From Myxococcota bacterium (lineage in GTDB: Bacteria; Myxococcota_A; UBA9160; UBA4427), in the NCBI GenBank assembly GCA_965250285.1, contig OZ252299.1, positions 3,808,001-3,872,000 on the forward strand: a stretch of 64,000 nt of DNA, given 5' to 3'. Below the pieces are notes generated by a model. That model saw nothing but the letters and a program-made list of their open reading frames with translations, searched no databases and was not told where the DNA came from. A program made the translations under genes and the position numbers. Shown here one piece after another: positions 1 through 64,000 of the stretch. Each line of letters opens with the position of its first letter. The first letter of the stretch is position 1.

Positions 1-333
1 TTTCTGCCAGCGGACGTCGATCGCGCGCAGCTGCTCATGCGCGAGCTGCTCGACAATCGAGACCGCGCGGAGAAGGCACGCACCTGGTACCTGCGCCCGT
101 TCCTCGACGAGCTCGTCGCGATCACGCGCGCGCTGCCCGCTCGGGCGCCGATCGACGATGTGCACGCGTTCGCGTTCGTCTACTCGATGCTCGGCGCCGT
201 CCACTACTTTGCCGTCTCGCAGCCGACACTTCAGAAGATGTACGGGCAGCGGCGCTACGCCGCGTATCGTCGCGAGATGTCCGCCGAGCTGCAGGCGCTC
301 GTGCGCGCCCGCGTCGCGAGCCTGACCGACTGA
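1..333 (+). CDS. TetR/AcrR-family regulator, C-terminal part (5'-truncated by window edge)
   Basis: Frame is open from base 1 to TGA at 331-333; helical C-terminal segment (AQLLMRELLD...SMLGAVHYF) resembles TetR ligand-binding domains; no HTH visible in the window. Confidence 0.55.
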   Translation, partial: FLPADVDRAQLLMRELLDNRDRAEKARTWYLRPFLDELVAITRALPARAPIDDVHAFAFVYSMLGAVHYFAVSQPTLQKMYGQRRYAAYRREMSAELQALVRARVASLTD

Positions 334-346
334 CTGGAGGACGCGT

Positions 347-1348
347 CTACGGCTGGAAGCACTGGAGCCCGACGTCGCGCAGCCACCCCTCGACCTCTTC
401 TCGATCTTCGGGGATGAGCTGCTCACTGATCCGACGCTGAATCATCCGCCTCGACCGCTCCGGATACGGGCGTGCCAGATAGCTGGTCGTCTCGCCGTAG
501 GTATCGATCTCGAACGCCTTGCGACCGGCGGCCAGCGCCTGCGCGTTCGCGACGACGAAGGGCGCGTACTCTGCGGCGCCCAGCGCGACCACGTGCTGCG
601 CAAACGGCGTACTCGCTGGAAAAGGCGCGAGATCGCGGCCCTCGACTCGTGCGGCCGCTTCGAACGCACCGCCCTCGGCCCATGCAACGACCCGACCGTA
701 GGGCGACAGATCGGGAATCGGATCGGCGTGGGTGTGGGCGTGGAGCCCACCGAGCAGGATCGCATCGACGGCGGTCGGACGATCCCCCAGCGCGAAGGCC
801 GTGTGTTCGAGCTGCGCGTCGAGCGCCTGCAGCAGGCCGAGGTATTCGGTCTCCGCCGCTTTCTGTTGCCCTTCCGACTCGGTTCCGGTCGCGCGACATG
901 CGCGCGGCCCCCATCGCGCCATCGGATGCTCGCGCGCTGCGTCGGCCGACAGCGTCTCGCCGGTCAACTCTTCGATCACGTGCACCGTATTTTCGATGTA
1001 GTGCCAGCGAAAGTGCACCATCACGCGCGCCACCCACTCGTCGAGGATCTCCTCGACGACGTGGACGAGCACCCCCAAACGCCCAGCTGGAAAGAGCCGG
1101 CGCGTCGGGTACCGCGCGTCGAGCAGCTCGAGGATCGGCGTCGTATCAGCAAGCGCCCAACCCTCGGGTGTTTCGAGGATCGGGATCTGATGCGTCCCCG
1201 CGCGCTGACCGACCCCGCCTTCGCCGATGCCACGTGGTGCGCGCTCGAAAGGGAGCCCGTAGAACGCGAAGGCCGCTTCGAGCTTGCGGGTGAAGAGGCT
1301 CTGGGGGATGCCGTGGATCATGTAGCCGGGCGCAGCGAACGACGTCAT
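347..1348 (-). CDS. Glutathione S-transferase family protein
   Basis: N-terminal SLFTRKLEAAF and HQIPILETPEGWALADTTPI (cis-Pro, DS/DT motif); C-terminal FALGDRPTAVD. Confidence 0.8.
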   Translation of the reverse strand: MTSFAAPGYMIHGIPQSLFTRKLEAAFAFYGLPFERAPRGIGEGGVGQRAGTHQIPILETPEGWALADTTPILELLDARYPTRRLFPAGRLGVLVHVVEEILDEWVARVMVHFRWHYIENTVHVIEELTGETLSADAAREHPMARWGPRACRATGTESEGQQKAAETEYLGLLQALDAQLEHTAFALGDRPTAVDAILLGGLHAHTHADPIPDLSPYGRVVAWAEGGAFEAAARVEGRDLAPFPASTPFAQHVVALGAAEYAPFVVANAQALAAGRKAFEIDTYGETTSYLARPYPERSRRMIQRRISEQLIPEDREEVEGWLRDVGLQCFQP

Positions 1349-1392
1349 CTCGACAGAGTACGCCGCGGGCGCAAGATCCGCCCAGCCCTACG

Positions 1393-2382
1393 CTAACGCT
1401 GGCACTGCTCGCCAGGGATCCCGATGCACCCGGGCGGATCGCTCGGCCCCGGATCGAAGTCGGGTACGCTGAACAGGCCGCAGGTCGTCGGATCGCAGAC
1501 GAGCGTGCGGTCGATCGTTTCGGTCTTGAACTCGAACGCCTTGGGCGTCGGCAGCGGATGCGCGAGCGACGTCGGCTCGCCGTCGGGAATGTCTCGCTCC
1601 ACGATGTCGGCGAGCAGCGTCGTGCTCTCGTCGCGCGAGATGTCGTTCAGCGCGCTGACGCGGTACCGCCGCTGCGACGCGACTCCGCCGAGCCCTTCGA
1701 TGGTCGAATCGTCGATCTTCTCGATGCTGCCCGGGGCCCCGCCGACCGGGACGCTCACCCACTGCGACGTGTTCAGGAAGACCCCTCGCTTGTGGCGAGC
1801 ATCGTTGCTCAACACGAACGCTCGGTCGTCGAGACTCGTCACCAGCGTGGTCCCTTCGCCCGTGTTCACTTCGACGTGGATCGTGCTCGAGCGCGGCCGA
1901 ACGATGGCCGATGGCGTGCGAATCTCGGTCGCCGCATCGGATGCATCGAGTCGCGTGGTGAACCGCACATGGCCATCTTCGACCTTCACGAGGGGCCCTT
2001 CGGCGCCGTCACCTGGCCGGAGGCTCAGCTTCGTGCTCGGTCCCATCTCGATGAGCAAGGCCTCGCCGTGCACCAGCGCGCAGCCGGAGCTCAGACCGGT
2101 CTCGACCTCGATCGCGCCCGAGGCCGGCACATCGACGCTCCGACCGACCGCGAGCTCGCTCCCGTCGGCGCGCACCGTGCCGAACGCCGCCGTCACGACG
2201 GTCTCTGCGGCCATCGCCGAGAGTGCAGTGCCCGAACCGACGAACCAGCAGACCAGACCAAGTGCGACCCGCGCGAGTTGTCGGCTGCAGAGTCGGGCAG
2301 CCGCCGAGCGACCGGCGCGAGCCTCTTCACACGCTTCGTCGCCGGCGCGGATCCGACGATCTCGCCTTCTCAGAAGTTCCAT
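1393..2382 (-). CDS. Exported FecR-domain protein with Cys-containing C-terminal tail
   Basis: FecR-like beta-rich pattern (VETGLSS...IEMGPSTKL...VEDGHVRF...EIRTPSAIVRPRSS); hydrophobic signal segment VALGLVCWFVGSGTALSAMA; ATG at 2382 overlaps the end of the upstream gene; start uncertain. Confidence 0.7.
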   Translation of the reverse strand: MELLRRRDRRIRAGDEACEEARAGRSAAARLCSRQLARVALGLVCWFVGSGTALSAMAAETVVTAAFGTVRADGSELAVGRSVDVPASGAIEVETGLSSGCALVHGEALLIEMGPSTKLSLRPGDGAEGPLVKVEDGHVRFTTRLDASDAATEIRTPSAIVRPRSSTIHVEVNTGEGTTLVTSLDDRAFVLSNDARHKRGVFLNTSQWVSVPVGGAPGSIEKIDDSTIEGLGGVASQRRYRVSALNDISRDESTTLLADIVERDIPDGEPTSLAHPLPTPKAFEFKTETIDRTLVCDPTTCGLFSVPDFDPGPSDPPGCIGIPGEQCQR

Positions 2383-3959
2383 GTGAAATACGCTCCGAAG
2401 AGATGTCGATCGTACTCGAGCACGTCGATCTGTGAGCTGCGGAAGTTCATGTTCGCCGCGAGGGCCACCGAGAGCTGCCGCCACAGCGGTACGTTCAGAT
2501 CGAACGAGAGATTGTGGACGTTCTCGTGACGCCGCACGCCCTGGCCGGGCGCCGGGGGTTGGGTCCCGATCTGCTCAGGGAAGATGCTCGGGTTCTGGTA
2601 CCAGAGCCGCGCGTAGCGATAGAGGGTCGAGAAGGTCATGCCGCGCCACGGCAGAAGCACGCCACCGCCGACATTCAGCTCGAGCCCGCGGTAGTCCCAC
2701 TCGGTGCCGTCCGTCGAGCGACTGAGGTAGGCCGCTCCGAAGCGCGCAGACGAGAAGAGGCCGTCGAACATCAGAATCTGGTTCAGACCGACGGCCTGGC
2801 GGTTGCCGTTCTGATCGAGCTCGGGCGAGACGGGCGGCAGGAAGTAGTCGTCGAGCTGAATCTGGTAGAACGCCTGCGTGACGCCGAGATCACCGGTGCG
2901 CAGGTTCACGATCGGCTGAATCGAGTGCGTGCCACGGAACTTCTCAGTGAAGTCGAGCAGCGTGATGCTGTAGTCGTACCGCACACCGAAGCTCGCGTTC
3001 ATGTAGTCGTAGGTCGCCAGAGCGCGGGCGACATGCGTCTGCTCGTTCACGAGGCTGTCGTTCGCGTAGCCCGCCAAGAAGCCATCGTAGCCGGCGCGCA
3101 GCGTGAACCCGCCCCCGCGATACGCGTCGACGAGCGCGCGCAGGCGGAACGAGCCGAGCACGTCGGCATCGCTGTCGATCACCTTACTCGCGGCGGTCGG
3201 GTTCGTGTCGGCTTCGATGCCCGCCGTCGCGCTCACGAACCAGATGCGGCTCTCGGTGAGCGGGGCCATCTGCTCCCTCAGCGCGCGGGCCGAGTTGCCG
3301 AGCGGATGGCCGGGCGAATCCTCTGCCAGATCCCCGAACGCAGCCGACGAGGCGTAGAGGTTGCCGAGCGCGATCTGAGCCAGCCCCGTGTAGTAGAGCG
3401 ACTCCCGCTCGAGTCCGGGGTCGAGGCGACGCGCCTCCTCGAGGTCACCGATCGCCTTGCGCGGGTCTCCGGTTCGGTACTCGGCGATGCCCGCGTACAG
3501 CAGCAGGTGCGGGTCGCTGGGGGCCATCGTGAGCGCCTGTCGCGCCTGGGTGCGGGCCGCGTCGTTCTGTCCGGCGAGCAGAAGGGTCTCGGTGAGCACG
3601 GTCTGCGTCGCGACGTCGTCGGGATCGAGCTCGGCGGCCCTCCGCAGGGACGCGATGGCGTTTTCGGTTTCGCCCTGCTTGCGCGCGATCAGGCCGAGGT
3701 AGACGTGGGCGTCGGCGTCTGCCGGGTTCTGCTCGACCACGGCTTCGAAGGCTCTTCGCGCCGCGACATCGTCGCCGGTCCCGTACGCGGCGACGCCCCG
3801 GTTGTAGAGCAGCTCGGTCTGATCGGAGGCCGACGCAGATGTGACACACAGAAGCGTCAACAGAACGAACGCAGTCAGCACGCGCACAGCGGTGCGGCGG
3901 CGACGTCCCGTCGCGAATGGGCTTCGCTGCTGCGCTGCGTAGACCGGCACGGGCGACAT
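2370..3959 (-). CDS. TPR-repeat protein with C-terminal outer-membrane beta-barrel
   Basis: Signal peptide (VLTAFVLLTLLCVTSASA), about 5-6 TPRs (e.g. DAHVYLGLIARKQG, LLLYAGIAEYRTG), then amphipathic strands ending GAYFTWNF (terminal Phe, BamA-type signal); start uncertain. Confidence 0.8.
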   Translation of the reverse strand: MSPVPVYAAQQRSPFATGRRRRTAVRVLTAFVLLTLLCVTSASASDQTELLYNRGVAAYGTGDDVAARRAFEAVVEQNPADADAHVYLGLIARKQGETENAIASLRRAAELDPDDVATQTVLTETLLLAGQNDAARTQARQALTMAPSDPHLLLYAGIAEYRTGDPRKAIGDLEEARRLDPGLERESLYYTGLAQIALGNLYASSAAFGDLAEDSPGHPLGNSARALREQMAPLTESRIWFVSATAGIEADTNPTAASKVIDSDADVLGSFRLRALVDAYRGGGFTLRAGYDGFLAGYANDSLVNEQTHVARALATYDYMNASFGVRYDYSITLLDFTEKFRGTHSIQPIVNLRTGDLGVTQAFYQIQLDDYFLPPVSPELDQNGNRQAVGLNQILMFDGLFSSARFGAAYLSRSTDGTEWDYRGLELNVGGGVLLPWRGMTFSTLYRYARLWYQNPSIFPEQIGTQPPAPGQGVRRHENVHNLSFDLNVPLWRQLSVALAANMNFRSSQIDVLEYDRHLFGAYFTWNF

Positions 3960-4360
3960 CTTCGTGGGAACGGTCGCGCTTGTCGAGGACCCGCCTCGGA
4001 CCCACGCGGGGCCTGCGCACCCGAAGCGGCGACCCGGTTGCCGCCAAGCTGCACGAGAGCTGCCCACGCGACACGTCGGCGCGTCGATGCCACAAGACTT
4101 GGCCGGAATTGGGAATTCCCGCACGCGATTCGTGTCGAGGCGCTCACTCGCGCCCGGATCCGCCCGCCACAGCTTCGTGCCGGTCGGATATCATCGGGCG
4201 TCCGTTCGGGGCCCCCTCCAGCCGAACATCCCCCTCTCCTTCGTGCGTCGGTGTGGCTGGCATCACGCTGCTCTCGGGATCTCATCTTGGGTGATCCGCC
4301 CATGACATCCGCCGATCCGACGCGACCGTGCTACGGCATGGCTTCGCTCGGGGACGCCCG

Positions 4361-7300
4361 ATGAAGAGGGCGCTCCGGCGGACGCGTGTGCGCTCTTTGA
4401 CCGACGGGTCTGCAACCAGACGCCGAGCCGTCGAGCGACACGTCCTTCTCTGGTTCGTCTTGCTGACGGTCGGGCTCGCAACGGCGCAGAGCGCTGCGGC
4501 GCAGTCGGTCACGCTCAGCGCCGCCCCCGACACGATGCCGACCGGCGGCACCAGCACGCTCACGTGGGTCACGGCCGACGTCGACACGTGCACCGCGTCG
4601 GATGGCTGGACGGGCGCGCTCGATGCCGCGGGAGGCAGTCAGGGCGTCTCGCCGACCACGACGACGCTCTACACCGTGACCTGCGATGGGCCCGGCGGAC
4701 AGGCTGTCGACTCGGCGACGATCACCGTGGGCCCCGCAGTCACCGCGACCCTCGGCGCCGACGTCGACACGATCCCTCTCGGCGGCACCAGCCAGCTCAC
4801 CTGGAGCAGCACCGACGCCACGAGCTGCATCGGAACGAACTTCGACACCGCCGGTGCCGCGAGCGGCAGCATCAGCGTGACGCCCGCGACGACCACCCTC
4901 TACTCGGTGACCTGCACGGGGACGGGCGGCGCCACGAGCGCGCCCGCGCAGCAGACCGTCAGCGTCGGTCCGGCGGTGACGGCCACGCTCGGTGCCGATG
5001 TCGACACGATCCCGCTCGGTGGCACCAGTCAACTGACGTGGAGCAGCACGGACGCCACCAGCTGCGCAGGCACGGGCTTCGATACGGGCGCCGCGACGAG
5101 CGGCAGCGTCGCCGTCGCCCCGACGACGACGACGCTGTACTCGGTGGTGTGTACGGGGGCCGGCGGTGCGACGAGCCCTGCAGCGGAACAGACCGTGACC
5201 GTCGGAGCCGCCGTGACGGCGACGCTCGGCGCCGATCTCGCAACGCTCCCGCTCGGCGGCAGCAGTCTGCTCACGTGGAGCAGCACCGACGCAACCAGCT
5301 GCATCGGCACGAACTTCGACACGGCCGGCGCGACGAGCGGCAGCGCGCCCGTCACGCCGCTGACGACGACGCTCTACTCGGTGGTCTGCAGCGGTGCAGG
5401 GGGAGCCACCAGCGCACCGGCGGAACAAACCGTGACGGTGGGGGCGGCGGTGACGGCCAGCCTCGGCGCAGACGTCGATACGATTCCACTCGGCGGCAGC
5501 AGCCTGCTCACCTGGAGCAGCACCGACGCGACGAGCTGCACCGGGACGGGCTTCGAGACCAGCGGCGCGACGAGCGGCAGCGTCGCCGTCGCGCCCACGA
5601 CCACCACACTCTACGCCCTCGTCTGCACCGGCGTCGGCGGCGCCACGAGCAGCGCGGCCGAGCAAACGGTCACGGTCGGCGCGGCGGTCACAGCGACGCT
5701 CGACGCCGACTTCCTGAGCGTGCCGCTCGGCGGCACGAGCCAGCTGACCTGGAGCGGCGCCAACGCGGACTCCTGCACGGGCACCAACTTCACAACGGGT
5801 GACGCCGCAGCCGGCAGCGTCGACGTCTCACCGACGGCGACCACGGTGTACTCGATCACCTGTACGGGTTCGGGCGGCGCGACCAGCAATCCCGTCGACG
5901 TCACGGTGAGCGTCGACCCGGCCGTCTCGGCCACGCTGATCACGACACCGAGCGCAGTTCCCCTCGGTGGGTCGGCCGACCTGACGTGGAGCAGCACGAG
6001 CGCGACGAGCTGCACGGGCACGGGGTTCTCGACCGGCGGTGCACCGAGCGGCAGCATCTCGGTCGCGCCCGCCACCACCACCGCCTACTCGGTGACGTGC
6101 GCGGGCAATGGCGGCGCGTCGAGCGCGCCGGCCGACGGTTCGCTCACGATCGGCCCCCCGGTGACCAGTAGCCTCAGCGCGAACCCTACGACCATCGCGC
6201 TCGGTGGATCGAGCGGTCTCACCTGGGGCAGCACCGACGCGATCAGCTGCACCGGCACCGGCTTCTCGACCGGCGGCGCCGCCAGTGGGACGGTGTCGGT
6301 GTCGCCCGGATCGTCGACGATCTACTCGGTGACGTGCGTCGGCGCGGGCGGTGCGACGAGCAGCGCCGCCACGGCGAGCGTCGCGGTCGGAGGCGGCGTC
6401 ACCGCCTTCCTGACCGCCGACTTCGACGCGATCCCACTCGGCGGCTCGAGCCTGCTCTCGTGGAGCAGCTCGAACGCGACCAGCTGCACGGGCACCGGCT
6501 TCACGACCGGCGGTGCCGTGGCCGGCAGCGTGCCGGTCTCGCCCACCTCGACCACGGTCTACGCGGTCGACTGCACGGGCTCGGGTGGTGCGAACGACTC
6601 GGCCGAGTTCACGGTCGCGGTCGGGCCGGCGATCTCGGCCGCGCTCACGGCGACGCCCGACACCATCGCACTCGGTGGAGCGAGCAGTCTCGAGTGGAGC
6701 AGCTCGAACGCCACCAGCTGCACCGGCATCGGCTTCTCGACGGGGGGCGCGGTCAGCGGCCAGATCGACGTGTCACCGACGACCAGCTCGGCGTACGGCG
6801 TGACCTGCACGGGCAACGGGGGCGCCAACAGCCCCATCGCCCAGGCGACCGTGACCGTGAGCGGACCGGTCGCCGCGTCGCTCAGCGCGACGCCCGCGGC
6901 CATCGCGCTCGGCGGATCGACGACGCTCGAGTGGAGCGGCGTGAACGCGACGAGCTGCGTCGGCAGCGGCTTCGACACGGGCGCGGCCGCGAGCGGATCG
7001 GTGGTCGTCACACCGACCGCAGACAGCGACTACTCGGTCACGTGCACGGGCGCCGGCGGTGCAACCAGCGCCCCGGCCTCCACGTCGGTCACCGTCGGCG
7101 CGGCCGTCGGCGCGACGCTCACCGCAACGCCCGGCCAGATCGCCCAGGGCGGAACGAGCACGCTCGACTGGAGCGGCGACAACGCCACGAGCTGCGTCGG
7201 TGTCGGCTTCTCGACGGGCGGCGCACCGAGCGGGAGCATCGACGTCGCGCCGGCGACGACCACCGCGTACTCGGTGACGTGCAGTGGTGCTGGCGGCGCC

Positions 7301-10300
7301 ACGAGTCCGGTGGCGAATGCCACCGTGACGGTCGGTGCTGGCGTCACGGCCTCGCTCGTCGGCAACCCGACATCGATCGCGTCGGGGGGCTCGAGTGAGC
7401 TGACGTGGGGCAGCACGAACGCCACGAGCTGCACCGCGTCGAGCGCCCAGGATGCCGCGTGGAACGGCGCTCGCTCGCCGGGCGGCGGGACCGTCACCGT
7501 CACGCCAACGGTCGACTCGACCTACGCGCTGACGTGCACGGGCGCGGGCGGCGCGTCGAGCCCGCCAGCGACGACGACGATCACGGTGGGCGCCGCCGTG
7601 ACCGCTTCGCTCGCAGCGAACCCGACCGCGATGCCGCTCGGCGGGACGAGCCAGCTCACTTGGGGCAGCACGAACGCGACAAGCTGCACGGCGTCGAGTA
7701 CGGACGACCCCGCCTGGAACGGCTCGCGGGCAGTGGGCGGCGGCACCCTCGACGTCACGCCAACGGCCACCGCGACGTACACGATCGTCTGCGCGGGCGC
7801 GGGCGGCGCCGAGAGTGCGCCGGCGAATGTGACGGTCGTCGTCGGCTCGGCCGTCACCGTCGCGCTGACCGCCACGCCCGAGTCGATCGCACCGGGCGGC
7901 TCGAGTCAGCTGACGTGGAGCAGCGGGAGCGCGACGAGCTGTACGGGCACCGGCTTCGACACCGCCGGCGCCCCGAACGGCTCGGCCGAGGTCTCGCCGA
8001 CGACCACGACGAACTACTCGGTCTTGTGCACCGGCGCAGGCGGGGCGACGAGCCCGAGCGCTGCGGCCAGCGTCACCGTGGGCTCGGCCGTCGCGGCCAC
8101 GCTCACCGCCACGCCCTCCTCCATCGCGCAGGGCGGCTCGAGCGAGCTCTCGTGGAGCAGCGTCAACGCGACGAGCTGTACGGGCACCGGCTTCGCGACT
8201 GGGGGCGCGACGAGCGGCAGCGTGTCGGTCTCACCGATCTTGACCACGGCGTACACGCTGACGTGCGAAGGTGCCGGTGGCGCGACGAGCCCGGTGCAGA
8301 ATGCGAACGTCTCAGTTGGCCCGGCCGTCACGGCGAGCCTCGATGCGACCGCGCTCTCGATCGCGCTCGGGGGGTCGAGCGAGCTCTCGTGGAGCAGCAC
8401 CAACGCGACGAGCTGCACCGCCTCGAGCGCGCAGGATCCGAGCTGGAGCGGCGGGCAGCCCATCGGCGGCGGCACGCTCACCGTCTCGCCCACGGTGACG
8501 TCGACGTATACGCTGACCTGCGAAGGCGCGGGCGGTGCGACGAGCACGCCTGCCAGCGTGACGATCGCCGTGGGCGAAGCGGTGACGGCCACTCTCGGCG
8601 CGACACTGACCTCGATCGCGCAGGGCGGTACGAGCGACCTCACCTGGGGCAGCGCCAACGCGTCGAGCTGTGTGGCATCGAGCGCCGAAGACGCCAGCTG
8701 GAACGGTGCGCGCAGCGTCGCGGGCGGCACGGTCACCGTGACGCCCACGGTCACGTCGACGTACCAGCTCGTCTGCGCAGGCGCAGGCGGCGCGTCGAGC
8801 ACCCCGGCCACCGTGACGATCAGCGTGGGCGGCAGCGTCAGTGCGCAGCTGAACGCGGCCCCCTCGATCATCGCTGCCGGCGGCTCGAGCACCCTCACTT
8901 GGTCGAGCTCGAATGCCACTTCGTGCTCGGGCACCGGCTTCTCGACCAGCGGCGCGACGAGCGGCAGCGTCTCGGTCTCTCCCACGACGTCGACGACGTA
9001 CTCGATGTCGTGCTCGGGTGAAGGCGGCGCCGGCAGTGCGCCGGTGAACACCACCGTCACGATCGCTCCGCTTCCGACCGTCACGCTCACGGCGACGCCC
9101 TCGACGATCGCGGCCGGCAACTCGACGACGCTCGACTGGGTCGTGAGCGAAGCCTCGAGCTGCATCGCGTCGAGCGACGAAGACCCGAGCTGGGCGGGCG
9201 CTCGCTCTCCCACCGGCGGATCGCTCGGCGTGACGCCCGCCGAGACCGCGACCTACACGCTCTCGTGCACCGACGCGTTCGATCAGCAGGTCGAGGACAG
9301 CGTCACCGTGATCGTCTCGGCCGGGCCCACGGTCGAGCTCGTCGCGAGCCCCGAGACGATCGCACCGCTCGGCTCGAGCAGTCTCAGCTGGTCGGTGGAC
9401 AACGCGGTGAGCTGCACTGCGTTCAGCGCGCAGGATCCCGCGTGGACGGGCAGCGTACCCGTCGACGGCGGCCCCGTGCTCGTCACGCCGCAGACGAACG
9501 CGACCTACACGCTGACCTGCACCGACGCCGTGGGTCAGGCCCAGAACGCCGAAGCAACGGTCAACATCACGCCGACGGTCACCCTCACGGCCGACCCCAA
9601 CAACGTGCTGCTCGGCGGTTCGACGGCGCTCGCCTGGGCGACGACGAACGCCACGTCATGCGACGCTTCGGGTGCGCTCGACTGGTCAGGAACGGTCTCG
9701 ACCGGACCAGCGGCAGCGCTCGTCACGCCGACCGTCGACACGGTCTACACGATCACATGCACGGGCCCGGGCGGCGTCGCGATCGATACGGCCGCCGTGA
9801 CCGTCAGCTCTTCACCCGGGGATCCGCCGCCGACGGTGATCCTCAATGCCGATCCGCTCGAAGTCGGCAACGGCGGGTCGAGCACGCTCAGCTGGGTCAC
9901 GACCGATGCGGTGAGCTGCACGGCATCGGGCGCCGGCGACTGGAGCGGTTCGGTTCCCATCGGCACGGCGAGCCGGGTGGTTCGGCCCACCGCCCCCGAG
10001 ACCGTGTACACGCTCACATGCGCGAACAGTGTGGGTGCAGAGCGCTCCGCCGACATCACGGTGCGGGTGGCGCCCCCTCCGGCGCTCGAACTGAGCGCCG
10101 ACCCGGTTCGTCTGGCCGCGGGCGCTTCGACCCAGATCAACTGGTCGCCCACCGACGCACAGAGCTGCTCGGCCAGCGCAGGATGGAGCGGGGCGAAGAC
10201 ATCGGACGGCGACACCGAATCGATCGTGGTGAACGAGACCACGACGTTCACGCTCGAGTGCACGGGCTTGAGCGGCACCGTCAGCCAGAGCGTGACCGTG

Positions 10301-11494
10301 ACCGTCGTCCCCGAGCCGACCCTGTCGTTCACCAGCACGAGAACGCTGATGGCCGCCGGTGGACGCACGCGGCTTTCCTGGAGCACCACGGACGTCGACA
10401 CCTGTGTCGCCGGGGGCAGCTGGCAAGGTGCGCGCGACCCGAGCGGCACGTCGGCGTGGCTGACGCCGCTCGAGACGGCTGACTATACGCTGACGTGCAC
10501 CGGCGTCGGCGGCGTCGCCTCGGAGACGCTGCAAGTGGTCGTCGACCCCGAGCGCGCCGTCGGCCGTCTGGCGAGCTGGGGCGAAGACGTCGAGGCGTTC
10601 CGCAACGACCTCGTCGTCGTGGCGAGCTTCGACGACGGCATCCACATCGTCGACATCTCGGACCCGACCTCGCCGACGATCGTCGACGCCTGGGATCCGG
10701 TCACGTGCATCGATGAGGAGATCTACGGCCCCGAAGTCGTCGACTTCATGGTCGAGGACGTCGAGATCGATGGCAGCCTCGCCTATCTCTCGACGGGTCC
10801 GTGTGGCGTGTGGATCGTCGACCTCGACGCGCTCGGCGACGACCCCGTCGCGATCTTCGACACCGAAGGCTGGACCGAGGCCGTCGAGCTCGCCGGCGAT
10901 ATCGCCTATGTGGCCGACTACAACGGCGGCGTCGTCGTGCTCGACGTGAGCGATCCGGCCGATCCGTTCGAGCTGACGCGCGTGGGCTTCGACGACCCGG
11001 ACATGGGCGCGGTGCTCGACATCGACGTGAGCGGCGACACCGCCTACGTCGCAGCCGATGGCGGGCTGCGTGTGCTCGACGTCAGCGATCCGAGTCTCGC
11101 CATCGAGATCGGTCGGTTCGATACCGAATCGATCCCGGGTGCGATCCCGCAAGACGTCCTCTACGTCGACGGGGTCGTCTACATGCCGATCTGGACGGCG
11201 GGTCTGCTGATCCTCTCGGCCGACGACCCGACGGCGCCGGTGCAGGAGGACTCGATCTCCACCGCGTACGCGATGTACGAAGTGAAGGCCGAGGGCACGA
11301 CCTTCTACGTCTCGGAGGGCACCGAAGGCGTGCGTGTCCTGCGCATCACGACGCCGCAGGATCAGACCGAGCTCGAGCGGATCGACCCGGGCAAGTTCGT
11401 CTGGGGCATCGAGCGCACCGGGGGCCGCACCGTCGTCAGCTTCGGTGACCTCGACGACGACAGCGGCGGTCTTCAGGTCATCATCGATCGCTGA
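4361..11494 (+). CDS. Giant secreted repeat protein (putative adhesin): 25 Ig-like repeats plus C-terminal LVIVD beta-propeller
   Basis: Signal peptide ending ...GLATAQSAAA-QS; 25 copies of LxWxxxxAxSC...YxxxCxG counted in the translation; C-terminal GIHIVDISDP, GVVVLDVSDP, GLRVLDVSDP repeats. Confidence 0.85.
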   Translation: MKRALRRTRVRSLTDGSATRRRAVERHVLLWFVLLTVGLATAQSAAAQSVTLSAAPDTMPTGGTSTLTWVTADVDTCTASDGWTGALDAAGGSQGVSPTTTTLYTVTCDGPGGQAVDSATITVGPAVTATLGADVDTIPLGGTSQLTWSSTDATSCIGTNFDTAGAASGSISVTPATTTLYSVTCTGTGGATSAPAQQTVSVGPAVTATLGADVDTIPLGGTSQLTWSSTDATSCAGTGFDTGAATSGSVAVAPTTTTLYSVVCTGAGGATSPAAEQTVTVGAAVTATLGADLATLPLGGSSLLTWSSTDATSCIGTNFDTAGATSGSAPVTPLTTTLYSVVCSGAGGATSAPAEQTVTVGAAVTASLGADVDTIPLGGSSLLTWSSTDATSCTGTGFETSGATSGSVAVAPTTTTLYALVCTGVGGATSSAAEQTVTVGAAVTATLDADFLSVPLGGTSQLTWSGANADSCTGTNFTTGDAAAGSVDVSPTATTVYSITCTGSGGATSNPVDVTVSVDPAVSATLITTPSAVPLGGSADLTWSSTSATSCTGTGFSTGGAPSGSISVAPATTTAYSVTCAGNGGASSAPADGSLTIGPPVTSSLSANPTTIALGGSSGLTWGSTDAISCTGTGFSTGGAASGTVSVSPGSSTIYSVTCVGAGGATSSAATASVAVGGGVTAFLTADFDAIPLGGSSLLSWSSSNATSCTGTGFTTGGAVAGSVPVSPTSTTVYAVDCTGSGGANDSAEFTVAVGPAISAALTATPDTIALGGASSLEWSSSNATSCTGIGFSTGGAVSGQIDVSPTTSSAYGVTCTGNGGANSPIAQATVTVSGPVAASLSATPAAIALGGSTTLEWSGVNATSCVGSGFDTGAAASGSVVVTPTADSDYSVTCTGAGGATSAPASTSVTVGAAVGATLTATPGQIAQGGTSTLDWSGDNATSCVGVGFSTGGAPSGSIDVAPATTTAYSVTCSGAGGATSPVANATVTVGAGVTASLVGNPTSIASGGSSELTWGSTNATSCTASSAQDAAWNGARSPGGGTVTVTPTVDSTYALTCTGAGGASSPPATTTITVGAAVTASLAANPTAMPLGGTSQLTWGSTNATSCTASSTDDPAWNGSRAVGGGTLDVTPTATATYTIVCAGAGGAESAPANVTVVVGSAVTVALTATPESIAPGGSSQLTWSSGSATSCTGTGFDTAGAPNGSAEVSPTTTTNYSVLCTGAGGATSPSAAASVTVGSAVAATLTATPSSIAQGGSSELSWSSVNATSCTGTGFATGGATSGSVSVSPILTTAYTLTCEGAGGATSPVQNANVSVGPAVTASLDATALSIALGGSSELSWSSTNATSCTASSAQDPSWSGGQPIGGGTLTVSPTVTSTYTLTCEGAGGATSTPASVTIAVGEAVTATLGATLTSIAQGGTSDLTWGSANASSCVASSAEDASWNGARSVAGGTVTVTPTVTSTYQLVCAGAGGASSTPATVTISVGGSVSAQLNAAPSIIAAGGSSTLTWSSSNATSCSGTGFSTSGATSGSVSVSPTTSTTYSMSCSGEGGAGSAPVNTTVTIAPLPTVTLTATPSTIAAGNSTTLDWVVSEASSCIASSDEDPSWAGARSPTGGSLGVTPAETATYTLSCTDAFDQQVEDSVTVIVSAGPTVELVASPETIAPLGSSSLSWSVDNAVSCTAFSAQDPAWTGSVPVDGGPVLVTPQTNATYTLTCTDAVGQAQNAEATVNITPTVTLTADPNNVLLGGSTALAWATTNATSCDASGALDWSGTVSTGPAAALVTPTVDTVYTITCTGPGGVAIDTAAVTVSSSPGDPPPTVILNADPLEVGNGGSSTLSWVTTDAVSCTASGAGDWSGSVPIGTASRVVRPTAPETVYTLTCANSVGAERSADITVRVAPPPALELSADPVRLAAGASTQINWSPTDAQSCSASAGWSGAKTSDGDTESIVVNETTTFTLECTGLSGTVSQSVTVTVVPEPTLSFTSTRTLMAAGGRTRLSWSTTDVDTCVAGGSWQGARDPSGTSAWLTPLETADYTLTCTGVGGVASETLQVVVDPERAVGRLASWGEDVEAFRNDLVVVASFDDGIHIVDISDPTSPTIVDAWDPVTCIDEEIYGPEVVDFMVEDVEIDGSLAYLSTGPCGVWIVDLDALGDDPVAIFDTEGWTEAVELAGDIAYVADYNGGVVVLDVSDPADPFELTRVGFDDPDMGAVLDIDVSGDTAYVAADGGLRVLDVSDPSLAIEIGRFDTESIPGAIPQDVLYVDGVVYMPIWTAGLLILSADDPTAPVQEDSISTAYAMYEVKAEGTTFYVSEGTEGVRVLRITTPQDQTELERIDPGKFVWGIERTGGRTVVSFGDLDDDSGGLQVIIDR
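4500..10545 (+). repeat. Intragenic tandem array of 25 units of about 237-250 bp (79-83 aa)
   Basis: GADVDTIPLGG encoded near 4754 and 4991 (237-bp period); each unit carries two Cys and a conserved Trp and Tyr. Confidence 0.9.
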
Positions 11495-11530
11495 GCGGGT
11501 TTCGGCGCGCTGCGCCGATGCGCCGCGACG

Positions 11531-13687
11531 TCAGAACTCGATCACGCCGGTATCGGGCATCACCTGGATCAGCTGCTCGATCTCGACGCCACCGGGCAGC
11601 TCGGCCACGAACGTGTGCAGGCCGGGTGCGATGACGAGATCGGCGATCGGCGCGACGCCGATGCGCTCGCCGTCCACGCTGAGCGTCGTGCCCGGCTCGA
11701 GCTCGACCCGCACCCGGGCATAGGCCGCTGCCGGCGCGCCGGGATCGGCCGCGTCGCGCGGGCCGATCACGATGGCCGTGACCGAGCCGTCGGCGGCCTC
11801 GCGGGCGGGCTCATTCGTCGACGCGGGCGTCGCAGATCGATCGCGCGCCGCCGGCGTTCGCTCGGGCTTCGCTGCGGGCGCTCTTCGCGCGGCGGCGGGT
11901 GTCGCCGGCACCGGCGCGCGAGCGGGCGCCGCCGCTGCACTGGGCGTGGCCAGCGCGACTGCGCGCGCCGTCGACGGCGCCGTCGACTCGGGCGAGGTGG
12001 TCATCGCGGGCGACGGGGCGACCGCCGCACCGAGCGCCGGCTTCGACTCGGGCCGGCTCGGCGCCGGGCGCGGAGGCGCAGCCGGCGCGACGGGCGCACG
12101 CGCGAGCGGGCCCGCCATCGGCGGCGCCAGCGCCGCGAGCGGACGGTCGGGCGCCAGGATCATTCGACGCGTGGGCAGATCGTGCGAGAGCAGCGGCAGC
12201 GAAGCGGATCCCTCGGCCTCGATCTCGACCGGCTCGGGCGATGCGGAGGCCGCCTCGTCGACAGCCGCCTCGGCGGTCGCGAGCGTGGGCGCGGCGGGGT
12301 CGCGATCGACGCGGCCCGCCATGTATCCACCCATGACCGCCGCAACCACCACGGCCGCCATGAGGATCCACTGCCGCTTCGCTGCCCCGATCGGTCGCGA
12401 CGGCTCCGGAGCCGCCGCCACGGACGCGGCTTCGCCTCTTTCTCCTGTTGTCGTCGTCGTCGTTGCCGACGCGGCATCGGCCACGCGCGGCGAGGCGGGC
12501 GGATCGGCCAGGCCGGTGGGGGGCGACGCTTCGGTCGACGGGGCCGAGGTGCGCGCGGTCGCCGGCGGCGACGACGCGCCGACCTGCGGCGCGGGGCTCA
12601 GCGGCCACGTGGAGGCAGCAGACGTCAGCGATGACGCCGGCGGCGGGGCCGAGGTGCGGTCGACGTCCGTTGACGCCGGGCGCTGTGTGTCCGGCGCTGA
12701 CTGATCTCGGCCCTGCGCGCCCTCGTCGGTCGCCGTCTCGTCGGGCGGCACGAGCGGCCCGATCCCCGTCTTGAGAAAACCGGGGGGAAACAGCTCGTGC
12801 ATCGGGTCCGACGCCTCGGCGCTGCGACGCGCGTCGCCCCCGAGGAGCCCGCCGCCGAGGCTTCCCTGGGCGTTCCAGACGTCTTCGAACGGCTGCGTGC
12901 GCGGGCGCGCGGGCGAAGCGCCCGGGTCCGCCGCGCCGTCATAACGGTCGGGAATCGGTTCGCCCGCCGCGAGCCTGCGCAGCGTCTCGTAGGCGAGCGC
13001 GTTCACGCGCCGCGGGTTGCCACGCGCCCCCTCGGTCACGTAGCGCATGGCTGATTCGTCGAACTTGTCCTCGAGTGCGGCCGCGTCGGAGGACTCGCCG
13101 AGATGACGACGGATGTACTCGGCGGTCTCCTCCGCATCCATGGGCGTATCGAAACGGACGGTCACGACGGCCGCTTCAGCTCCGATCTCGCGTTCGAACG
13201 ACGCCGCGTCGGCCTCATCCTCGGTCACCGCGAACACGACGCAGAGATCACCGCGTGCGCGCGTCGCGGCGCGGACCAGCTGCCGCGACGATGCGACCGG
13301 CGCATGCGTGGCCTGATCGACGATCACGAGCACGCGCCGCCCACGCGCCGCCGCATTGCGCGCGGCCAGCGCGAGTGCAGCCGAGGGATCGCCCTCGTCT
13401 TCGCGCTCGACCTCGAGCTGGTCGAGCACGCGGTGTGAGATCTCCATCGAGGGCGAAGGCGAGACCGCGATCCGCGCGACTCGCCACGAGCCCGCGAATC
13501 GCTCGTCGAGCACCGCGAGCAACATGCTCTTGCCGATCCCGGCCGGTCCGCGCAGAACGACGGCCGGCGCCACTTCGGAGACGAGCCGCTCGAGCTGGCC
13601 CAATGCGTCGTCGCTCGCGGGGCGCGAGACGTACACGCGCGCGTCCACGGCGACTTCGAAGGGATTGATCACGTTCGGGAGGCTCAC
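11531..13687 (-). CDS. ExeA/GspA-like AAA+ ATPase with Pro/Ala-rich linker, single TM helix and C-terminal PEGA-like domain
   Basis: N-terminal NPF, Walker A GPAGIGKS, Walker B LVIVDQA, ETAEYIRRHL, GNPRRVNALA; TM WILMAAVVVAAVMGGYMAG; C-terminal PGTTLSVDGERIGVAP...PGLHTF; GTG start at 13687 or 13672. Confidence 0.8.
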   Translation of the reverse strand: MSLPNVINPFEVAVDARVYVSRPASDDALGQLERLVSEVAPAVVLRGPAGIGKSMLLAVLDERFAGSWRVARIAVSPSPSMEISHRVLDQLEVEREDEGDPSAALALAARNAAARGRRVLVIVDQATHAPVASSRQLVRAATRARGDLCVVFAVTEDEADAASFEREIGAEAAVVTVRFDTPMDAEETAEYIRRHLGESSDAAALEDKFDESAMRYVTEGARGNPRRVNALAYETLRRLAAGEPIPDRYDGAADPGASPARPRTQPFEDVWNAQGSLGGGLLGGDARRSAEASDPMHELFPPGFLKTGIGPLVPPDETATDEGAQGRDQSAPDTQRPASTDVDRTSAPPPASSLTSAASTWPLSPAPQVGASSPPATARTSAPSTEASPPTGLADPPASPRVADAASATTTTTTGERGEAASVAAAPEPSRPIGAAKRQWILMAAVVVAAVMGGYMAGRVDRDPAAPTLATAEAAVDEAASASPEPVEIEAEGSASLPLLSHDLPTRRMILAPDRPLAALAPPMAGPLARAPVAPAAPPRPAPSRPESKPALGAAVAPSPAMTTSPESTAPSTARAVALATPSAAAAPARAPVPATPAAARRAPAAKPERTPAARDRSATPASTNEPAREAADGSVTAIVIGPRDAADPGAPAAAYARVRVELEPGTTLSVDGERIGVAPIADLVIAPGLHTFVAELPGGVEIEQLIQVMPDTGVIEF

Positions 13688-13895
13688 TGGCCCACAGCTC
13701 CGCGCTGAACCGAATCGGCTCGACCCCGCGCACGAAGGTGATCGAGCGCGAATCAACCGGTGCCGCGCGCACCGACGGCGGGCACCCCGGAACACTCAAG
13801 GGTGCACAGCGCTGGCGGCGATGACAACCCGAACGACCGGGTCGACGGGCGCGATGCCCACGAGGCGCCCGACCTACTCGGGCGTGCCTATTTTT

Positions 13896-13917
13896 GTCAA
13901 CAAATTCAATTGTTTAC
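13896..13917. promoter_or_regulatory. Imperfect inverted repeat in the divergent AAA / HlyD intergenic region (candidate operator)
   Basis: GTCAACAA-ATTCAA-TTGTTTAC in an AT-rich patch; overlaps a minus-strand TTGACA (13900-13895). Confidence 0.4.
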
Positions 13918-14131
13918 GAAGTCGACCCGATCGCGTCGCCAGCGTCTGAATTCGGAACGCGAGGGCGCAACCGCGGCCGCGACACCCGCTCGCGTCGCGC
14001 GAATCGGGGGACCGAGCGGGGCCGCGTGCGGGCGGCCACGAGCCAACCGCCCCGAGCCGGTCGAGCGTCGAAGCGCCGGGTGCGGGCCCTGTATCGTCTG
14101 CGCGGATCGATCGAGGAGCGGTGGAGCCGAC

Positions 14132-15019
14132 ATGCCGGAGCCCGAGCCGAAGGCACAGGACGAACCGCAGTCGCGAGCGGAAGTCGTCGCCAATCTCGTC
14201 GTCGTCGCGTTGCTGCTGATCGCGATCGGCGGCGGCCTGCTCGTGTACGTCGATCGCGATGGCCTGGGCCGCACGCAGGACGCCGTGGTGGCCGCCGACT
14301 CGATCCGCGTCACGGCCAACGTCTCGGGGCCGATCGACGAGCTCGCCGTCGTCGACAACCAGCGGGTCGAAGCAGGGGCCCTGCTCTTCCGCATCGATCG
14401 CCGGCCCTTCGAGGCGCGCGTCGAAGCGGCCAAGGGCCAGCACGCCGCCGCGCTCGCCACTGCCAAGGACGCGCAGATTCGCCTCAAGCGCGTGCAGGAA
14501 GAGTACGACGCGGGCAGCGTCGTCAGTCGGCAGTCGCTCGACGACGCCACCGCGGCAGCGGATCACGCGCAGGCCGAGGTCGCAGAGACGGCGGGCCTGC
14601 TGGCGCTGGCCCAGGTCGAGCTCGCGTACTGCGAAGTGCACGCGCCGTTCGCAGGCATCGTGACCGGGCTCGACACCCAGGTCGGCGAGTACGTTTCGGC
14701 CGGCGACACGATCTTCGCTTTGATCGACGCCGACAGCTTTCACGTGCTCGCGTACATGAAGGAGCAGTATCTGGCCCCCGCCGTGCCCGGTGCTCGCGCC
14801 GAGGTCACGCTCTGGCAGTACCCCGACGAGGTCTTCGACGGCGAGGTCGTGAGCGTCGCGCGCGGGGTCTACACCCTCGACAACGTGAGCGGCGTACCCG
14901 TCGTCGAGAAGACGCTCGATTGGGTGCAGCTCGCCGCGCGGATCCCGGTGCGGATCCGCCTCGATACCGATCGCCCCCTCACGATGGGCACGACCGCCCA
15001 CGTCCGGATCGTCGAGTGA
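14132..15019 (+). CDS. HlyD/AaeA-family membrane fusion protein
   Basis: N-terminal TM; TQDAVVAADSIRVTANVSGPI; GALLFRIDRRPFEA; VHAPFAGIV; LDWVQLAARIPVRI. Confidence 0.9.
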   Translation: MPEPEPKAQDEPQSRAEVVANLVVVALLLIAIGGGLLVYVDRDGLGRTQDAVVAADSIRVTANVSGPIDELAVVDNQRVEAGALLFRIDRRPFEARVEAAKGQHAAALATAKDAQIRLKRVQEEYDAGSVVSRQSLDDATAAADHAQAEVAETAGLLALAQVELAYCEVHAPFAGIVTGLDTQVGEYVSAGDTIFALIDADSFHVLAYMKEQYLAPAVPGARAEVTLWQYPDEVFDGEVVSVARGVYTLDNVSGVPVVEKTLDWVQLAARIPVRIRLDTDRPLTMGTTAHVRIVE

Positions 15020-16011
15020 GTTCGCTCGCGATTCGACGCGCGCTCGTCGCGGCGTTCGCGGCCGCCGTGGGGGTCGGCATCGGTCACGGGATGACCCTCG
15101 GGCACTCGCATTGGTCGGTCATCACCGGGCTTACCCTGATCGCGCCCGCAGCCGACGGCACATGGATGCGCGCCTGCCTGCGCGTCGCCGGCACGAGCGC
15201 GTGTGCGATCTGGGTGATCGCCCTCTTCGGCGTCGCCGATCCGCAGCCTCAGTGGATCATCTTCGTGAGCCTCGCTGCCATGGTGTTGGGCTTCGCCATC
15301 GTCCCCTACACGCGGGCGCAGTACGCGGTGACGCTCTTTCTGCCTCTCAGCGCGATGTTCGCCATGTCGGCCCTCGACGCACCCGAGACCGCGCCGACCC
15401 TCGTCGGCGACCGCATCTTCTTCATCGCGCTCGGCGCCGTCCTCGTCACACTCGGCTGCGTCGTCCTGCGGTGCGAACGGGGGGCGGCCGGGCCACCGCC
15501 GGCGATGACGCTGACCGAGAGCCTCGACCGCGCGCTTCGCATCGGGCTCGCATGCGTGCTCTGCTCGGTGCTGGCCGCCGTCGTCCGCCGCCCCGAGCTC
15601 GCAAGCATGATGTGGGTCACGACGCTGGTGCTCGGCCTGGTCACGGGGCACGGCGCGCGACGCGACAAGGCGTCGCTCCGCCTCGGGGGCGCGCTGGCAG
15701 GCGGCATCACGACCGTTCTCGTCTACGTGTTCTTGATGGACTCGATGACGAGCATCTACAGCCTGATGGTCGTGGTGTTCGTCGTCACCTGGCTCTGCGG
15801 GCTACTCGTCAGTATGCCGTCGGTGTCGTACCTGGGCGTACAGGCGGGCATGGTCTTCGCGTGGAGCCTCGGCGACGCGCCGCGGCCGAGCGACGATCTG
15901 ATTCAACCCCTGACCCGTGTCTTTCAGGTCATCGCAGCGACGGTCATCCTGATGGCCGTGTACCGGATCAGGCTGCCCTCTCGAGTCTTCGCGAACACGA
16001 AGGCGGCCTGA
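15016..16011 (+). CDS. FUSC/AaeB-like inner-membrane efflux subunit
   Basis: GTGA overlap with the HlyD stop; two repeats of W/M-x-x-I/V-T...R-x-x-G (MRACLRVAGT, DKASLRLGGA); multiple TM helices. Confidence 0.75.
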   Translation: MSSLAIRRALVAAFAAAVGVGIGHGMTLGHSHWSVITGLTLIAPAADGTWMRACLRVAGTSACAIWVIALFGVADPQPQWIIFVSLAAMVLGFAIVPYTRAQYAVTLFLPLSAMFAMSALDAPETAPTLVGDRIFFIALGAVLVTLGCVVLRCERGAAGPPPAMTLTESLDRALRIGLACVLCSVLAAVVRRPELASMMWVTTLVLGLVTGHGARRDKASLRLGGALAGGITTVLVYVFLMDSMTSIYSLMVVVFVVTWLCGLLVSMPSVSYLGVQAGMVFAWSLGDAPRPSDDLIQPLTRVFQVIAATVILMAVYRIRLPSRVFANTKAA

Positions 16012-16132
16012 AGACCGCAGCGGCTGCCCGGCGAGCGCCTCGTCGCGAGCCTGACTATGCTGCCGCCACTGCTTCGCCTGGTCGTCGCATGACGATCGAC
16101 GCGCTTCGAATCGACAGAGGGAGAAGGTCGCC

Positions 16133-16378
16133 ATGAACCGAGCCACGACGCGGATCCGACGAATCTCGAGCCACCTGTTCCTGGCCTCGATGCTGGCCGG
16201 GGGCGCGTTCGGTTGCGGGAGTGACGACGACTACCGAGGCCTGCAGCCCGCTCATGAAGAGGCGGTGCCGAACTCGGACGCGCAGGATGCGATGACCGAG
16301 GAAGAGCGCAAGAAGCAGCAGATCCGCATGGAGCAGGCGACCGAGGCGAAAGAGTTCGAAGAGGCGCAGCAGCAGTAG
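16133..16378 (+). CDS. Small putative lipoprotein of unknown function
   Basis: RBS GGGAGAAGG upstream; basic N-terminus, hydrophobic core and AFG-C lipobox; charged helical mature part. Confidence 0.6.
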   Translation: MNRATTRIRRISSHLFLASMLAGGAFGCGSDDDYRGLQPAHEEAVPNSDAQDAMTEEERKKQQIRMEQATEAKEFEEAQQQ

Positions 16379-16423
16379 CGCTTCGCTCTCGCGCATAATG
16401 CCTGCGCGTACCGCCGCAGACGC

Positions 16424-17731
16424 TCAGCCCGAATCGGCGTTCTTCGGTGAGGCCGACTCTTCGACCGGTCGACCCGTGCGGAGCGTGCTGATCTCGACGA
16501 TGCCCGGCCGAAAGAACGTGCCCCAGAGCCAGTCGAAGGCGATCTGCAATCGCCGGGCGAGGCTTGGCATCTTCGACCAGTAGATCGCGCGCCACATCAG
16601 GTAGGCCGGCCAACCGGTCACATGTCGGCCGAACGGGTTGCCCACGGCGCGGCCGCGGCCGACCGCCGCGAACATCCCCTTCGTGTGATAGCGGAAGGGC
16701 TTGGGCTGACCCCCAGCGATCACCGCCGCCAGGTTCTCGGCGAGCTGATGCGCCTGCCGCACGGCGAACTGGCCGAGGGTCGGCGAGATGCTCCCGTCGA
16801 ATGCGTTCGGCACCGCCGCGCAGTCGCCGAGGGCCCAGACGTCTTCGCGCCCCTCGACCCGCATCTCGCCCGAGACGACGACGCGTTTGCGGTCCATCGG
16901 CAGCGACGCCTTGGCCAGCAGGGGTTGCACGTTGGTCCCGACCGCGCAGACCACGGTTCCGGCCTCGAGCGAATCGCCGTCGCCGAACTCGATGCCGTGC
17001 GCCGTCACGGCCTTCACCGAGGCGCGATTGCGCACCTCGACGCCGCGGTCTTCGAGATCGCGCTTTGCGCGGGCCGACAGATCTTCGGGGAGCGGCCCGA
17101 GGATGCGTGGGCCGCCGTCGACCAGCGTGACGCGCCGATCCGCCGGACCGAAGCGTTCGTAGAAGTCGGTGGCCTCGATGAGGAGGTCCACGATCGACCC
17201 GGCGACCTCGACGCCCGTGAAGCCGCCGCCGACCACCGCGAAGGAGAGTCTGCGCGCGCGCTGCGCGGGATCGGGCTCGTCCTCGGCCATCTCGAGCTGT
17301 TGGATGACGTGATTGCGGAGCGCGAGCGCGTCGCCGAGGGTCTTGAGCGGCCAGGCGTGGTGTTCCATCCCCGGCACGATCGTGAGGTCGGCCGCCTGGC
17401 CGCAGGCGAGCACGAGGTGGTCGTACGGCTCTCGGAGGGTCTGGCCGCTCGGGCTCTCGTAGACGACCTCTCTGGCGTCCAGATCGATGTCGAGGATTGC
17501 GGCGGTTCGGCAGGACACCCCCTGGACCATCTCGCGCACGGGCCACACGACGTGAAGGGGGTCGACGGCCGCACCCACGACCTCGGCCAGCAAGGGCGTG
17601 AAGACGAAGTGGTTCTCTCGACTGAACACGAGGATCTCGTAGCCCGCAGGCAGCTTGCGGCGGAGATCACCCGCCAGCGTGGCGCCGGCAAAGCCGCCAC
17701 CGATGATCACGATCCGCCCCGACCCCGACAT
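16424..17731 (-). CDS. ndh: Type II NADH:quinone oxidoreductase (NDH-2) family
   Basis: Two dinucleotide-binding motifs GGGFAG and GGGFTGVE; FTPLLAEV; WALGDCA; QFAVRQA; C-terminal GWPAYLMWRAIY. Confidence 0.85.
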   Translation of the reverse strand: MSGSGRIVIIGGGFAGATLAGDLRRKLPAGYEILVFSRENHFVFTPLLAEVVGAAVDPLHVVWPVREMVQGVSCRTAAILDIDLDAREVVYESPSGQTLREPYDHLVLACGQAADLTIVPGMEHHAWPLKTLGDALALRNHVIQQLEMAEDEPDPAQRARRLSFAVVGGGFTGVEVAGSIVDLLIEATDFYERFGPADRRVTLVDGGPRILGPLPEDLSARAKRDLEDRGVEVRNRASVKAVTAHGIEFGDGDSLEAGTVVCAVGTNVQPLLAKASLPMDRKRVVVSGEMRVEGREDVWALGDCAAVPNAFDGSISPTLGQFAVRQAHQLAENLAAVIAGGQPKPFRYHTKGMFAAVGRGRAVGNPFGRHVTGWPAYLMWRAIYWSKMPSLARRLQIAFDWLWGTFFRPGIVEISTLRTGRPVEESASPKNADSG

Positions 17732-17877
17732 GTGTGCAAGCTACTCCATCTCGGCCGGTCGGCACTCGAACGCGGCTTCTCAGTCGACCGTTTCGCTGAT
17801 TCGAGCGCGCAGATCCGTGTATATTCGCAGGCGGCGTGGGCGGCCTCGAACGTCGCCCCTCGACGAGTGATCCTATC

Positions 17878-18918
17878 GTGCACCCCCGAACGGCGCGTCG
17901 ATCTCTGCACCGTGTGGCCGTGGGCGCGACCACCGCCCTGACCGCACTCCTGCCCGCCGTCGTCGTGGCCGAGGACGCCGCGCCGGGCTCGACGAGTGTG
18001 TTCGCGGCGGCCTCGGTCCCCGCCCAGGGCATCGTCGAGTACAGCCATCTCGTCATCGGCATCTGTGCGGCGATCTTCGTCGTCGTGATGAGCCTGATCG
18101 CCTTCACGGTCGTGCGCTACCGCGGACGACCGGGCGACGACGACCGCGAGCCCGCCCAGGTCTACGGCTCGAATCAGCTCGAACTCGCTTGGACGGTCGT
18201 GCCGATCATCATCGTGTTCGTGCTCTCGCTGGTCACCGTGCGCACGATCCTCGAGCTCCAGATCGACGAGCAGCCCGAGGGCTGGATGCCCGTGACCGTC
18301 GTGGGGCACCAGTGGTGGTGGGAGTTCGAGTATCCCGAGTACGGCTTCACGACGGCGAACGAGCTGCATCTGCCTTCGGGCCGGCCGACGTTCCTCAACC
18401 TGCAGAGCGCCGACGTCGTGCACTCGTTCTGGGTCCCCCAGCTGGCGGGCAAGACCGACGTGATCCCGAACCGTGAGAATCACATGTGGGTCGAGCCGAC
18501 CGAAGAAGGCGTGTTCGTCGGTCAATGTGCGGAGTACTGCGGCACGCAGCATGCGCACATGCTCTTGCGGGTCACTGTGCACACGCCCGAGGGTTTCGAG
18601 GCGTGGGCCAGAGCGCAGGCGCGCGAGGCCAGCCACGCGCAGGGCGTCGAGGCGGGGCGACAGATCTTTCTCGAGACGGCGTGCATCAACTGCCACACCG
18701 TGCGGGGCACGGTCGCCAACGGCCGCTTCGGCCCCGACCTCACGCACCTGATGGAGCGCCAGACGATCGGCGCCGGCGTCGCGCCGAACGACGCCGAGAA
18801 CCTCCGCGCCTGGGTGGCCGACCCCGACCACCTCAAGAGCGGCGCGCTGATGCCCGCGATGGGGCTGAACGATCACGAGATCGACGCCGTCGTCGCGTAT
18901 CTGATGACGCTGGAGTAG
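17878..18918 (+). CDS. ctaC: Cytochrome c oxidase subunit II with fused cytochrome c (caa3-type)
   Basis: LELAWTVVP, GHQWWWEFEY, DVVHSFWVP, CuA motif CAEYCGTQHAHM, heme c motif CINCH; start uncertain (17836-17912). Confidence 0.95.
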   Translation: MHPRTARRSLHRVAVGATTALTALLPAVVVAEDAAPGSTSVFAAASVPAQGIVEYSHLVIGICAAIFVVVMSLIAFTVVRYRGRPGDDDREPAQVYGSNQLELAWTVVPIIIVFVLSLVTVRTILELQIDEQPEGWMPVTVVGHQWWWEFEYPEYGFTTANELHLPSGRPTFLNLQSADVVHSFWVPQLAGKTDVIPNRENHMWVEPTEEGVFVGQCAEYCGTQHAHMLLRVTVHTPEGFEAWARAQAREASHAQGVEAGRQIFLETACINCHTVRGTVANGRFGPDLTHLMERQTIGAGVAPNDAENLRAWVADPDHLKSGALMPAMGLNDHEIDAVVAYLMTLE

Positions 18919-18925
18919 CCGAGCG

Positions 18926-20611
18926 ATGACGACACTCGACCCGCCGGTGCAGACCCCGATCGAAGCCACGCGTACGCAGCGCGCGGGATGGACCGAGGTG
19001 TTGCACGAATGGGTCGTGACGGTCGACCACAAGAAGCTCGGCATCATGTACATCACGTGCGGGGTGGTGTTTCTGGTCATCGGCGGGCTCGAGGCCACGG
19101 CGATGCGCCTGCAGCTCTTCTTCGCCGAGAACGATCTGATGGAGCCCGATACGTTCAATCGGCTCTTCACCGTGCACGGTACGACGATGGTCTTCTTCGT
19201 CGGCATGCCGATCGTCACCGGCTTCGGCAACTACCTGCTGCCGCTGATGGTTGGCGCCCGAGACATGGCCTTCCCACGACTCAACGCGTGGGGCTTCTGG
19301 ATGTTCCTGTTCGGTGCCCTGCTCTTCTATTTCAGCTACATCGGCAGCGAGGGCCTCTACGGCGCCGGCTCAGCACCCGACGTCGGCTGGTTCGCCTACG
19401 CCCCCCTCACGGGCAAGGCCTTCTCGCGGGGCAACGCGACCGACTACTGGATCCTCGGCATTCTCATCTCGGGCTTCGGCAGCATGTCGGGCGCGATCAA
19501 CATGATCACCACGGCGCTCACGATGCGGTGCCCGGGCATGACGCTCGCGAAGCTGCCGCTGTTCGTCTGGATGATGATGATCGTGTCGTTCCTGATGCTG
19601 ATCGCCCTGCCGCCCCTCACGGCCGCCCAGGTGATGCTGCTCTTCGACCGGTTCCTGGGGGCTCACTTCTTCGATACCCAAGCCGGCGGCGACGCCGTGC
19701 TCTGGCAACACTTCTTCTGGTTCTTCGGGCACCCCGAGGTCTACATCCTCATGCTGCCCGGCTTCGCCTACGCGTCCGAGATCATCCCCGTGTTCTCGCG
19801 CAAGGTGATCTTCGGCTACCCGATCATGGTGGCAGCGACCGCCGCGATCGGCGTGCTCTCGCTCGGCGTGTGGGCCCACCACATGTTCACCGTCGGCATG
19901 AGCCAGCCGCTCAACGTCTGGTTCGCGCTGGCGACGATGCTCGTCGGCGTGCCGACCGGCATCAAGATCTTCAACTGGATCGGTACGATGTTCGGCGGCA
20001 AGATCCGCTTCCGGCCGCCGATGATGTTCTGCATCGCCTTCCTCTTCCAGTTCGTGATCGCCGGGCTGACGGGCATCATGCTCGCCGCAGCCCCGTTCAC
20101 CTGGCAGCTCTCCGATTCGTACTTCGTGGTGGCGCACTTCCACTACGTGCTGATCGGCGGCCTCGTCTTCACGATCTTCGGCGCCATCTACTACTGGTTC
20201 CCGAAGATGTCCGGCCGCATGGTCGACGAGCGACTGGCCAAGGCACACTTCTGGCTCTTCGTCGTCGGCTTCCAGATCTCGTTCAACACGATGCACGTGC
20301 AGGGGCTGCTCGGGATGCCGCGCCGGGTCTACACGTACCCGGCCGACCGAGGCTGGGAGATCTGGAATCAGATCACGACGCTCGGCATCGCGTTCCAGAT
20401 CATCGGCCTGCTCTTCTTCGTCGCAGCGATCCTGCTCGCGCTGCGCAAGGGTGAGCCGGCGGGCCCCGACCCGTGGGACGCCTGGACGCTCGAGTGGTCG
20501 ACGAGCTCACCGCCGCCGGCGTACAACTTCGAAGAGATCCCCGAGGTCAAGAGCCGTCGACCGCTGTGGGACGCCAAGCACCCCGAAGACCCGGATTGGT
20601 TGTATGAGTAG
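18926..20611 (+). CDS. ctaD: Cytochrome c oxidase subunit I, A1-type
   Basis: TVDHKKLG, HGTTMVF, GHPEVY (A1 signature), WAHHMF, VAHFHY, MPRR. Confidence 0.97.
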   Translation: MTTLDPPVQTPIEATRTQRAGWTEVLHEWVVTVDHKKLGIMYITCGVVFLVIGGLEATAMRLQLFFAENDLMEPDTFNRLFTVHGTTMVFFVGMPIVTGFGNYLLPLMVGARDMAFPRLNAWGFWMFLFGALLFYFSYIGSEGLYGAGSAPDVGWFAYAPLTGKAFSRGNATDYWILGILISGFGSMSGAINMITTALTMRCPGMTLAKLPLFVWMMMIVSFLMLIALPPLTAAQVMLLFDRFLGAHFFDTQAGGDAVLWQHFFWFFGHPEVYILMLPGFAYASEIIPVFSRKVIFGYPIMVAATAAIGVLSLGVWAHHMFTVGMSQPLNVWFALATMLVGVPTGIKIFNWIGTMFGGKIRFRPPMMFCIAFLFQFVIAGLTGIMLAAAPFTWQLSDSYFVVAHFHYVLIGGLVFTIFGAIYYWFPKMSGRMVDERLAKAHFWLFVVGFQISFNTMHVQGLLGMPRRVYTYPADRGWEIWNQITTLGIAFQIIGLLFFVAAILLALRKGEPAGPDPWDAWTLEWSTSSPPPAYNFEEIPEVKSRRPLWDAKHPEDPDWLYE

Positions 20612-21206
20612 TGCGCAGCCCGACATTCATGCGGGGCACGGTCTCCCGGGCGCAGCGCATGGCGACGGGCGCGGGCGCGTCGGCGTCGCGCTGCTGATCC
20701 TCTCCGAGTCGGCGTTCTTCGCGGTGTTTCTCGCGGCCTACGGGTTCTACATCGGCAAGAGCCTGCATGGCCCGATGCCCGCCGACGTGCTCGAGTTCCC
20801 CGCGCTCGGCACGATCTGCCTGCTCTCGAGCAGCGGCACGATCATGCTCGCGACCCGCGGCCTCGCGGCCGGCGCCATCGGCCGGTTCGCGCTCTGGCTG
20901 GCCGTGACGTGGGCACTCGGCTCGGTCTTCCTCGCGGTGACCGCGATCGAGTGGGGTCACCTCTTCTCGGCAGGGCTCACCATTCGCACCAACCTGTTCG
21001 GAACCACCTTTTTCTCGCTGGTCGGCTTCCATGCGGCCCACGTCGCGATCGGCGTGGGGATCATGACGCTGCTCCTCGCGCTCAGCGCGCGTGGCGTCAT
21101 GCAAGCTGCGCATACCGAACGGGTCGAGCTCTTCTCGTGGTACTGGCATTTCGTCGACGTGGTCTGGATCGCGGTGGCCACGCTCGTCTACGTGATCGGC
21201 CGATGA
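20604..21206 (+). CDS. ctaE: Cytochrome c oxidase subunit III (short form)
   Basis: LILSESAFF, LVGFHAAHV, WYWHFVDVVW; ATG overlaps the end of ctaD. Confidence 0.92.
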   Translation: MSSAQPDIHAGHGLPGAAHGDGRGRVGVALLILSESAFFAVFLAAYGFYIGKSLHGPMPADVLEFPALGTICLLSSSGTIMLATRGLAAGAIGRFALWLAVTWALGSVFLAVTAIEWGHLFSAGLTIRTNLFGTTFFSLVGFHAAHVAIGVGIMTLLLALSARGVMQAAHTERVELFSWYWHFVDVVWIAVATLVYVIGR

Positions 21207-21228
21207 TGATCGGCGTGCGGAAGAGACC

Positions 21229-22098
21229 ATGACCGAAGAGCACGACACAGCGCACGAGACGACCGAAGACGGGATCGACCTGCCGACCCCGACGGCGTGG
21301 CCGGTCGTCTTCGCGCTCGGCATTTCGCTGCTCTTCGCCGGACTCGTCACGAACGTGATCGTCAGCTGGGTCGGCGCCGTGCTCTTCGTCTCGGGCGCGG
21401 TTGGCTGGTGGTTCGACATGTTCCCGGCCGAACGACACGAACGGGTCGCGCTGCAGCCCGCTTCGATGCGCCCGCCCCCGATCACGCCTCGTCCGGCGGC
21501 CGTCGAGCACCTGCGCGCCGGCGAAGGCGGGCATCGTGTGCGACTGCCCCTCGAGGTGCAGCCCTACTCGGCCGGGCTCCGGGGGGGCGCCGCGGGCGGG
21601 GTCGCCATGGCGCTCGTCGCCATGCTCTACGGCGTGCTGGCCCAGGGCAGCCCGTTCTATCCGATCAACCTGTTCGCGGCCACGGTCATGCCGTCACTCA
21701 ACACCGCCGACCTCGAGACGCTGCGCGCCTTCAACGGCACCGCGTTCGGACTCGCTTGCGTGCTGCACTTCGGCCTCTCGATGTTGGTCGGCCTCGTCTA
21801 CGCGGCGCTGCTCCCGACACTGCCCGGCCGCACCTGGCTGTGGGGTGGGCTCATCGCCCCGATCGCGTGGAGCGGCGTCGCCTGGGTGACGCTCGGCCTG
21901 GTCGCGCCTGCGCTCAACCAGCGCATCGACTGGATCTGGTTCATCGCATCGCAGGCGGCCTTCGGACTCGTCGCCGGGTTCGTGATCGCGCGCATCGAGC
22001 CGATTGCGGTCCTTCAGCGATTGCCCCTCGCGTCGAAAGCGGGCCTCGAAGCCCGCGGCGTGTCGCCATCGCACGACGATTCGGAGGCCGACTCGTGA
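21229..22098 (+). CDS. Multi-TM membrane protein, N-terminus like oxidase subunit IV / the missing subunit III helices
   Basis: DLPTPTAWPVVFALG...GWWFDM followed by about 4 more TM helices; embedded in the oxidase operon. Confidence 0.6.
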   Translation: MTEEHDTAHETTEDGIDLPTPTAWPVVFALGISLLFAGLVTNVIVSWVGAVLFVSGAVGWWFDMFPAERHERVALQPASMRPPPITPRPAAVEHLRAGEGGHRVRLPLEVQPYSAGLRGGAAGGVAMALVAMLYGVLAQGSPFYPINLFAATVMPSLNTADLETLRAFNGTAFGLACVLHFGLSMLVGLVYAALLPTLPGRTWLWGGLIAPIAWSGVAWVTLGLVAPALNQRIDWIWFIASQAAFGLVAGFVIARIEPIAVLQRLPLASKAGLEARGVSPSHDDSEADS

Positions 22099-22841
22099 CC
22101 CGGCTGCCCATGATCGCGTGCACCGTCACCGGGCTCGCGCTTCTCGCGTGCGGCGACCTGCCGGGCAAGCCGACCGAAGCCGATCGCTTCGTGCATCCGC
22201 AAGAGATCGTCGACTTCGACACGCTCTATGGCCTGCACTGCTCGGGCTGTCACGGCGAGGAGGGTCGACTCGGTCCGGCCCAGGCGCTGAACGACCCCGT
22301 CTATCTCGCCTACGCGCCCGACGAGGTGATGGTCTCGATCGTCCGCGACGGCGTGGCCGGCACGTCGATGCCGGCCTTCGGCATCGAGCGAGGCGGGCCG
22401 CTCACGGCCGCCCAGGTCGAGGCGCTGGTCGGCGGCCTGCGTGAGCGGTGGCGGGGGACGCCGCCCGACGACGTGCCGCCGTACCGTGCGACGGCTTCGG
22501 CCGAACCGGTCGACGAGCGCGAGGGGGCGCGCGTGTTCGAGCAGTTCTGTGGACGCTGTCACGGCGCCCATGGCCGGGGCACGAGCCAGGCCGGTGCCGT
22601 CGTCGACACGACCTACCTTTCGCTGCGCAGCGACCAGGGCCTGCGCACGACCGTCGTGGTCGGGCGGCCCGACCTCGAGATGCCCGACTGGCGAAGCCAT
22701 TCGCGCCACGGCGCGATGACCGAGCCCGAGATCGACACGGTCGTCGCCTGGATGATCTCGAAACGCAGCGCCTATCCCGGGCAGCCCTACCCCGATGACG
22801 CCCCGGCCAACGCAGCGCGCGCAGACGGAGGAATGCGCTGA
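22095..22841 (+). CDS. Diheme c-type cytochrome lipoprotein
   Basis: Lipobox LLA-C; CSGCH and CGRCH heme motifs, each with distal Met (SMP, EMP); GTGA overlap. Confidence 0.9.
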   Translation: MTRLPMIACTVTGLALLACGDLPGKPTEADRFVHPQEIVDFDTLYGLHCSGCHGEEGRLGPAQALNDPVYLAYAPDEVMVSIVRDGVAGTSMPAFGIERGGPLTAAQVEALVGGLRERWRGTPPDDVPPYRATASAEPVDEREGARVFEQFCGRCHGAHGRGTSQAGAVVDTTYLSLRSDQGLRTTVVVGRPDLEMPDWRSHSRHGAMTEPEIDTVVAWMISKRSAYPGQPYPDDAPANAARADGGMR

Positions 22842-23380
22842 TGTCCGACCCCGAAGCGTCCAAGCCCGGGCGACCGCCCAGCGTCCCGCCGGTCACCCGC
22901 CGCAGCTTCTTGTTCAAGCTCGGCCTCGGCCTGAACGCGATCGCCGCTTCGGCGCTGGCGATCCCCATCGTCGGCTTCATCTCGAGCGCGGTCTTCAAGC
23001 GCAAGGCGCAGCAGGCCTGGATCCCGCTCGGCGACATGACGCACTTTCCCGAGCGCGAGACGCGGCTCGCGACCTATCGCAACCCCTTCACGCGACCTTG
23101 GGATGGCGTCACCGGCGACATCCCGTGCTGGGTGCGTCACATCGAGGGCGGCCAGTTCCAGGTCTTCGCCATCAACTGCGCTCACCTCGGCTGCCCCGTG
23201 CGGTGGTTCCCCGAGTCGGGGCTCTTCATGTGCCCGTGCCACGGCGGCGTCTACTACGAAGACGGCTCGGTCGCTTCGGGTCCGCCGCCGCGTGGGCTGT
23301 TCGAGTACGAGTACAAGATCGAGAAGGGACAGCTCTGGGTGCGCGGTGGTCGCGTGCCCACGCTGTCGCAGTCGGTCTAG
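22841..23380 (+). CDS. qcrA: Rieske 2Fe-2S subunit of a menaquinol:cytochrome c reductase
   Basis: Tat motif TRRSFL; CAHLGC and CPCHGG. Confidence 0.93.
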   Translation: MSDPEASKPGRPPSVPPVTRRSFLFKLGLGLNAIAASALAIPIVGFISSAVFKRKAQQAWIPLGDMTHFPERETRLATYRNPFTRPWDGVTGDIPCWVRHIEGGQFQVFAINCAHLGCPVRWFPESGLFMCPCHGGVYYEDGSVASGPPPRGLFEYEYKIEKGQLWVRGGRVPTLSQSV

Positions 23381-23394
23381 CGGGCGGCGTTTCG

Positions 23395-24858
23395 ATGAGA
23401 GAGAGACTCGAAGCCCTGGGTGCCTGGCTCGATCAGCGACTGAAGCTGCAGTCGCTCTACGCTTCGTCGGCGGGGCACATGATCCCGCGGCGCTCGGCGA
23501 GCTGGTGGTACGTCCTCGGCAGCGCGACCCTGCTCTGCTTCGTGATTCAGATCGTGACCGGCATCTGTCTGTCGCTCGTCTACGTGCCCTCGACCACCGA
23601 GGCCTACGCGAGCCTCGAGTATCTCAACTATCAGCAAGCGATGGGCTGGTATCTCCGCGCCGTGCACTTCTGGGGCTCGAACTTCATGGTCGCCCTGCTC
23701 ACGCTCCACGTGATTCAGGTCTTCCTGTTCGGTGCGTACAAGTACCCCCGCGAGCTCACCTGGCTCGTTGGCTGCGTGCTGCTCGTGCTGACGCTGGGCG
23801 CCGCGTTCACCGGCCAGATCATGCGCTTCGATCAAGACGCGTACTGGGGGCTGGGCATTGGCGTCTCGATCATCGGCCGCGTGCCGCTCGTCGGCCCCGA
23901 GCTCGTCTCGCTCGTGCTCGGGGGGCCGATCATCGCGGGCGAGACCCTGTCGCGCTTCTTCACGCTGCACGTCTTCATCGTGCCCGGGCTGCTCATCGCA
24001 CTGATCTTCCTGCACCTGCGCCTCGTCCTGACGAACGGGATCAACGAGTATCCGACCCGCGGCCAGGAGGTCGATCCCGAGACGTACGACGAGGAGTACG
24101 AAGCCCTCGTCGAGCACGAAGGGATCCGCTTCTTCCCGGATGGCGCCGACCGCGACCTGGTCTTCGCCTTCGTCGTGCTCGCCGGCATCCTCGGCTGTGC
24201 CGCCATCTTCGGCCCGGAGGGCCCGAACGGCCCGCCCGACCCCACGCTGATCAACACGGCCCCCCGGCCCGACTTCTACTTCCTGTCGCTCTTCGCGGTG
24301 CTGGCGCTCTTGCCGCCGGCGATCGAAGACTTCTTCATCCTGGGCGTGCTGCCGCTCATCGTACTGATCCTCTTTGCCGTCCCGTTCATCTCGAACCGCG
24401 GTGCGAAGCACCCCGCCGACCGGCCGATGTCGGTGATCCTCGTCGTGCTCGTGATGACGACGATCGTGACCTTCGCGGTGCTCGGGCTGCGTTCACCGTG
24501 GTCGCCGCACATGGACGCGTGGAGCGGCGAGCCGATGCCGCCGGCCGTGATCGAGGGTCGCGCACCGCTCGAGCTCGCCGGCGCCGCCGTGTTCCAATCG
24601 AAGCAGTGTCGCAACTGTCACGCGATCGACGGGTCGGGCGGGGAGCGCGGGCCCGATCTCGGCGACGTCGCCACGCGCCTGACCTCGGATCAGCTGACGC
24701 GCCAGGTGCTGCAAGGCGGCGGCAACATGCCCGCGTACGGCAAGCACCTGAGCCCGGCCCAGACCACCGCCCTCGTCGCGTTCATGCGCACGCTCTACCC
24801 GGCCAACCAGCTGCCTGCACGCGACTCGGCGATCCCGGCCCGACCCGAGCCGCAATGA
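23395..24858 (+). CDS. qcrB: Cytochrome b (unsplit) with C-terminal monoheme cytochrome c
   Basis: RAVHFWGS...LHVIQVF, YPRELTW, RFFTLH...FLHL, Qo motif PDFY, C-terminal CRNCH...NMP. Confidence 0.93.
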   Translation: MRERLEALGAWLDQRLKLQSLYASSAGHMIPRRSASWWYVLGSATLLCFVIQIVTGICLSLVYVPSTTEAYASLEYLNYQQAMGWYLRAVHFWGSNFMVALLTLHVIQVFLFGAYKYPRELTWLVGCVLLVLTLGAAFTGQIMRFDQDAYWGLGIGVSIIGRVPLVGPELVSLVLGGPIIAGETLSRFFTLHVFIVPGLLIALIFLHLRLVLTNGINEYPTRGQEVDPETYDEEYEALVEHEGIRFFPDGADRDLVFAFVVLAGILGCAAIFGPEGPNGPPDPTLINTAPRPDFYFLSLFAVLALLPPAIEDFFILGVLPLIVLILFAVPFISNRGAKHPADRPMSVILVVLVMTTIVTFAVLGLRSPWSPHMDAWSGEPMPPAVIEGRAPLELAGAAVFQSKQCRNCHAIDGSGGERGPDLGDVATRLTSDQLTRQVLQGGGNMPAYGKHLSPAQTTALVAFMRTLYPANQLPARDSAIPARPEPQ

Positions 24859-24925
24859 CCCCAGCTCGAGCCGGGCCCCGGCGCGCGCGCACTCGCCCGT
24901 CCGGCGACAGCGGTACGATCTGCAC

Positions 24926-27178
24926 GTGAACCCGCACCTCGCTGCCGCGCTGCTCTCCTGGTCGATCGAACCCGCGATCGCCGTCGCGATCGCGCTCACG
25001 GCAGCCCTCTACCTACGCGGGTTCTCTTCGCTGCGCCGCCTCCATCCCGAGCGCCTCCCGACATGGCGGCGCACGGCGTTCCTCGCCGGGCTCGGCACAT
25101 TCTGGATCGCGGTGGCGTCGCCGATCGACGCGTTCGCCGATCTGTTCCTCCAGGCGCACATGGCGCAGCACGTCTTGCTGATGCTCGTCGCGCCGCCGCT
25201 CGTCTGGCTGGGCGCTCCGGCCAACCCGATCCTGCACGGACTGCCGCGGCGCGTGCTCGCTCACGGACTCGGGCCTTTTCTCGGCTGGCCAGCGCTCGGC
25301 CGGGTCGGTCGGTTCCTCACCCATCCGGTGACGGCCTGGCTTCTGTTCTCGGCGACGCTCTGGGCGTGGCACGCGCCGCGCGCCTACCAGCTCGCCCTGC
25401 GCGATCCGTTCTGGCACGACGTCGAACACCTGAGCTTCTTCGGCGCCGCGCTCCTCTTCTGGTACCCCGTCGTGCAGCCCTGGCCGGGGCACGCGGTCTG
25501 GCCCCGCGCCGCCATGCTGCCGTACCTGGCGCTCGCCGGCGTTCAGATGACCGCGTTCTCCGCCGTCTTCGCGTTCTCGTCCCACGTCTACTACCCGGCC
25601 TACCTCGAGGTCCCTCGCCTCTTCGCGACCTCGGCGCTGACCGATCAGCGCGCGGCCGGCGCGGTGATGTGGGTGCCCGGCTCGATCGTGCTGCTCGTCG
25701 CGATCGGCGGCGCTGCCTTCTCGGTCGTCGAGCCGCGCATCGTGCAACCGTCGACACGCGGCACTGCGCCGATGAAGCAGGCTCCGCCTCTTTGGCGCAG
25801 CGCCGTCACCAGAACGCTCATGACGCCGCGAACGCGCCGCGTCGCGCAGTGGACGCTCCTGCTCCTCGCCCTTGCCATCGTGATCGACGGCGCCTTCGGC
25901 CCCACGCTGGCCGAGCGCAACGCCGCCGGCGTGCTGCCGTGGACCTTCTGGCGCGCGTGCGCTGTCGTCGGCCTCGTCGTCGCCGGCAACTGGGTCTGCT
26001 TCGCCTGCCCCTTTACCCTGCCCCGATCGCTCGCCCGTCGCTGGCTCGGCGGCGACCACACCCCGCCCCCGATCCTGCGCAGCAAGTGGATCGGCGTGGC
26101 GCTGTTCGTCGCATTCCTGATCTCGTACGAAGTGTTCGATCTCTGGAACCGACCGGGCTGGACGGCCACGATCATCGCCGGCTACTTCGCCGCCGCCTTC
26201 GCGGTCGATGGTCGATACGGCGCGGCCACGTTCTGCCGTTCGACGTGCCCGATCGGCCAGTTCCAGTTCACCGGCGCCCTGGTCTCGCCTCTCGAGGTCG
26301 GAGTGCGCAGCGACGCCGTTTGCGCGCGGTGCACGACCCACGAGTGCCTCGTGGGCGATGCGGCGTCACCGGGCTGCGAGCTCGACCTGTTTCAGCCAGC
26401 GAAGATCGGCAATCTCGACTGTACGTTCTGCTTCGACTGCGCGACGGCGTGCCCGCACGACAACGTGACGCTGCGGGCCCATTCGCCGCTGCCCGATCTC
26501 GTGAGCGACGCGCCCCGGGCCGGCCTCGGCCGCCTGTCGGCCCGCGCCGACCTCGCGGCCTTCGCGCGCATCTTCGTCTTTGGCGCCTTCGCGAACGCCG
26601 CCGCGATGGTCGCGCCCGTCACGGCGCTGCGCGACCGGCTCGCCGCGGCGAGCCCCGTCGGCGAAGACGTCGCCACGGCGATCCTGCTCGCGGTCGCCCT
26701 CGTCGCCGTGCCTTTTGGCGTCACCCGGGTCTGCACGCACCTCGGCGCATTCGTCGCGCACGATGCGCGCGCTACGGCCGAGCAGCGGCGCATCGAGCGG
26801 CGATTCGTGTTCGGGCTCGTTCCGTTGGGTCTTGCTCTTTGGCTCGGCCACTTCGTCTTCCACGGTGTCACCGCGGGACCGGCCTGGCAGAATCTCGCGG
26901 CGCGCGCGAGTGGCGAAGTCGGTGCCTCGATGGCTGCACCGTGGCTCGCGATCGAGTCACTGATGGCGTTCGAGATCGCCGCCCTGGGCGTGGGTCTCTG
27001 GATCAGCGCCGCGGCGCTTTGGAAGATTGCTCTCGATCTGGCACCGAACACGCGACGGGCATTCTCGTGGTTCATGCCCTGGGGCGCCCTCGCCCTCGCA
27101 CTGTGGGCGCTCGGGCTCTGGATCGTCTTTCAGCCGATGGAGATGCGCGGCGCGATGACGATGGCGGGCATGGGATGA
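24926..27178 (+). CDS. CtaG-type oxidase assembly factor fused to a NapH/CcoG-like 4Fe-4S membrane domain
   Basis: N-half: AHMAQHVLLMLVAPPL, WAWH, HDVEH, DQRAAGAVMWVPG (caa3 CtaG); C-half: CFACP, CRSTCP, CARCTTHEC, CTFCFDCATACP. Confidence 0.85.
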   Translation: MNPHLAAALLSWSIEPAIAVAIALTAALYLRGFSSLRRLHPERLPTWRRTAFLAGLGTFWIAVASPIDAFADLFLQAHMAQHVLLMLVAPPLVWLGAPANPILHGLPRRVLAHGLGPFLGWPALGRVGRFLTHPVTAWLLFSATLWAWHAPRAYQLALRDPFWHDVEHLSFFGAALLFWYPVVQPWPGHAVWPRAAMLPYLALAGVQMTAFSAVFAFSSHVYYPAYLEVPRLFATSALTDQRAAGAVMWVPGSIVLLVAIGGAAFSVVEPRIVQPSTRGTAPMKQAPPLWRSAVTRTLMTPRTRRVAQWTLLLLALAIVIDGAFGPTLAERNAAGVLPWTFWRACAVVGLVVAGNWVCFACPFTLPRSLARRWLGGDHTPPPILRSKWIGVALFVAFLISYEVFDLWNRPGWTATIIAGYFAAAFAVDGRYGAATFCRSTCPIGQFQFTGALVSPLEVGVRSDAVCARCTTHECLVGDAASPGCELDLFQPAKIGNLDCTFCFDCATACPHDNVTLRAHSPLPDLVSDAPRAGLGRLSARADLAAFARIFVFGAFANAAAMVAPVTALRDRLAAASPVGEDVATAILLAVALVAVPFGVTRVCTHLGAFVAHDARATAEQRRIERRFVFGLVPLGLALWLGHFVFHGVTAGPAWQNLAARASGEVGASMAAPWLAIESLMAFEIAALGVGLWISAAALWKIALDLAPNTRRAFSWFMPWGALALALWALGLWIVFQPMEMRGAMTMAGMG

Positions 27179-27717
27179 ATCGACGCCTCGGCGCACTCGC
27201 CCTCGTCGCGGCCGTCGATCTCTGGGTCGGCGTCGCGCTCGCCGACGGTGGGCGGCTGATCCTGCGTGAAGCGCGCGACGGAGTGATCGCAAGCGTGCTC
27301 GCCGCGCCGGTGCCGCTGCGTGTCGGTGCGGCCGCGTTCGACGTGCTCGTGCAGGATCCCGATACGGGCGCGCCCATGGCGGTCGACGCGGTGCGGCTTC
27401 GCGTGACGGGACCCGACGTCTGCGGGACGACCGAGCTCGACGCCCGCACTGAGTCGGGCGTCAACCGGCTCTTCTACGGCGCTTCGATGCGTCTGCCGAT
27501 GCCCGGCCGTTGGCAGGTCGAGGCCTGGATCGAAACCGAGACCGGCGCGACCGTGTTCACGACTGAGCTCGAGGTCGCGCCCGCCCTCCCGCCTGCGCAG
27601 CGCTACTGGCCATGGATCGCCGCCACGCTGGTCGGCCTCGTCGTTCTGTTCGTGCACCAGGCCCGCACGCTCGGCCGCCCGCGATCGGATCGTCGATCGC
27701 CGGGTCGACTACGCTGA
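27175..27717 (+). CDS. YtkA/FixH-like Ig-fold protein with signal peptide and C-terminal TM anchor
   Basis: ATGA overlap; PVPLRVG...DVLVQD...FYGASMRLPMPGRWQVEA; C-terminal hydrophobic helix. Confidence 0.6.
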   Translation: MNRRLGALALVAAVDLWVGVALADGGRLILREARDGVIASVLAAPVPLRVGAAAFDVLVQDPDTGAPMAVDAVRLRVTGPDVCGTTELDARTESGVNRLFYGASMRLPMPGRWQVEAWIETETGATVFTTELEVAPALPPAQRYWPWIAATLVGLVVLFVHQARTLGRPRSDRRSPGRLR

Positions 27718-27725
27718 GCCGGGCC

Positions 27726-28289
27726 ATGGCGATTCGGCTCTTCTGCGTCCTGTCTCTTGTCGCGATGTCGGCGTGCATCCCGATCTCGGTCACCGACTAT
27801 GAGCATCCACCGACGATGGCAATGCGCGACCAGATGCAGAGCGGTCTCGTCGACCGCACGTACGACGCGCTTGGCCCCGAGCTGGTGGTCGTGCCCGACT
27901 TCGAGCGGTTCGCCGAGCACGAGCGCAATCGCAATCGCCTCGGTGTGCTGCGCTTCGCTGCGAAACAGCCTCGTGCCATCGAGATCGAGTCGGCGACGCT
28001 CCGAGACGATGCGACCGGGATCACGATCGACGCCGAGCTCGATGGTCGATCCCGGGTCGAGATGCGAGTCCCCCCGGCGTACGCCTACTACCCGTATGAC
28101 GGCGTCGATTTCGAACACACCGAGGGCCGCATCGTGCTCTTTCGGCTCCCCGACGCGCGATTGGCAGCGTTCGGCTCGCCGGATCGCATGACGCTCGACG
28201 TCCGCTTTCGAATCGCAGGCGAACCCGGCGAGCGCAGGTCGACGTTCAGTCTGGAGCGGGTGGAGAAGACGCTGTGGGTGACCGACTAG
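27726..28289 (+). CDS. Putative lipoprotein of unknown function
   Basis: MAIRLFCVLSLVAMSA-C lipobox; beta-rich mature region. Confidence 0.55.
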   Translation: MAIRLFCVLSLVAMSACIPISVTDYEHPPTMAMRDQMQSGLVDRTYDALGPELVVVPDFERFAEHERNRNRLGVLRFAAKQPRAIEIESATLRDDATGITIDAELDGRSRVEMRVPPAYAYYPYDGVDFEHTEGRIVLFRLPDARLAAFGSPDRMTLDVRFRIAGEPGERRSTFSLERVEKTLWVTD

Positions 28290-28298
28290 AGCCCGCCT

Positions 28299-28988
28299 TC
28301 AGCGGATCGGGAAGTCGAAGTACGTGTCGGGGAACGGCTCGTTCGCGAGGGTGAAGTGCCACCACTCGTGTTCGTACGGCTCGAAGCCGTGCTGCATCAT
28401 CAGAGTCCGAAGCAGTAGACGATGGGCGCGCGCCTGCGCCGAGACGTCGGCGCTGAGCGGCGCAGAGGTCGGGCCGAAGAAGTCGAATGGCGTGCCCATC
28501 TCGAGCAGCTGCGGCGTGCCGTCGCGCAGCTCGGCGATGGACAGATCGAGGGTGCTGCCCCGGCTATGGCTCGATTTCGCCGCGATGTAGCCCTTCGCAA
28601 AGAGCTGATCCTTCGGCACGTCGGGGTAGTAGCGCGCCTTGGTTGTGCGATCGGTCTCGTCAGCGGCCCAGCGGACGAAGTCGTCGACGGCGCGCTGCGG
28701 GCGATAGGCGTCGAAGACGACGAGCGTCAGGCCGAGCGCTCGGAGCTCGGCCTGCACGCCTGCGAGGGCGGTCGCGGCGGGCCTCGTCAGCAGCAATCGA
28801 TTCGCCTCGTACCCGTCGATGCGCCGCCCCACGAAGTTGTCGTCGCCGAAGTAGCGCAGATCGACCACCAGCCCCGGGATCGAATCGACGTAGGTGAACT
28901 CATCCGGCATGGTCGTCGGATCCTCGCCCGCCGCGACCGTACCCGTCACACCGATGCAGATCGCGGCGAAGAGGGGCATCGCTCTCAT
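28299..28988 (-). CDS. ddpX: D-alanyl-D-alanine dipeptidase (M15D, VanX/DdpX family), exported
   Basis: DLRYFGDDNFVG, FDAYRPQRA, SSHSRGSTLD, MGTPFDFF, EWWHF; N-terminal signal peptide. Confidence 0.9.
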   Translation of the reverse strand: MRAMPLFAAICIGVTGTVAAGEDPTTMPDEFTYVDSIPGLVVDLRYFGDDNFVGRRIDGYEANRLLLTRPAATALAGVQAELRALGLTLVVFDAYRPQRAVDDFVRWAADETDRTTKARYYPDVPKDQLFAKGYIAAKSSHSRGSTLDLSIAELRDGTPQLLEMGTPFDFFGPTSAPLSADVSAQARAHRLLLRTLMMQHGFEPYEHEWWHFTLANEPFPDTYFDFPIR

Positions 28989-29076
28989 GACGGCTCCAAG
29001 GTGGGAGGCGGAACGCGTCGAGCGTATCACGCATGCGTGGGGGGAGCGGTCGCCGCGCGCACCGAGCGAGCCGCCG

Positions 29077-30288
29077 CTAGCGGTCGGCGCAGTCCGCGTA
29101 GAAGCAGCAACGGCCACCCCCGGCCGCCTTGGCCGAGTACATGGCCAGGTCGGCGGCCTCGTTCAGCTCGGCCGCCGTCTCGCCATCGTCGGGATAGATC
29201 GCCGCGCCGATGCTGAACGAAACCGCGACTTCGGACTGATCGGGCATTGCGAGTCGCACGTCGAGCGCCTCTTCGATCCGCTGAGCGACCGCCCGGGCGG
29301 CGTCCGGCGATTCGATCTGCTCGGCCAGGATCGCAAACTCGTCGCCGCCGACGCGCGCGATCGCATCGGTGATGCGCGTCAGGCCTCGAAGCCGCTCGGC
29401 AACGGCGAGGAGCACGTCGTCCCCCGCAGCGTGGCCATGCGCGTCGTTGATCGGCTTGAAGCCGTCGAGGTCGAGGACGAAGAGCACGAGGTGCTGCTTC
29501 GATCGGGCGGCGCGACCGAGCGCGATCGTCTGCATCTCTTCGAAGAGGCGGCGATTCGCGACGTTCGTGAGCGGATCGTGGCCGGCGGCGTGACGCAGCT
29601 TCTTTCGCTCGGCGTCGAGCTGCTCGCGCATCCCCATCTGGATGCGGTCGTGCAGCACCGCCATACAGGCTGCAGCGCCGCATGCCGTGGCGAGGATGAC
29701 GAGCAGGCTCGGCACCCACGCATCCTGCGAGACCGGAATCACGTGCAGGTGCCCCGCGGCTTCGGCCACGTGCATCGCCGGCGCCAGGGCGACCAGCAAG
29801 ACGGCCCAGGCGATCGCGGCGCGACGCCCCGTCAGGATGCCGGCCATCTGCGGCAACACGGCCCAGAGGATGAGAACGGGCGACGCGATGCCGCCGTGCG
29901 CGATCGTCGATGCGGCGACGACCAGGAAGGTCGTCCCGCAGATGACGTGGGCCCCGAACCGGACCGGGGCGCCGAGATGGAGCGCGATCAGGGCACCGAT
30001 CAGACCGAGCATGAAGGTCGCGGTGGTCCACGCCGAAAGCACCACCGAATCGTCGGGCAGGGGCAGGACGAGCTGCGTGGATACGAGACTGAATGCGCCG
30101 AAGACGACGAATGCGAGCGCAAAGCCGACGACCAGGTCGGCACGCAGTCGCTCAGCCGGCTCGCTCGGCAGCGGACGATCGAGCACCCAGCGCGAGACCG
30201 CGTGAAAGCCGAAGCGAGCCGGATCGGCACCCGCCTCGGCCTCGGGCGCTTCGACGAGCGATGCGATCGGGGTCTGACCGTCGGTCAT
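29077..30288 (-). CDS. Membrane-bound diguanylate cyclase (about 5-6 TM plus GGDEF)
   Basis: DPLTNVANRR, DLDGFKPINDAHGHAAGD, I-site RITD, GGDEF, ADLAMYSAK. Confidence 0.92.
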   Translation of the reverse strand: MTDGQTPIASLVEAPEAEAGADPARFGFHAVSRWVLDRPLPSEPAERLRADLVVGFALAFVVFGAFSLVSTQLVLPLPDDSVVLSAWTTATFMLGLIGALIALHLGAPVRFGAHVICGTTFLVVAASTIAHGGIASPVLILWAVLPQMAGILTGRRAAIAWAVLLVALAPAMHVAEAAGHLHVIPVSQDAWVPSLLVILATACGAAACMAVLHDRIQMGMREQLDAERKKLRHAAGHDPLTNVANRRLFEEMQTIALGRAARSKQHLVLFVLDLDGFKPINDAHGHAAGDDVLLAVAERLRGLTRITDAIARVGGDEFAILAEQIESPDAARAVAQRIEEALDVRLAMPDQSEVAVSFSIGAAIYPDDGETAAELNEAADLAMYSAKAAGGGRCCFYADCADR

Positions 30289-30402
30289 GCCGGGATCTTC
30301 GGTGGGACCGCTCAGGGGCTTGAGGTTGCGACCGGGGCCGTGCCAGTTCTTGCGCGCCCGCGGCGACGGGCACGTGGCGACCGCGCCGCAGCCGCGATTA
30401 AT

Positions 30403-30431
30403 TTGACGCCATTTTTTTATCGCCGTAAAGT
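30403..30431 (+). promoter_or_regulatory. Sigma70-type promoter of the TetR operon, predicted leaderless
   Basis: TTGACG (30403-30408), 17 bp, TAAAGT (30426-30431); ATG at 30438; no SD sequence. Confidence 0.7.
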
Positions 30432-30437
30432 CATCGC

Positions 30438-31055
30438 ATGCCCCGACCTTCGATGACCCCGCAGGAGGTGGCCGCGACGCGCAGCGCGCTGCTCGACGTG
30501 GCCCAGCGCCTCTACGAGGCCGGCGGCGACGAGGCAATGTCGTTTCGCGCGATCGCGAGTGGGTACGGCTGCAGCAACACCATGCCGTACACCTACTTCG
30601 CCTCGAAGGCCGAGATCGTCGACGGCCTTCGGATTCGCGCGTATCGCTGGCTGAAGCAAGAGCTCGACGTCGCCGCGCGCTCGAAGCCTGATCCGCTCGA
30701 TGCGCTGCAGGCACTGGCCACGGCCTACGTGCGAGCCGGCACCGAGCGCCCCCGACTCTACGAGCTGCTCTATTCGACGCGGGGCGCGATGTCCGAGTCG
30801 GCGCCCGAGCTGATCGAGGCCAAGCTCGGGGCACTCGGCGTCTGCCAGCGCGTGATCGAGGCCGCGGCCGAGGCCTCGGGTCTCGCGCTGCGATCCGACC
30901 CGAAGACGACCGCGCACATCTTCTGGGCGGCGGCGCACGGTCTCGTCTCGCTCGACAGCGGCGGCTTCCTGGTCGTTGGCCGCTCGCTCGAGCAGCTCTA
31001 CCCCGTGCTCTTTACCGCCATGTCGGCCGGGATGGTCGACGAGGAGGCGACATGA
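30438..31055 (+). CDS. TetR-family regulator (WHG-type C-terminus)
   Basis: HTH MSFRAIASGYGCSNTMPYTYFASKAEI; WAAAHGLVSL. Confidence 0.9.
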   Translation: MPRPSMTPQEVAATRSALLDVAQRLYEAGGDEAMSFRAIASGYGCSNTMPYTYFASKAEIVDGLRIRAYRWLKQELDVAARSKPDPLDALQALATAYVRAGTERPRLYELLYSTRGAMSESAPELIEAKLGALGVCQRVIEAAAEASGLALRSDPKTTAHIFWAAAHGLVSLDSGGFLVVGRSLEQLYPVLFTAMSAGMVDEEAT

Positions 31056-31936
31056 CCGAGACACCCCGCGCTGGTGAGATCGTCGTTCGCAGCATCCCGT
31101 TCGAGTTTCCCGATGAGCTGCCGCCCGTCTGGAGCCCGCACCACGAGTGGTCGCACATGCTCAACGGGGCCTCGCTCACGATGCCGTACCTCGAGCCCTT
31201 CCTGATCGCGACGCTCAAGGAGGCGATGGACGAGATCGACGACGAAGCCGTGCTCGAAGAAGCGAGAGGCTTCAACGGACAAGAAGCGCAGCACTACAAG
31301 ACGCATCGCCGCTACAACGAGCTGCTCAAGGCGAATGGCTATCCCGAGCTCGCTGAGATCGAGGCGGGCATGAAGGCCTCGTACGACAAGCTGCGCGCGC
31401 GTTCGTTGACGTACCGCCTTGGCTATTCGTGCGGCTTCGAGACGATGACGATGGGTGTGACGCGATGGCTGGTCGCCGAGCGCGCGCGCCTCTTCGGCGG
31501 CTCGGATACGCGCGTCGCCTCGTTCGTGATGTGGCACTTCGTCGAGGAGGCCGAGCACAAGCGCGTCGCCTTCGACGTCTACCAGGCGGCCCGCGGCAGC
31601 TACTGGCCTCGGCTGGTCGGCACCTTCACCGGCTCGGCCCACGTCTTCTGGTGGGCGCGCAAGGGCACCGTCGCCATGCTGAAACGCGACGGCCTCTGGC
31701 GCGACCTGCGCTCGCGCCTGCGGCTGTGGCGACGCACGGCCGAGTTCTTCTTCGCGATCGCGCCCGTCGTTCTGCGTGCCGCCAGCCCCTGGCACGACCC
31801 CCGCAACGAGCCGGATCCGCCGTGGGTGCGGGCTTGGATCGAAGGCTATGCACGGCGCGGCGACGCGAGCGTCCCGCTCGTCGACACAGACGATCCCGAG
31901 ATCCCCGTGCCGTTCGCTGGGGAGGCGATCGCATGA
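31052..31936 (+). CDS. 'Metal-dependent hydrolase' family protein with ferritin-like ExxH motifs
   Basis: PYLEPFLI, GQEAQHYKTH, GFETMT, WHFVEEAEHKRVAFD, PWHDP; ATGA overlap. Confidence 0.8.
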   Translation: MTETPRAGEIVVRSIPFEFPDELPPVWSPHHEWSHMLNGASLTMPYLEPFLIATLKEAMDEIDDEAVLEEARGFNGQEAQHYKTHRRYNELLKANGYPELAEIEAGMKASYDKLRARSLTYRLGYSCGFETMTMGVTRWLVAERARLFGGSDTRVASFVMWHFVEEAEHKRVAFDVYQAARGSYWPRLVGTFTGSAHVFWWARKGTVAMLKRDGLWRDLRSRLRLWRRTAEFFFAIAPVVLRAASPWHDPRNEPDPPWVRAWIEGYARRGDASVPLVDTDDPEIPVPFAGEAIA

Positions 31937-32439
31937 CCGATGCAACCGATGCCGAGGCTGCGCTGACCCTTCGCTGCCAGAGACTGCTCATCGGCCACGG
32001 CGCACTCGTCCTGCTGGTCGGCTTCGCGATCGGGTTCGGGTTCCTCTTCTTCTTGATCGGCCGCATCGAGCTCTGGCCGATCCCAGGCCACATCGACTAC
32101 CAGCTGCCGGGCAGCTACGACGCGTGGCGCATGGCTCATATGGAGGGGATCGTGAACGGCTTCGGTCTCTGGATCGTGGCGCTCGTCCTCCCGGTCGTGC
32201 CGCTGTCCGAGACGCTGCGGGTTCGCGTGACGTGGGGGATGGTCGTCGTGGCCTGGACGATCGTCATCGCCTCGGCGATCGATCCGCTCTTTCCCGACGC
32301 GCGCGGTCTGACCTTCGGCGAGAACGGCCCGAATACGGTCGCCTTCTTTCTCTTCTATGCTGGCATCCTGACGGTGATCTGGGTGGTGGCCATGATCGCG
32401 ATCCGGTCGCTCTCGGCGGCCCGCACGGGTCGCGGCTGA
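31933..32439 (+). CDS. Styrene-oxide-isomerase (StyC)-like 4-TM membrane protein
   Basis: GHG, PGSYDAWRMAH...NG and RGLTFG match StyC motifs as I recall them; ATGA overlap. Confidence 0.65.
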   Translation: MTDATDAEAALTLRCQRLLIGHGALVLLVGFAIGFGFLFFLIGRIELWPIPGHIDYQLPGSYDAWRMAHMEGIVNGFGLWIVALVLPVVPLSETLRVRVTWGMVVVAWTIVIASAIDPLFPDARGLTFGENGPNTVAFFLFYAGILTVIWVVAMIAIRSLSAARTGRG

Positions 32440-32476
32440 ACGCCGCCCACGCCCCACGACCGAACGAGGCGCGCGC

Positions 32477-33685
32477 ATGTTCGAGACGCTCAGCGATCGA
32501 CTGCCGGCTCGCTGGCGTCCCACGCCGCGACCGGTCGCGCCCGCCGACTACCGCGCGGCCGCCGAGGCGCATCTGCCGCGCTTCATGTGGCGCTATCTCG
32601 ATGGCGCCGCCGGCGAACGCCAGAGCCTCCACCGAAACGCCGAGGCGCTTCGGCGACTCACGATCCGGCCTCGGGTGCTGAGTGGCCTCGGCGAAGCCGA
32701 CGCGAGCGTCGAACTGCTCGGTCGACGCTGGAGCTCGCCGATCGCGCTCGCACCCGTCGGCGCCGCCGGCATGTGTGCGCATCGCGGCGAAACCCTGGCG
32801 GCGCGCGCGGCGCAGGCCGCCGGCGTTCCGTTCACGCTGTCGACGGTCGGTGTGTGCACCACCGCCGAGGTGTCGACGGCGGTGGGCGGGGCGCCCTTCT
32901 GGTTTCAGCTCTATGTGATCCGCGATGGGCGCGCGCGCAGCGCGGTGCTCGAAGAGGCGAAACGCGCGGGCTGCGACACCCTCGTCTTCACGGTCGACAT
33001 GCCGGTGCCCGGCAAGCGCTACGACGACCTGGCCCCGGGCGGGCTGGCCGACGGCGGTGCGGCTGCGGGGCTGCGGCGCGTGCTCCAGGCCGCGGCCCGA
33101 CCGCACTGGGCGGTCAACGTCGGTCTGCGCGGGCGTCCGCACGTGCTCGGCAACGTCGCGCCCTTCCTGAAGCCCGGGGAAACCGGCCTGCAGGATTTCT
33201 TTCGCTGGATGCGCGAGAACTTCGACCCGACGATCGACTGGTCGGTGCTCGACGAGATTCGCGGCCAGTGGGATGGCCAGCTCGTGGTCAAGGGCATCAT
33301 GGATCCCGAAGATGCGAGACGGGCGGCCGCGGCCGGCGCGAATGGCATCATCGTGTCGAACCACGGCGGCCGGCAGCTCGAGGGCTCACCTGCGACCGCC
33401 GAGGTCCTTCCGCGCATCGTTTCGGCCGTCCGAACGACGTTCCCAAAGCTCGCCGTGCTGGTCGATGGCGGCGTGCGCTCGGGCACCGACGTCTTTCGCA
33501 TGCTCGCCCTCGGCGCCGACGCGGTGCTCGTCGGACGACCCTGGGTCTACGCGATGGCCGCCGCGGGGCAGGCCGGCGTCGAGCGCTGGCTCGAGCTCGC
33601 CCGCGAAGAGCTGATCACCGAGATGATCCTGGCCGGCGTCGACTCGATCGACGCCATCGACGCGAGCTGCCTCGCGTCTGGCTGA
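32477..33685 (+). CDS. lldD: FMN-dependent alpha-hydroxy-acid dehydrogenase/oxidase (LldD-like)
   Basis: YLDGAA, ALAPVG, WFQLY, FTVDMP, VVKGI, SNHGGRQLE, DGGVRSGTD. Confidence 0.9.
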   Translation: MFETLSDRLPARWRPTPRPVAPADYRAAAEAHLPRFMWRYLDGAAGERQSLHRNAEALRRLTIRPRVLSGLGEADASVELLGRRWSSPIALAPVGAAGMCAHRGETLAARAAQAAGVPFTLSTVGVCTTAEVSTAVGGAPFWFQLYVIRDGRARSAVLEEAKRAGCDTLVFTVDMPVPGKRYDDLAPGGLADGGAAAGLRRVLQAAARPHWAVNVGLRGRPHVLGNVAPFLKPGETGLQDFFRWMRENFDPTIDWSVLDEIRGQWDGQLVVKGIMDPEDARRAAAAGANGIIVSNHGGRQLEGSPATAEVLPRIVSAVRTTFPKLAVLVDGGVRSGTDVFRMLALGADAVLVGRPWVYAMAAAGQAGVERWLELAREELITEMILAGVDSIDAIDASCLASG

Positions 33686-33705
33686 CGGCCGAAGCCGCGA
33701 CCGAA

Positions 33706-34242
33706 TCAGCGGACGCCGAACCGACGCGCCGCCCGGTTCGCAGCCGCGGGGCCGGCGAGCTGCCGAAGCAGCAGGAGCCCGTCGACCATCGCGATCGCCG
33801 CCTCGGCGTGGGCGCGCCGCTGCGCGGTCGTGCCCTTCAGGAACTGCGCCGACCACGTGATCCACGTCTCGACCAGTAGCGGCACGACGGTCTTGTAGGG
33901 CTCGCGGCCGGCCACGGCGAGGCCGTTGGCCTCGAAGAAGAGCGCGAACAGCGGATCGACATCGGGCTGCGCGAGCACGCCCCACGCGGCCCGGACCAAC
34001 TCGACGTGGTCGTCCGCCGGGCTCTTGAACGCGGCGGCGAGTGCCGTCTGCAGCTCGATGCCCATCGCCATGAGCACCTCGCGGATCAGGTCGTCCTTGG
34101 TCGGGAAGTAGTAGACCACCGTGCGGTCGCTGATGCCGAGTCGCTCGCCGACGCGGGCGAAGGTCAGCTCGCTCAGGCTCGCCGAGAGCGCCACCTCGAG
34201 CGCGCCCGCGAGGATCTCGGTCTTGTCGTGGCGGTGTCCCAT
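33706..34242 (-). CDS. TetR-family regulator
   Basis: HTH LTFARVGERLGISDRTVVYYFPTKDDL. Confidence 0.9.
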   Translation of the reverse strand: MGHRHDKTEILAGALEVALSASLSELTFARVGERLGISDRTVVYYFPTKDDLIREVLMAMGIELQTALAAAFKSPADDHVELVRAAWGVLAQPDVDPLFALFFEANGLAVAGREPYKTVVPLLVETWITWSAQFLKGTTAQRRAHAEAAIAMVDGLLLLRQLAGPAAANRAARRFGVR

Positions 34243-34252
34243 CGCGCTTGAT

Positions 34253-34298
34253 CGTAGCGCTGACTACGGTTACCGTTTTGTAGCGCTCACTACAAAAC
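34253..34298. promoter_or_regulatory. Two tandem palindromic operators between divergent TetR and hydrolase genes
   Basis: CGTAG-CGCTGA-CTACG (34253-34268) and GTTTTGTAG-CGCTCA-CTACAAAAC (34275-34298). Confidence 0.8.
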
Positions 34299-34311
34299 AC
34301 GGGAGACTCCG

Positions 34312-35178
34312 ATGACCCGAAACCGCGCCGACGCCCCTCAGTGGCCCGAGCCCGGGCTCGCCAAGACACACCTCGGTGAGATCGAGTACCGCGACATCGG
34401 CGACGGCCCGGTCGTCGTCTTTCTTCATCTCGTGCTCGCGGAGGGCTCGCACTGGGACAAGATGCCGCCGCTCCTCGCGGACCGATTTCGCTGCATCATC
34501 CCGACGCTGCCGATGGGCGCGCACCGCGTGCCGGCCCGCGCCGACGCCGACCTCTCCGTGGACGGGCTGGCGCGCGCCGTCGCCGAGCTGCTCGAGCAGC
34601 TCGGCGTCGACGACGTCACGCTGGTCGGCAACGACAGTGGCGGCGCAATCTCACAGGTCGTCGCCGCCGACTACCCCGAGCGGCTGGGCCGCGTCGTGCT
34701 GACCAACTGCGACATGTTCGACGACTTCCCCCCGAAGCTCTTCGCCTACTTCAACCTGCTGCCCCATCTGCCCGGGGGCCTGGCGATCGCCGGGCGCGCA
34801 CTCAAGGTGCGCGCGTTCTGGGGTCTGCCCTTCGTCTTCGGACGACTCGCCAACGAGATCGACGCGACGAAGATCGATCGCTGGGCCGACGCGCTGATCG
34901 CGAGCCCCGACGTGCAGCGCGACGCACGCAAGGTGCTGAAGGGCTTCGGGCCCGCCGTGACGAACCGGGCGGCGCGCATCCTGCGCGACAGCCGGCTGCC
35001 GATCCTCGTCGCATGGGGCGCAGACGACAAGGCCTTCCGCCCGCACCTGGCCGAGCGGTTCTGCGCCGAGGTGCCGACGGCCGAGCTCGTCTGGATCGAC
35101 GACTGCAAGACCCTCGTGTGCTGGGATCAGCCCGAGCGACTCGCCGAGCTGATCAGCGACTTCGCCGCCCGCGGATGA
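34312..35178 (+). CDS. Alpha/beta hydrolase, Asp-nucleophile (epoxide hydrolase / haloalkane dehalogenase-like)
   Basis: GDGPVVVFLH, LVGNDSGG nucleophile elbow, VAWGADDKAF, DQPERLA. Confidence 0.85.
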   Translation: MTRNRADAPQWPEPGLAKTHLGEIEYRDIGDGPVVVFLHLVLAEGSHWDKMPPLLADRFRCIIPTLPMGAHRVPARADADLSVDGLARAVAELLEQLGVDDVTLVGNDSGGAISQVVAADYPERLGRVVLTNCDMFDDFPPKLFAYFNLLPHLPGGLAIAGRALKVRAFWGLPFVFGRLANEIDATKIDRWADALIASPDVQRDARKVLKGFGPAVTNRAARILRDSRLPILVAWGADDKAFRPHLAERFCAEVPTAELVWIDDCKTLVCWDQPERLAELISDFAARG

Positions 35179-35196
35179 GACGGCGACGCCCCCGAC

Positions 35197-35607
35197 TCAG
35201 ACCACGCCGGGTCGGGGGTCGAGCTGCACCAGCTCCTGTGACGCGAGGCCCGCATCGCGGTGCACCGCGATGCGCTGGTATGCGTCGCTCTGGGTCATCT
35301 CGAGGAACACGGTCTTCGAGGGATACTCGGCAATCGCGACCGCATCCCAAGGCAGATCGCCATCGCCGATGACCAGCACGTTGGCCGGGGCCGAGTAGAC
35401 GATCCGAGCGCCGATCTCGGCGAAGATCTTCACGACCTCCTGGCCGTAGAGACCGTACGCTTCGGCGCCCGTGAGCTCGGTTTCGCGCCCGTCGGGGTAC
35501 TCGGCTCGCTCCTTGAACTTGAGCAGGTTCAACATGTGGATCGGCCCGTCTTCGGGCGCGTTCTTCATGAGCTGCTCGATCTGCTCGGGGCGGGGGTGCG
35601 TGGGCAT
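35197..35607 (-). CDS. DUF1330-family protein
   Basis: GPIHMLNLLKFKERA, EAYGLYG, WDAVAIAEYPS, YQRIAVHRDAGL. Confidence 0.8.
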   Translation of the reverse strand: MPTHPRPEQIEQLMKNAPEDGPIHMLNLLKFKERAEYPDGRETELTGAEAYGLYGQEVVKIFAEIGARIVYSAPANVLVIGDGDLPWDAVAIAEYPSKTVFLEMTQSDAYQRIAVHRDAGLASQELVQLDPRPGVV

Positions 35608-35663
35608 CGGTTTCTCCTGTGGATGACGTTCGTCGATGGGCGCTCAGATGTCGGGGCGGGCGC

Positions 35664-36278
35664 TCAGCGGGCCTGTGCCCGAAGGAGCACCGAGATGGCG
35701 CGGGCCCAGGCGCGGCGCGTTTGCATCGGGCTGCGCTCGTAGGTGAGCCGAAACTGCTCCCACGACTCGACGGAGGTCAGCGTCGCGATCAGCGCCAAGG
35801 CGTCGTCGCGCTGCGCGGCGGTGAGCGCCGCGAGCTCGGGGCCGAAGTGCGCCCGCGCTTCGTCGACGAGCGCGCGGCGGCCCCGGTCGATCATCTGCGC
35901 GGCACCGGGATCTCGAAGCCCAATGCTGCGCTGCAGCCGAGCCAGCAGGTGCACCTGCTCCCACAGATCGACGCGCGCAGCCGCGAAGCGCTCGGCGCGC
36001 TCATCGAGCGGCCCCGCGCCTGGCTCGGCGACGTCCAGCGGCGGGAAACGCTCCATGACGCGCGCCATCGCGTCGCGTCGCATGACGTCGAGGGTCTCGA
36101 AGTAGCGAAAGAACGTCGCCGTCGAGATGCCCGCGCGCTCGGCCACTTGTTCGGTGGTGGGCGGCAGGTTGCCCTCGAGCACCAGGTCGATGAAGGCGTC
36201 GATCACGCGGGCGCGACGTCGGGTCGATGCCGACGTGCGCTCCCCTTTCGGCGAAGCGTCGCTGGGGCTCGCGGACAT
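35664..36278 (-). CDS. TetR-family regulator
   Basis: HTH PTTEQVAERAGISTATFFRYFET; start placed at ATG 36278. Confidence 0.88.
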   Translation of the reverse strand: MSASPSDASPKGERTSASTRRRARVIDAFIDLVLEGNLPPTTEQVAERAGISTATFFRYFETLDVMRRDAMARVMERFPPLDVAEPGAGPLDERAERFAAARVDLWEQVHLLARLQRSIGLRDPGAAQMIDRGRRALVDEARAHFGPELAALTAAQRDDALALIATLTSVESWEQFRLTYERSPMQTRRAWARAISVLLRAQAR

Positions 36279-36295
36279 GCTGCGATTCTCCGACG

Positions 36296-36338
36296 TGAGA
36301 GCGAAGCTCTCAGCATCGAATGAGAGTTCCACTCTCAT
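36296..36338. promoter_or_regulatory. Two tandem TGAGAG-N5-CTCTCA palindromes upstream of the TetR gene
   Basis: TGAGAGCGAAGCTCTCA (36296-36312) and ATGAGAGTTCCACTCTCAT (36320-36338); minus-strand TTGACA at 36351-36346. Confidence 0.8.
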
Positions 36339-36437
36339 CTGGGGTTGTCAAGCTGGCCGTGCGCGACCGAGCGACGACGCGGCGCGATGCCGTTGCGGAG
36401 GGCGACGGGCTCGATGCTCCATCGACGATCGCGACGC

Positions 36438-37238
36438 TCAGTCGTTCGTCGGAGAGGCGACCGAGTCGACCGTCACGACGACGGCGGTCGAGTTGTCCTT
36501 GCCGCCGTTCTGGTTTGCCGCATCGATGAGCCATGCGACCGCCGTGTGCGCGTCGGGCGCGCCGGCGAGCATCGCGCGGATCTCGTCGTCGGGCAGCATC
36601 TCGTACACACCGTCGGAGCAGAGCAAGAAGACGTCGCCCGCTTCGACGACGAACGAGTCGACGTCGGCTTCGATCCGCCCCTTCGCGCCGAGGGCGCGCG
36701 TGAGCACGCTGCGCCGCGGATGCTTGCGCGCCTCCTCGGGTGTGATTTCGCCATTGGCCAGCAGCTGCCCGGCGAGCGAATGGTCGGCGGTCATCGACTC
36801 GAGCGCGTCGTTGCGCAGCCGGTAGAGCCGACTGTCGCCGACGTGCGCAACGCACGCCGTGCCGACACCCGTGAGCAGCAGCGCGACCACCGTCGTCCCC
36901 ATGCCGTCGAGGCGGCGCGACGTCGCCGCCTTCTCGTGGATCTCGGCATTCGCGCGATCGACGGCGGCGCGCAGGCGCGAGGGCCCGTCGCCGTCACCCG
37001 CCCAGCCGAGGCTCCCCAACGTACCGACCGCCATCGCGCTCGCGACCTCGCCGCCGCGATGCCCGCCCATCCCGTCGGCGACGACGACCAGCAGCTCGTC
37101 GCCCGCCGGTGCATCGAAACGATCCCAGCTGTCCTGATTGTCCGAGCGGACGCGCCCGACGTGCGTCATCCCCGCGATGCTCAGCGCCCACCTTCCCCAG
37201 AGCTCGCGGCCTTCGTCGTCTGTCTGTCGAGTGGACAC
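36438..37238 (-). CDS. PP2C/PPM-family Ser/Thr protein phosphatase (Stp1/PrpC-like)
   Basis: THVGRVRSDNQD, VADGMGGH, MGTT, HVGDSRLY, LCSDG, GGKDNST. Confidence 0.93.
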   Translation of the reverse strand: MSTRQTDDEGRELWGRWALSIAGMTHVGRVRSDNQDSWDRFDAPAGDELLVVVADGMGGHRGGEVASAMAVGTLGSLGWAGDGDGPSRLRAAVDRANAEIHEKAATSRRLDGMGTTVVALLLTGVGTACVAHVGDSRLYRLRNDALESMTADHSLAGQLLANGEITPEEARKHPRRSVLTRALGAKGRIEADVDSFVVEAGDVFLLCSDGVYEMLPDDEIRAMLAGAPDAHTAVAWLIDAANQNGGKDNSTAVVVTVDSVASPTND

Positions 37239-37426
37239 GCCGTGTTCGTCTTCTCGGGCTCTCGTGAATGCACACTGATCGTGCCAGGCACGACACGCGC
37301 GCGGCGGCCGACGAACGCCGGCATCGCCGCTCGGCCAACCCCGGCGCCTCGGCGCCTCGGCGCCCGCATCAGTGACTCGCCTCTATCGTACCGCCCGCGG
37401 AGCAGCTGGCCGCTCGGCCATTTTAT

Positions 37427-37455
37427 TTGACACTTGCAAGTAATCTGCATAGGCT
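37427..37455 (+). promoter_or_regulatory. Sigma70-type promoter of the MarR operon with overlapping palindrome, predicted leaderless
   Basis: TTGACA (37427-37432), 17 bp, TAGGCT (37450-37455); perfect palindrome ACTTGCAAGT (37432-37441); ATG at 37462. Confidence 0.75.
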
Positions 37456-37461
37456 CGCCGG

Positions 37462-37923
37462 ATGGCGATGACGAAGAGCCTGCAGCGGATCGAAGCCGCG
37501 ATGGAGCGCCTCGCGCACATCGGTCAGAGCCGGCGTTCGAGCGCGCGCCGTGCCGCCGACGCCGGCGTCGAACTCTCGGGCGCCGCCCAGCGGGTGCTGC
37601 GTTCGGTGCTCGAGCTCGCACCCGTGCGCATCTCCGACCTGGCGCGGGCGACGCACATGAGCGACGCCGCGGTCAGCCGTCAGGTGACCCAGCTCGAGAC
37701 CGACGGTCTCGTGATGCGCGAGCCCTGCCCCGACGACGGTCGGGTCGCCCGCGTGCGCGCCACCGCGAGCGGACGACGCAGTGGCCAGCGGCTGCGAGAA
37801 GCCGCCGACGAGATCTTCCAGTCGCATCTGTCGGGCTGGCGCGCCCGCGACCTCGAGCAGCTCGCCGAGCTGATGGAGCGCCTCGGCGATGATCTGATCG
37901 GGAACGAGAAGCGGCGCGGCTGA
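37462..37923 (+). CDS. MarR-family regulator
   Basis: RISDLARATHMSDAAVSRQVTQLETDGLV...DDGR...TASG. Confidence 0.92.
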   Translation: MAMTKSLQRIEAAMERLAHIGQSRRSSARRAADAGVELSGAAQRVLRSVLELAPVRISDLARATHMSDAAVSRQVTQLETDGLVMREPCPDDGRVARVRATASGRRSGQRLREAADEIFQSHLSGWRARDLEQLAELMERLGDDLIGNEKRRG

Positions 37924-37961
37924 GGCTGGGCCGCAGCGCAGCCGGGGCTACAGGAGAGCGG

Positions 37962-39134
37962 ATGTACTTCGACACGGAGATCTATCGCAAGGTGCTGACG
38001 GCGACGTGGGCCCGCAAGGATTGGCCGGGCCGAAACCGCATGCTCGTCCGGCTCCTGCTCATCGAGCCGGTGGTCGCGCTGTTGCAGAACCTGTTCATGG
38101 CGCTCGACTACGTCTTCTTTCCTTCGCTCTGGCGACAAGAAGTCACTCGACCCGTCTTCATCGTCGGGCATGCACGCAGCGGCACGACTTTGATGCATCG
38201 TCTGATGGCCGCCGACGGAGATCGCTTCAGCTACTTCCTCTACTGGGAGATGTTCTTCCCTTCGCTCACGCTCAAGAAGAGCGTTCGTCTGCTCGGCCTG
38301 CTCGACGAGAAACTGCTCGGCTCGGCCCTCGTAAGGCGCATCCAGGCGTGGGACGACCGCACCTTCGGCCCCTATCGCCACATGCACGACATGAGCCTGT
38401 GGAACCCCGAAGAAGACCAGTTCGTCATGAACGCGGCGTTCGTCACTCAGCAGTGGGCGCTCGAGATACCGCTCATGCACGAGATCGACATCTTTCACGT
38501 CGATCGCCTCGACCCGCGTCGTCGGCGTCGCTGGATGCGCTTCTACAAGGCGTGTGTCAAGCGGCAGCTCGTCCTCCACGGCGCCCACAAGACGCACCTG
38601 AGCAAGAACCCGATCATGAGCGGATGGGTCGCCGGCCTGCTCGAGGCGTTCCCCGATGCGCGCTTCGTGGTGATGATGCGCGACCCCGCGCGCTGCATCC
38701 CGAGCACCCTCAAGCTGGTCGAGGTCAGCTGGAAGGGCAAGCGTTGGCAGCGCGAAGACTACGAGCCCGCGCTCCGCGCGCTCACCGAGCTGTCGTTCGA
38801 CTCGTTCGACCTGCCCCGGGCGACCCTCGACGCCCGGCCCGACGTCCCCCACGTGTTCGTCGACTATCGGCAGCTCACGGCCTCGCCCCGCGAGACGGTC
38901 GAACAGGTCTACGCTGCGCTCGACATCGACCTGTCGCCGGCCTACTCGGCGTATCTGAAGGGGCAGGAAGAGAAAGAGAAGCAGCACGCCAGCCACTTCG
39001 AGTACAGCATCGACGACTACGAGATCAGCGCCGGCGAGATCGAGGCACGACTCGCAGCGCACTACGCACGCTACGACTGGCCCCGCTCGAGCGAGCGCGT
39101 GGCCAGCGCCGATACGACGGAGCCCCGAGTATGA
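37962..39134 (+). CDS. PAPS-dependent sulfotransferase family protein
   Basis: 5'-PSB loop VFIVGHARSGTT; PEEDQF; SKNP; FPDARFVVMMRDP...S (3'-PB). Confidence 0.88.
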   Translation: MYFDTEIYRKVLTATWARKDWPGRNRMLVRLLLIEPVVALLQNLFMALDYVFFPSLWRQEVTRPVFIVGHARSGTTLMHRLMAADGDRFSYFLYWEMFFPSLTLKKSVRLLGLLDEKLLGSALVRRIQAWDDRTFGPYRHMHDMSLWNPEEDQFVMNAAFVTQQWALEIPLMHEIDIFHVDRLDPRRRRRWMRFYKACVKRQLVLHGAHKTHLSKNPIMSGWVAGLLEAFPDARFVVMMRDPARCIPSTLKLVEVSWKGKRWQREDYEPALRALTELSFDSFDLPRATLDARPDVPHVFVDYRQLTASPRETVEQVYAALDIDLSPAYSAYLKGQEEKEKQHASHFEYSIDDYEISAGEIEARLAAHYARYDWPRSSERVASADTTEPRV

Positions 39135-40501
39135 AAGACACGATCGAAGTCACGAAGAACCTCCGCGCCGCGTTCGATCGCATGATCGAGCAGCTGCAGG
39201 CCGCCCGCGACGCCATCGACACCCCCGAGCTCGACCCGGTGCCGGCCGACGAGCGCAACCTGGCAGAGGGCTATCGCTATCTGATGGGCTACGTGCTCGG
39301 CGGCATCGAGCGCGCGCTCAATGACCCGCTTCACCCGAGCTTCATGCGCGCGATCCAGCCGATGAACCGGGCGACGATCGACAACTCGGACGCGGTCTAC
39401 CTGTATACCGAGATCGATGGCAATCATGCCTACCGCATCCGTGGCAAGGCCCTCGACAGTCGACACTGGCGTGGTGAAGAGCCGGCCACCGGTCGGAGGG
39501 CCCCGCAGTACGTGATCTTCGAGCTCGCGAGCGGTTACGCGGGCGATTCGGGATCGCTGGCCGAGTTGATCCCGGGCACCCGCATCAACACCGGGACGCT
39601 CGACTGCCACGCGCTGCAGGTCGAACCCGACGGCACGTTCGAGATTCTCGTCGCGCCCGAGAAGCCCGAGGGCTACACGGGCAACTTCCTGCTCAGTCGC
39701 CGCGAGAGCCAGGGCAAGGAGTACGTCGGGCGCTTCCTCACTTGCCGCGAGCTCTTCCACGACTGGGCGAACGAAGACGTGCTCGATCTCGAGATTCTGC
39801 GCGTCGACTGCGAGAAGACCCCTCGGCCACCGATCGACGAAGCCGGCGCGATCGAGATGATGCAGACGATCGGCGACTTCACGAACAACCAGATGCGCTT
39901 CTGGAACGTCTTCTATACCCAACTGCTCGAGACCTACGGCAAGACGCCGATGGGGCTCTCGGAAGAAGGCGCCCCCCAGTTCATGCCCGTGAACGACATG
40001 AACCCGCCGAACGCGCTGGGCATCGCGACCGGCGGCGGCCAGAGCACGAACATCTACTCGGGCGGCGTCTACCAGCTCGCGGAAGCCGAAGCGCTGATCA
40101 TCGAGTCGACGGTGCCGGTCGAGCCGAGCTTTCTCGGCTTTCACCTGTCGAATCTCTGGGGTGAGTCGCTCGACTTCGAGAGCTACCAATCGAATCTGAA
40201 CCCCGCCCTGATGGACTTCAGCGAAGACGGCGTCTACCGCTGGGTCGTCGCCCACGCAGATCCGGGCGTGCGCAACTGGGTCGACACGACCGGGCTCGGC
40301 CACGGCTTCCTCACGGTTCGGTACAGCTACGAGCGCCAGCCTCCCAGGGAGGACTGGCCGACGCTGCATGTCGAGAAGGTCGCGCTCGCCGACGTCCGCA
40401 ATCGCATGCCGGCCGATACGCGCGGCGTCACCCAGGCCGATCGCGAGGCCGCGATCCTCATGCGCCACCGACACGTGCAGCGGCGCTACCGTCAGTACTG
40501 A
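39131..40501 (+). CDS. DUF1214-like protein
   Basis: AEGYRYL, DNSDAVY, DGTFEILV, NLWGESLD, VVAHADPGVRNWVDTTG; ATGA overlap with the sulfotransferase. Confidence 0.75.
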   Translation: MKDTIEVTKNLRAAFDRMIEQLQAARDAIDTPELDPVPADERNLAEGYRYLMGYVLGGIERALNDPLHPSFMRAIQPMNRATIDNSDAVYLYTEIDGNHAYRIRGKALDSRHWRGEEPATGRRAPQYVIFELASGYAGDSGSLAELIPGTRINTGTLDCHALQVEPDGTFEILVAPEKPEGYTGNFLLSRRESQGKEYVGRFLTCRELFHDWANEDVLDLEILRVDCEKTPRPPIDEAGAIEMMQTIGDFTNNQMRFWNVFYTQLLETYGKTPMGLSEEGAPQFMPVNDMNPPNALGIATGGGQSTNIYSGGVYQLAEAEALIIESTVPVEPSFLGFHLSNLWGESLDFESYQSNLNPALMDFSEDGVYRWVVAHADPGVRNWVDTTGLGHGFLTVRYSYERQPPREDWPTLHVEKVALADVRNRMPADTRGVTQADREAAILMRHRHVQRRYRQY

Positions 40502-40588
40502 ACGCGCCACCGACATGTCCGGCGGTACCAGGGCCAGTATTGAACGTCCCACCGACATGTCCTGCGGCGCTCGCGGCCGTACCGAACG
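40493..40588 (+). repeat. Short tandem repeat, 42-bp period, about 2.3 copies
   Basis: Copies start at 40493, 40535 and 40577; first 33 nt of copies 1 and 2 match at 29 positions. Confidence 0.75.
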
Positions 40589-40614
40589 AGTCGCTGCCCA
40601 GAAGGAGACGCCGC

Positions 40615-41220
40615 GTGCCGGATGAACCGAGGCCTCGAGTGTGGCCCAAGCGCATCGCGATCCTCGTCGGGGTGCTCGCGATCTCGTACCTCGTCGTCAG
40701 CCAACTGCTGGCGCGCGCCGACGGACCGGTCTTCGTCTTCGCAGGGGGCCCATTCCAGACCGGTGAGATCATCGAGTTCGACGACTTCGACTGGACCGCA
40801 GCCGACGAGCTGCACGAGCTCGAGCTCGAGATCGTCGGAGCCGAGCGCTCGCGCATTCTCTGGTTCAGCGTCGACCGCGGCGTCCCCTATGTGGCGTGCG
40901 ATCTCGACTGCGTCGATGGTGTGCTGAAGCGCTGGCCCCAGGAGATCGCCGACGACGACCGGGTCGTCGTGCGCATCGAGGGACAGCGCATCGAGGGTCG
41001 GCTCATCCACGTGCCCCATGGCTCGACCGAGTACACCGAGGCGAAGGTGCGACGCAGCGAGAAGTACTCGGGCAACGACGGGGGACGCGCGGCCGCCGAG
41101 ACGGCCGCGCACAACACGGTGGTCGACGTCGGCGAATCGTTGACGGGCCGCGATCAGCGCGCCGAGCCCGGCGACCGACTGTTTCGCATTGCGCCGCGCC
41201 AAGCGGGCGAAGCGGGATGA
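40615..41220 (+). CDS. Hypothetical protein with N-terminal TM anchor (possibly split-barrel fold)
   Basis: SD AGGAG before GTG 40615; TM IAILVGVLAISYLVV; ILWF...KRWP...RVVVRIEG. Confidence 0.55.
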   Translation: MPDEPRPRVWPKRIAILVGVLAISYLVVSQLLARADGPVFVFAGGPFQTGEIIEFDDFDWTAADELHELELEIVGAERSRILWFSVDRGVPYVACDLDCVDGVLKRWPQEIADDDRVVVRIEGQRIEGRLIHVPHGSTEYTEAKVRRSEKYSGNDGGRAAAETAAHNTVVDVGESLTGRDQRAEPGDRLFRIAPRQAGEAG

Positions 41221-41248
41221 GGCCTTCGCGCCGACCGAGCCGGCGGCG

Positions 41249-42265
41249 TCAGGCCGTGCCGCGCAGCTTGGCCGCGACCTGCGCGAGCGACTGAATCGAG
41301 ATCGCGCCGACGTCTCGCGGCATGTCGCGTGAGCCCGGGACGATTCGCACGAATTCGACCCCAGCCGACCGGATCGCGTCGAAGCGCGCAACGGCCTCGT
41401 CGATCGGGCCGGCGATGCCGAAGCGGTGGATGAAGTCGGCATCGAGGGCCTGGGCATGCGCGCCCGCCGCGACGGCGTGGTTCGCCATGTCGTAGCCGGT
41501 GCGCAGGTGCGCCGCCGCCGGGCGCACGTGCTCGGGCAGCGAGTCGATGTCCATGCCAGAGAAGCCCGAGAAGTGCGCGAACACCGAGAGTCCGCCCCGG
41601 ATCGCTTCGCGGGCCACTTCGCGATCTTCGTTGACCACGCAGTTCACGTACGCGCCGAAGCGCAGCGCACCGGGATCGCGGCCCGCGGCTTCAGCGGTCT
41701 TGCGTGCACGGGCGATGCAATCGGCGAGGCGCTCGGTGTCGGCCCCGACTGCGAAGCAGATGCGATCGGCCCGGCGTGCGGCGATGTCGATGACCTTCGG
41801 CCCCGTCGCGGCGACTTCGATCGGCACGTGCGGCACGTCGCAGTCGTCGAGCCACTCGATGCGGCTCGAGCTGCCTGCGCGGTCGACGGCTTCGCCGTCC
41901 ATGTAAGCGCGTAGACGCTCGAGGTAGAGCTCGAACTCGGCCGGCGGTGCCGGTCGGCGGCCGATCTTCGCCATCGACGAGTCGCCGCGCCCGATCCCCA
42001 GGACGGCGCGCCCTGCGCTCGCCACCTGCAGCCCCAGGGCGGCCGATGCGGTGACGGCCGGGTCGCGACTCACGGGGTTCGTGACGCCGGTGCCGATCTG
42101 GATGCGTTCGGTCACGCCCGCCACGAGCATCAGCTGGCTCCAGACCTCGGGCGTGAGACACTGCGTGTCGGCGAACACGAAGCTGTCGAAGCCGAGCTGC
42201 TCGACCATGCGGCCCATGTCGGCGGATCCGCCCGGGCTCGGAAACATCAGCAGGCCCATCTCCAT
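41249..42265 (-). CDS. LLM-class flavin/F420-dependent oxidoreductase
   Basis: GFDSFVFADTQ, IGTGVTNPVSRDP, LGIGRGDS, VAATGPK. Confidence 0.88.
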   Translation of the reverse strand: MEMGLLMFPSPGGSADMGRMVEQLGFDSFVFADTQCLTPEVWSQLMLVAGVTERIQIGTGVTNPVSRDPAVTASAALGLQVASAGRAVLGIGRGDSSMAKIGRRPAPPAEFELYLERLRAYMDGEAVDRAGSSSRIEWLDDCDVPHVPIEVAATGPKVIDIAARRADRICFAVGADTERLADCIARARKTAEAAGRDPGALRFGAYVNCVVNEDREVAREAIRGGLSVFAHFSGFSGMDIDSLPEHVRPAAAHLRTGYDMANHAVAAGAHAQALDADFIHRFGIAGPIDEAVARFDAIRSAGVEFVRIVPGSRDMPRDVGAISIQSLAQVAAKLRGTA

Positions 42266-42544
42266 GCGTTCTTCTCCTCTCGGCTCGATTGGCGGGCCGG
42301 GCTCGTTCGCCCCACGATCGTGTGTCGGCGCCCGACGTGAATCCGCGCGGCGACCAACTTAGCTCGGCGACCTGCGGCGGGATCGGTTCGGGGCATGCCG
42401 CTCGGTCCAAGTGTGCCCAGGAACCCGTGCGGTGTCGTCCCCCCAATCGACCCGCGCGGGTGAGGACGGCTTCAGAACGGCTCGGCGTCTGCCGATTCGT
42501 CTCGCGACGGGCGAATCGTCGTCCGCGTCCAACCGGGATTCGCC

Positions 42545-43342
42545 ATGGAAGCCATCGCCGGCGTCGTGATCCTCGCTCAGTTCGTGCTTGCCGCCGTCGT
42601 TGGCGTTCGGCTCCTGCGTCTGCCGACGACTGAATCGATGGCCCCCGAGCGGTTGCTCGGCCTCTTCTTCGTGGTCGGGCAGTTCGCCGGGGGCGCCCTC
42701 GTCACGGCTGCCTACGCGGGCTGGCAAGCGCACGGGAGCGGTACATCGCCAACGTGGGTCGTGCAGACACACGCGGTGGGTCAGCTGCTGATGGGCGTCG
42801 GCTACAGCTGCCTCATCGCGTTCACCTGGCGCACGTTCTCGCGCGACCAGGCCTGGGCGATGGGGCTCTGCGGGCTCGGCGTGGCGGCGATGTGTGCGAG
42901 CTATGCCGGGCGCGTCACAGTCGAGGGCTTCGCGATCAGCGTCGACCCGGGCTTCCACCACTGGCTCGCGTACGGCGTCCGGATGGCCGCGCTCGTCTGG
43001 ATGGGCACCGCGGCGGTGTTCTACTGGCTGCAGATGCGTCGGCGCATGAAGCTCGGCCTCGCCGATCCGCTGGTGACCAATCGACTCGCGCTCTGGGCGA
43101 TCTTCGCCTTCATGCAGGGAATGACCGCGCTCTCCGAGCCGATGGCCCGTCTCGCCTACGGGCTGATCGCGGGCGACACGGCCGGGTCGGCCGATGGCGT
43201 GCAGAACGTGGCGGGGAGCGTGATCCACCTGGCCCTGCTCTTCTCATCGTTCTGGGGCTCGGGCAGCGTCGCCGTGCTGTTCCTCACGTTCTTTCCGACC
43301 GAGTCCTACGCGCGTTGGGTGCGCCAGAGCGGTTCCGACTGA
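42545..43342 (+). CDS. Uncharacterised ~7-TM membrane protein
   Basis: Seven hydrophobic segments; VGVRLLRL, PERLLG, GLADPLVTNRLALW, FFPTESYARW. Confidence 0.75.
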   Translation: MEAIAGVVILAQFVLAAVVGVRLLRLPTTESMAPERLLGLFFVVGQFAGGALVTAAYAGWQAHGSGTSPTWVVQTHAVGQLLMGVGYSCLIAFTWRTFSRDQAWAMGLCGLGVAAMCASYAGRVTVEGFAISVDPGFHHWLAYGVRMAALVWMGTAAVFYWLQMRRRMKLGLADPLVTNRLALWAIFAFMQGMTALSEPMARLAYGLIAGDTAGSADGVQNVAGSVIHLALLFSSFWGSGSVAVLFLTFFPTESYARWVRQSGSD

Positions 43343-43441
43343 TCCCATCGATTTCGAACCGAAGCGCGCGTCGCTTCGAGTAGCATGACGAGGCAACCGG
43401 GTGCCGGCCTTCTGGGCCGAGCCCGCAGGAGAGACCTCGCC

Positions 43442-44698
43442 ATGTCGATCACGGACGGCTCCGCCCTCGTTCTCTCGCATGCCTACGCCCGTGAGGGTGT
43501 CCCCCATGATCTATGGACGCGGCTGCGCGCCGAGTCGCCCGTGCACCTCTGCACGCCGCCGGGCTTCGAGCCCTTCTGGGCGATCACGAAGCACGCCGAT
43601 ATCTGCGAGATCTCGAAGCAACCCGACATCTTCTCGTCGGCGAGTGGCATTGCGATGATCGCCCAGGATCAAGAAGAGGTCGTGCGGCAGCAGAACCTGG
43701 GCGGATCGATGCGCGTCATCATCGAGATGGACCCGCCCGAGCACCGCGCGTATCGGAGCATCTCGAGCGCCGTGTTCACGCCGCGCGCCGTCAAGGCGCT
43801 CGACGACGCGATCGTCAAGAGCGCGCGCGAAGTCGTCGATCGGCTCGCCGGACCCACCGGCGAAGGGGAATGTGACTTCGCAAACGACGTCGCGGCGGCG
43901 CATCCGCTGCGCATCCTGTCGACGATGCTCGGCGTGCCGCGAGAGAGCGAACCCGACATCCTGCGCCTCACCAACCAGCTCTTCGCGAGCGATGATCCCG
44001 ACCTGCAGCGCGAAGGCGACGATCGACGCCAGGCGCTGATGGATCTCGGTCTCGACCTGTATCGACTCTTCGACGGGATCATCCAGGATCGCCGCGCGCA
44101 TCCGCGCGACGACCTCGCGAGCCTGCTCGCCAACGCGCAGATCGACGGCGCGCCGATGGGGCCAATGGAGACGCTCGGCTACTTCCTGATCACGTTCACC
44201 GCGGGCCACGACACGACGAAGAACGCTCTGGTCGGCGGCATGCGCGCGTTTCTCGAGCACCCCAACCAGCTCGATCGCCTGCGGCAACACCCCGAGCTGC
44301 TCGACACGGCCGTCGAGGAGGTCGTGCGCTGGACGTCGCCGGTCAACCACATGAAGCGCAAGCTGAACCGAGACTACGAGCTGCGGGGCCAGAAGCTGCG
44401 CGAGGGCGACTGGGTCGTGATGTTCTACGCGTCAGCCAACCGCGACGAAGAGGTGTTCGACGGGCCCTTCGAGTTTCGCATCGACCGCAAGCCGAACCCG
44501 CACCTCGCCTTCGGGATCGGCGAGCACTTCTGTCTCGGCGCGAATCTCGCGCGCCGATCCCAGCGCGCGCTCTGGGCCGAGCTCTCTCAGCGTCTCGAGT
44601 GGGCCGAGCTGGCGGGCGAGCCCGAGCAGATCCACTCCGCGTTCGTCGTCGGGTTGAAGAAGCTGCCGATGCGCTACCGCATTCGAGCGGCCGCCTGA
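43442..44698 (+). CDS. Cytochrome P450
   Basis: MDPPEH, AGHDTT, EEVVR, SANRDE, FGIGEHFCLG; SD AGGAG before ATG 43442. Confidence 0.95.
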   Translation: MSITDGSALVLSHAYAREGVPHDLWTRLRAESPVHLCTPPGFEPFWAITKHADICEISKQPDIFSSASGIAMIAQDQEEVVRQQNLGGSMRVIIEMDPPEHRAYRSISSAVFTPRAVKALDDAIVKSAREVVDRLAGPTGEGECDFANDVAAAHPLRILSTMLGVPRESEPDILRLTNQLFASDDPDLQREGDDRRQALMDLGLDLYRLFDGIIQDRRAHPRDDLASLLANAQIDGAPMGPMETLGYFLITFTAGHDTTKNALVGGMRAFLEHPNQLDRLRQHPELLDTAVEEVVRWTSPVNHMKRKLNRDYELRGQKLREGDWVVMFYASANRDEEVFDGPFEFRIDRKPNPHLAFGIGEHFCLGANLARRSQRALWAELSQRLEWAELAGEPEQIHSAFVVGLKKLPMRYRIRAAA

Positions 44699-44714
44699 TC
44701 TGTTCGCCGCGGGC

Positions 44715-45479
44715 TCAGTGCCCCTCGACGCGATGAACCCAGGACCAGACGAGGCCGGGCATCCAGCGGCGCATCACCTGCGCGATCTTCGTCTGCGTGT
44801 TCGGAAAGCAGAACGGCTTGCCCTTGTCGAGATCGCGCTCGACGGCGTCGAGCACGGCCGCCGGCGTGATCGGCTTGCCCATCTCGAGCACCTTCGGCTT
44901 CGACGTCGCCTGGGCGAGCAGAGGCGTATCGACCGGGGGCGGACATACGGCGATGATGCGCACACCCTTGCCGAGGTTCTCGTGGTAGAGCACTTCGCTG
45001 AAGGCCACGACCGCAAACTTCGCTGCGTTGTACGCGCCGAAGTGCATGGTCGGGCCCCAGCCCGCGATCGAAGCGAAGTTGATCAGGTCGCCCCGGCCGC
45101 GCTCGAGCATGCCAGGCAGGATCGCCTTTGCAACGTGGACGACGCCGTTGTAGTCGACCTCCATGATGCGCAGGATCGTCTCCGTATCCTGCTCCATCAG
45201 CAGGCCAGTCGGCATGATCGCCGCCGCGTTGTACACGCGGTCGATCGGCCCGAGCCGGTCCTCGACGGTCTTCACGGTATCGAGCACCGCCTGACCGTCG
45301 GTGACATCGAGACGCCACGTCTCGATCGACTCATGGCCGCGCGCCGTCTCGGCGAGCCCGGCCTCGTCGACGTCGACGGCGGCAACCCGCGCACCGGCCT
45401 CGGCCATGCGTTGCGCGGCGAGGCGCCCCATGCCGCTCCCGCCTCCCGTGACGAATACCACCTGACCCTGAAACGACAT
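44715..45479 (-). CDS. SDR-family oxidoreductase
   Basis: TGGGSGMG, YNAAK. Confidence 0.92.
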   Translation of the reverse strand: MSFQGQVVFVTGGGSGMGRLAAQRMAEAGARVAAVDVDEAGLAETARGHESIETWRLDVTDGQAVLDTVKTVEDRLGPIDRVYNAAAIMPTGLLMEQDTETILRIMEVDYNGVVHVAKAILPGMLERGRGDLINFASIAGWGPTMHFGAYNAAKFAVVAFSEVLYHENLGKGVRIIAVCPPPVDTPLLAQATSKPKVLEMGKPITPAAVLDAVERDLDKGKPFCFPNTQTKIAQVMRRWMPGLVWSWVHRVEGH

Positions 45480-45517
45480 CGATCTTCCTCCTGCTGTCGC
45501 TCGCTCACGCGAACGCG

Positions 45518-46300
45518 CTAGCGGGCACCCTGGCCATCATCGACCGTGATGACGGTGCCCGTGACGCACTCCGACGATGGCGACACGAGATAGAGTAGCG
45601 TCCCATCGAGCTGCTCGGGCTGCCCGATGCGCTTGCGCGGAAAGCCGCGGGTGATGTCACCGACCCGCTCGATCATCCCGTCCATCATCTCCGAAGAGAA
45701 GGCGCCCGGGGCGATCCCGTTGACGTTGATGTGATTGCGGGCCCACTCGACGGCGAGTACCTCGGTCATGCGGGCAATGCCCGCTTTCGTAACCGAGTAC
45801 AGCGCGGCCCCGCCCCCGGCATAGTGGAAGGCGCCGACCGAGCTGATGTTCACGATGCGTCCGGGCTGCTCGAGCTCGATCAGTCGACGCGCCACTTCAC
45901 ACGCGAGGATGTAGGGGCCGCGCAGGTTCGTGTCGATGACCGCGTCGATCAGCTCGAGCGACATCTTGTGGGCGCGCTGGGCATCGGGGATGCCTGCGTT
46001 GTTGATCAAGATCGAGACCGGGGCGCCGAGCGCCGCCTCGGCCGCTGAAGGGGCGGCTTTCGCTGCCTCGGCGTCGCACATGTCGAGGGGCAACTCGTAG
46101 GCCTGGCCCCCCGACTGCTTGATCTCGGCAGCCACCTCGGCGAGGCGATCGAGACGGCGGCCCGCGAGCGCGACCTGCGCGCCGCACCCCGCGAGCACCT
46201 GCGCGAAGCGGCGACCGAGGCCCGAGGTGGCTCCGGTGACGAGGGCGACCTGTCCGGACAGATCGGTGGACGTGACGTTCGGGGGCGGAGGGGTCGTCAT
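45518..46300 (-). CDS. SDR-family oxidoreductase (FabG-like)
   Basis: TGATSGLG, NNAG, YSVTK, VDDG. Confidence 0.92.
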   Translation of the reverse strand: MTTPPPPNVTSTDLSGQVALVTGATSGLGRRFAQVLAGCGAQVALAGRRLDRLAEVAAEIKQSGGQAYELPLDMCDAEAAKAAPSAAEAALGAPVSILINNAGIPDAQRAHKMSLELIDAVIDTNLRGPYILACEVARRLIELEQPGRIVNISSVGAFHYAGGGAALYSVTKAGIARMTEVLAVEWARNHINVNGIAPGAFSSEMMDGMIERVGDITRGFPRKRIGQPEQLDGTLLYLVSPSSECVTGTVITVDDGQGAR

Positions 46301-47487
46301 GCCGGGCGCAGCTCGTTCAGCTCGGCCGAGTTGCGGTAGAGGATCTTCTCCTGATCCGCGAGCGACAGCCCATCGAGCTCGTGCTCATCGAGGATGTCGC
46401 GGGGCCGCTCGAGTCCCTCCATGTGGGGCCAGTCGGAGCCGTAGATGACCCGGTCGACGCCCATGTGCTCGACGACGTCGGTGATCTTGTCTTCCCAGAA
46501 CGGATTGATCCAGACGTTGCGTCGAAACAGCTCACTCGGATCTTCACCGTAGTACCAGGGCATGCGCTCCTTCGAGTTTTCGAGCTTGACGAAGAGGTCG
46601 CGCAGGAACCCCGACCCGTTCTCGACCGAGCAGATGCGCAGATTCGGGAAGCGCTCGAACATCTTGTCGAACGCGAACGTCAGCAGGAAGTCGTAGATGG
46701 CGCGCTCGGGGATCAGCCCCGCGACGGTGGGCTTCTTGCCGCCGCCGAGCGCATCGAGCGCCGCGTTGCCGCCATAGCCGTTCGCCGTGTAGGCCGTGCT
46801 GCCCACATGCGCGACCACCGAGACCCCCGCTTCGTTGACGCGCGCCCAGAATGGATCGAAGCGCTCGTCGCAGTGCGAGAACCAGCCGTCTCGGGTGCAG
46901 ATCGGCGACGGACGCATCACGACCACGCGCGCGTCGTGCTCAAGGGCCCACTCGAGTTCGCTACACGCCCAGTCGACATCGGCCAGTGTGATGTAGGGTG
47001 CGGCGAAGAGCTTGCCCTTGTAGTTGAGGCCCCAGTCCTCTTCGAGCCAGCGGTTGAAGCCCTGGGTCAGCACACAGAGCGCCTTGATGTCGTGGCTCAT
47101 GGCCTGCTCGTAGAGCACGCCCGCCGTCGGGAAGAGCCAGGCGCCAGCGAGGCCCTGCTCTTCGACCTTCGCGACCCGTGCGTCGCGATCCATGTACTCG
47201 GGCGGCAGGGGCTCGAGCGCCGAACGAATGAGGTCGCTGAACGTCTTGCCCTCGGGGTTGCCCTTGTAGTACTCGCGCAGCACCCCGGGCTTCGAGATCG
47301 GGTTGAACGTCGGGTTGCCCACGGCGTGGTTGAGCTTGCCTGCGACCAGGTGCCGACGCTTGCCGTTCATGTCGACCCACTGCACGCAGCGACTCCACAT
47401 TCTGCGCGGCACGTGGCGCATGAATGCGTCCTCGGCCTCGTAGTAGTGGTTGTCGCAGTCGAAGATCGGACCGTCGTATCGTTCCAT
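46297..47487 (-). CDS. Amidohydrolase_2-family TIM-barrel metalloprotein
   Basis: DCDNHYYE, VVAHVG, RFPNLRICSVENG, YGSDWPHME. Confidence 0.85.
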   Translation of the reverse strand: MERYDGPIFDCDNHYYEAEDAFMRHVPRRMWSRCVQWVDMNGKRRHLVAGKLNHAVGNPTFNPISKPGVLREYYKGNPEGKTFSDLIRSALEPLPPEYMDRDARVAKVEEQGLAGAWLFPTAGVLYEQAMSHDIKALCVLTQGFNRWLEEDWGLNYKGKLFAAPYITLADVDWACSELEWALEHDARVVVMRPSPICTRDGWFSHCDERFDPFWARVNEAGVSVVAHVGSTAYTANGYGGNAALDALGGGKKPTVAGLIPERAIYDFLLTFAFDKMFERFPNLRICSVENGSGFLRDLFVKLENSKERMPWYYGEDPSELFRRNVWINPFWEDKITDVVEHMGVDRVIYGSDWPHMEGLERPRDILDEHELDGLSLADQEKILYRNSAELNELRPA

Positions 47488-47514
47488 GGGGTACTCCTAC
47501 GCACGAGACGCCGA

Positions 47515-48345
47515 CTAGCGCCCCTTGAACTCGGGCTTGCGCTTCTCGCGAAACGCGCGGATGCCCTCGCGGACGTCTTCCGACCGCCCGATGATCGTCT
47601 GATTTCGCGCCTCGAGATCGAGCAGACTCTCGAACGACAGGTGGTCGCTCTGGTACACCGCCTCCTTGGCCTTCCCGTACGCTCGGGTCGGGCCGTGGGC
47701 CAGGCGGTCGGCCCATTCAGCCGTCGCGCTCGCGAGCGCATCGGCGGCGACGACCTCGTTCACCAGCCCGAGGCGCAGGGCCTCGTCGGCCGCGATCAGC
47801 TGGCCGGTGAACAGCAGCTCGAGGGCCTTGGCGGGCCCGACCAGCTCGCGCAGCATCGCCGACGCACCGCCGTCCGGCCCGAGGCCGATCTTCGAGAAGA
47901 CGACACCCATCCGAGCCGCGTCGGACGCAACGCGCAAATCGGCTGCCAGCGCGAGGCTGCAGCCGATGCCGACCGCGTCCCCGTTGAGGCTCGCGATCAC
48001 CGGCTTCGGCAGCCGTCGCAGCGCGAGGATGCAGCGATTGCCGCGGTCGAGGATGTCGCCGCCCGCATCACCGGGGAAGGCGGCGCGCTCGGTGCGGCGG
48101 CGCTCCTCCTTCGAGACCGGCATCAGATCGGCCCCGGCCGAGAAGCCGCGCCCAGTGCCGGTCAACACGACCACGCGGACGGCATCGTCGGCCTCGATCT
48201 CGAGCAGCATGCGCTCCATGTCGAGGAAGAGGCCCGTCGTGAGCGCATTGCGTGCTTTCAGCCGATTAAGCGTCAGCGTCGCCACCCCACCCGTGAGGTC
48301 GAAGAGCAGCGGGGTCTCCTGATTCGCATCGGCGTTCTCGGTCAT
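47515..48345 (-). CDS. Crotonase-family enoyl-CoA hydratase/isomerase (PaaG-like)
   Basis: FSAGADL, KPVIASLNGDAVGIG, FSKIGLGPDGG, EGIRAFREKRKP. Confidence 0.9.
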   Translation of the reverse strand: MTENADANQETPLLFDLTGGVATLTLNRLKARNALTTGLFLDMERMLLEIEADDAVRVVVLTGTGRGFSAGADLMPVSKEERRRTERAAFPGDAGGDILDRGNRCILALRRLPKPVIASLNGDAVGIGCSLALAADLRVASDAARMGVVFSKIGLGPDGGASAMLRELVGPAKALELLFTGQLIAADEALRLGLVNEVVAADALASATAEWADRLAHGPTRAYGKAKEAVYQSDHLSFESLLDLEARNQTIIGRSEDVREGIRAFREKRKPEFKGR

Positions 48346-48361
48346 TCGATCTCTCCCCCGC

Positions 48362-49636
48362 TCAGGCCAGATTCACCGGCATGCGCTTGATCGCGCTGAT
48401 GAAGTTCGACTGGAGCCGCTCGGGGGGTCCAGCCAGGCTCACGTCAGGATACCGGCGAAAGAACTCTTCCAGGGTCACGCGCATCTCGAGGCGAGCGATG
48501 TGGCTGCCCATGCAGAAGTGCGTCCCGACCCCGAAGGCGAGATGGGGATTCGGCTTGCGCGTGATGTCGAACGACTCGGGTGCATCGAAGACCTCGGGGT
48601 CTCGATTCGCAGCGCCGTAGTACATCACGACCTTGTCGCCGCGCGCGATCGACTGCTCGCCGATGCGCGTGTCGCGTGTCGCCGTCCGCCGAAACTGCAT
48701 GACCGGCGAGACCCAGCGCAGCATCTCCTCGATCGCTCCGGGCAGCAGCGATGGGTCGCGACGCAGGCGGTCGAACTGCTCGGGATGCTCGCACAGCGCC
48801 TGCAATCCACCGGAGAGCGCGTTCCGGGTCGTTTCGTTGCCCGCAATGATGAGCAGAAAGAAATTGACCTGGGTCATCATGCGCGAGAGCGGCGCACCGT
48901 GATACGTGCCGTTCACCATGCTCGAAAAGACGTCTTCTGCCGGACGCCGACGGCGCTCGCGGGCGAGCAGCGCCGACTGAACGAAGATCTGCAGCAGCGC
49001 GAAGCGCGCCCGGAGCAGATTGAATCGGCCCGGCTCGCCGAACGACATGATCTGGTTCGTCCAGCGGTAGAAACGGGCGGTGTAGTCGTCGGGCACACCG
49101 AGAGAGTTCGTCAGGACACGCAACGAGATCGGCGCCGAGACGTCGTCGACGAAGTCGCACTCGCCGCGGTCGCCGATCCGGTCGAGGGTCTCGACGACGA
49201 CGCGACGCATATGCGCTTCGGTCAGAGCCACGGCCCGCGGCTTGAATGGCGCGTTCATCAGGTTGCGGAGCTCGGCGTGATCGGGCGGATCCATCTGGAT
49301 CAACTGTTCGCGTGCCAGCCTTCGTTCGCTGGGTCGCACCTCGTTGAGGGCCGACGTCCCGAGCGCCGACGAGAACAGATCGGGGTGCTTCGACACGAAA
49401 GCGACGTCTTCGTAGCGGGTGAGCGCCCAGTAGCCCGGCCCCGGCAGAAAGACCGGGATCTCGCACTCTCTCTGCCAGTGCACGGGCGCCTGCTCGCGCA
49501 GCACGCGGAAGTACGCGTGCGGCACCCCGTCGGCGAAGGTCTTCGGATCGGAGAGGTCGACGTCGCCGGGCCGAAGCGAGGCCTGTACAGGCATCGAGGC
49601 GCCAAAGTCGAGCCGGGTCGGTTGGGTTGCAGTCAT
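48362..49636 (-). CDS. Cytochrome P450 (CYP125/CYP142-like)
   Basis: GYWALTRYEDV, MDPPDH, AGNETTRN, EEMLRWVSPV, FRRTA, FGVGTHFCMG. Confidence 0.93.
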   Translation of the reverse strand: MTATQPTRLDFGASMPVQASLRPGDVDLSDPKTFADGVPHAYFRVLREQAPVHWQRECEIPVFLPGPGYWALTRYEDVAFVSKHPDLFSSALGTSALNEVRPSERRLAREQLIQMDPPDHAELRNLMNAPFKPRAVALTEAHMRRVVVETLDRIGDRGECDFVDDVSAPISLRVLTNSLGVPDDYTARFYRWTNQIMSFGEPGRFNLLRARFALLQIFVQSALLARERRRRPAEDVFSSMVNGTYHGAPLSRMMTQVNFFLLIIAGNETTRNALSGGLQALCEHPEQFDRLRRDPSLLPGAIEEMLRWVSPVMQFRRTATRDTRIGEQSIARGDKVVMYYGAANRDPEVFDAPESFDITRKPNPHLAFGVGTHFCMGSHIARLEMRVTLEEFFRRYPDVSLAGPPERLQSNFISAIKRMPVNLA

Positions 49637-49665
49637 CGGGCACCTCCCGTCAGCGAGCCCACCGC

Positions 49666-50400
49666 TCAGCGATCCGACGCGATCCACGCGACGGGTCGCT
49701 TGAACTCGTCGGGCGCCATCCGCTCGGCGGCGCGGGCGGCCGCCTGCATCGAGTCGGTCATGAGCCGGCGCGCCGCCTCGGCGTCGCCCGCCTCGATCGC
49801 GGCGATGACGCGCTCGTAGCTGCGCAGCGCCGAGCGCCGCTGCCGCTCGTCCCAGTCGGCGCTCTTCTCGCCCGACATGCGATGCAGCGCCTCGACGAGG
49901 ATCGCCAGCACACGGTTGCCCGACGCCGTCGCCGTCAGGCTCATGAAGCGCCGCGCCTCCTCGCGAAACAGATCGGGGTCGTGCTCACCCTCATGCAGAC
50001 GCGCGACGCACTCGTGCAGCGCTGCTATGTCGGCCGGGCCGGCGTTCTGCGCCGCCTCGGCCGCGAGCACTGGATAGATCGAGCAGCGCGCCTCGACCAC
50101 CGACCGATACGAAGCATCGGCGAACTGCAGATGGAGGGAGAGCACGCTCGCGAGGTGATCGGCGCCGGGCGCGCTCACGACCGGGCCGCCTCCGGGCCCG
50201 GCCTTGATGCGCAGCGCGCCCTGCAGCTCGAGAAAACGCAGCGCCTCACGCACGGTCGCCCGCGACACGCCGAGCTCTTCGACCATCCGATGCTCGGCCT
50301 CGAGCTGTGTGCCCGGGCGCAGGCGCCGGCGACGAATCTCGCTCACGAGCCGGCGCGCGATGCGGACCGCTGCGCGCTCGGGGCGTCTCTTGCGGTTCAT
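49666..50400 (-). CDS. GntR/FadR-family regulator
   Basis: LRPGTQLEAE...LGVSRATVREALRFLE...GPGGG; FCD-like C-terminus (ASGNRVL). Confidence 0.92.
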   Translation of the reverse strand: MNRKRRPERAAVRIARRLVSEIRRRRLRPGTQLEAEHRMVEELGVSRATVREALRFLELQGALRIKAGPGGGPVVSAPGADHLASVLSLHLQFADASYRSVVEARCSIYPVLAAEAAQNAGPADIAALHECVARLHEGEHDPDLFREEARRFMSLTATASGNRVLAILVEALHRMSGEKSADWDERQRRSALRSYERVIAAIEAGDAEAARRLMTDSMQAAARAAERMAPDEFKRPVAWIASDR

Positions 50401-50465
50401 GGGCGACGCGCCTCCGGATCGTCGATTGCGGACCTCCCGGGCCTCGCGACGTTGACGACGGAATA

Positions 50466-50479
50466 ACTAGTATCATAGT
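50466..50479. promoter_or_regulatory. Candidate FadR operator, copy 1
   Basis: ACTAGTATCATAGT between the divergent FadR and acyl-CoA dehydrogenase genes; recurs at 57892. Confidence 0.65.
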
Positions 50480-50517
50480 ATTGATCGGGACGCGACAGCG
50501 AACCCCCTGGAGGCCCC

Positions 50518-52680
50518 ATGTCGATCGCGATCTCGGACGAGCACCAGGAGCTGGGACGCGTCGCGCGCTCTTTCCTCACCTCTCACGATGCCCGCAGCGC
50601 GTCGCGCGCCATGCTCGAGGCAGCGGACGATCGCGTGCCCGACTTCTGGAAGGCGATGGCCGAGCTCGGCTGGCTCGGGCTTCACATCGACGAGGCCCAC
50701 GGGGGGCAGGGCTTCGGGCTCTCCGAACTCTCGGTCGTCGTCGAGGCCCTCGGCTTCGCGATGGCGCCCGGCCCTTTTCTCCCCACCGTCGTCACGTCGG
50801 CGCTCATCAACGAGGTCGGCCATGAGTCGGCCCGCACCGCGTTGCTACCGGCGCTCGCAGGCGGTGCGTGCATCGGCGGCACAGGCATCAGCGGTGATCT
50901 CGCGTTCGGCCCGGAGGGCCGCGTCAGCGGATCGGCCGGCTGGGTGCTCGGCGCCGAGCTCGCCGGCGTGCTCGCACTCGGGGTGGGCGACGATGTCGTG
51001 CTGGTCGAGGCGGGTCAGCCCGGCGTCTCGATCGCAGCGCAGAAGAACCTCGACCCGAGCCGGCCCGCCGCGCGCGTCGAGCTCGACGGTGTCGAAGTCG
51101 ATCCGTCCCGCCGACTCTCTGCGGCTCGCCCACGGCTCGTCCGATTCGTCCGCACCCTCGCTGCCGCCGAAGCAGCGGGCGGCGCGCGCGCCGTGACCGA
51201 GATGGCGGCCGACTATGCCAAGGAGCGCGTGCAGTTCGGGCGGCCCATCGGCACGTTCGGCCCGGTCAAGCACCACTGTGCCGACATGCTGTCTGCAACC
51301 GAGCTGGCGACGGCCGGCGCGTGGGGCGCCGCCCGTGGAAACCTCGATCGCGACGAGGCCGAGCTCGCCGCGGCGATCGCGTGCGGCAACGCTCTGTCGG
51401 CGTTCTCTTTCTGCTCGAAGCTCAACATTCAGGTGCATGGCGGCATCGGCTACACGTGGGAGCACGACGCGCACCTCTACCTGAGGCGAGCCGTCGCCCT
51501 CGAGGCATTCGCGGGCCCGATCGACGCGGCGCGCGAGGACGTCGTGCGTTGCATGGCCCGGGGCGCTCGAACGCGCCGGAGCATCGAGCTCCCGCCCGAA
51601 GCCGACGCCTACCGAGACGAAGCGCGCCGCTTCGTCGACGAATATGAGGCCCTGCCGAAAGAGTCGAAGCGCAAAGCGCTCAGCGATAGCGGCTACCTCG
51701 TGCCGCACTGGCCCGAGCCGTGGGGGCGCGATGCCGGGCCGATCGAGCAGCTCGTCATCGAGGAAGCCTTCAAGGGCGTCCGCCGCCCCGACCTCAGCAT
51801 CAGCGGTTGGAACGCACTCACGATCTCGCAGCACGGCAACGCCGAGCAGGTTGCGCGCTTCGTACGACCGGCCCTCGAAGGCCAGATCGAATTCTGCCAG
51901 CTCTTCAGTGAGCCGGGCGCCGGTTCGGACGCCGCGGCGGTTCAGACCCGTGGGTTTCGGGTCGAAGGCGGCTGGCGGGTGACGGGCCAGAAGGTCTGGA
52001 CGAGCAATGCCCATCGCTGCACGCATGGCTTCGCGACCGTGCGCACCGACACCGACGCCGCCAAGCACGCGGGGATCACGATGATGGTGGTCGACCTGAA
52101 GGCCGAAGGCGTCGAGATTCGACCGCTGCGGCAGATCACCGGCCATGCCCACTTCAACGAGGTGTTCTTCGACGACGTCTTCGTCCCCGATGAAGACGTC
52201 GTGGGCCCGGTCGACCAGGGCTGGACCATCGCACGCAGCACACTCGGCAACGAACGCATCTCGCTGGGCGGCGGAACCGACGGCGGTATGGGCGGCGGCC
52301 CGGATCTGCTCGACCTGCTGCGACGCCATGCGCCGGACGACGTCGGCCTGGCCCGCGAGGTCGGCGAGGCTCTCGCCGAGACCGAAGCCATCGCCCTCAT
52401 GAACCTGCGCGGCGTGATTCGCGCCGTCGAAGGCGCCGAGCCCGGCGCCGAGGGCAACGTGAAGAAGCTGATCGGCGCCGAGCTCGCCCAGCGCAAGGGG
52501 GCGCTCGCTGCCCGCCTCGTCGGGCCGGCCGCCGCCGTGCGCGAAGGTGAAGACAAGCGCGCCGGCACGTGGCTCATGGCGACGATGGCCGCGACCATCG
52601 GGGGTGGCACGTCGGAGATCATTCGCAATCAGATCGCCGAACGGATCCTGGGCCTGCCCCGAGATCCCTTGATCTCGTAG
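50518..52680 (+). CDS. Two-domain fused acyl-CoA dehydrogenase (FadE34/ChsE3-like)
   Basis: Domain 1: RVQFGRPIG, QVHGGIGYTWEH; domain 2: CQLFSEPGAGSD, GQKVWTS, FNEVFFDDV, NER, IGGGTSEI. Confidence 0.92.
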   Translation: MSIAISDEHQELGRVARSFLTSHDARSASRAMLEAADDRVPDFWKAMAELGWLGLHIDEAHGGQGFGLSELSVVVEALGFAMAPGPFLPTVVTSALINEVGHESARTALLPALAGGACIGGTGISGDLAFGPEGRVSGSAGWVLGAELAGVLALGVGDDVVLVEAGQPGVSIAAQKNLDPSRPAARVELDGVEVDPSRRLSAARPRLVRFVRTLAAAEAAGGARAVTEMAADYAKERVQFGRPIGTFGPVKHHCADMLSATELATAGAWGAARGNLDRDEAELAAAIACGNALSAFSFCSKLNIQVHGGIGYTWEHDAHLYLRRAVALEAFAGPIDAAREDVVRCMARGARTRRSIELPPEADAYRDEARRFVDEYEALPKESKRKALSDSGYLVPHWPEPWGRDAGPIEQLVIEEAFKGVRRPDLSISGWNALTISQHGNAEQVARFVRPALEGQIEFCQLFSEPGAGSDAAAVQTRGFRVEGGWRVTGQKVWTSNAHRCTHGFATVRTDTDAAKHAGITMMVVDLKAEGVEIRPLRQITGHAHFNEVFFDDVFVPDEDVVGPVDQGWTIARSTLGNERISLGGGTDGGMGGGPDLLDLLRRHAPDDVGLAREVGEALAETEAIALMNLRGVIRAVEGAEPGAEGNVKKLIGAELAQRKGALAARLVGPAAAVREGEDKRAGTWLMATMAATIGGGTSEIIRNQIAERILGLPRDPLIS

Positions 52681-52691
52681 GAGAGCACTTC

Positions 52692-53702
52692 ATGTCATCG
52701 GATGGCGGCAACGAGAAGCCGGGCGCACACCGCATCGTCAAGTGGTCGCCGCCCTACCGGCGCGAGAACGTCGAGGAGCCCGAGTTCGATCTCATCGAGA
52801 TCGAGCGCGACGGACCGATCGGTCGAATCATCCTCAATAGTCCCGAGAAGCGAAACCCGCTCGGCTACGAGCGACTCCTGCAGATCGAGATGGCGGCGAA
52901 GCTGCTCGAGCTCGACGAGGAAGTGCGGGTTCTCATCATCAAGGGTCAGGGCCCCGCCTTCTCGGCCGGGTACGACATCACGCCGGTCAAGAAGGGCGAA
53001 CGCCAGCGAAACATGCCGCCGGGCGGCTACATCCACCCCGAGCGCGACCGACTGTGGCAGTCGTACGACCTCGAGCACGCGCGCGTCTACATGACGCTCT
53101 TCGACCTGCAGAAACCGGTCATCGCGCAGATCCACGGCGCCTGCCTCGCCGGCGCCACCGAGCTCGCCGGGTTCTGCGATCTGCGCGTCGTGGCGGACGA
53201 CGCGAAGATCGGCTGGCCCGTGGGCCGCAACTGGTCGCCGGGCAACCTGCAGTACATCCCCTGGCTGGTCGGAATGACCCGGGCCAAGTACTACATGTTC
53301 ACGTGCGAACCCATGAGCGGCCGCGAGGCATTCGAAGGCAACTGGGCGTCGGAGTCGGTGCCGCCGGAGCGACTCGAAGAGCGCACCGAGGAGCTGGCGC
53401 GACAGATCGCGCTGACACCCACCGATCTGATCATGCTCACGAAGCGCAGCATCAACCGCCAGTTCGAGGTGATGGGGTTCAAGACCGGCATCTCGACGAG
53501 CGTCGACCTGCTCGCGCTCTCGAGCTTTCGCGAGGGGGGGCTGTACTCGAAGAAGTCGCGCGACGGCCAGGGCGGCGACGAGTTTCTCGAACGGTCGCAT
53601 CGAGACGGCCTGAAGTCGGCGCTCGAGTGGCGCGAGGAGAAGTTCGGGAACCGCTACCGACCGGGCGGCGACGATGTGGAGCCGGGCGCCGAAGACAGCT
53701 GA
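52692..53702 (+). CDS. Crotonase-family protein
   Basis: PEKRNPL, FSAGYDI, KPVIAQIHGACLAGATEL. Confidence 0.88.
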   Translation: MSSDGGNEKPGAHRIVKWSPPYRRENVEEPEFDLIEIERDGPIGRIILNSPEKRNPLGYERLLQIEMAAKLLELDEEVRVLIIKGQGPAFSAGYDITPVKKGERQRNMPPGGYIHPERDRLWQSYDLEHARVYMTLFDLQKPVIAQIHGACLAGATELAGFCDLRVVADDAKIGWPVGRNWSPGNLQYIPWLVGMTRAKYYMFTCEPMSGREAFEGNWASESVPPERLEERTEELARQIALTPTDLIMLTKRSINRQFEVMGFKTGISTSVDLLALSSFREGGLYSKKSRDGQGGDEFLERSHRDGLKSALEWREEKFGNRYRPGGDDVEPGAEDS

Positions 53703-53757
53703 GGCGAGTGAGAACCCACCCGGAGGCGCGCGCCTTCGACGATGGAAGGAAGACTGC

Positions 53758-54636
53758 ATGAGTGCCCCTGCCCTCGATGCCAACGAGCTCGAGTTCTATT
53801 GGGAGAATGGGTATGTGGTCAAGCCCGGGCTGATCCCTCGAGCCGATCTCGATCGCTGGCTCGAGCGGCTGGACGACATCGTGCAGCAGCGCGTCCCGAA
53901 GGCCGACGGCATGCTCGTCATGAAGGACGTCATGGTCGCGAAGGGAAAGGTCGAGCCCGGCAACCAACTCGAGGCGATTGCGAAGATTCAGGACTATGAG
54001 AAGGATCCGGTCCTCGACACATACACGACGCACACGAGCGTGCTCGATGTGATCGAGTGCATCGTGGGCCACGACGTGCAGACGATCCACACGATGCTGA
54101 TCAACAAGCCGCCGAATGTCGACGGCCGACACCCGATTCATCAAGATCTGCTGTACTTCCCGTTCCGTCCGGCTGACCGCATCGTCGCATCGTGGACGGC
54201 ACTCGAACGCGTCACGAAAGAGAACGGCTGCCTCGTCGTCGTGCCGGGGAGCCATCGCGGCGAGCTCCTCACGCACGAGAATCCGCCCGACATCGAAGAT
54301 CTCAACATGGGCTACTTCGGAGCGGCCGACATCGGCGACCAGATCGATGGCCGTATCCATCTCGAGATGGAGCCGGGCGACACCGTGTTCTTCCACCCGG
54401 TGCTGCTACACGGGTCGGGTCGCAATCGAACCGACGGCTTCCGACGCGCGATCTCGGCGCACTATACGGCGCTCGACGTCGAGTGGGTGTGGAAGCAGGA
54501 TGACTTCTCGGCCCGCAAGTACCGCATCGTGCGGGGCCCGCGCGCAGGCGAGCGCTGGGCCGGCGCTCGGACGAACGACGCCGACACCGTCATCGACCCC
54601 CGCGACAAGATCAGGGGCTTCGGCTCGGGCCGGTGA
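53758..54636 (+). CDS. phyH: Phytanoyl-CoA dioxygenase (PhyH; Fe(II)/2-oxoglutarate)
   Basis: HTMLINKPP, RHPIHQDLLYFPFRP, NGCLVVVPGSH, GDTVFFHPVLLHGSGRN, FRRAISAHY. Confidence 0.9.
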   Translation: MSAPALDANELEFYWENGYVVKPGLIPRADLDRWLERLDDIVQQRVPKADGMLVMKDVMVAKGKVEPGNQLEAIAKIQDYEKDPVLDTYTTHTSVLDVIECIVGHDVQTIHTMLINKPPNVDGRHPIHQDLLYFPFRPADRIVASWTALERVTKENGCLVVVPGSHRGELLTHENPPDIEDLNMGYFGAADIGDQIDGRIHLEMEPGDTVFFHPVLLHGSGRNRTDGFRRAISAHYTALDVEWVWKQDDFSARKYRIVRGPRAGERWAGARTNDADTVIDPRDKIRGFGSGR

Positions 54637-54645
54637 CAGGCCGCG

Positions 54646-55455
54646 CTAGCGACCCGTGAAACGGGGTGCGCGCTTCTCGAAGATGGCGCGGACTGCCTCG
54701 CGCCCGTCTTCGCTCGTGAGCGCGCGAGCGGCGAGTCGAATCTCGTCGCGCAGGTGTTGCTCGAGATCCGCGAGCATTCCCGCACGCGTGACGAGCCGCT
54801 TCGTCTGACGTGCCGCCATTGGAGCGATCTCGGCGATCTCATTGCAACGTTCGTGGAACGCCCGATCGAACGACGCTTGCGGCACCACCTCGCCCACGAG
54901 CCCGAGAGCGAATGCTGCTTCTGCTTCAGTCATACGCGGACGAAGCAGGAAGCGCATCGCCTGCTCGTGCCCGATCAGCTGCGGCAAGGTCCAGGACAAG
55001 CCACAATCGGGTGAGCTTCCGGCGCGCGCGTAGCCGGGGTGAAAACGTGCGCGAGGACTCGCGACCCGGATGTCGGCGCACATGGCCAGGGCGAGACCTG
55101 CCCCGATCGCGATCCCGTCGATGCCTGCGATGACCGGCTTCTCGCAGTCGACTCGAATGCCCGAGACCAGACGAACGACTTGATCCTCTGTACTCGGGCG
55201 TCCCTCAGCGATCGCACCGCGAGGTCGTCGCTCCTTCAGATCCGCACCGGCGCAGAACGAATCCCCTGCCCCCAGCAAGCCCACGACGCGAATTTCACCG
55301 TCGGCCGCAGCGGCCGCGATGCCAGCGATCAACGCCTCGACGAGATCGCTCGAGAGCGCGTTCTTCTGCTCGGGGCGATTCAGAGTCAAGATTCGGACAC
55401 GGTTGACTGTCTCTTCGAGCAGTACCTCGGCGTCTTGCGCATCGATCGTCGCCAT
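54646..55455 (-). CDS. Crotonase-family enoyl-CoA hydratase/isomerase
   Basis: LNRPEQKNAL, FCAGADL, KPVIAGIDG, PDCG, FEKRAPRFTGR. Confidence 0.9.
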   Translation of the reverse strand: MATIDAQDAEVLLEETVNRVRILTLNRPEQKNALSSDLVEALIAGIAAAAADGEIRVVGLLGAGDSFCAGADLKERRPRGAIAEGRPSTEDQVVRLVSGIRVDCEKPVIAGIDGIAIGAGLALAMCADIRVASPRARFHPGYARAGSSPDCGLSWTLPQLIGHEQAMRFLLRPRMTEAEAAFALGLVGEVVPQASFDRAFHERCNEIAEIAPMAARQTKRLVTRAGMLADLEQHLRDEIRLAARALTSEDGREAVRAIFEKRAPRFTGR

Positions 55456-55476
55456 GCTGCCCTCCGCCCGTTGCGA

Positions 55477-56526
55477 TTATGCCAGCCGGTCGCGGCTGCC
55501 CGAAAGCTCCGCCAGCAGCTCGAGCCCCTCGACCTGCTTGCACGACAGCGTCAGGCCGGTCGCGCCGCTGCCCTCCCACTCGCGGAAGCGCTCGCGAATG
55601 CGCTGCGGCGGCCCGATCAACGCCTGCTCGTCGCAGAACTCGTTCGGCACGGCGTCGATCGCCTCGCGCTTGCGACCCGCGAGGTAGAGCTCCTGGATCT
55701 TCTGGGCCGCCTCGGGGAAGCCGCGGCGCACCATCATGTCGTTGTGGAAGTTCTTGTTGCGATGGCCCATGCCACCGACATAGAGGGCGATGCCGGGCTT
55801 CATGCGGTCGAAGGCCTGCTCGATCTCGTCCGTGACCAGCACGGTGACGCCGGGCTGGATCTCGAAGTCGTCGAGGCTCTTGCTGCCGCCCGCTCGACGG
55901 AACCCCTCCTCGAGCCACGGCCGGTAGAGATCCATCATGCCCGGGACGAAGGCGAGCGGGAACCAGCCGTCGGCGATCTCGGCCGTGAGCTTGACGTTGC
56001 TCTCGGTGCCCGTGCCGAGCCAGATCGGGATCTTCGGATTCATGTGCAGGATCGACTTGAGCGGCTTGCCGATCCCCATCGCTCCGTCGCCGGTGAACGG
56101 CAGCGAGATCTCTTCACCGTCGTGCTCGACCGGATCCTCGCGTTCGAAGATCTTGCGCATGATCGAGACGTAGTCGCGAATGCGGTAGTAGGGTCGGCCC
56201 CAGGGCTGGCCATACCAGCCCTCGACGATCTGGGGCCCGCTGACGCCCAGCCCGGCTACGAAGCGGTCGCCACCCGCGAGCGCATCGATCGTCGCCGCCT
56301 GCATCGCCGCCATGGCCGGCGTGCGCCCGGCGAGCTGCATGATCGACGTCCCGAGTCGGATCCGCTTCGTGACGGCGGCGAGAAAGGCGAGCGGCGACGT
56401 CGCGTCGGAGCCGTAGGCCTCGGCCGTCCACACCGAGTCGAAGCCCAGGGCCTCGGCCTTCTGGACGAGTTCGACGGGCAGCTTCATCTCGGCGCCCGAG
56501 TAGCCGAGCATCAGACCGAGCTTCAT
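55477..56526 (-). CDS. LLM-class F420-dependent oxidoreductase (Rv3520c-like)
   Basis: GFDSVWTAEAYGSDA, RTPAMAAM, GLGVSGPQIVEGWYG, LYVGGMG..KNFH. Confidence 0.88.
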   Translation of the reverse strand: MKLGLMLGYSGAEMKLPVELVQKAEALGFDSVWTAEAYGSDATSPLAFLAAVTKRIRLGTSIMQLAGRTPAMAAMQAATIDALAGGDRFVAGLGVSGPQIVEGWYGQPWGRPYYRIRDYVSIMRKIFEREDPVEHDGEEISLPFTGDGAMGIGKPLKSILHMNPKIPIWLGTGTESNVKLTAEIADGWFPLAFVPGMMDLYRPWLEEGFRRAGGSKSLDDFEIQPGVTVLVTDEIEQAFDRMKPGIALYVGGMGHRNKNFHNDMMVRRGFPEAAQKIQELYLAGRKREAIDAVPNEFCDEQALIGPPQRIRERFREWEGSGATGLTLSCKQVEGLELLAELSGSRDRLA

Positions 56527-56581
56527 GGGACGTCACCTCGTCGGCATCGCCTTCGCCCGACTCGCACGCGCGAGCCGGCGG

Positions 56582-57856
56582 CTAAGCGGCCTCACTCAAC
56601 CGATAGCGAATCGGCAGCTCCTTCAGACCGACCACGAAGCTCGACACGATCTGCGCCGGATCGCCGGCGAGCTCGAGCGACTCGACGCGCGCGATCAGTT
56701 CGCGCAGCAACGCGCGCTGGGACATGCGCGCGAGGTGGGCGCCGAGACAGAAGTGCTCCCCGATCCCGAACGCGAGGTGGCGGTTCGGGCTTCGGTCGAC
56801 GCGAAAGCTGTAGGGGTCGTCGAAGACCGACTCGTCGCGGTTCGCCGACGCGTAGAAGAGCACGAGGTTGTCGTCCTTCTTCAGCTTCTGACCGCGAAAC
56901 TCGGTGTCCTCGGCGACGACGCGCTTCATGTAGTTGACCGGTGTCGTCCACCGAAGGATCTCTTCGACGGCCGAATCGACGAGTTCGGGGTTGCGGCGCA
57001 GCTTCTCGAACTCGGCCGGGTTCTCGGCGAGGGCGAGTATGCCGCTCGCCAGCGCGTTCTTCGTGGTGTCGTGACCTGCCGTGAACGTGATGAGGTAGTA
57101 GCCGAGCGTGTCCATCAGGTTCATCGGCTCGCCGTTCACCCGAGCGTTCGCGAGCACGCTGGCGAGATCCTCGGTCGGATGGGCCCGTCGATCTTCGATG
57201 ATCGCGTTGAAGAGCTGAACGAACTCCATGATCATCGCCTGCACCGCCTCGCTGCGATCGTCGCCCTTGCGCTGCAGGTCGGGGTCGTCCGAGGCGAAGA
57301 GCTCGTTCGTCAGACGGAGCAGCTGCGGCTCCTTCTCGCGCGGCACGCCAATGATCGTCGACAGGATGCGCAGCGGATGCGCCGCCGCGATCTCGTTCGC
57401 GAACTCGCACAGCCCCTCTCGACCGCTCGCTCGCTCGACGAGCCCGGCGACCAGGTCGCGCGCGCTCTCCTGCACGATCGCATCGACCCGGTCGATGGCG
57501 CGCGGCGTGAACCACGGCGAGGCGACCTTGCGAAAGTCGCGATGCTCGGGTGGATCCATCACGATGATTGCGCGCATCTGGCCCGCGGCCTGGTTCGCCT
57601 CGGCGAACTTCTTCTGGGCGGCGCTCTCGAGCACGATGCCGAAGCGACTGAGGAAGAGGTCGGGTCGCTTCGACACCTCGCAGATGTGATCGTGCCGCAC
57701 GACGGCATGGAAGGGATCGAAGCCGTCCGGTGCGCAGGCGTGCAGATGATCGAGGGCGCGCAGGGCCCGGAACCGTTCGTGGGGGACGCCCTGCTCGCCG
57801 TAGGCGATGGGCGAGATGAGATCGAAGCCATCGGTGTCGGCAGGATCGGCGGTCAC
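56582..57856 (-). CDS. Cytochrome P450 (paralog of 43442-44698)
   Basis: SD GAGGAGG before GTG 57856; MDPPEH, AGHDTT, EEILR, FGIGEHFCLG. Confidence 0.95.
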   Translation of the reverse strand: MTADPADTDGFDLISPIAYGEQGVPHERFRALRALDHLHACAPDGFDPFHAVVRHDHICEVSKRPDLFLSRFGIVLESAAQKKFAEANQAAGQMRAIIVMDPPEHRDFRKVASPWFTPRAIDRVDAIVQESARDLVAGLVERASGREGLCEFANEIAAAHPLRILSTIIGVPREKEPQLLRLTNELFASDDPDLQRKGDDRSEAVQAMIMEFVQLFNAIIEDRRAHPTEDLASVLANARVNGEPMNLMDTLGYYLITFTAGHDTTKNALASGILALAENPAEFEKLRRNPELVDSAVEEILRWTTPVNYMKRVVAEDTEFRGQKLKKDDNLVLFYASANRDESVFDDPYSFRVDRSPNRHLAFGIGEHFCLGAHLARMSQRALLRELIARVESLELAGDPAQIVSSFVVGLKELPIRYRLSEAA

Positions 57857-57891
57857 GAAACCTCCTCGATCGCGGGCGCTGGATCGCCTCA

Positions 57892-57905
57892 ATTAGTATC
57901 ATAGT
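57892..57905. promoter_or_regulatory. Candidate FadR operator, copy 2
   Basis: ATTAGTATCATAGT between the divergent P450 and CoA ligase genes; 13/14 identical to 50466-50479. Confidence 0.65.
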
Positions 57906-57944
57906 TTCGAGTGATCGCATAGATCGAAACAGAGGGAGACGCGC

Positions 57945-59507
57945 GTGTATCCGGGACACCACGCAGCGACCACACCCGACAAGCCGGCGGCGATCCTCGC
58001 TCGCACCGGCGAGGTGCTGACCTACGCGGAGCTCGATGCGCGGTCGAATCGCCTCGCCCAGCTGCTCCATGCGCAGGGACTGCGTCGCGGCGATCATGTC
58101 GCCGTCTTCCTCGAGAACCAGCTGCGCTACTTCGAGGTCGCGTGGGCCGCGTTTCGCTCGGGCCTCTATCTCACGACGGTCAATCGCTACCTGACGGGCC
58201 CCGAGGCGGGCTACATCGTCGACGATTGCGGCGCTCGGGTGCTCGTGTCGTCTCGCGCCGTCCACGCCGCAACGGCAGAGATCCCCGCACTCGCGCCGGG
58301 CTGCGAACGCTTCCTCGTGATCGACGGCGTCCCTGACATGGCCTCGGATCGATTCGAGTCGTACGAGGCCGCGCTCGAGCGACACCCCGCCGAGCCGCTC
58401 GACGAGGAGCCTCTGGGCGAGCTGATGCTCTACAGCTCGGGCACGACGGGTCGACCAAAAGGCATCACGCGAAAGCTCGCGAACAAGTCGGTCACCCGGG
58501 GCCTCGCCATGGGGATCACCCTGAAGAGCCTCTTCGAGGTCGACGGCCAGAGCATCTACCTCTCTCCCGCGCCGATGTACCACTCGGCACCCATCGGTTT
58601 CACGACCGGCGTCCAGTCACTCGGGGGCACGGTCGTCTTGATGGAGCGCTTCGATGCCGCCGCCGCACTCGAGGCGATCGAGCGATACCGGGTCACCCAC
58701 AGCCAGTGGGTGCCCACCATGTTCTCGCGCATGCTGAAGCTGCCCGAAGCCGAGCGCACGCGTTTCGATCTGTCGTCGCATCGCGTCGCCGTTCACGCGG
58801 CCGCGCCCTGCCCCCGCAAGGTGAAAGAGGAGATGTTCGGCTGGTGGGGCCCGATCCTCTACGAGTACTACGGCGGCACGGAGCTGAACGGCTTGACCTT
58901 CGTGGGCCCACAGGCCTGGCTCGAACACCCGGGGACCGTCGGCAAGGCCGTGATGGGAAAGCTGCACATCTGCGACGAGGCAGGCCAGGAGCTGCCGAAG
59001 GGCGAGCCGGGCCTGGTCTACTTCGAGCGCGAGCGCGTGACGTTCTCGTACCACAACGACGAGAAGAAGACGCGCAGCGCGCAGCACCCGGTGCACCCGA
59101 CCTGGACGGCGCTCGGCGACGTCGGGTACCTCGACGATGACGACTATCTGTACCTGACCGACCGCGCATCTTTCATGATCATCTCGGGGGGCGTCAACAT
59201 CTACCCGCAAGAGATCGAGAACGAGCTGATCATGCACCCGAAGGTCGAGGACGTCGCCGTGATCGGTGTACCGAATGCCGAGTTCGGTGAAGAGGTGAAG
59301 GCGGTCGTGCAGCCCGTCGCCGGAGCCGAGCCGGGCCAAGCCCTCGCCGACGAGCTGCTCGAGTTTGCTCGCGAGCGCCTGGCGGCGTACAAATGTCCGC
59401 GATCGATCGACTTCGAGGTCGAGCTGCCGCGGCTGCAGACCGGCAAGCTCTACAAGCGGCTCCTCAAGGATCGCTACTGGGGCGAGAAGCACAGCCGCAT
59501 CGTCTGA
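57945..59507 (+). CDS. Acyl-CoA synthetase (AMP-forming)
   Basis: YSSGTTGRPKG, EYYGGTE, GDVGYLD, IISGGVNIYPQEIE, TGKL. Confidence 0.93.
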   Translation: MYPGHHAATTPDKPAAILARTGEVLTYAELDARSNRLAQLLHAQGLRRGDHVAVFLENQLRYFEVAWAAFRSGLYLTTVNRYLTGPEAGYIVDDCGARVLVSSRAVHAATAEIPALAPGCERFLVIDGVPDMASDRFESYEAALERHPAEPLDEEPLGELMLYSSGTTGRPKGITRKLANKSVTRGLAMGITLKSLFEVDGQSIYLSPAPMYHSAPIGFTTGVQSLGGTVVLMERFDAAAALEAIERYRVTHSQWVPTMFSRMLKLPEAERTRFDLSSHRVAVHAAAPCPRKVKEEMFGWWGPILYEYYGGTELNGLTFVGPQAWLEHPGTVGKAVMGKLHICDEAGQELPKGEPGLVYFERERVTFSYHNDEKKTRSAQHPVHPTWTALGDVGYLDDDDYLYLTDRASFMIISGGVNIYPQEIENELIMHPKVEDVAVIGVPNAEFGEEVKAVVQPVAGAEPGQALADELLEFARERLAAYKCPRSIDFEVELPRLQTGKLYKRLLKDRYWGEKHSRIV

Positions 59508-59547
59508 GACCGCGACGCGCTCGTCGCGGCGCACGAGGGAGCCACCG

Positions 59548-60372
59548 ATGCCGCCCAGCGATCTGCACGTCGAACCGGTCGAAGGGCCCCTCGGTGTCGT
59601 CGTCGAGGGCATCGATCTGAGCGAGCCGATCGAGTCGTCGCGCATCGACGAGCTCCGCCGGCTGCTCTTCGAGCATCAGGTGCTCTTCTTTCGCGATCAG
59701 CCGCTCGATGACGAGGCGCACCTGCGCTTCGCTTCGTGTTTCGGCAAGCCGAACGTCTACCCGGTCAACGAAATGATCGGCCGCCACGAGCCCCTCGAGA
59801 TCGTGCGGGATGGCCCCGACCGCAGGCCGACGGCCGCGGGGTGGCACACCGACGTCACGTGGCTCCCCGATCCCCCGAAGATCGGCATGCTCAACGCGCA
59901 GGTCATCCCAGAGAGCGGGGGCGATACGCTCTGGTGCAGCCTCTACTCGCTCTACGATGCCCTGCCCGAGGCCGAGCGAGACGCGCTGCGTGACCGGATC
60001 GTCCACAACGAGCCCGGCCCGGTCTTCGTCGAGCTCGTGATCAAGACGATCGATGAGCGCCTCGTCGAGCCCTTCCTCGAGCGCTACGGCGCGGGCGCGC
60101 AACACCCGCTGATCCGCGAGCACGACGTGACGGGGCGTCCACTGCTCTACCTGTGCGGCGGCTTCATGGATCACATCATCGGGATGGAGCGCGACGCCGG
60201 GCGCGACCTGCTGCGCCGCTTGACCGAGCAGGCGGACGACCCCTCTCACCACATTCGCTGGCACTGGCGGGTCGGCGACGTCGCGCTCTGGGACGAGCGC
60301 TCGACCATGCACCGCGTCGACGCTTCGCACTGGCCCGAACCCAGGCGCATGCGGCGCTGCACCGTCAGCTGA
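59548..60372 (+). CDS. TauD/TfdA-family Fe(II)/2-oxoglutarate dioxygenase (AtsK-like)
   Basis: HQVLFFRDQ, WHTDVTW (HxD), GGDTLW, HPLIREH, WDERSTMH, RRMRR. Confidence 0.9.
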   Translation: MPPSDLHVEPVEGPLGVVVEGIDLSEPIESSRIDELRRLLFEHQVLFFRDQPLDDEAHLRFASCFGKPNVYPVNEMIGRHEPLEIVRDGPDRRPTAAGWHTDVTWLPDPPKIGMLNAQVIPESGGDTLWCSLYSLYDALPEAERDALRDRIVHNEPGPVFVELVIKTIDERLVEPFLERYGAGAQHPLIREHDVTGRPLLYLCGGFMDHIIGMERDAGRDLLRRLTEQADDPSHHIRWHWRVGDVALWDERSTMHRVDASHWPEPRRMRRCTVS

Positions 60373-60432
60373 GTCGACTCTCGGGCGCTCGGCGCGAAGG
60401 CCGATCGCCCGTCGCGGTCGACGGTCCGGCGC

Positions 60433-61104
60433 TCAGCGCGGCGGCAAGTCGCCCTCCATGATCGCGATCGACTCCTTGCGCGTGACGAGCTTGTTGATCG
60501 CGTATGCCTTTCCGGGGAGCTTCGAAAGATCTCCGGCGATCGCGCATGCCCGATCGATCGCCTTTCCCTCCGCAACGACCTCATCGAGAAAGCCGGCTTC
60601 GACCGCGCCCTCGGCCTCGTAGACCCGCGACTGCACGATGGACGGGATCCAGAGCTGCCGTGACAGGCGCGCCTTGAGCGGCTCGAGCGACCACGGGCCG
60701 AGCCCCATGCCCATCTTGGTCTCGGTCATGCCGATCTTGAACTTGCCCTCTTCGCCGATGCGGGTATCGCAGGAGCAGAGCCAGATTGCGCCGATCGTGA
60801 ACGCGTGGCCGGTGCACGCCGCGACCAGCGGCTTGCCCATCGACCAGAGGCGCAGCGCGAGCTGCCCACCCGCCTGCCCGAGCGCCATGGCCGCCTTCAT
60901 GTCGCCGCCCGTCATCGTGGCCAGGTCGAACCCGGCGCAGAACGAGCCGGGCCGGCCGGCGAAGACGATGGCCTTGGCGTCGGCCTCGGCCTTGTCGAAG
61001 GCGACGTGCAGGTCGGCCAGAGCTTCGTGGGTGATGGCGTTCTTCTTGCCGTCGTCCATGGTGATCAGGGCGACGTCGTCCTGGAGGTCGATCGAGACGT
61101 CCAT
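60433..61104 (-). CDS. Short crotonase-family protein
   Basis: MDDGKKNAI, FCAGFDL, KPLVAACTGHA, IGMTETKMG. Confidence 0.87.
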   Translation of the reverse strand: MDVSIDLQDDVALITMDDGKKNAITHEALADLHVAFDKAEADAKAIVFAGRPGSFCAGFDLATMTGGDMKAAMALGQAGGQLALRLWSMGKPLVAACTGHAFTIGAIWLCSCDTRIGEEGKFKIGMTETKMGMGLGPWSLEPLKARLSRQLWIPSIVQSRVYEAEGAVEAGFLDEVVAEGKAIDRACAIAGDLSKLPGKAYAINKLVTRKESIAIMEGDLPPR

Positions 61105-61143
61105 GGTTCTTCTCCTTGCGGGCCACGGATGGGCCCGGGCGAG

Positions 61144-62121
61144 TCAGCCGCGCAGAAAGCCGCCCAGGCGCTCGTCGATGATCTGCTGGGCCTCGGTCAT
61201 GATGCGGTCGATGAGCTCCTGGCACGTCGGAATGTCGTGGATGAGACCGGCGACCATGCCGCACGACCACGCACCGGCCTCCATCTCACCATCGGTCATG
61301 ATGCGCGGGTACACGCCGGCCACCTCGGGCAGGATGTCCTTGAACTCGAGCTCGGCGCCGAGCTCGCGCTCCTTGGTGAGCAGGCGCTCGACGGCTTCGT
61401 TCGTCAACACGCGCTCGGTGTTGCGAAGCGGTCGCATGATGAGACGCGTATCGAGCTCGGAGGCGGCCACGATCGCCGCCTTGACGTTGTCATGCACGGG
61501 CGCCTCCTTCGTGGCGATGAAGCGCGTGCCCATGTTCATGCCCTGCGCCCCCATTGCGAGCGACGCAACGAGCGAACGACCGTCGGCCATGCCGCCCGAG
61601 GCCACGAAGGGGATCTCGAGCTCGTCCGCCGCACGGGGCAGCAGGATCATGTTGGGGATGTCGTCTTCGCCGGGGTGTCCGCCGCACTCGAAGCCATCGA
61701 CCGACGCGGCGTCGCAGCCCAGGCGCTGTGCTTTCAGCGCGTGACGCACCGACGTGCACTTGTGGATGATCTTGATCCCGGCGTCCTTGAGAATCGGCAG
61801 CACCTGCTCGGGGTTTCGGCCTGCCGTCTCGACGACGGGCACGCCCCCCTCGACGATTGCCTTTGCGTAGGCCGGATAGTCGGGAGCCTGCAGCGCCGGC
61901 AGGAACGTCAGGTTCACACCGAAGGGCTTGTCGGTCATGTCCTTGCAGCGCGCGATCTCGTTCGCGAGGTCGTCGGCCGATCGCTGGGTGAGCCCCGTGA
62001 TGATGCCGAGGCCACCGGCGTTCGACACCGCCGCGGCCATCTCGGCAAAGCCGACGTAGTGCATACCGCCCTGGATGATCGGATGCTCGATGCCGAACAT
62101 CTCCGTGATCGCCGTCTTCAT
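61144..62121 (-). CDS. Nitronate monooxygenase / FabK-like flavin oxidoreductase
   Basis: PIIQGGM, AVSNAGGLG, DGFECGGHPG, ASGG, MGTRF. Confidence 0.9.
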   Translation of the reverse strand: MKTAITEMFGIEHPIIQGGMHYVGFAEMAAAVSNAGGLGIITGLTQRSADDLANEIARCKDMTDKPFGVNLTFLPALQAPDYPAYAKAIVEGGVPVVETAGRNPEQVLPILKDAGIKIIHKCTSVRHALKAQRLGCDAASVDGFECGGHPGEDDIPNMILLPRAADELEIPFVASGGMADGRSLVASLAMGAQGMNMGTRFIATKEAPVHDNVKAAIVAASELDTRLIMRPLRNTERVLTNEAVERLLTKERELGAELEFKDILPEVAGVYPRIMTDGEMEAGAWSCGMVAGLIHDIPTCQELIDRIMTEAQQIIDERLGGFLRG

Positions 62122-62202
62122 CTCAATCTTCTCCTCGTCTTCGTGGTCACGTGAGGGCGCAAGAGTGGGGGTGATCGGAGAGCGCGTCGCGCTCGCGATG
62201 GG

Positions 62203-62829
62203 TCAACGCGGCTCGGACTCGTTCGGGCGCGCCTTCGCGTCAGGCGCTCGGGTCGCGCGATGCCTGCGGCCGGCCAGCCTGGGGCTGACCCAGGGCGCCT
62301 CTCCCGGCGTGCGCGCGCGCTTGGGCCAGCCGGGACCGGCCACGATCTCGAGGTCGGTGGCGTCGATCGGCTGGCCATCGGCATCGACCGCCACGAGCCC
62401 CGCGACTTCGCGACCGGTGCTGCGCTCGCGAAACTTCGCGGGTACCGCCGATTCGCCGAAGATCCACTTGTCGCCCCAGAGGCGCAGCGCCGTGATCGGG
62501 ATCCACAGATCGCGCCCCTTCCGCGTCAGGCGGTAGGCGTAGCGCTGACCGGGCTCGTCGAGCCGCTCCTTTTCCATGATGCCGTCGCGCACGAGGCGAC
62601 CGAGCCGATCGGAGAGCACGTTCTTCGCAATGCCGAGGTTCGACTCGAACTGCTGGAATCGCGTCGCGCCGAGCAGCGCATCGCGCACGATGAGCATCGT
62701 CCACCAGTCGCCGAGCTGCTCGAGCGCCTGGGCGACGCCGCAGTTCATCCGGTCGAAGCGGGTGCGCGACATGAGCAGGGGGCCTCCGCGCCGGGGCAGG
62801 CCCTCTCGGGCGCGCTCGGCGCTGGACAT
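62203..62829 (-). CDS. HxlR-family winged-helix regulator
   Basis: CGVAQALEQLGDWWTMLIVRD, RFQQF, LSDRL, YRLTRKGRDL, WGD; start may be 62772. Confidence 0.9.
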   Translation of the reverse strand: MSSAERAREGLPRRGGPLLMSRTRFDRMNCGVAQALEQLGDWWTMLIVRDALLGATRFQQFESNLGIAKNVLSDRLGRLVRDGIMEKERLDEPGQRYAYRLTRKGRDLWIPITALRLWGDKWIFGESAVPAKFRERSTGREVAGLVAVDADGQPIDATDLEIVAGPGWPKRARTPGEAPWVSPRLAGRRHRATRAPDAKARPNESEPR

Positions 62830-62832
62830 TAC

Positions 62833-62875
62833 AGGTTGCTTGAAGCAACCTACGAGACGACGCGCGCCCCGTCAA
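62833..62875 (-). promoter_or_regulatory. HxlR gene promoter with overlapping perfect palindrome
   Basis: Minus strand TTGACG (62875-62870), 17 bp, TAGGTT (62852-62847); AGGTTGCTT-G-AAGCAACCT at 62833-62851. Confidence 0.75.
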
Positions 62876-63000
62876 CCACCAGCCACAGGCGACCCTCGCA
62901 GGTCGTCTGCTGGCGACGCGCGCCCCTTGCCTGATAGCGTCGAGCTGCGCCGGCCCATCTGGAGCGACACACGACCGTGCCCTCTCTCCCGACTCGATCC

Positions 63001-64000
63001 ATGACCGCCCGAGCCCTCCTCTGGCTCGTCTCGGTGTGTGGACTCGGCGCGCTGCTGCCCTTCGCAGCCGCCGCCGAGGGCCCGCGCGGCGAGGGCGGCT
63101 ACGACCGCGACGAGCCGCGGGTCGCGGCCGCGCTGCTGGTCGATGCCGAAACGGTCGCGCCGGGCGAGAAGGTGCGCGTCGGCGTCCACTTCACGCTCGA
63201 CCCCGACTGGCACATCTACTGGCGCAATGCCGGCGATGCCGGTGCGGCGACGCGGCTCACCTGGGACGTGCCCGGCGCCGAGGTCGGGCCGACGCAGTGG
63301 CCGGCGCCGACGGTCTTCCGCGAGACCGAAGTGCTCCTCGTGACGTACGGCTACACCGGCGACGTGCTGCTCGCGAGCGACGCCGTCTTCGCGCCCGACG
63401 CGTTTGGCCCCACCCGCATCGACGTCGATGCCGAATTCGTCGTGTGCAAGATCGACTGCATCCCCGGCCGAATCGCGCTCTCCCGCGAGATCATCGTCGC
63501 GGCCCCCGGCCAGCCGCCTAGCGAAGAGGTGCGCCGCCCCTTCGATGAAGCGGCGCTGCGAGTGCCCAACCGCCCCGACGCGCTCGGCCTCTTCGTCGCG
63601 GCTCGGCTCGGCCCGAGCGCCGTTCGGCCGGGCGACAACTTCGAGCTCGCCCTCGACGTCGTGTCCTGCGTCGACGCCGACACCGATGACTGCGTGCCGT
63701 GGCGACTCGACGCGACGCTCAACGACGAAGCGTTCGTGCCCGAGGCGCTGCCGACCGTCCGGCTCGCGGCCCGGGGGCTCGGCCGACCGCCGACCGCCGA
63801 CCCGGGCTTCTCGCTCATCGTCGAAGGGCACGCGTTCGATGATCCCGGCGTCGAGACCCAACCGCTGCGCGGCGTCATCCCGATCGTCCGCGGCACCGAT
63901 CGCACCTTCGTCGAGATCGACGTGGCGCTGCCGCGGGCGCCCGCCGAGGCCGCAATCACGCCGGCCGCCCTCGGTGGCTTCGAGGTCGTTGCCGCGCTCG
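63001..64000 (+). CDS. dsbD: DsbD-family thiol:disulfide interchange protein, N-terminal part (3'-truncated; absent from the ORF track)
   Basis: Manual translation from ATG 63001: signal peptide, WHIYWRNAGDAG, WPAP, YGY, VCKIDCIPG; no stop before the window end. Confidence 0.8.
   Translation, partial: MTARALLWLVSVCGLGALLPFAAAAEGPRGEGGYDRDEPRVAAALLVDAETVAPGEKVRVGVHFTLDPDWHIYWRNAGDAGAATRLTWDVPGAEVGPTQWPAPTVFRETEVLLVTYGYTGDVLLASDAVFAPDAFGPTRIDVDAEFVVCKIDCIPGRIALSREIIVAAPGQPPSEEVRRPFDEAALRVPNRPDALGLFVAARLGPSAVRPGDNFELALDVVSCVDADTDDCVPWRLDATLNDEAFVPEALPTVRLAARGLGRPPTADPGFSLIVEGHAFDDPGVETQPLRGVIPIVRGTDRTFVEIDVALPRAPAEAAITPAALGGFEVVAAL

Follow-up and report, generated by a model that had tools for sequence, protein, structure and literature searches.

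We propose that two proteins encoded side by side in the genome of an uncultured Myxococcota bacterium, an outer-membrane beta-barrel and a secreted FecR-like protein that would plug it, form a complex serving as the surface dock for a giant neighboring protein that has no anchor and would be exported through a type II secretion system (T2SS). The binding is our conjecture, and we would put the probability of this reading at about 40%. Its logic is simple: no signalling gene is adjacent to the pair and the adjoining giant lacks the anchor that its relatives carry, so the pair is likely a surface tether and not an export channel. The matter bears on how Sec-exported giants without an anchor remain on Gram-negative cells, and the unit is small, with 485 residues in the barrel and 274 in the partner. 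What we add here is a signalling-uncoupled variant of the Slam-like and FecR pair; we found nothing in the literature pairing DUF560 with FecR, and the supplementary co-occurrence tables of type XI secretion system (T11SS) papers could list FecR neighbors.

The window (the whole 64,000-nucleotide stretch that was analysed) contains four envelope genes that a first-pass annotation had placed side by side; all are real open reading frames where it located them, and their coordinates bear out the layout it described, an overlapping TPR/barrel and FecR-like pair, a divergent giant and a convergent ATPase-like gene. On the minus strand lie the FecR-like gene (1393..2382; signal peptide, beta-solenoid, polar helix and Pro/Cys-rich tail) and the gene for a Slam/DUF560-like protein (2370..3959; 529 aa) made of TPRs and a predicted 14-stranded outer-membrane barrel (about 2370-3251); its stop codon lies 13 nt deep in the FecR-like frame as counted from the earliest ATG there, the true FecR start not being fixed. 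In the intergenic region at 3960..4360, which the barrel operon shares with the divergent giant gene, neither a sigma-70-like site nor a promoter consensus was found. The giant follows on the plus strand (4361..11494), and the ATPase-like gene returns on the minus strand (11531..13687). The neighbors of the locus are GST and HlyD-family genes, and neither an ECF sigma (FecI) gene nor a TonB receptor gene is adjacent, as had been noted, nor is a CHASE2 partner. A recent island was considered and is not indicated by GC.

The predicted structure of the barrel protein (pLDDT 89.7) has an N-terminal TPR domain and 14 strands, the Slam number, and its fold matches include CymA (Z 22.2) and OmpG (Z 20.7). 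At E<=1, PF04575 (SlipAM) does not match the barrel of the window; of its homologs, L049 reaches 30.1 bits (cut-off 22) over nearly its whole length, and L036 and L038 fall just under the cut-off. The Slam-like architecture first suggested is supported by the strand count and by the homologs. The barrel profile matched no solved structure by sequence, and no Slam chain appears among the matches listed for the model, neither of which excludes the Slam family.

What, then, does such a barrel work with? We surveyed 79 barrel loci (sampling outside the phylum was light), 76 of them with room for a downstream gene, counting also genes recovered by six-frame searches (kinases in L036 and L041, FecR in L039). 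In 76 of 76, the gene just downstream encodes either a FecR domain with a Pro-rich tail (52) or a tail only (24). As read from the sequences, the fixed partner of the barrel is this secreted downstream protein and not the giant. By hhalign (95%, E 4e-8), the tail-only proteins are homologous to the tails that FecR proteins carry in the largest clade, which makes the tail, not FecR, the constant element there; between the window-clade tail and the tail-only motif, no homology was detected either by motif score (-6.2, within shuffles) or by hhalign (11.5 vs 10.7 shuffled).

The partner in the window is a FecR-like protein. Its Pfam FecR match (E 0.002) is below the cut-off that its orthologs pass, and its model (pLDDT 82.5, low in the tail) matches the periplasmic beta-solenoid of PupR (6ovk, E 2e-6). 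The beta domain begins directly after the signal peptide, and we found no TM segment above threshold and no anti-sigma domain. After the beta domain, the model predicts a polar helix of 27 residues (1591..1671, minus strand; residues 183-209, pLDDT 70-86), which we infer to be a candidate barrel-spanning segment. At the place of the described Gly-Thr self-cleavage motif of FecR (PMC13719327), equated through alignment to 4m0h, the window protein has Ser-Ser (1885..1890, minus strand); the GT is kept in signalling-linked homologs. The FecR domain may also be tied to a LapA-type plug. The best PDB match of the family profile is 5IX9 (E 1.2e-7), the part of the MpIBP adhesin that plugs its pore on the periplasmic side (PMC5550230), and 25 of 53 family members match retention_LapA (NF033682) at E<=0.1 (best 2.9e-10), including the second FecR-like copy of the window genome (E 2.4e-8), none among the matches listed reaching the 50-bit cut-off. 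The window protein and its clade have no retention_LapA match, and 5IX9 is absent among the Foldseek matches listed for the window model. A first FecR profile had returned only ubiquitin-like PDB matches, which we took as noise.

The giant (2377 aa) is much as first described, that is, a protein of about 2,380 residues with a Sec signal, whose sole hydrophobic segment is N-terminal and whose C-terminus, LQVIIDR, carries no visible anchor. Its 25 tandem Ig-like repeats (4493..10543), each 78-86 aa long with two Cys and rich in Thr, Ala, Ser and Gly, belong to no Pfam family and fall with unnamed clusters at 0.95-0.96, in one of which 12% of members carry I-set, a resemblance of low recognition value. 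They are followed by an acidic LVIVD beta-propeller (10544..11491; 65 D/E vs 12 K/R), after which there is nothing: no PEP-CTERM sorting signal (VPEP, TM and basic tail), which in related proteins directly follows the propeller (L036, L038, L070, L072 and L172). A frameshift or sequence error cutting off the anchor was ruled out, since one study provides three runs whose contigs cover the stop codon without differences (X1 possibly the source) and the G018 ortholog ends in the same way. The window genome (G000) has a T2SS, with its GspD secretin over the cut-off.

The genes do travel together in relatives, as the synteny comparison found. Among 61 genomes, the Ig-repeat giant is divergent from the barrel in all four in which the repeats were found, with unrelated flanks. 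The divergent layout of the window recurs in G001, G018, G027 and L092. The complete four-gene order is intact only in G000 and in G018 was assembled from three contigs; the giant C-terminus was not found in G027, nor was it, or the ATPase-like gene, in G001 (83% complete, with contig breaks in the giant). Elsewhere in the clade, propeller giants with other stalks sit at the barrels of G026, G031 and G044, and the L036 giant is two genes from its barrel. A PEP-CTERM gene lies upstream of the barrel in 44 of 76 loci (L036 included) vs 10 of 857 other genes, 35 of these upstream genes being one inherited family. Such barrels are in this way linked to PEP-CTERM proteins.

How might a dock of this kind be built? 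The barrel and the FecR-like protein would form an outer-membrane plug-and-thread complex without a linked signalling output, in which the beta domain would remain periplasmic, plugging against the TPR arm, and the helix and tail would thread the barrel lumen. The tail or the barrel loops would then bind the giant, most plausibly at its propeller (the anchor-proximal end in its relatives), the giant having likely left the cell via the general T2SS. One might extend this idea to the class, such that Slam-like barrels of this kind are holders of a threaded partner peptide and not cargo channels, working as sensors (a FecR head that cleaves itself and is coupled to CHASE2 cyclases, kinase/CHAT or ECF sigma) or, after loss of the GT, as a retention module in separate parts, holding a giant encoded by its own gene and replacing the PEP-CTERM anchor; we regard this generalization as doubtful.

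The fourth gene probably encodes either an accessory partner in the inner membrane or a neighbor inherited along with the others. Its announced AAA+/TM/PEGA composition holds for an AAA_22 match and one TM (residues 440-458), reached from the NTPase domain through a Pro-rich linker; the small C-terminal domain has no Pfam match, and its label is presumably owed to a VDG..G.xP motif. It cannot be called an ExeA equivalent. Walker A is intact, but Walker B (VIVDQ) lacks the Glu; of 12 aligned rows, 11 are without it (DQ, DH or DD for DE) and only L081, a canonical paralog, has it. No peptidoglycan-binding domain was found in Pfam or NCBIfam. The match to TIGR03015 (the XrtA/PEP-CTERM-associated ATPase) is weak (28.6 bits vs a cut-off of 324.5), and L081, elsewhere in G000, is a much closer one. 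A literature search found nothing joining ExeA, PEGA and Myxococcus.

This gene enters into a trans-envelope signalling reading, in which a cue from outside, perhaps the giant itself, is sensed by the barrel with its FecR-like partner and passed to an inner-membrane receptor, either the ExeA-like NTPase-TM protein or an unlinked kinase/CHAT protein. We think this unlikely. The output genes of the sister clades are CHASE2 cyclases (10 loci), CHAT (6) and Ser/Thr kinases (6), and another barrel clade has ECF sigma genes directly downstream at 8 loci. The GT motif is present in 10 of 10 proteins of the kinase/CHAT clade and 11 of 11 of the CHASE2 clade but in 0 of 4 of the window clade, and an output gene lies within 4.5 kb of 17 of the 21 GT-bearing proteins vs 0 of 31 other FecR loci, a correlation that rests on few evolutionary events. 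The sister clades, with cleavage motif and output gene, and the window clade, with neither, form a natural contrast. The worry that the pair belongs with CHASE2 cyclases is borne out in sister clades (or with kinase/CHAT in place of CHASE2) and not in the window clade. G000 (95% complete, one contig) gave 0 CHASE2 candidates where controls were detected; it does have three unlinked CHAT genes. Also on the side of signalling, P0014, in which FecR, TPR and barrel are fused into a protein about as large as NsrA, matches the family profile, and the ATPase-like gene, whose product has the topology of a receptor, co-travels with the giant in three genomes, including G018 and G021. Against it, besides the lost GT, the missing adjacent output gene and the Walker B without Glu, the ExeA-like ATPase domain occurs in none of the examined stretches of the 79 barrel loci, and in G007 the ATPase ortholog ends in a different domain, with neither a giant nor a barrel close to it. 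Against the tether itself, the GT is also lost where the giant retains PEP-CTERM (G026 and G031), and in L072, L171 and L176 LVIVD proteins that carry sorting tails lie apart from such barrels.

It is also conceivable, and in our view quite unlikely, that these are co-regulated neighbors only, the barrel and its partner having their own envelope job and the giant being a free matrix protein sent out by the T2SS, with a shared divergent promoter region keeping the genes together. In Myxococcus xanthus, the T2SS simply releases a TraA that lacks the sorting tail (PMC11980579), and the giant may likewise be a free protein. At least six unrelated secreted families adjoin these barrels, and the four-gene block was seen in one family only. 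That block, however, is kept in three genera (42-60% identity), whereas what flanks it varies even inside the genus, and the propeller giants with their three different stalks stand at barrels of one supported clade.

Most T11SS cargo is defined by a C-terminal beta-barrel, and to our knowledge, the barrels of that family number in the thousands, with tested cargo for only a few. Dedicated type XI export, with the barrel translocating an unfolded giant and the FecR-like protein as chaperone or adaptor, is improbable: the 14-stranded TPR-barrel resembles Slam, cargo genes typically adjoin Slam (PMC8406197), and Cluster 3 T11SS seldom co-occur with a C-terminal barrel, such that other cargo types may exist (10.1101/2024.09.26.615229), but the proposal that the giant is the barrel's cargo is not supported, in view of the constancy of the other partner, of the T2SS in the genome, of the many barrel loci (most) without a giant, of related propeller giants that also occur elsewhere than at such barrels, of termini that are a propeller in the giant and a Pro/Cys tail in the partner instead of an 8-stranded TbpB-like barrel, and of 50 paired repeat cysteines, where Slam1 translocated TbpB only in its unfolded state (PMC9090332) and a GST fusion did not work with HrpB (PMC8406197).

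The tether that we favor resembles several known systems and equals none of them. With Slam/DUF560 type XI systems, it shares the N-terminal TPR arm, the 14 predicted strands and an adjoining secreted partner gene; it differs in the missing PF04575 match of the barrel itself, in a constant partner that is a FecR-like/tail protein and in a vicinity without cargo that ends in a TbpB-like barrel and without TonB or its receptor. ExeA/GspA proteins have a periplasmic peptidoglycan-binding domain; the window gene recalls them and TIGR03015 in its AAA_22 domain, weak TIGR03015 match and single TM, and it lies outside any T2SS or EPS operon. The anti-sigma regulators FecR, PupR and FoxR have the same periplasmic beta-solenoid fold (6ovk and 4m0h), with about 150 of 213 PupR residues aligning and no more, whereas the window protein has a cleavable signal peptide, no TM or cytoplasmic anti-sigma domain and no GT motif, and its locus has no adjacent ECF sigma or TonB transducer.

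NsrA-CyaK/CyaD1/D2 of Sinorhizobium meliloti likewise joins an outer-membrane barrel to FecR-type and TPR parts, and the CHASE2 cyclase, FecR and TPR clusters of Campylobacterota are similar to the 10 surveyed homologous loci that adjoin CHASE2 genes. NsrA, whose barrel reportedly spans residues 600-1200, is said to relay its signal to CyaK; the window barrel measures about 290 aa and is not part of its FecR protein, with the GT lost and no CHASE2 match in the genome. Finally, there is the LapA/MpIBP retention module, a RIN plug in TolC. Here, the plug and the adhesin are separate genes with Sec signal peptides, no T1SS and no RTX repeats, a 14-stranded barrel, as a monomer, would form the pore, and the window protein itself has no direct match to the module; yet the first ~70 residues of the family profile match both 5IX9 and retention_LapA, and a helix of roughly membrane-spanning length then follows.

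The locus is a signalling-uncoupled variant of a pairing between a Slam-like barrel and a FecR-like protein, set beside a giant protein that carries no anchor. An ORF and domain check of the window (G000:C1:3808001-3872000, in a 6.25-Mb genome that is a single contig and 95% complete) returned all four genes where the first-pass annotation had placed them: FecR-like (1393-2382, minus strand), TPR-barrel (2370-3959, minus), giant (4361-11494, plus) and ATPase-like (11531-13687, minus). Farther along, at 16424-27178, an NADH dehydrogenase-like gene precedes genes for cytochrome c oxidase subunits, cytochrome c, Rieske protein, cytochrome b and a CtaG-like/ferredoxin fusion, named by reading their translations.

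What is constant about the barrel is its downstream neighbor. Our survey took 80 stretches around the best-scoring barrel matches (not a random draw), of which 79 carry the barrel domain. Three of the 79 run into a contig edge; with those left out, a FecR-like gene sits directly downstream at 52/76 loci, and the other 24 have a short secreted protein there, which lacks the FecR domain but has a cysteine pair and a tail rich in proline (judged by eye). An hhalign comparison (95%) finds these tail-only proteins homologous to the tails of the FecR-like proteins in the largest clade; for the window-clade tail the same test fails, and the common ground is layout only. The window partner is modeled as a PupR-like beta-solenoid (6ovk, E 2e-6) followed by a polar helix of 27 residues and a tail of low confidence, with no transmembrane or anti-sigma domain in it. 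The best PDB match of a 53-sequence profile of the partner family is 5IX9 (E 1.2e-7), described as the periplasmic plug that keeps the MpIBP adhesin in TolC (PMC5550230). Weak retention_LapA matches occur in 25 of the 53 members, the second copy in G000 among them, and in none from the window's clade. We propose, at a probability of roughly 0.4, that the FecR-like partner would plug and thread the barrel and that the giant would dock on the pair, both contacts being putative.

An upstream PEP-CTERM gene accompanies 44/76 barrels (vs 10/857 other called genes), and 35 of the 44 belong to one inherited family. The second copy in G000 (L050:7411-10883; C1 about 2177400-2180900) is of this kind, a co-directional PEP-CTERM gene, barrel and FecR-like gene adjoining an L,D-transpeptidase gene; across the class, this arrangement is the most common one. 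Four proteins, P0015-P0018, fuse FecR-domain heads to long beta-rich C-terminal regions with no Pfam match, which by eye look similar to TbpB-like lobes; P0015 matches retention_LapA (E 3.5e-6).

Might the pair signal instead, by way of the NTPase or of an output encoded elsewhere? We think this rather improbable, if the best of the alternatives. Output genes do lie within 4.5 kb of the barrel at 28 of the 79 loci (CHASE2 at 10, CHAT 6, Ser/Thr kinases 6, ECF sigma 11, directly downstream in 8 of the 11), and the outer-membrane barrel receptor NsrA is reported upstream of CHASE2 cyclases (PMC7529298; PMC13001267); CHASE2-FecR-TPR clusters are described from Campylobacterota (PMC9239204). The Gly-Thr motif, at which FecR-type proteins are reported to cleave themselves (PMC13719327), is kept by 10/10 kinase/CHAT-group and 11/11 CHASE2-group proteins, 17 of them with an output gene. 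It is absent from the window clade (4/4), a second giant-linked clade (2/2) and 23/26 of the large clade, and at the loci of these three clades no output gene lies within 4.5 kb; the correlation represents few independent events. A consistent partnership with other genes such as CHASE2 cyclases, which the first-pass annotation had named as counting against its reading, holds in sister clades (CHASE2 or kinase/CHAT genes) but not in the window's own. A genome-wide search of G000 (95% complete, single contig) found no CHASE2 domain, and its three CHAT genes are all away from the locus.

Elsewhere the outputs are varied. Seven loci (L034, L035, L036, L037, L040, L041, L106) combine the barrel and FecR-like gene with a DUF4384-bearing Ser/Thr kinase and a convergent TPR-CHAT protease gene, which looks like a kinase/caspase-like output for the pair not evidently described before. 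A clade of eight (L048, L128, L129, L131, L142, L145, L153, L160) runs barrel, tail-only peptide, ECF sigma factor, putative anti-sigma factor and subtilase, possibly a TonB-independent cell-surface signalling system. Two members of each of the last two were tested, and they showed zf-HC2 for the putative anti-sigma factor and S8 for the subtilase.

As for the NTPase, the ATPase-like gene is linked in this lineage without belonging to the core of the barrel module, and it is not an ExeA: the Walker B glutamate is missing across its whole subfamily, and the domain appears in 0/79 surveyed barrel stretches (which reach only about 7 kb). Among its four closest orthologs, that of G018 is convergent with the giant, that of G021 is one gene from it, the G027 contig stops just past the gene that separates the two in G021, and that of G007 has a different C-terminus and no giant. 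G000 holds seven paralogs; more distant copies occupy a pheT-ihfA locus. ExeA-like NTPase-TM genes without the glutamate stand at this pheT-ihfA-MerR-like locus in several families (L073, L074, L075, L076, L080), and G000's copy there is without the C-terminal domain. About 12 kb from the G018 ATPase-like gene, a recombinase-like gene with a tRNA-like sequence at its end (L175:9874-11556) hints at an integrated element.

That the genes are merely co-regulated neighbors seems a shade less probable still. The giant's Ig-like repeats occur in 4/61 genomes, each time with differing flanking genes and divergent from the window's barrel clade, and also on one metagenome contig. The co-occurrence in relatives that the first-pass annotation proposed to check is borne out, the full four-gene order being intact in G000 and pieced together from three contigs in G018. 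The giant begins with a signal peptide, continues with 25 Ig-like repeats (78-86 aa, each holding two cysteines) and ends, tailless, in an acidic LVIVD propeller. Propeller relatives (E<=1e-25) are found in 8/193 genomes of the order. In G026 and G031 the propeller gene comes after the barrel and FecR genes and shares their strand; G044 has a more distant relative, transcribed divergently from an operon of kinase, barrel and FecR. In all three, PEP-CTERM follows the propeller immediately, making the propeller the anchor-proximal base; other propeller proteins with sorting tails (L072, L171, L176) have no such barrel nearby. Four genes past the G031 giant, L070:5723-7429 encodes the ATPase-like gene's C-terminal domain with no recognizable ATPase. 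The sorting tail is missing from the giants of G000, G018 and G021, and in the window its absence, noted at first pass, is real, since contigs from three runs within a single study read identically over the stop codon and the G018 ortholog (on three contigs, pieces totaling about 3,400 aa) ends alike.

Type XI export of the giant through the barrel, for which a Slam-like barrel beside it might speak, is unlikely, and the T2SS would be the likelier route, because G000 has GspD over cut-off (along with 61 PEP-CTERM matches that also pass the cut-off), Slam1 is reported to translocate only unfolded cargo (PMC9090332), most predicted T11SS cargo ends in a C-terminal beta-barrel (PMC8406197; 10.1101/2024.09.26.615229) and sorted myxobacterial proteins are described as using the T2SS (PMC11980579).

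The barrel profile is found in 65/401 genomes of the phylum: G000, 63/77 others of its class and 1/323 outside it. On a tree of 37/80 rows, the window barrel groups with those of G001, G018 and G027 (100/99). This group lies within an 18-row clade (98/97) that also holds the kinase/CHAT loci, and beside it is the clade of CHASE2 loci. Our literature search found no publication on DUF560 together with FecR, and as far as it shows, the pair is of an unpublished kind. The barrel model (27 sequences, pLDDT 89.7) combines a TPR arm with 14 strands, the predicted count agreeing with the 14-stranded Slam comparison first proposed; structurally the barrel comes closest to CymA and OmpG (Z 20-22), and the whole chain to BcsC. 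The window barrel itself has no PF04575 match; its homolog L049 is above cut-off (281/288 positions), and L036 and L038 are just under. It is Slam-like and a candidate member of the family: what it has in common with Slam/DUF560 is the TPR arm and 14 predicted strands, and the PF04575 matches come from its homologs.
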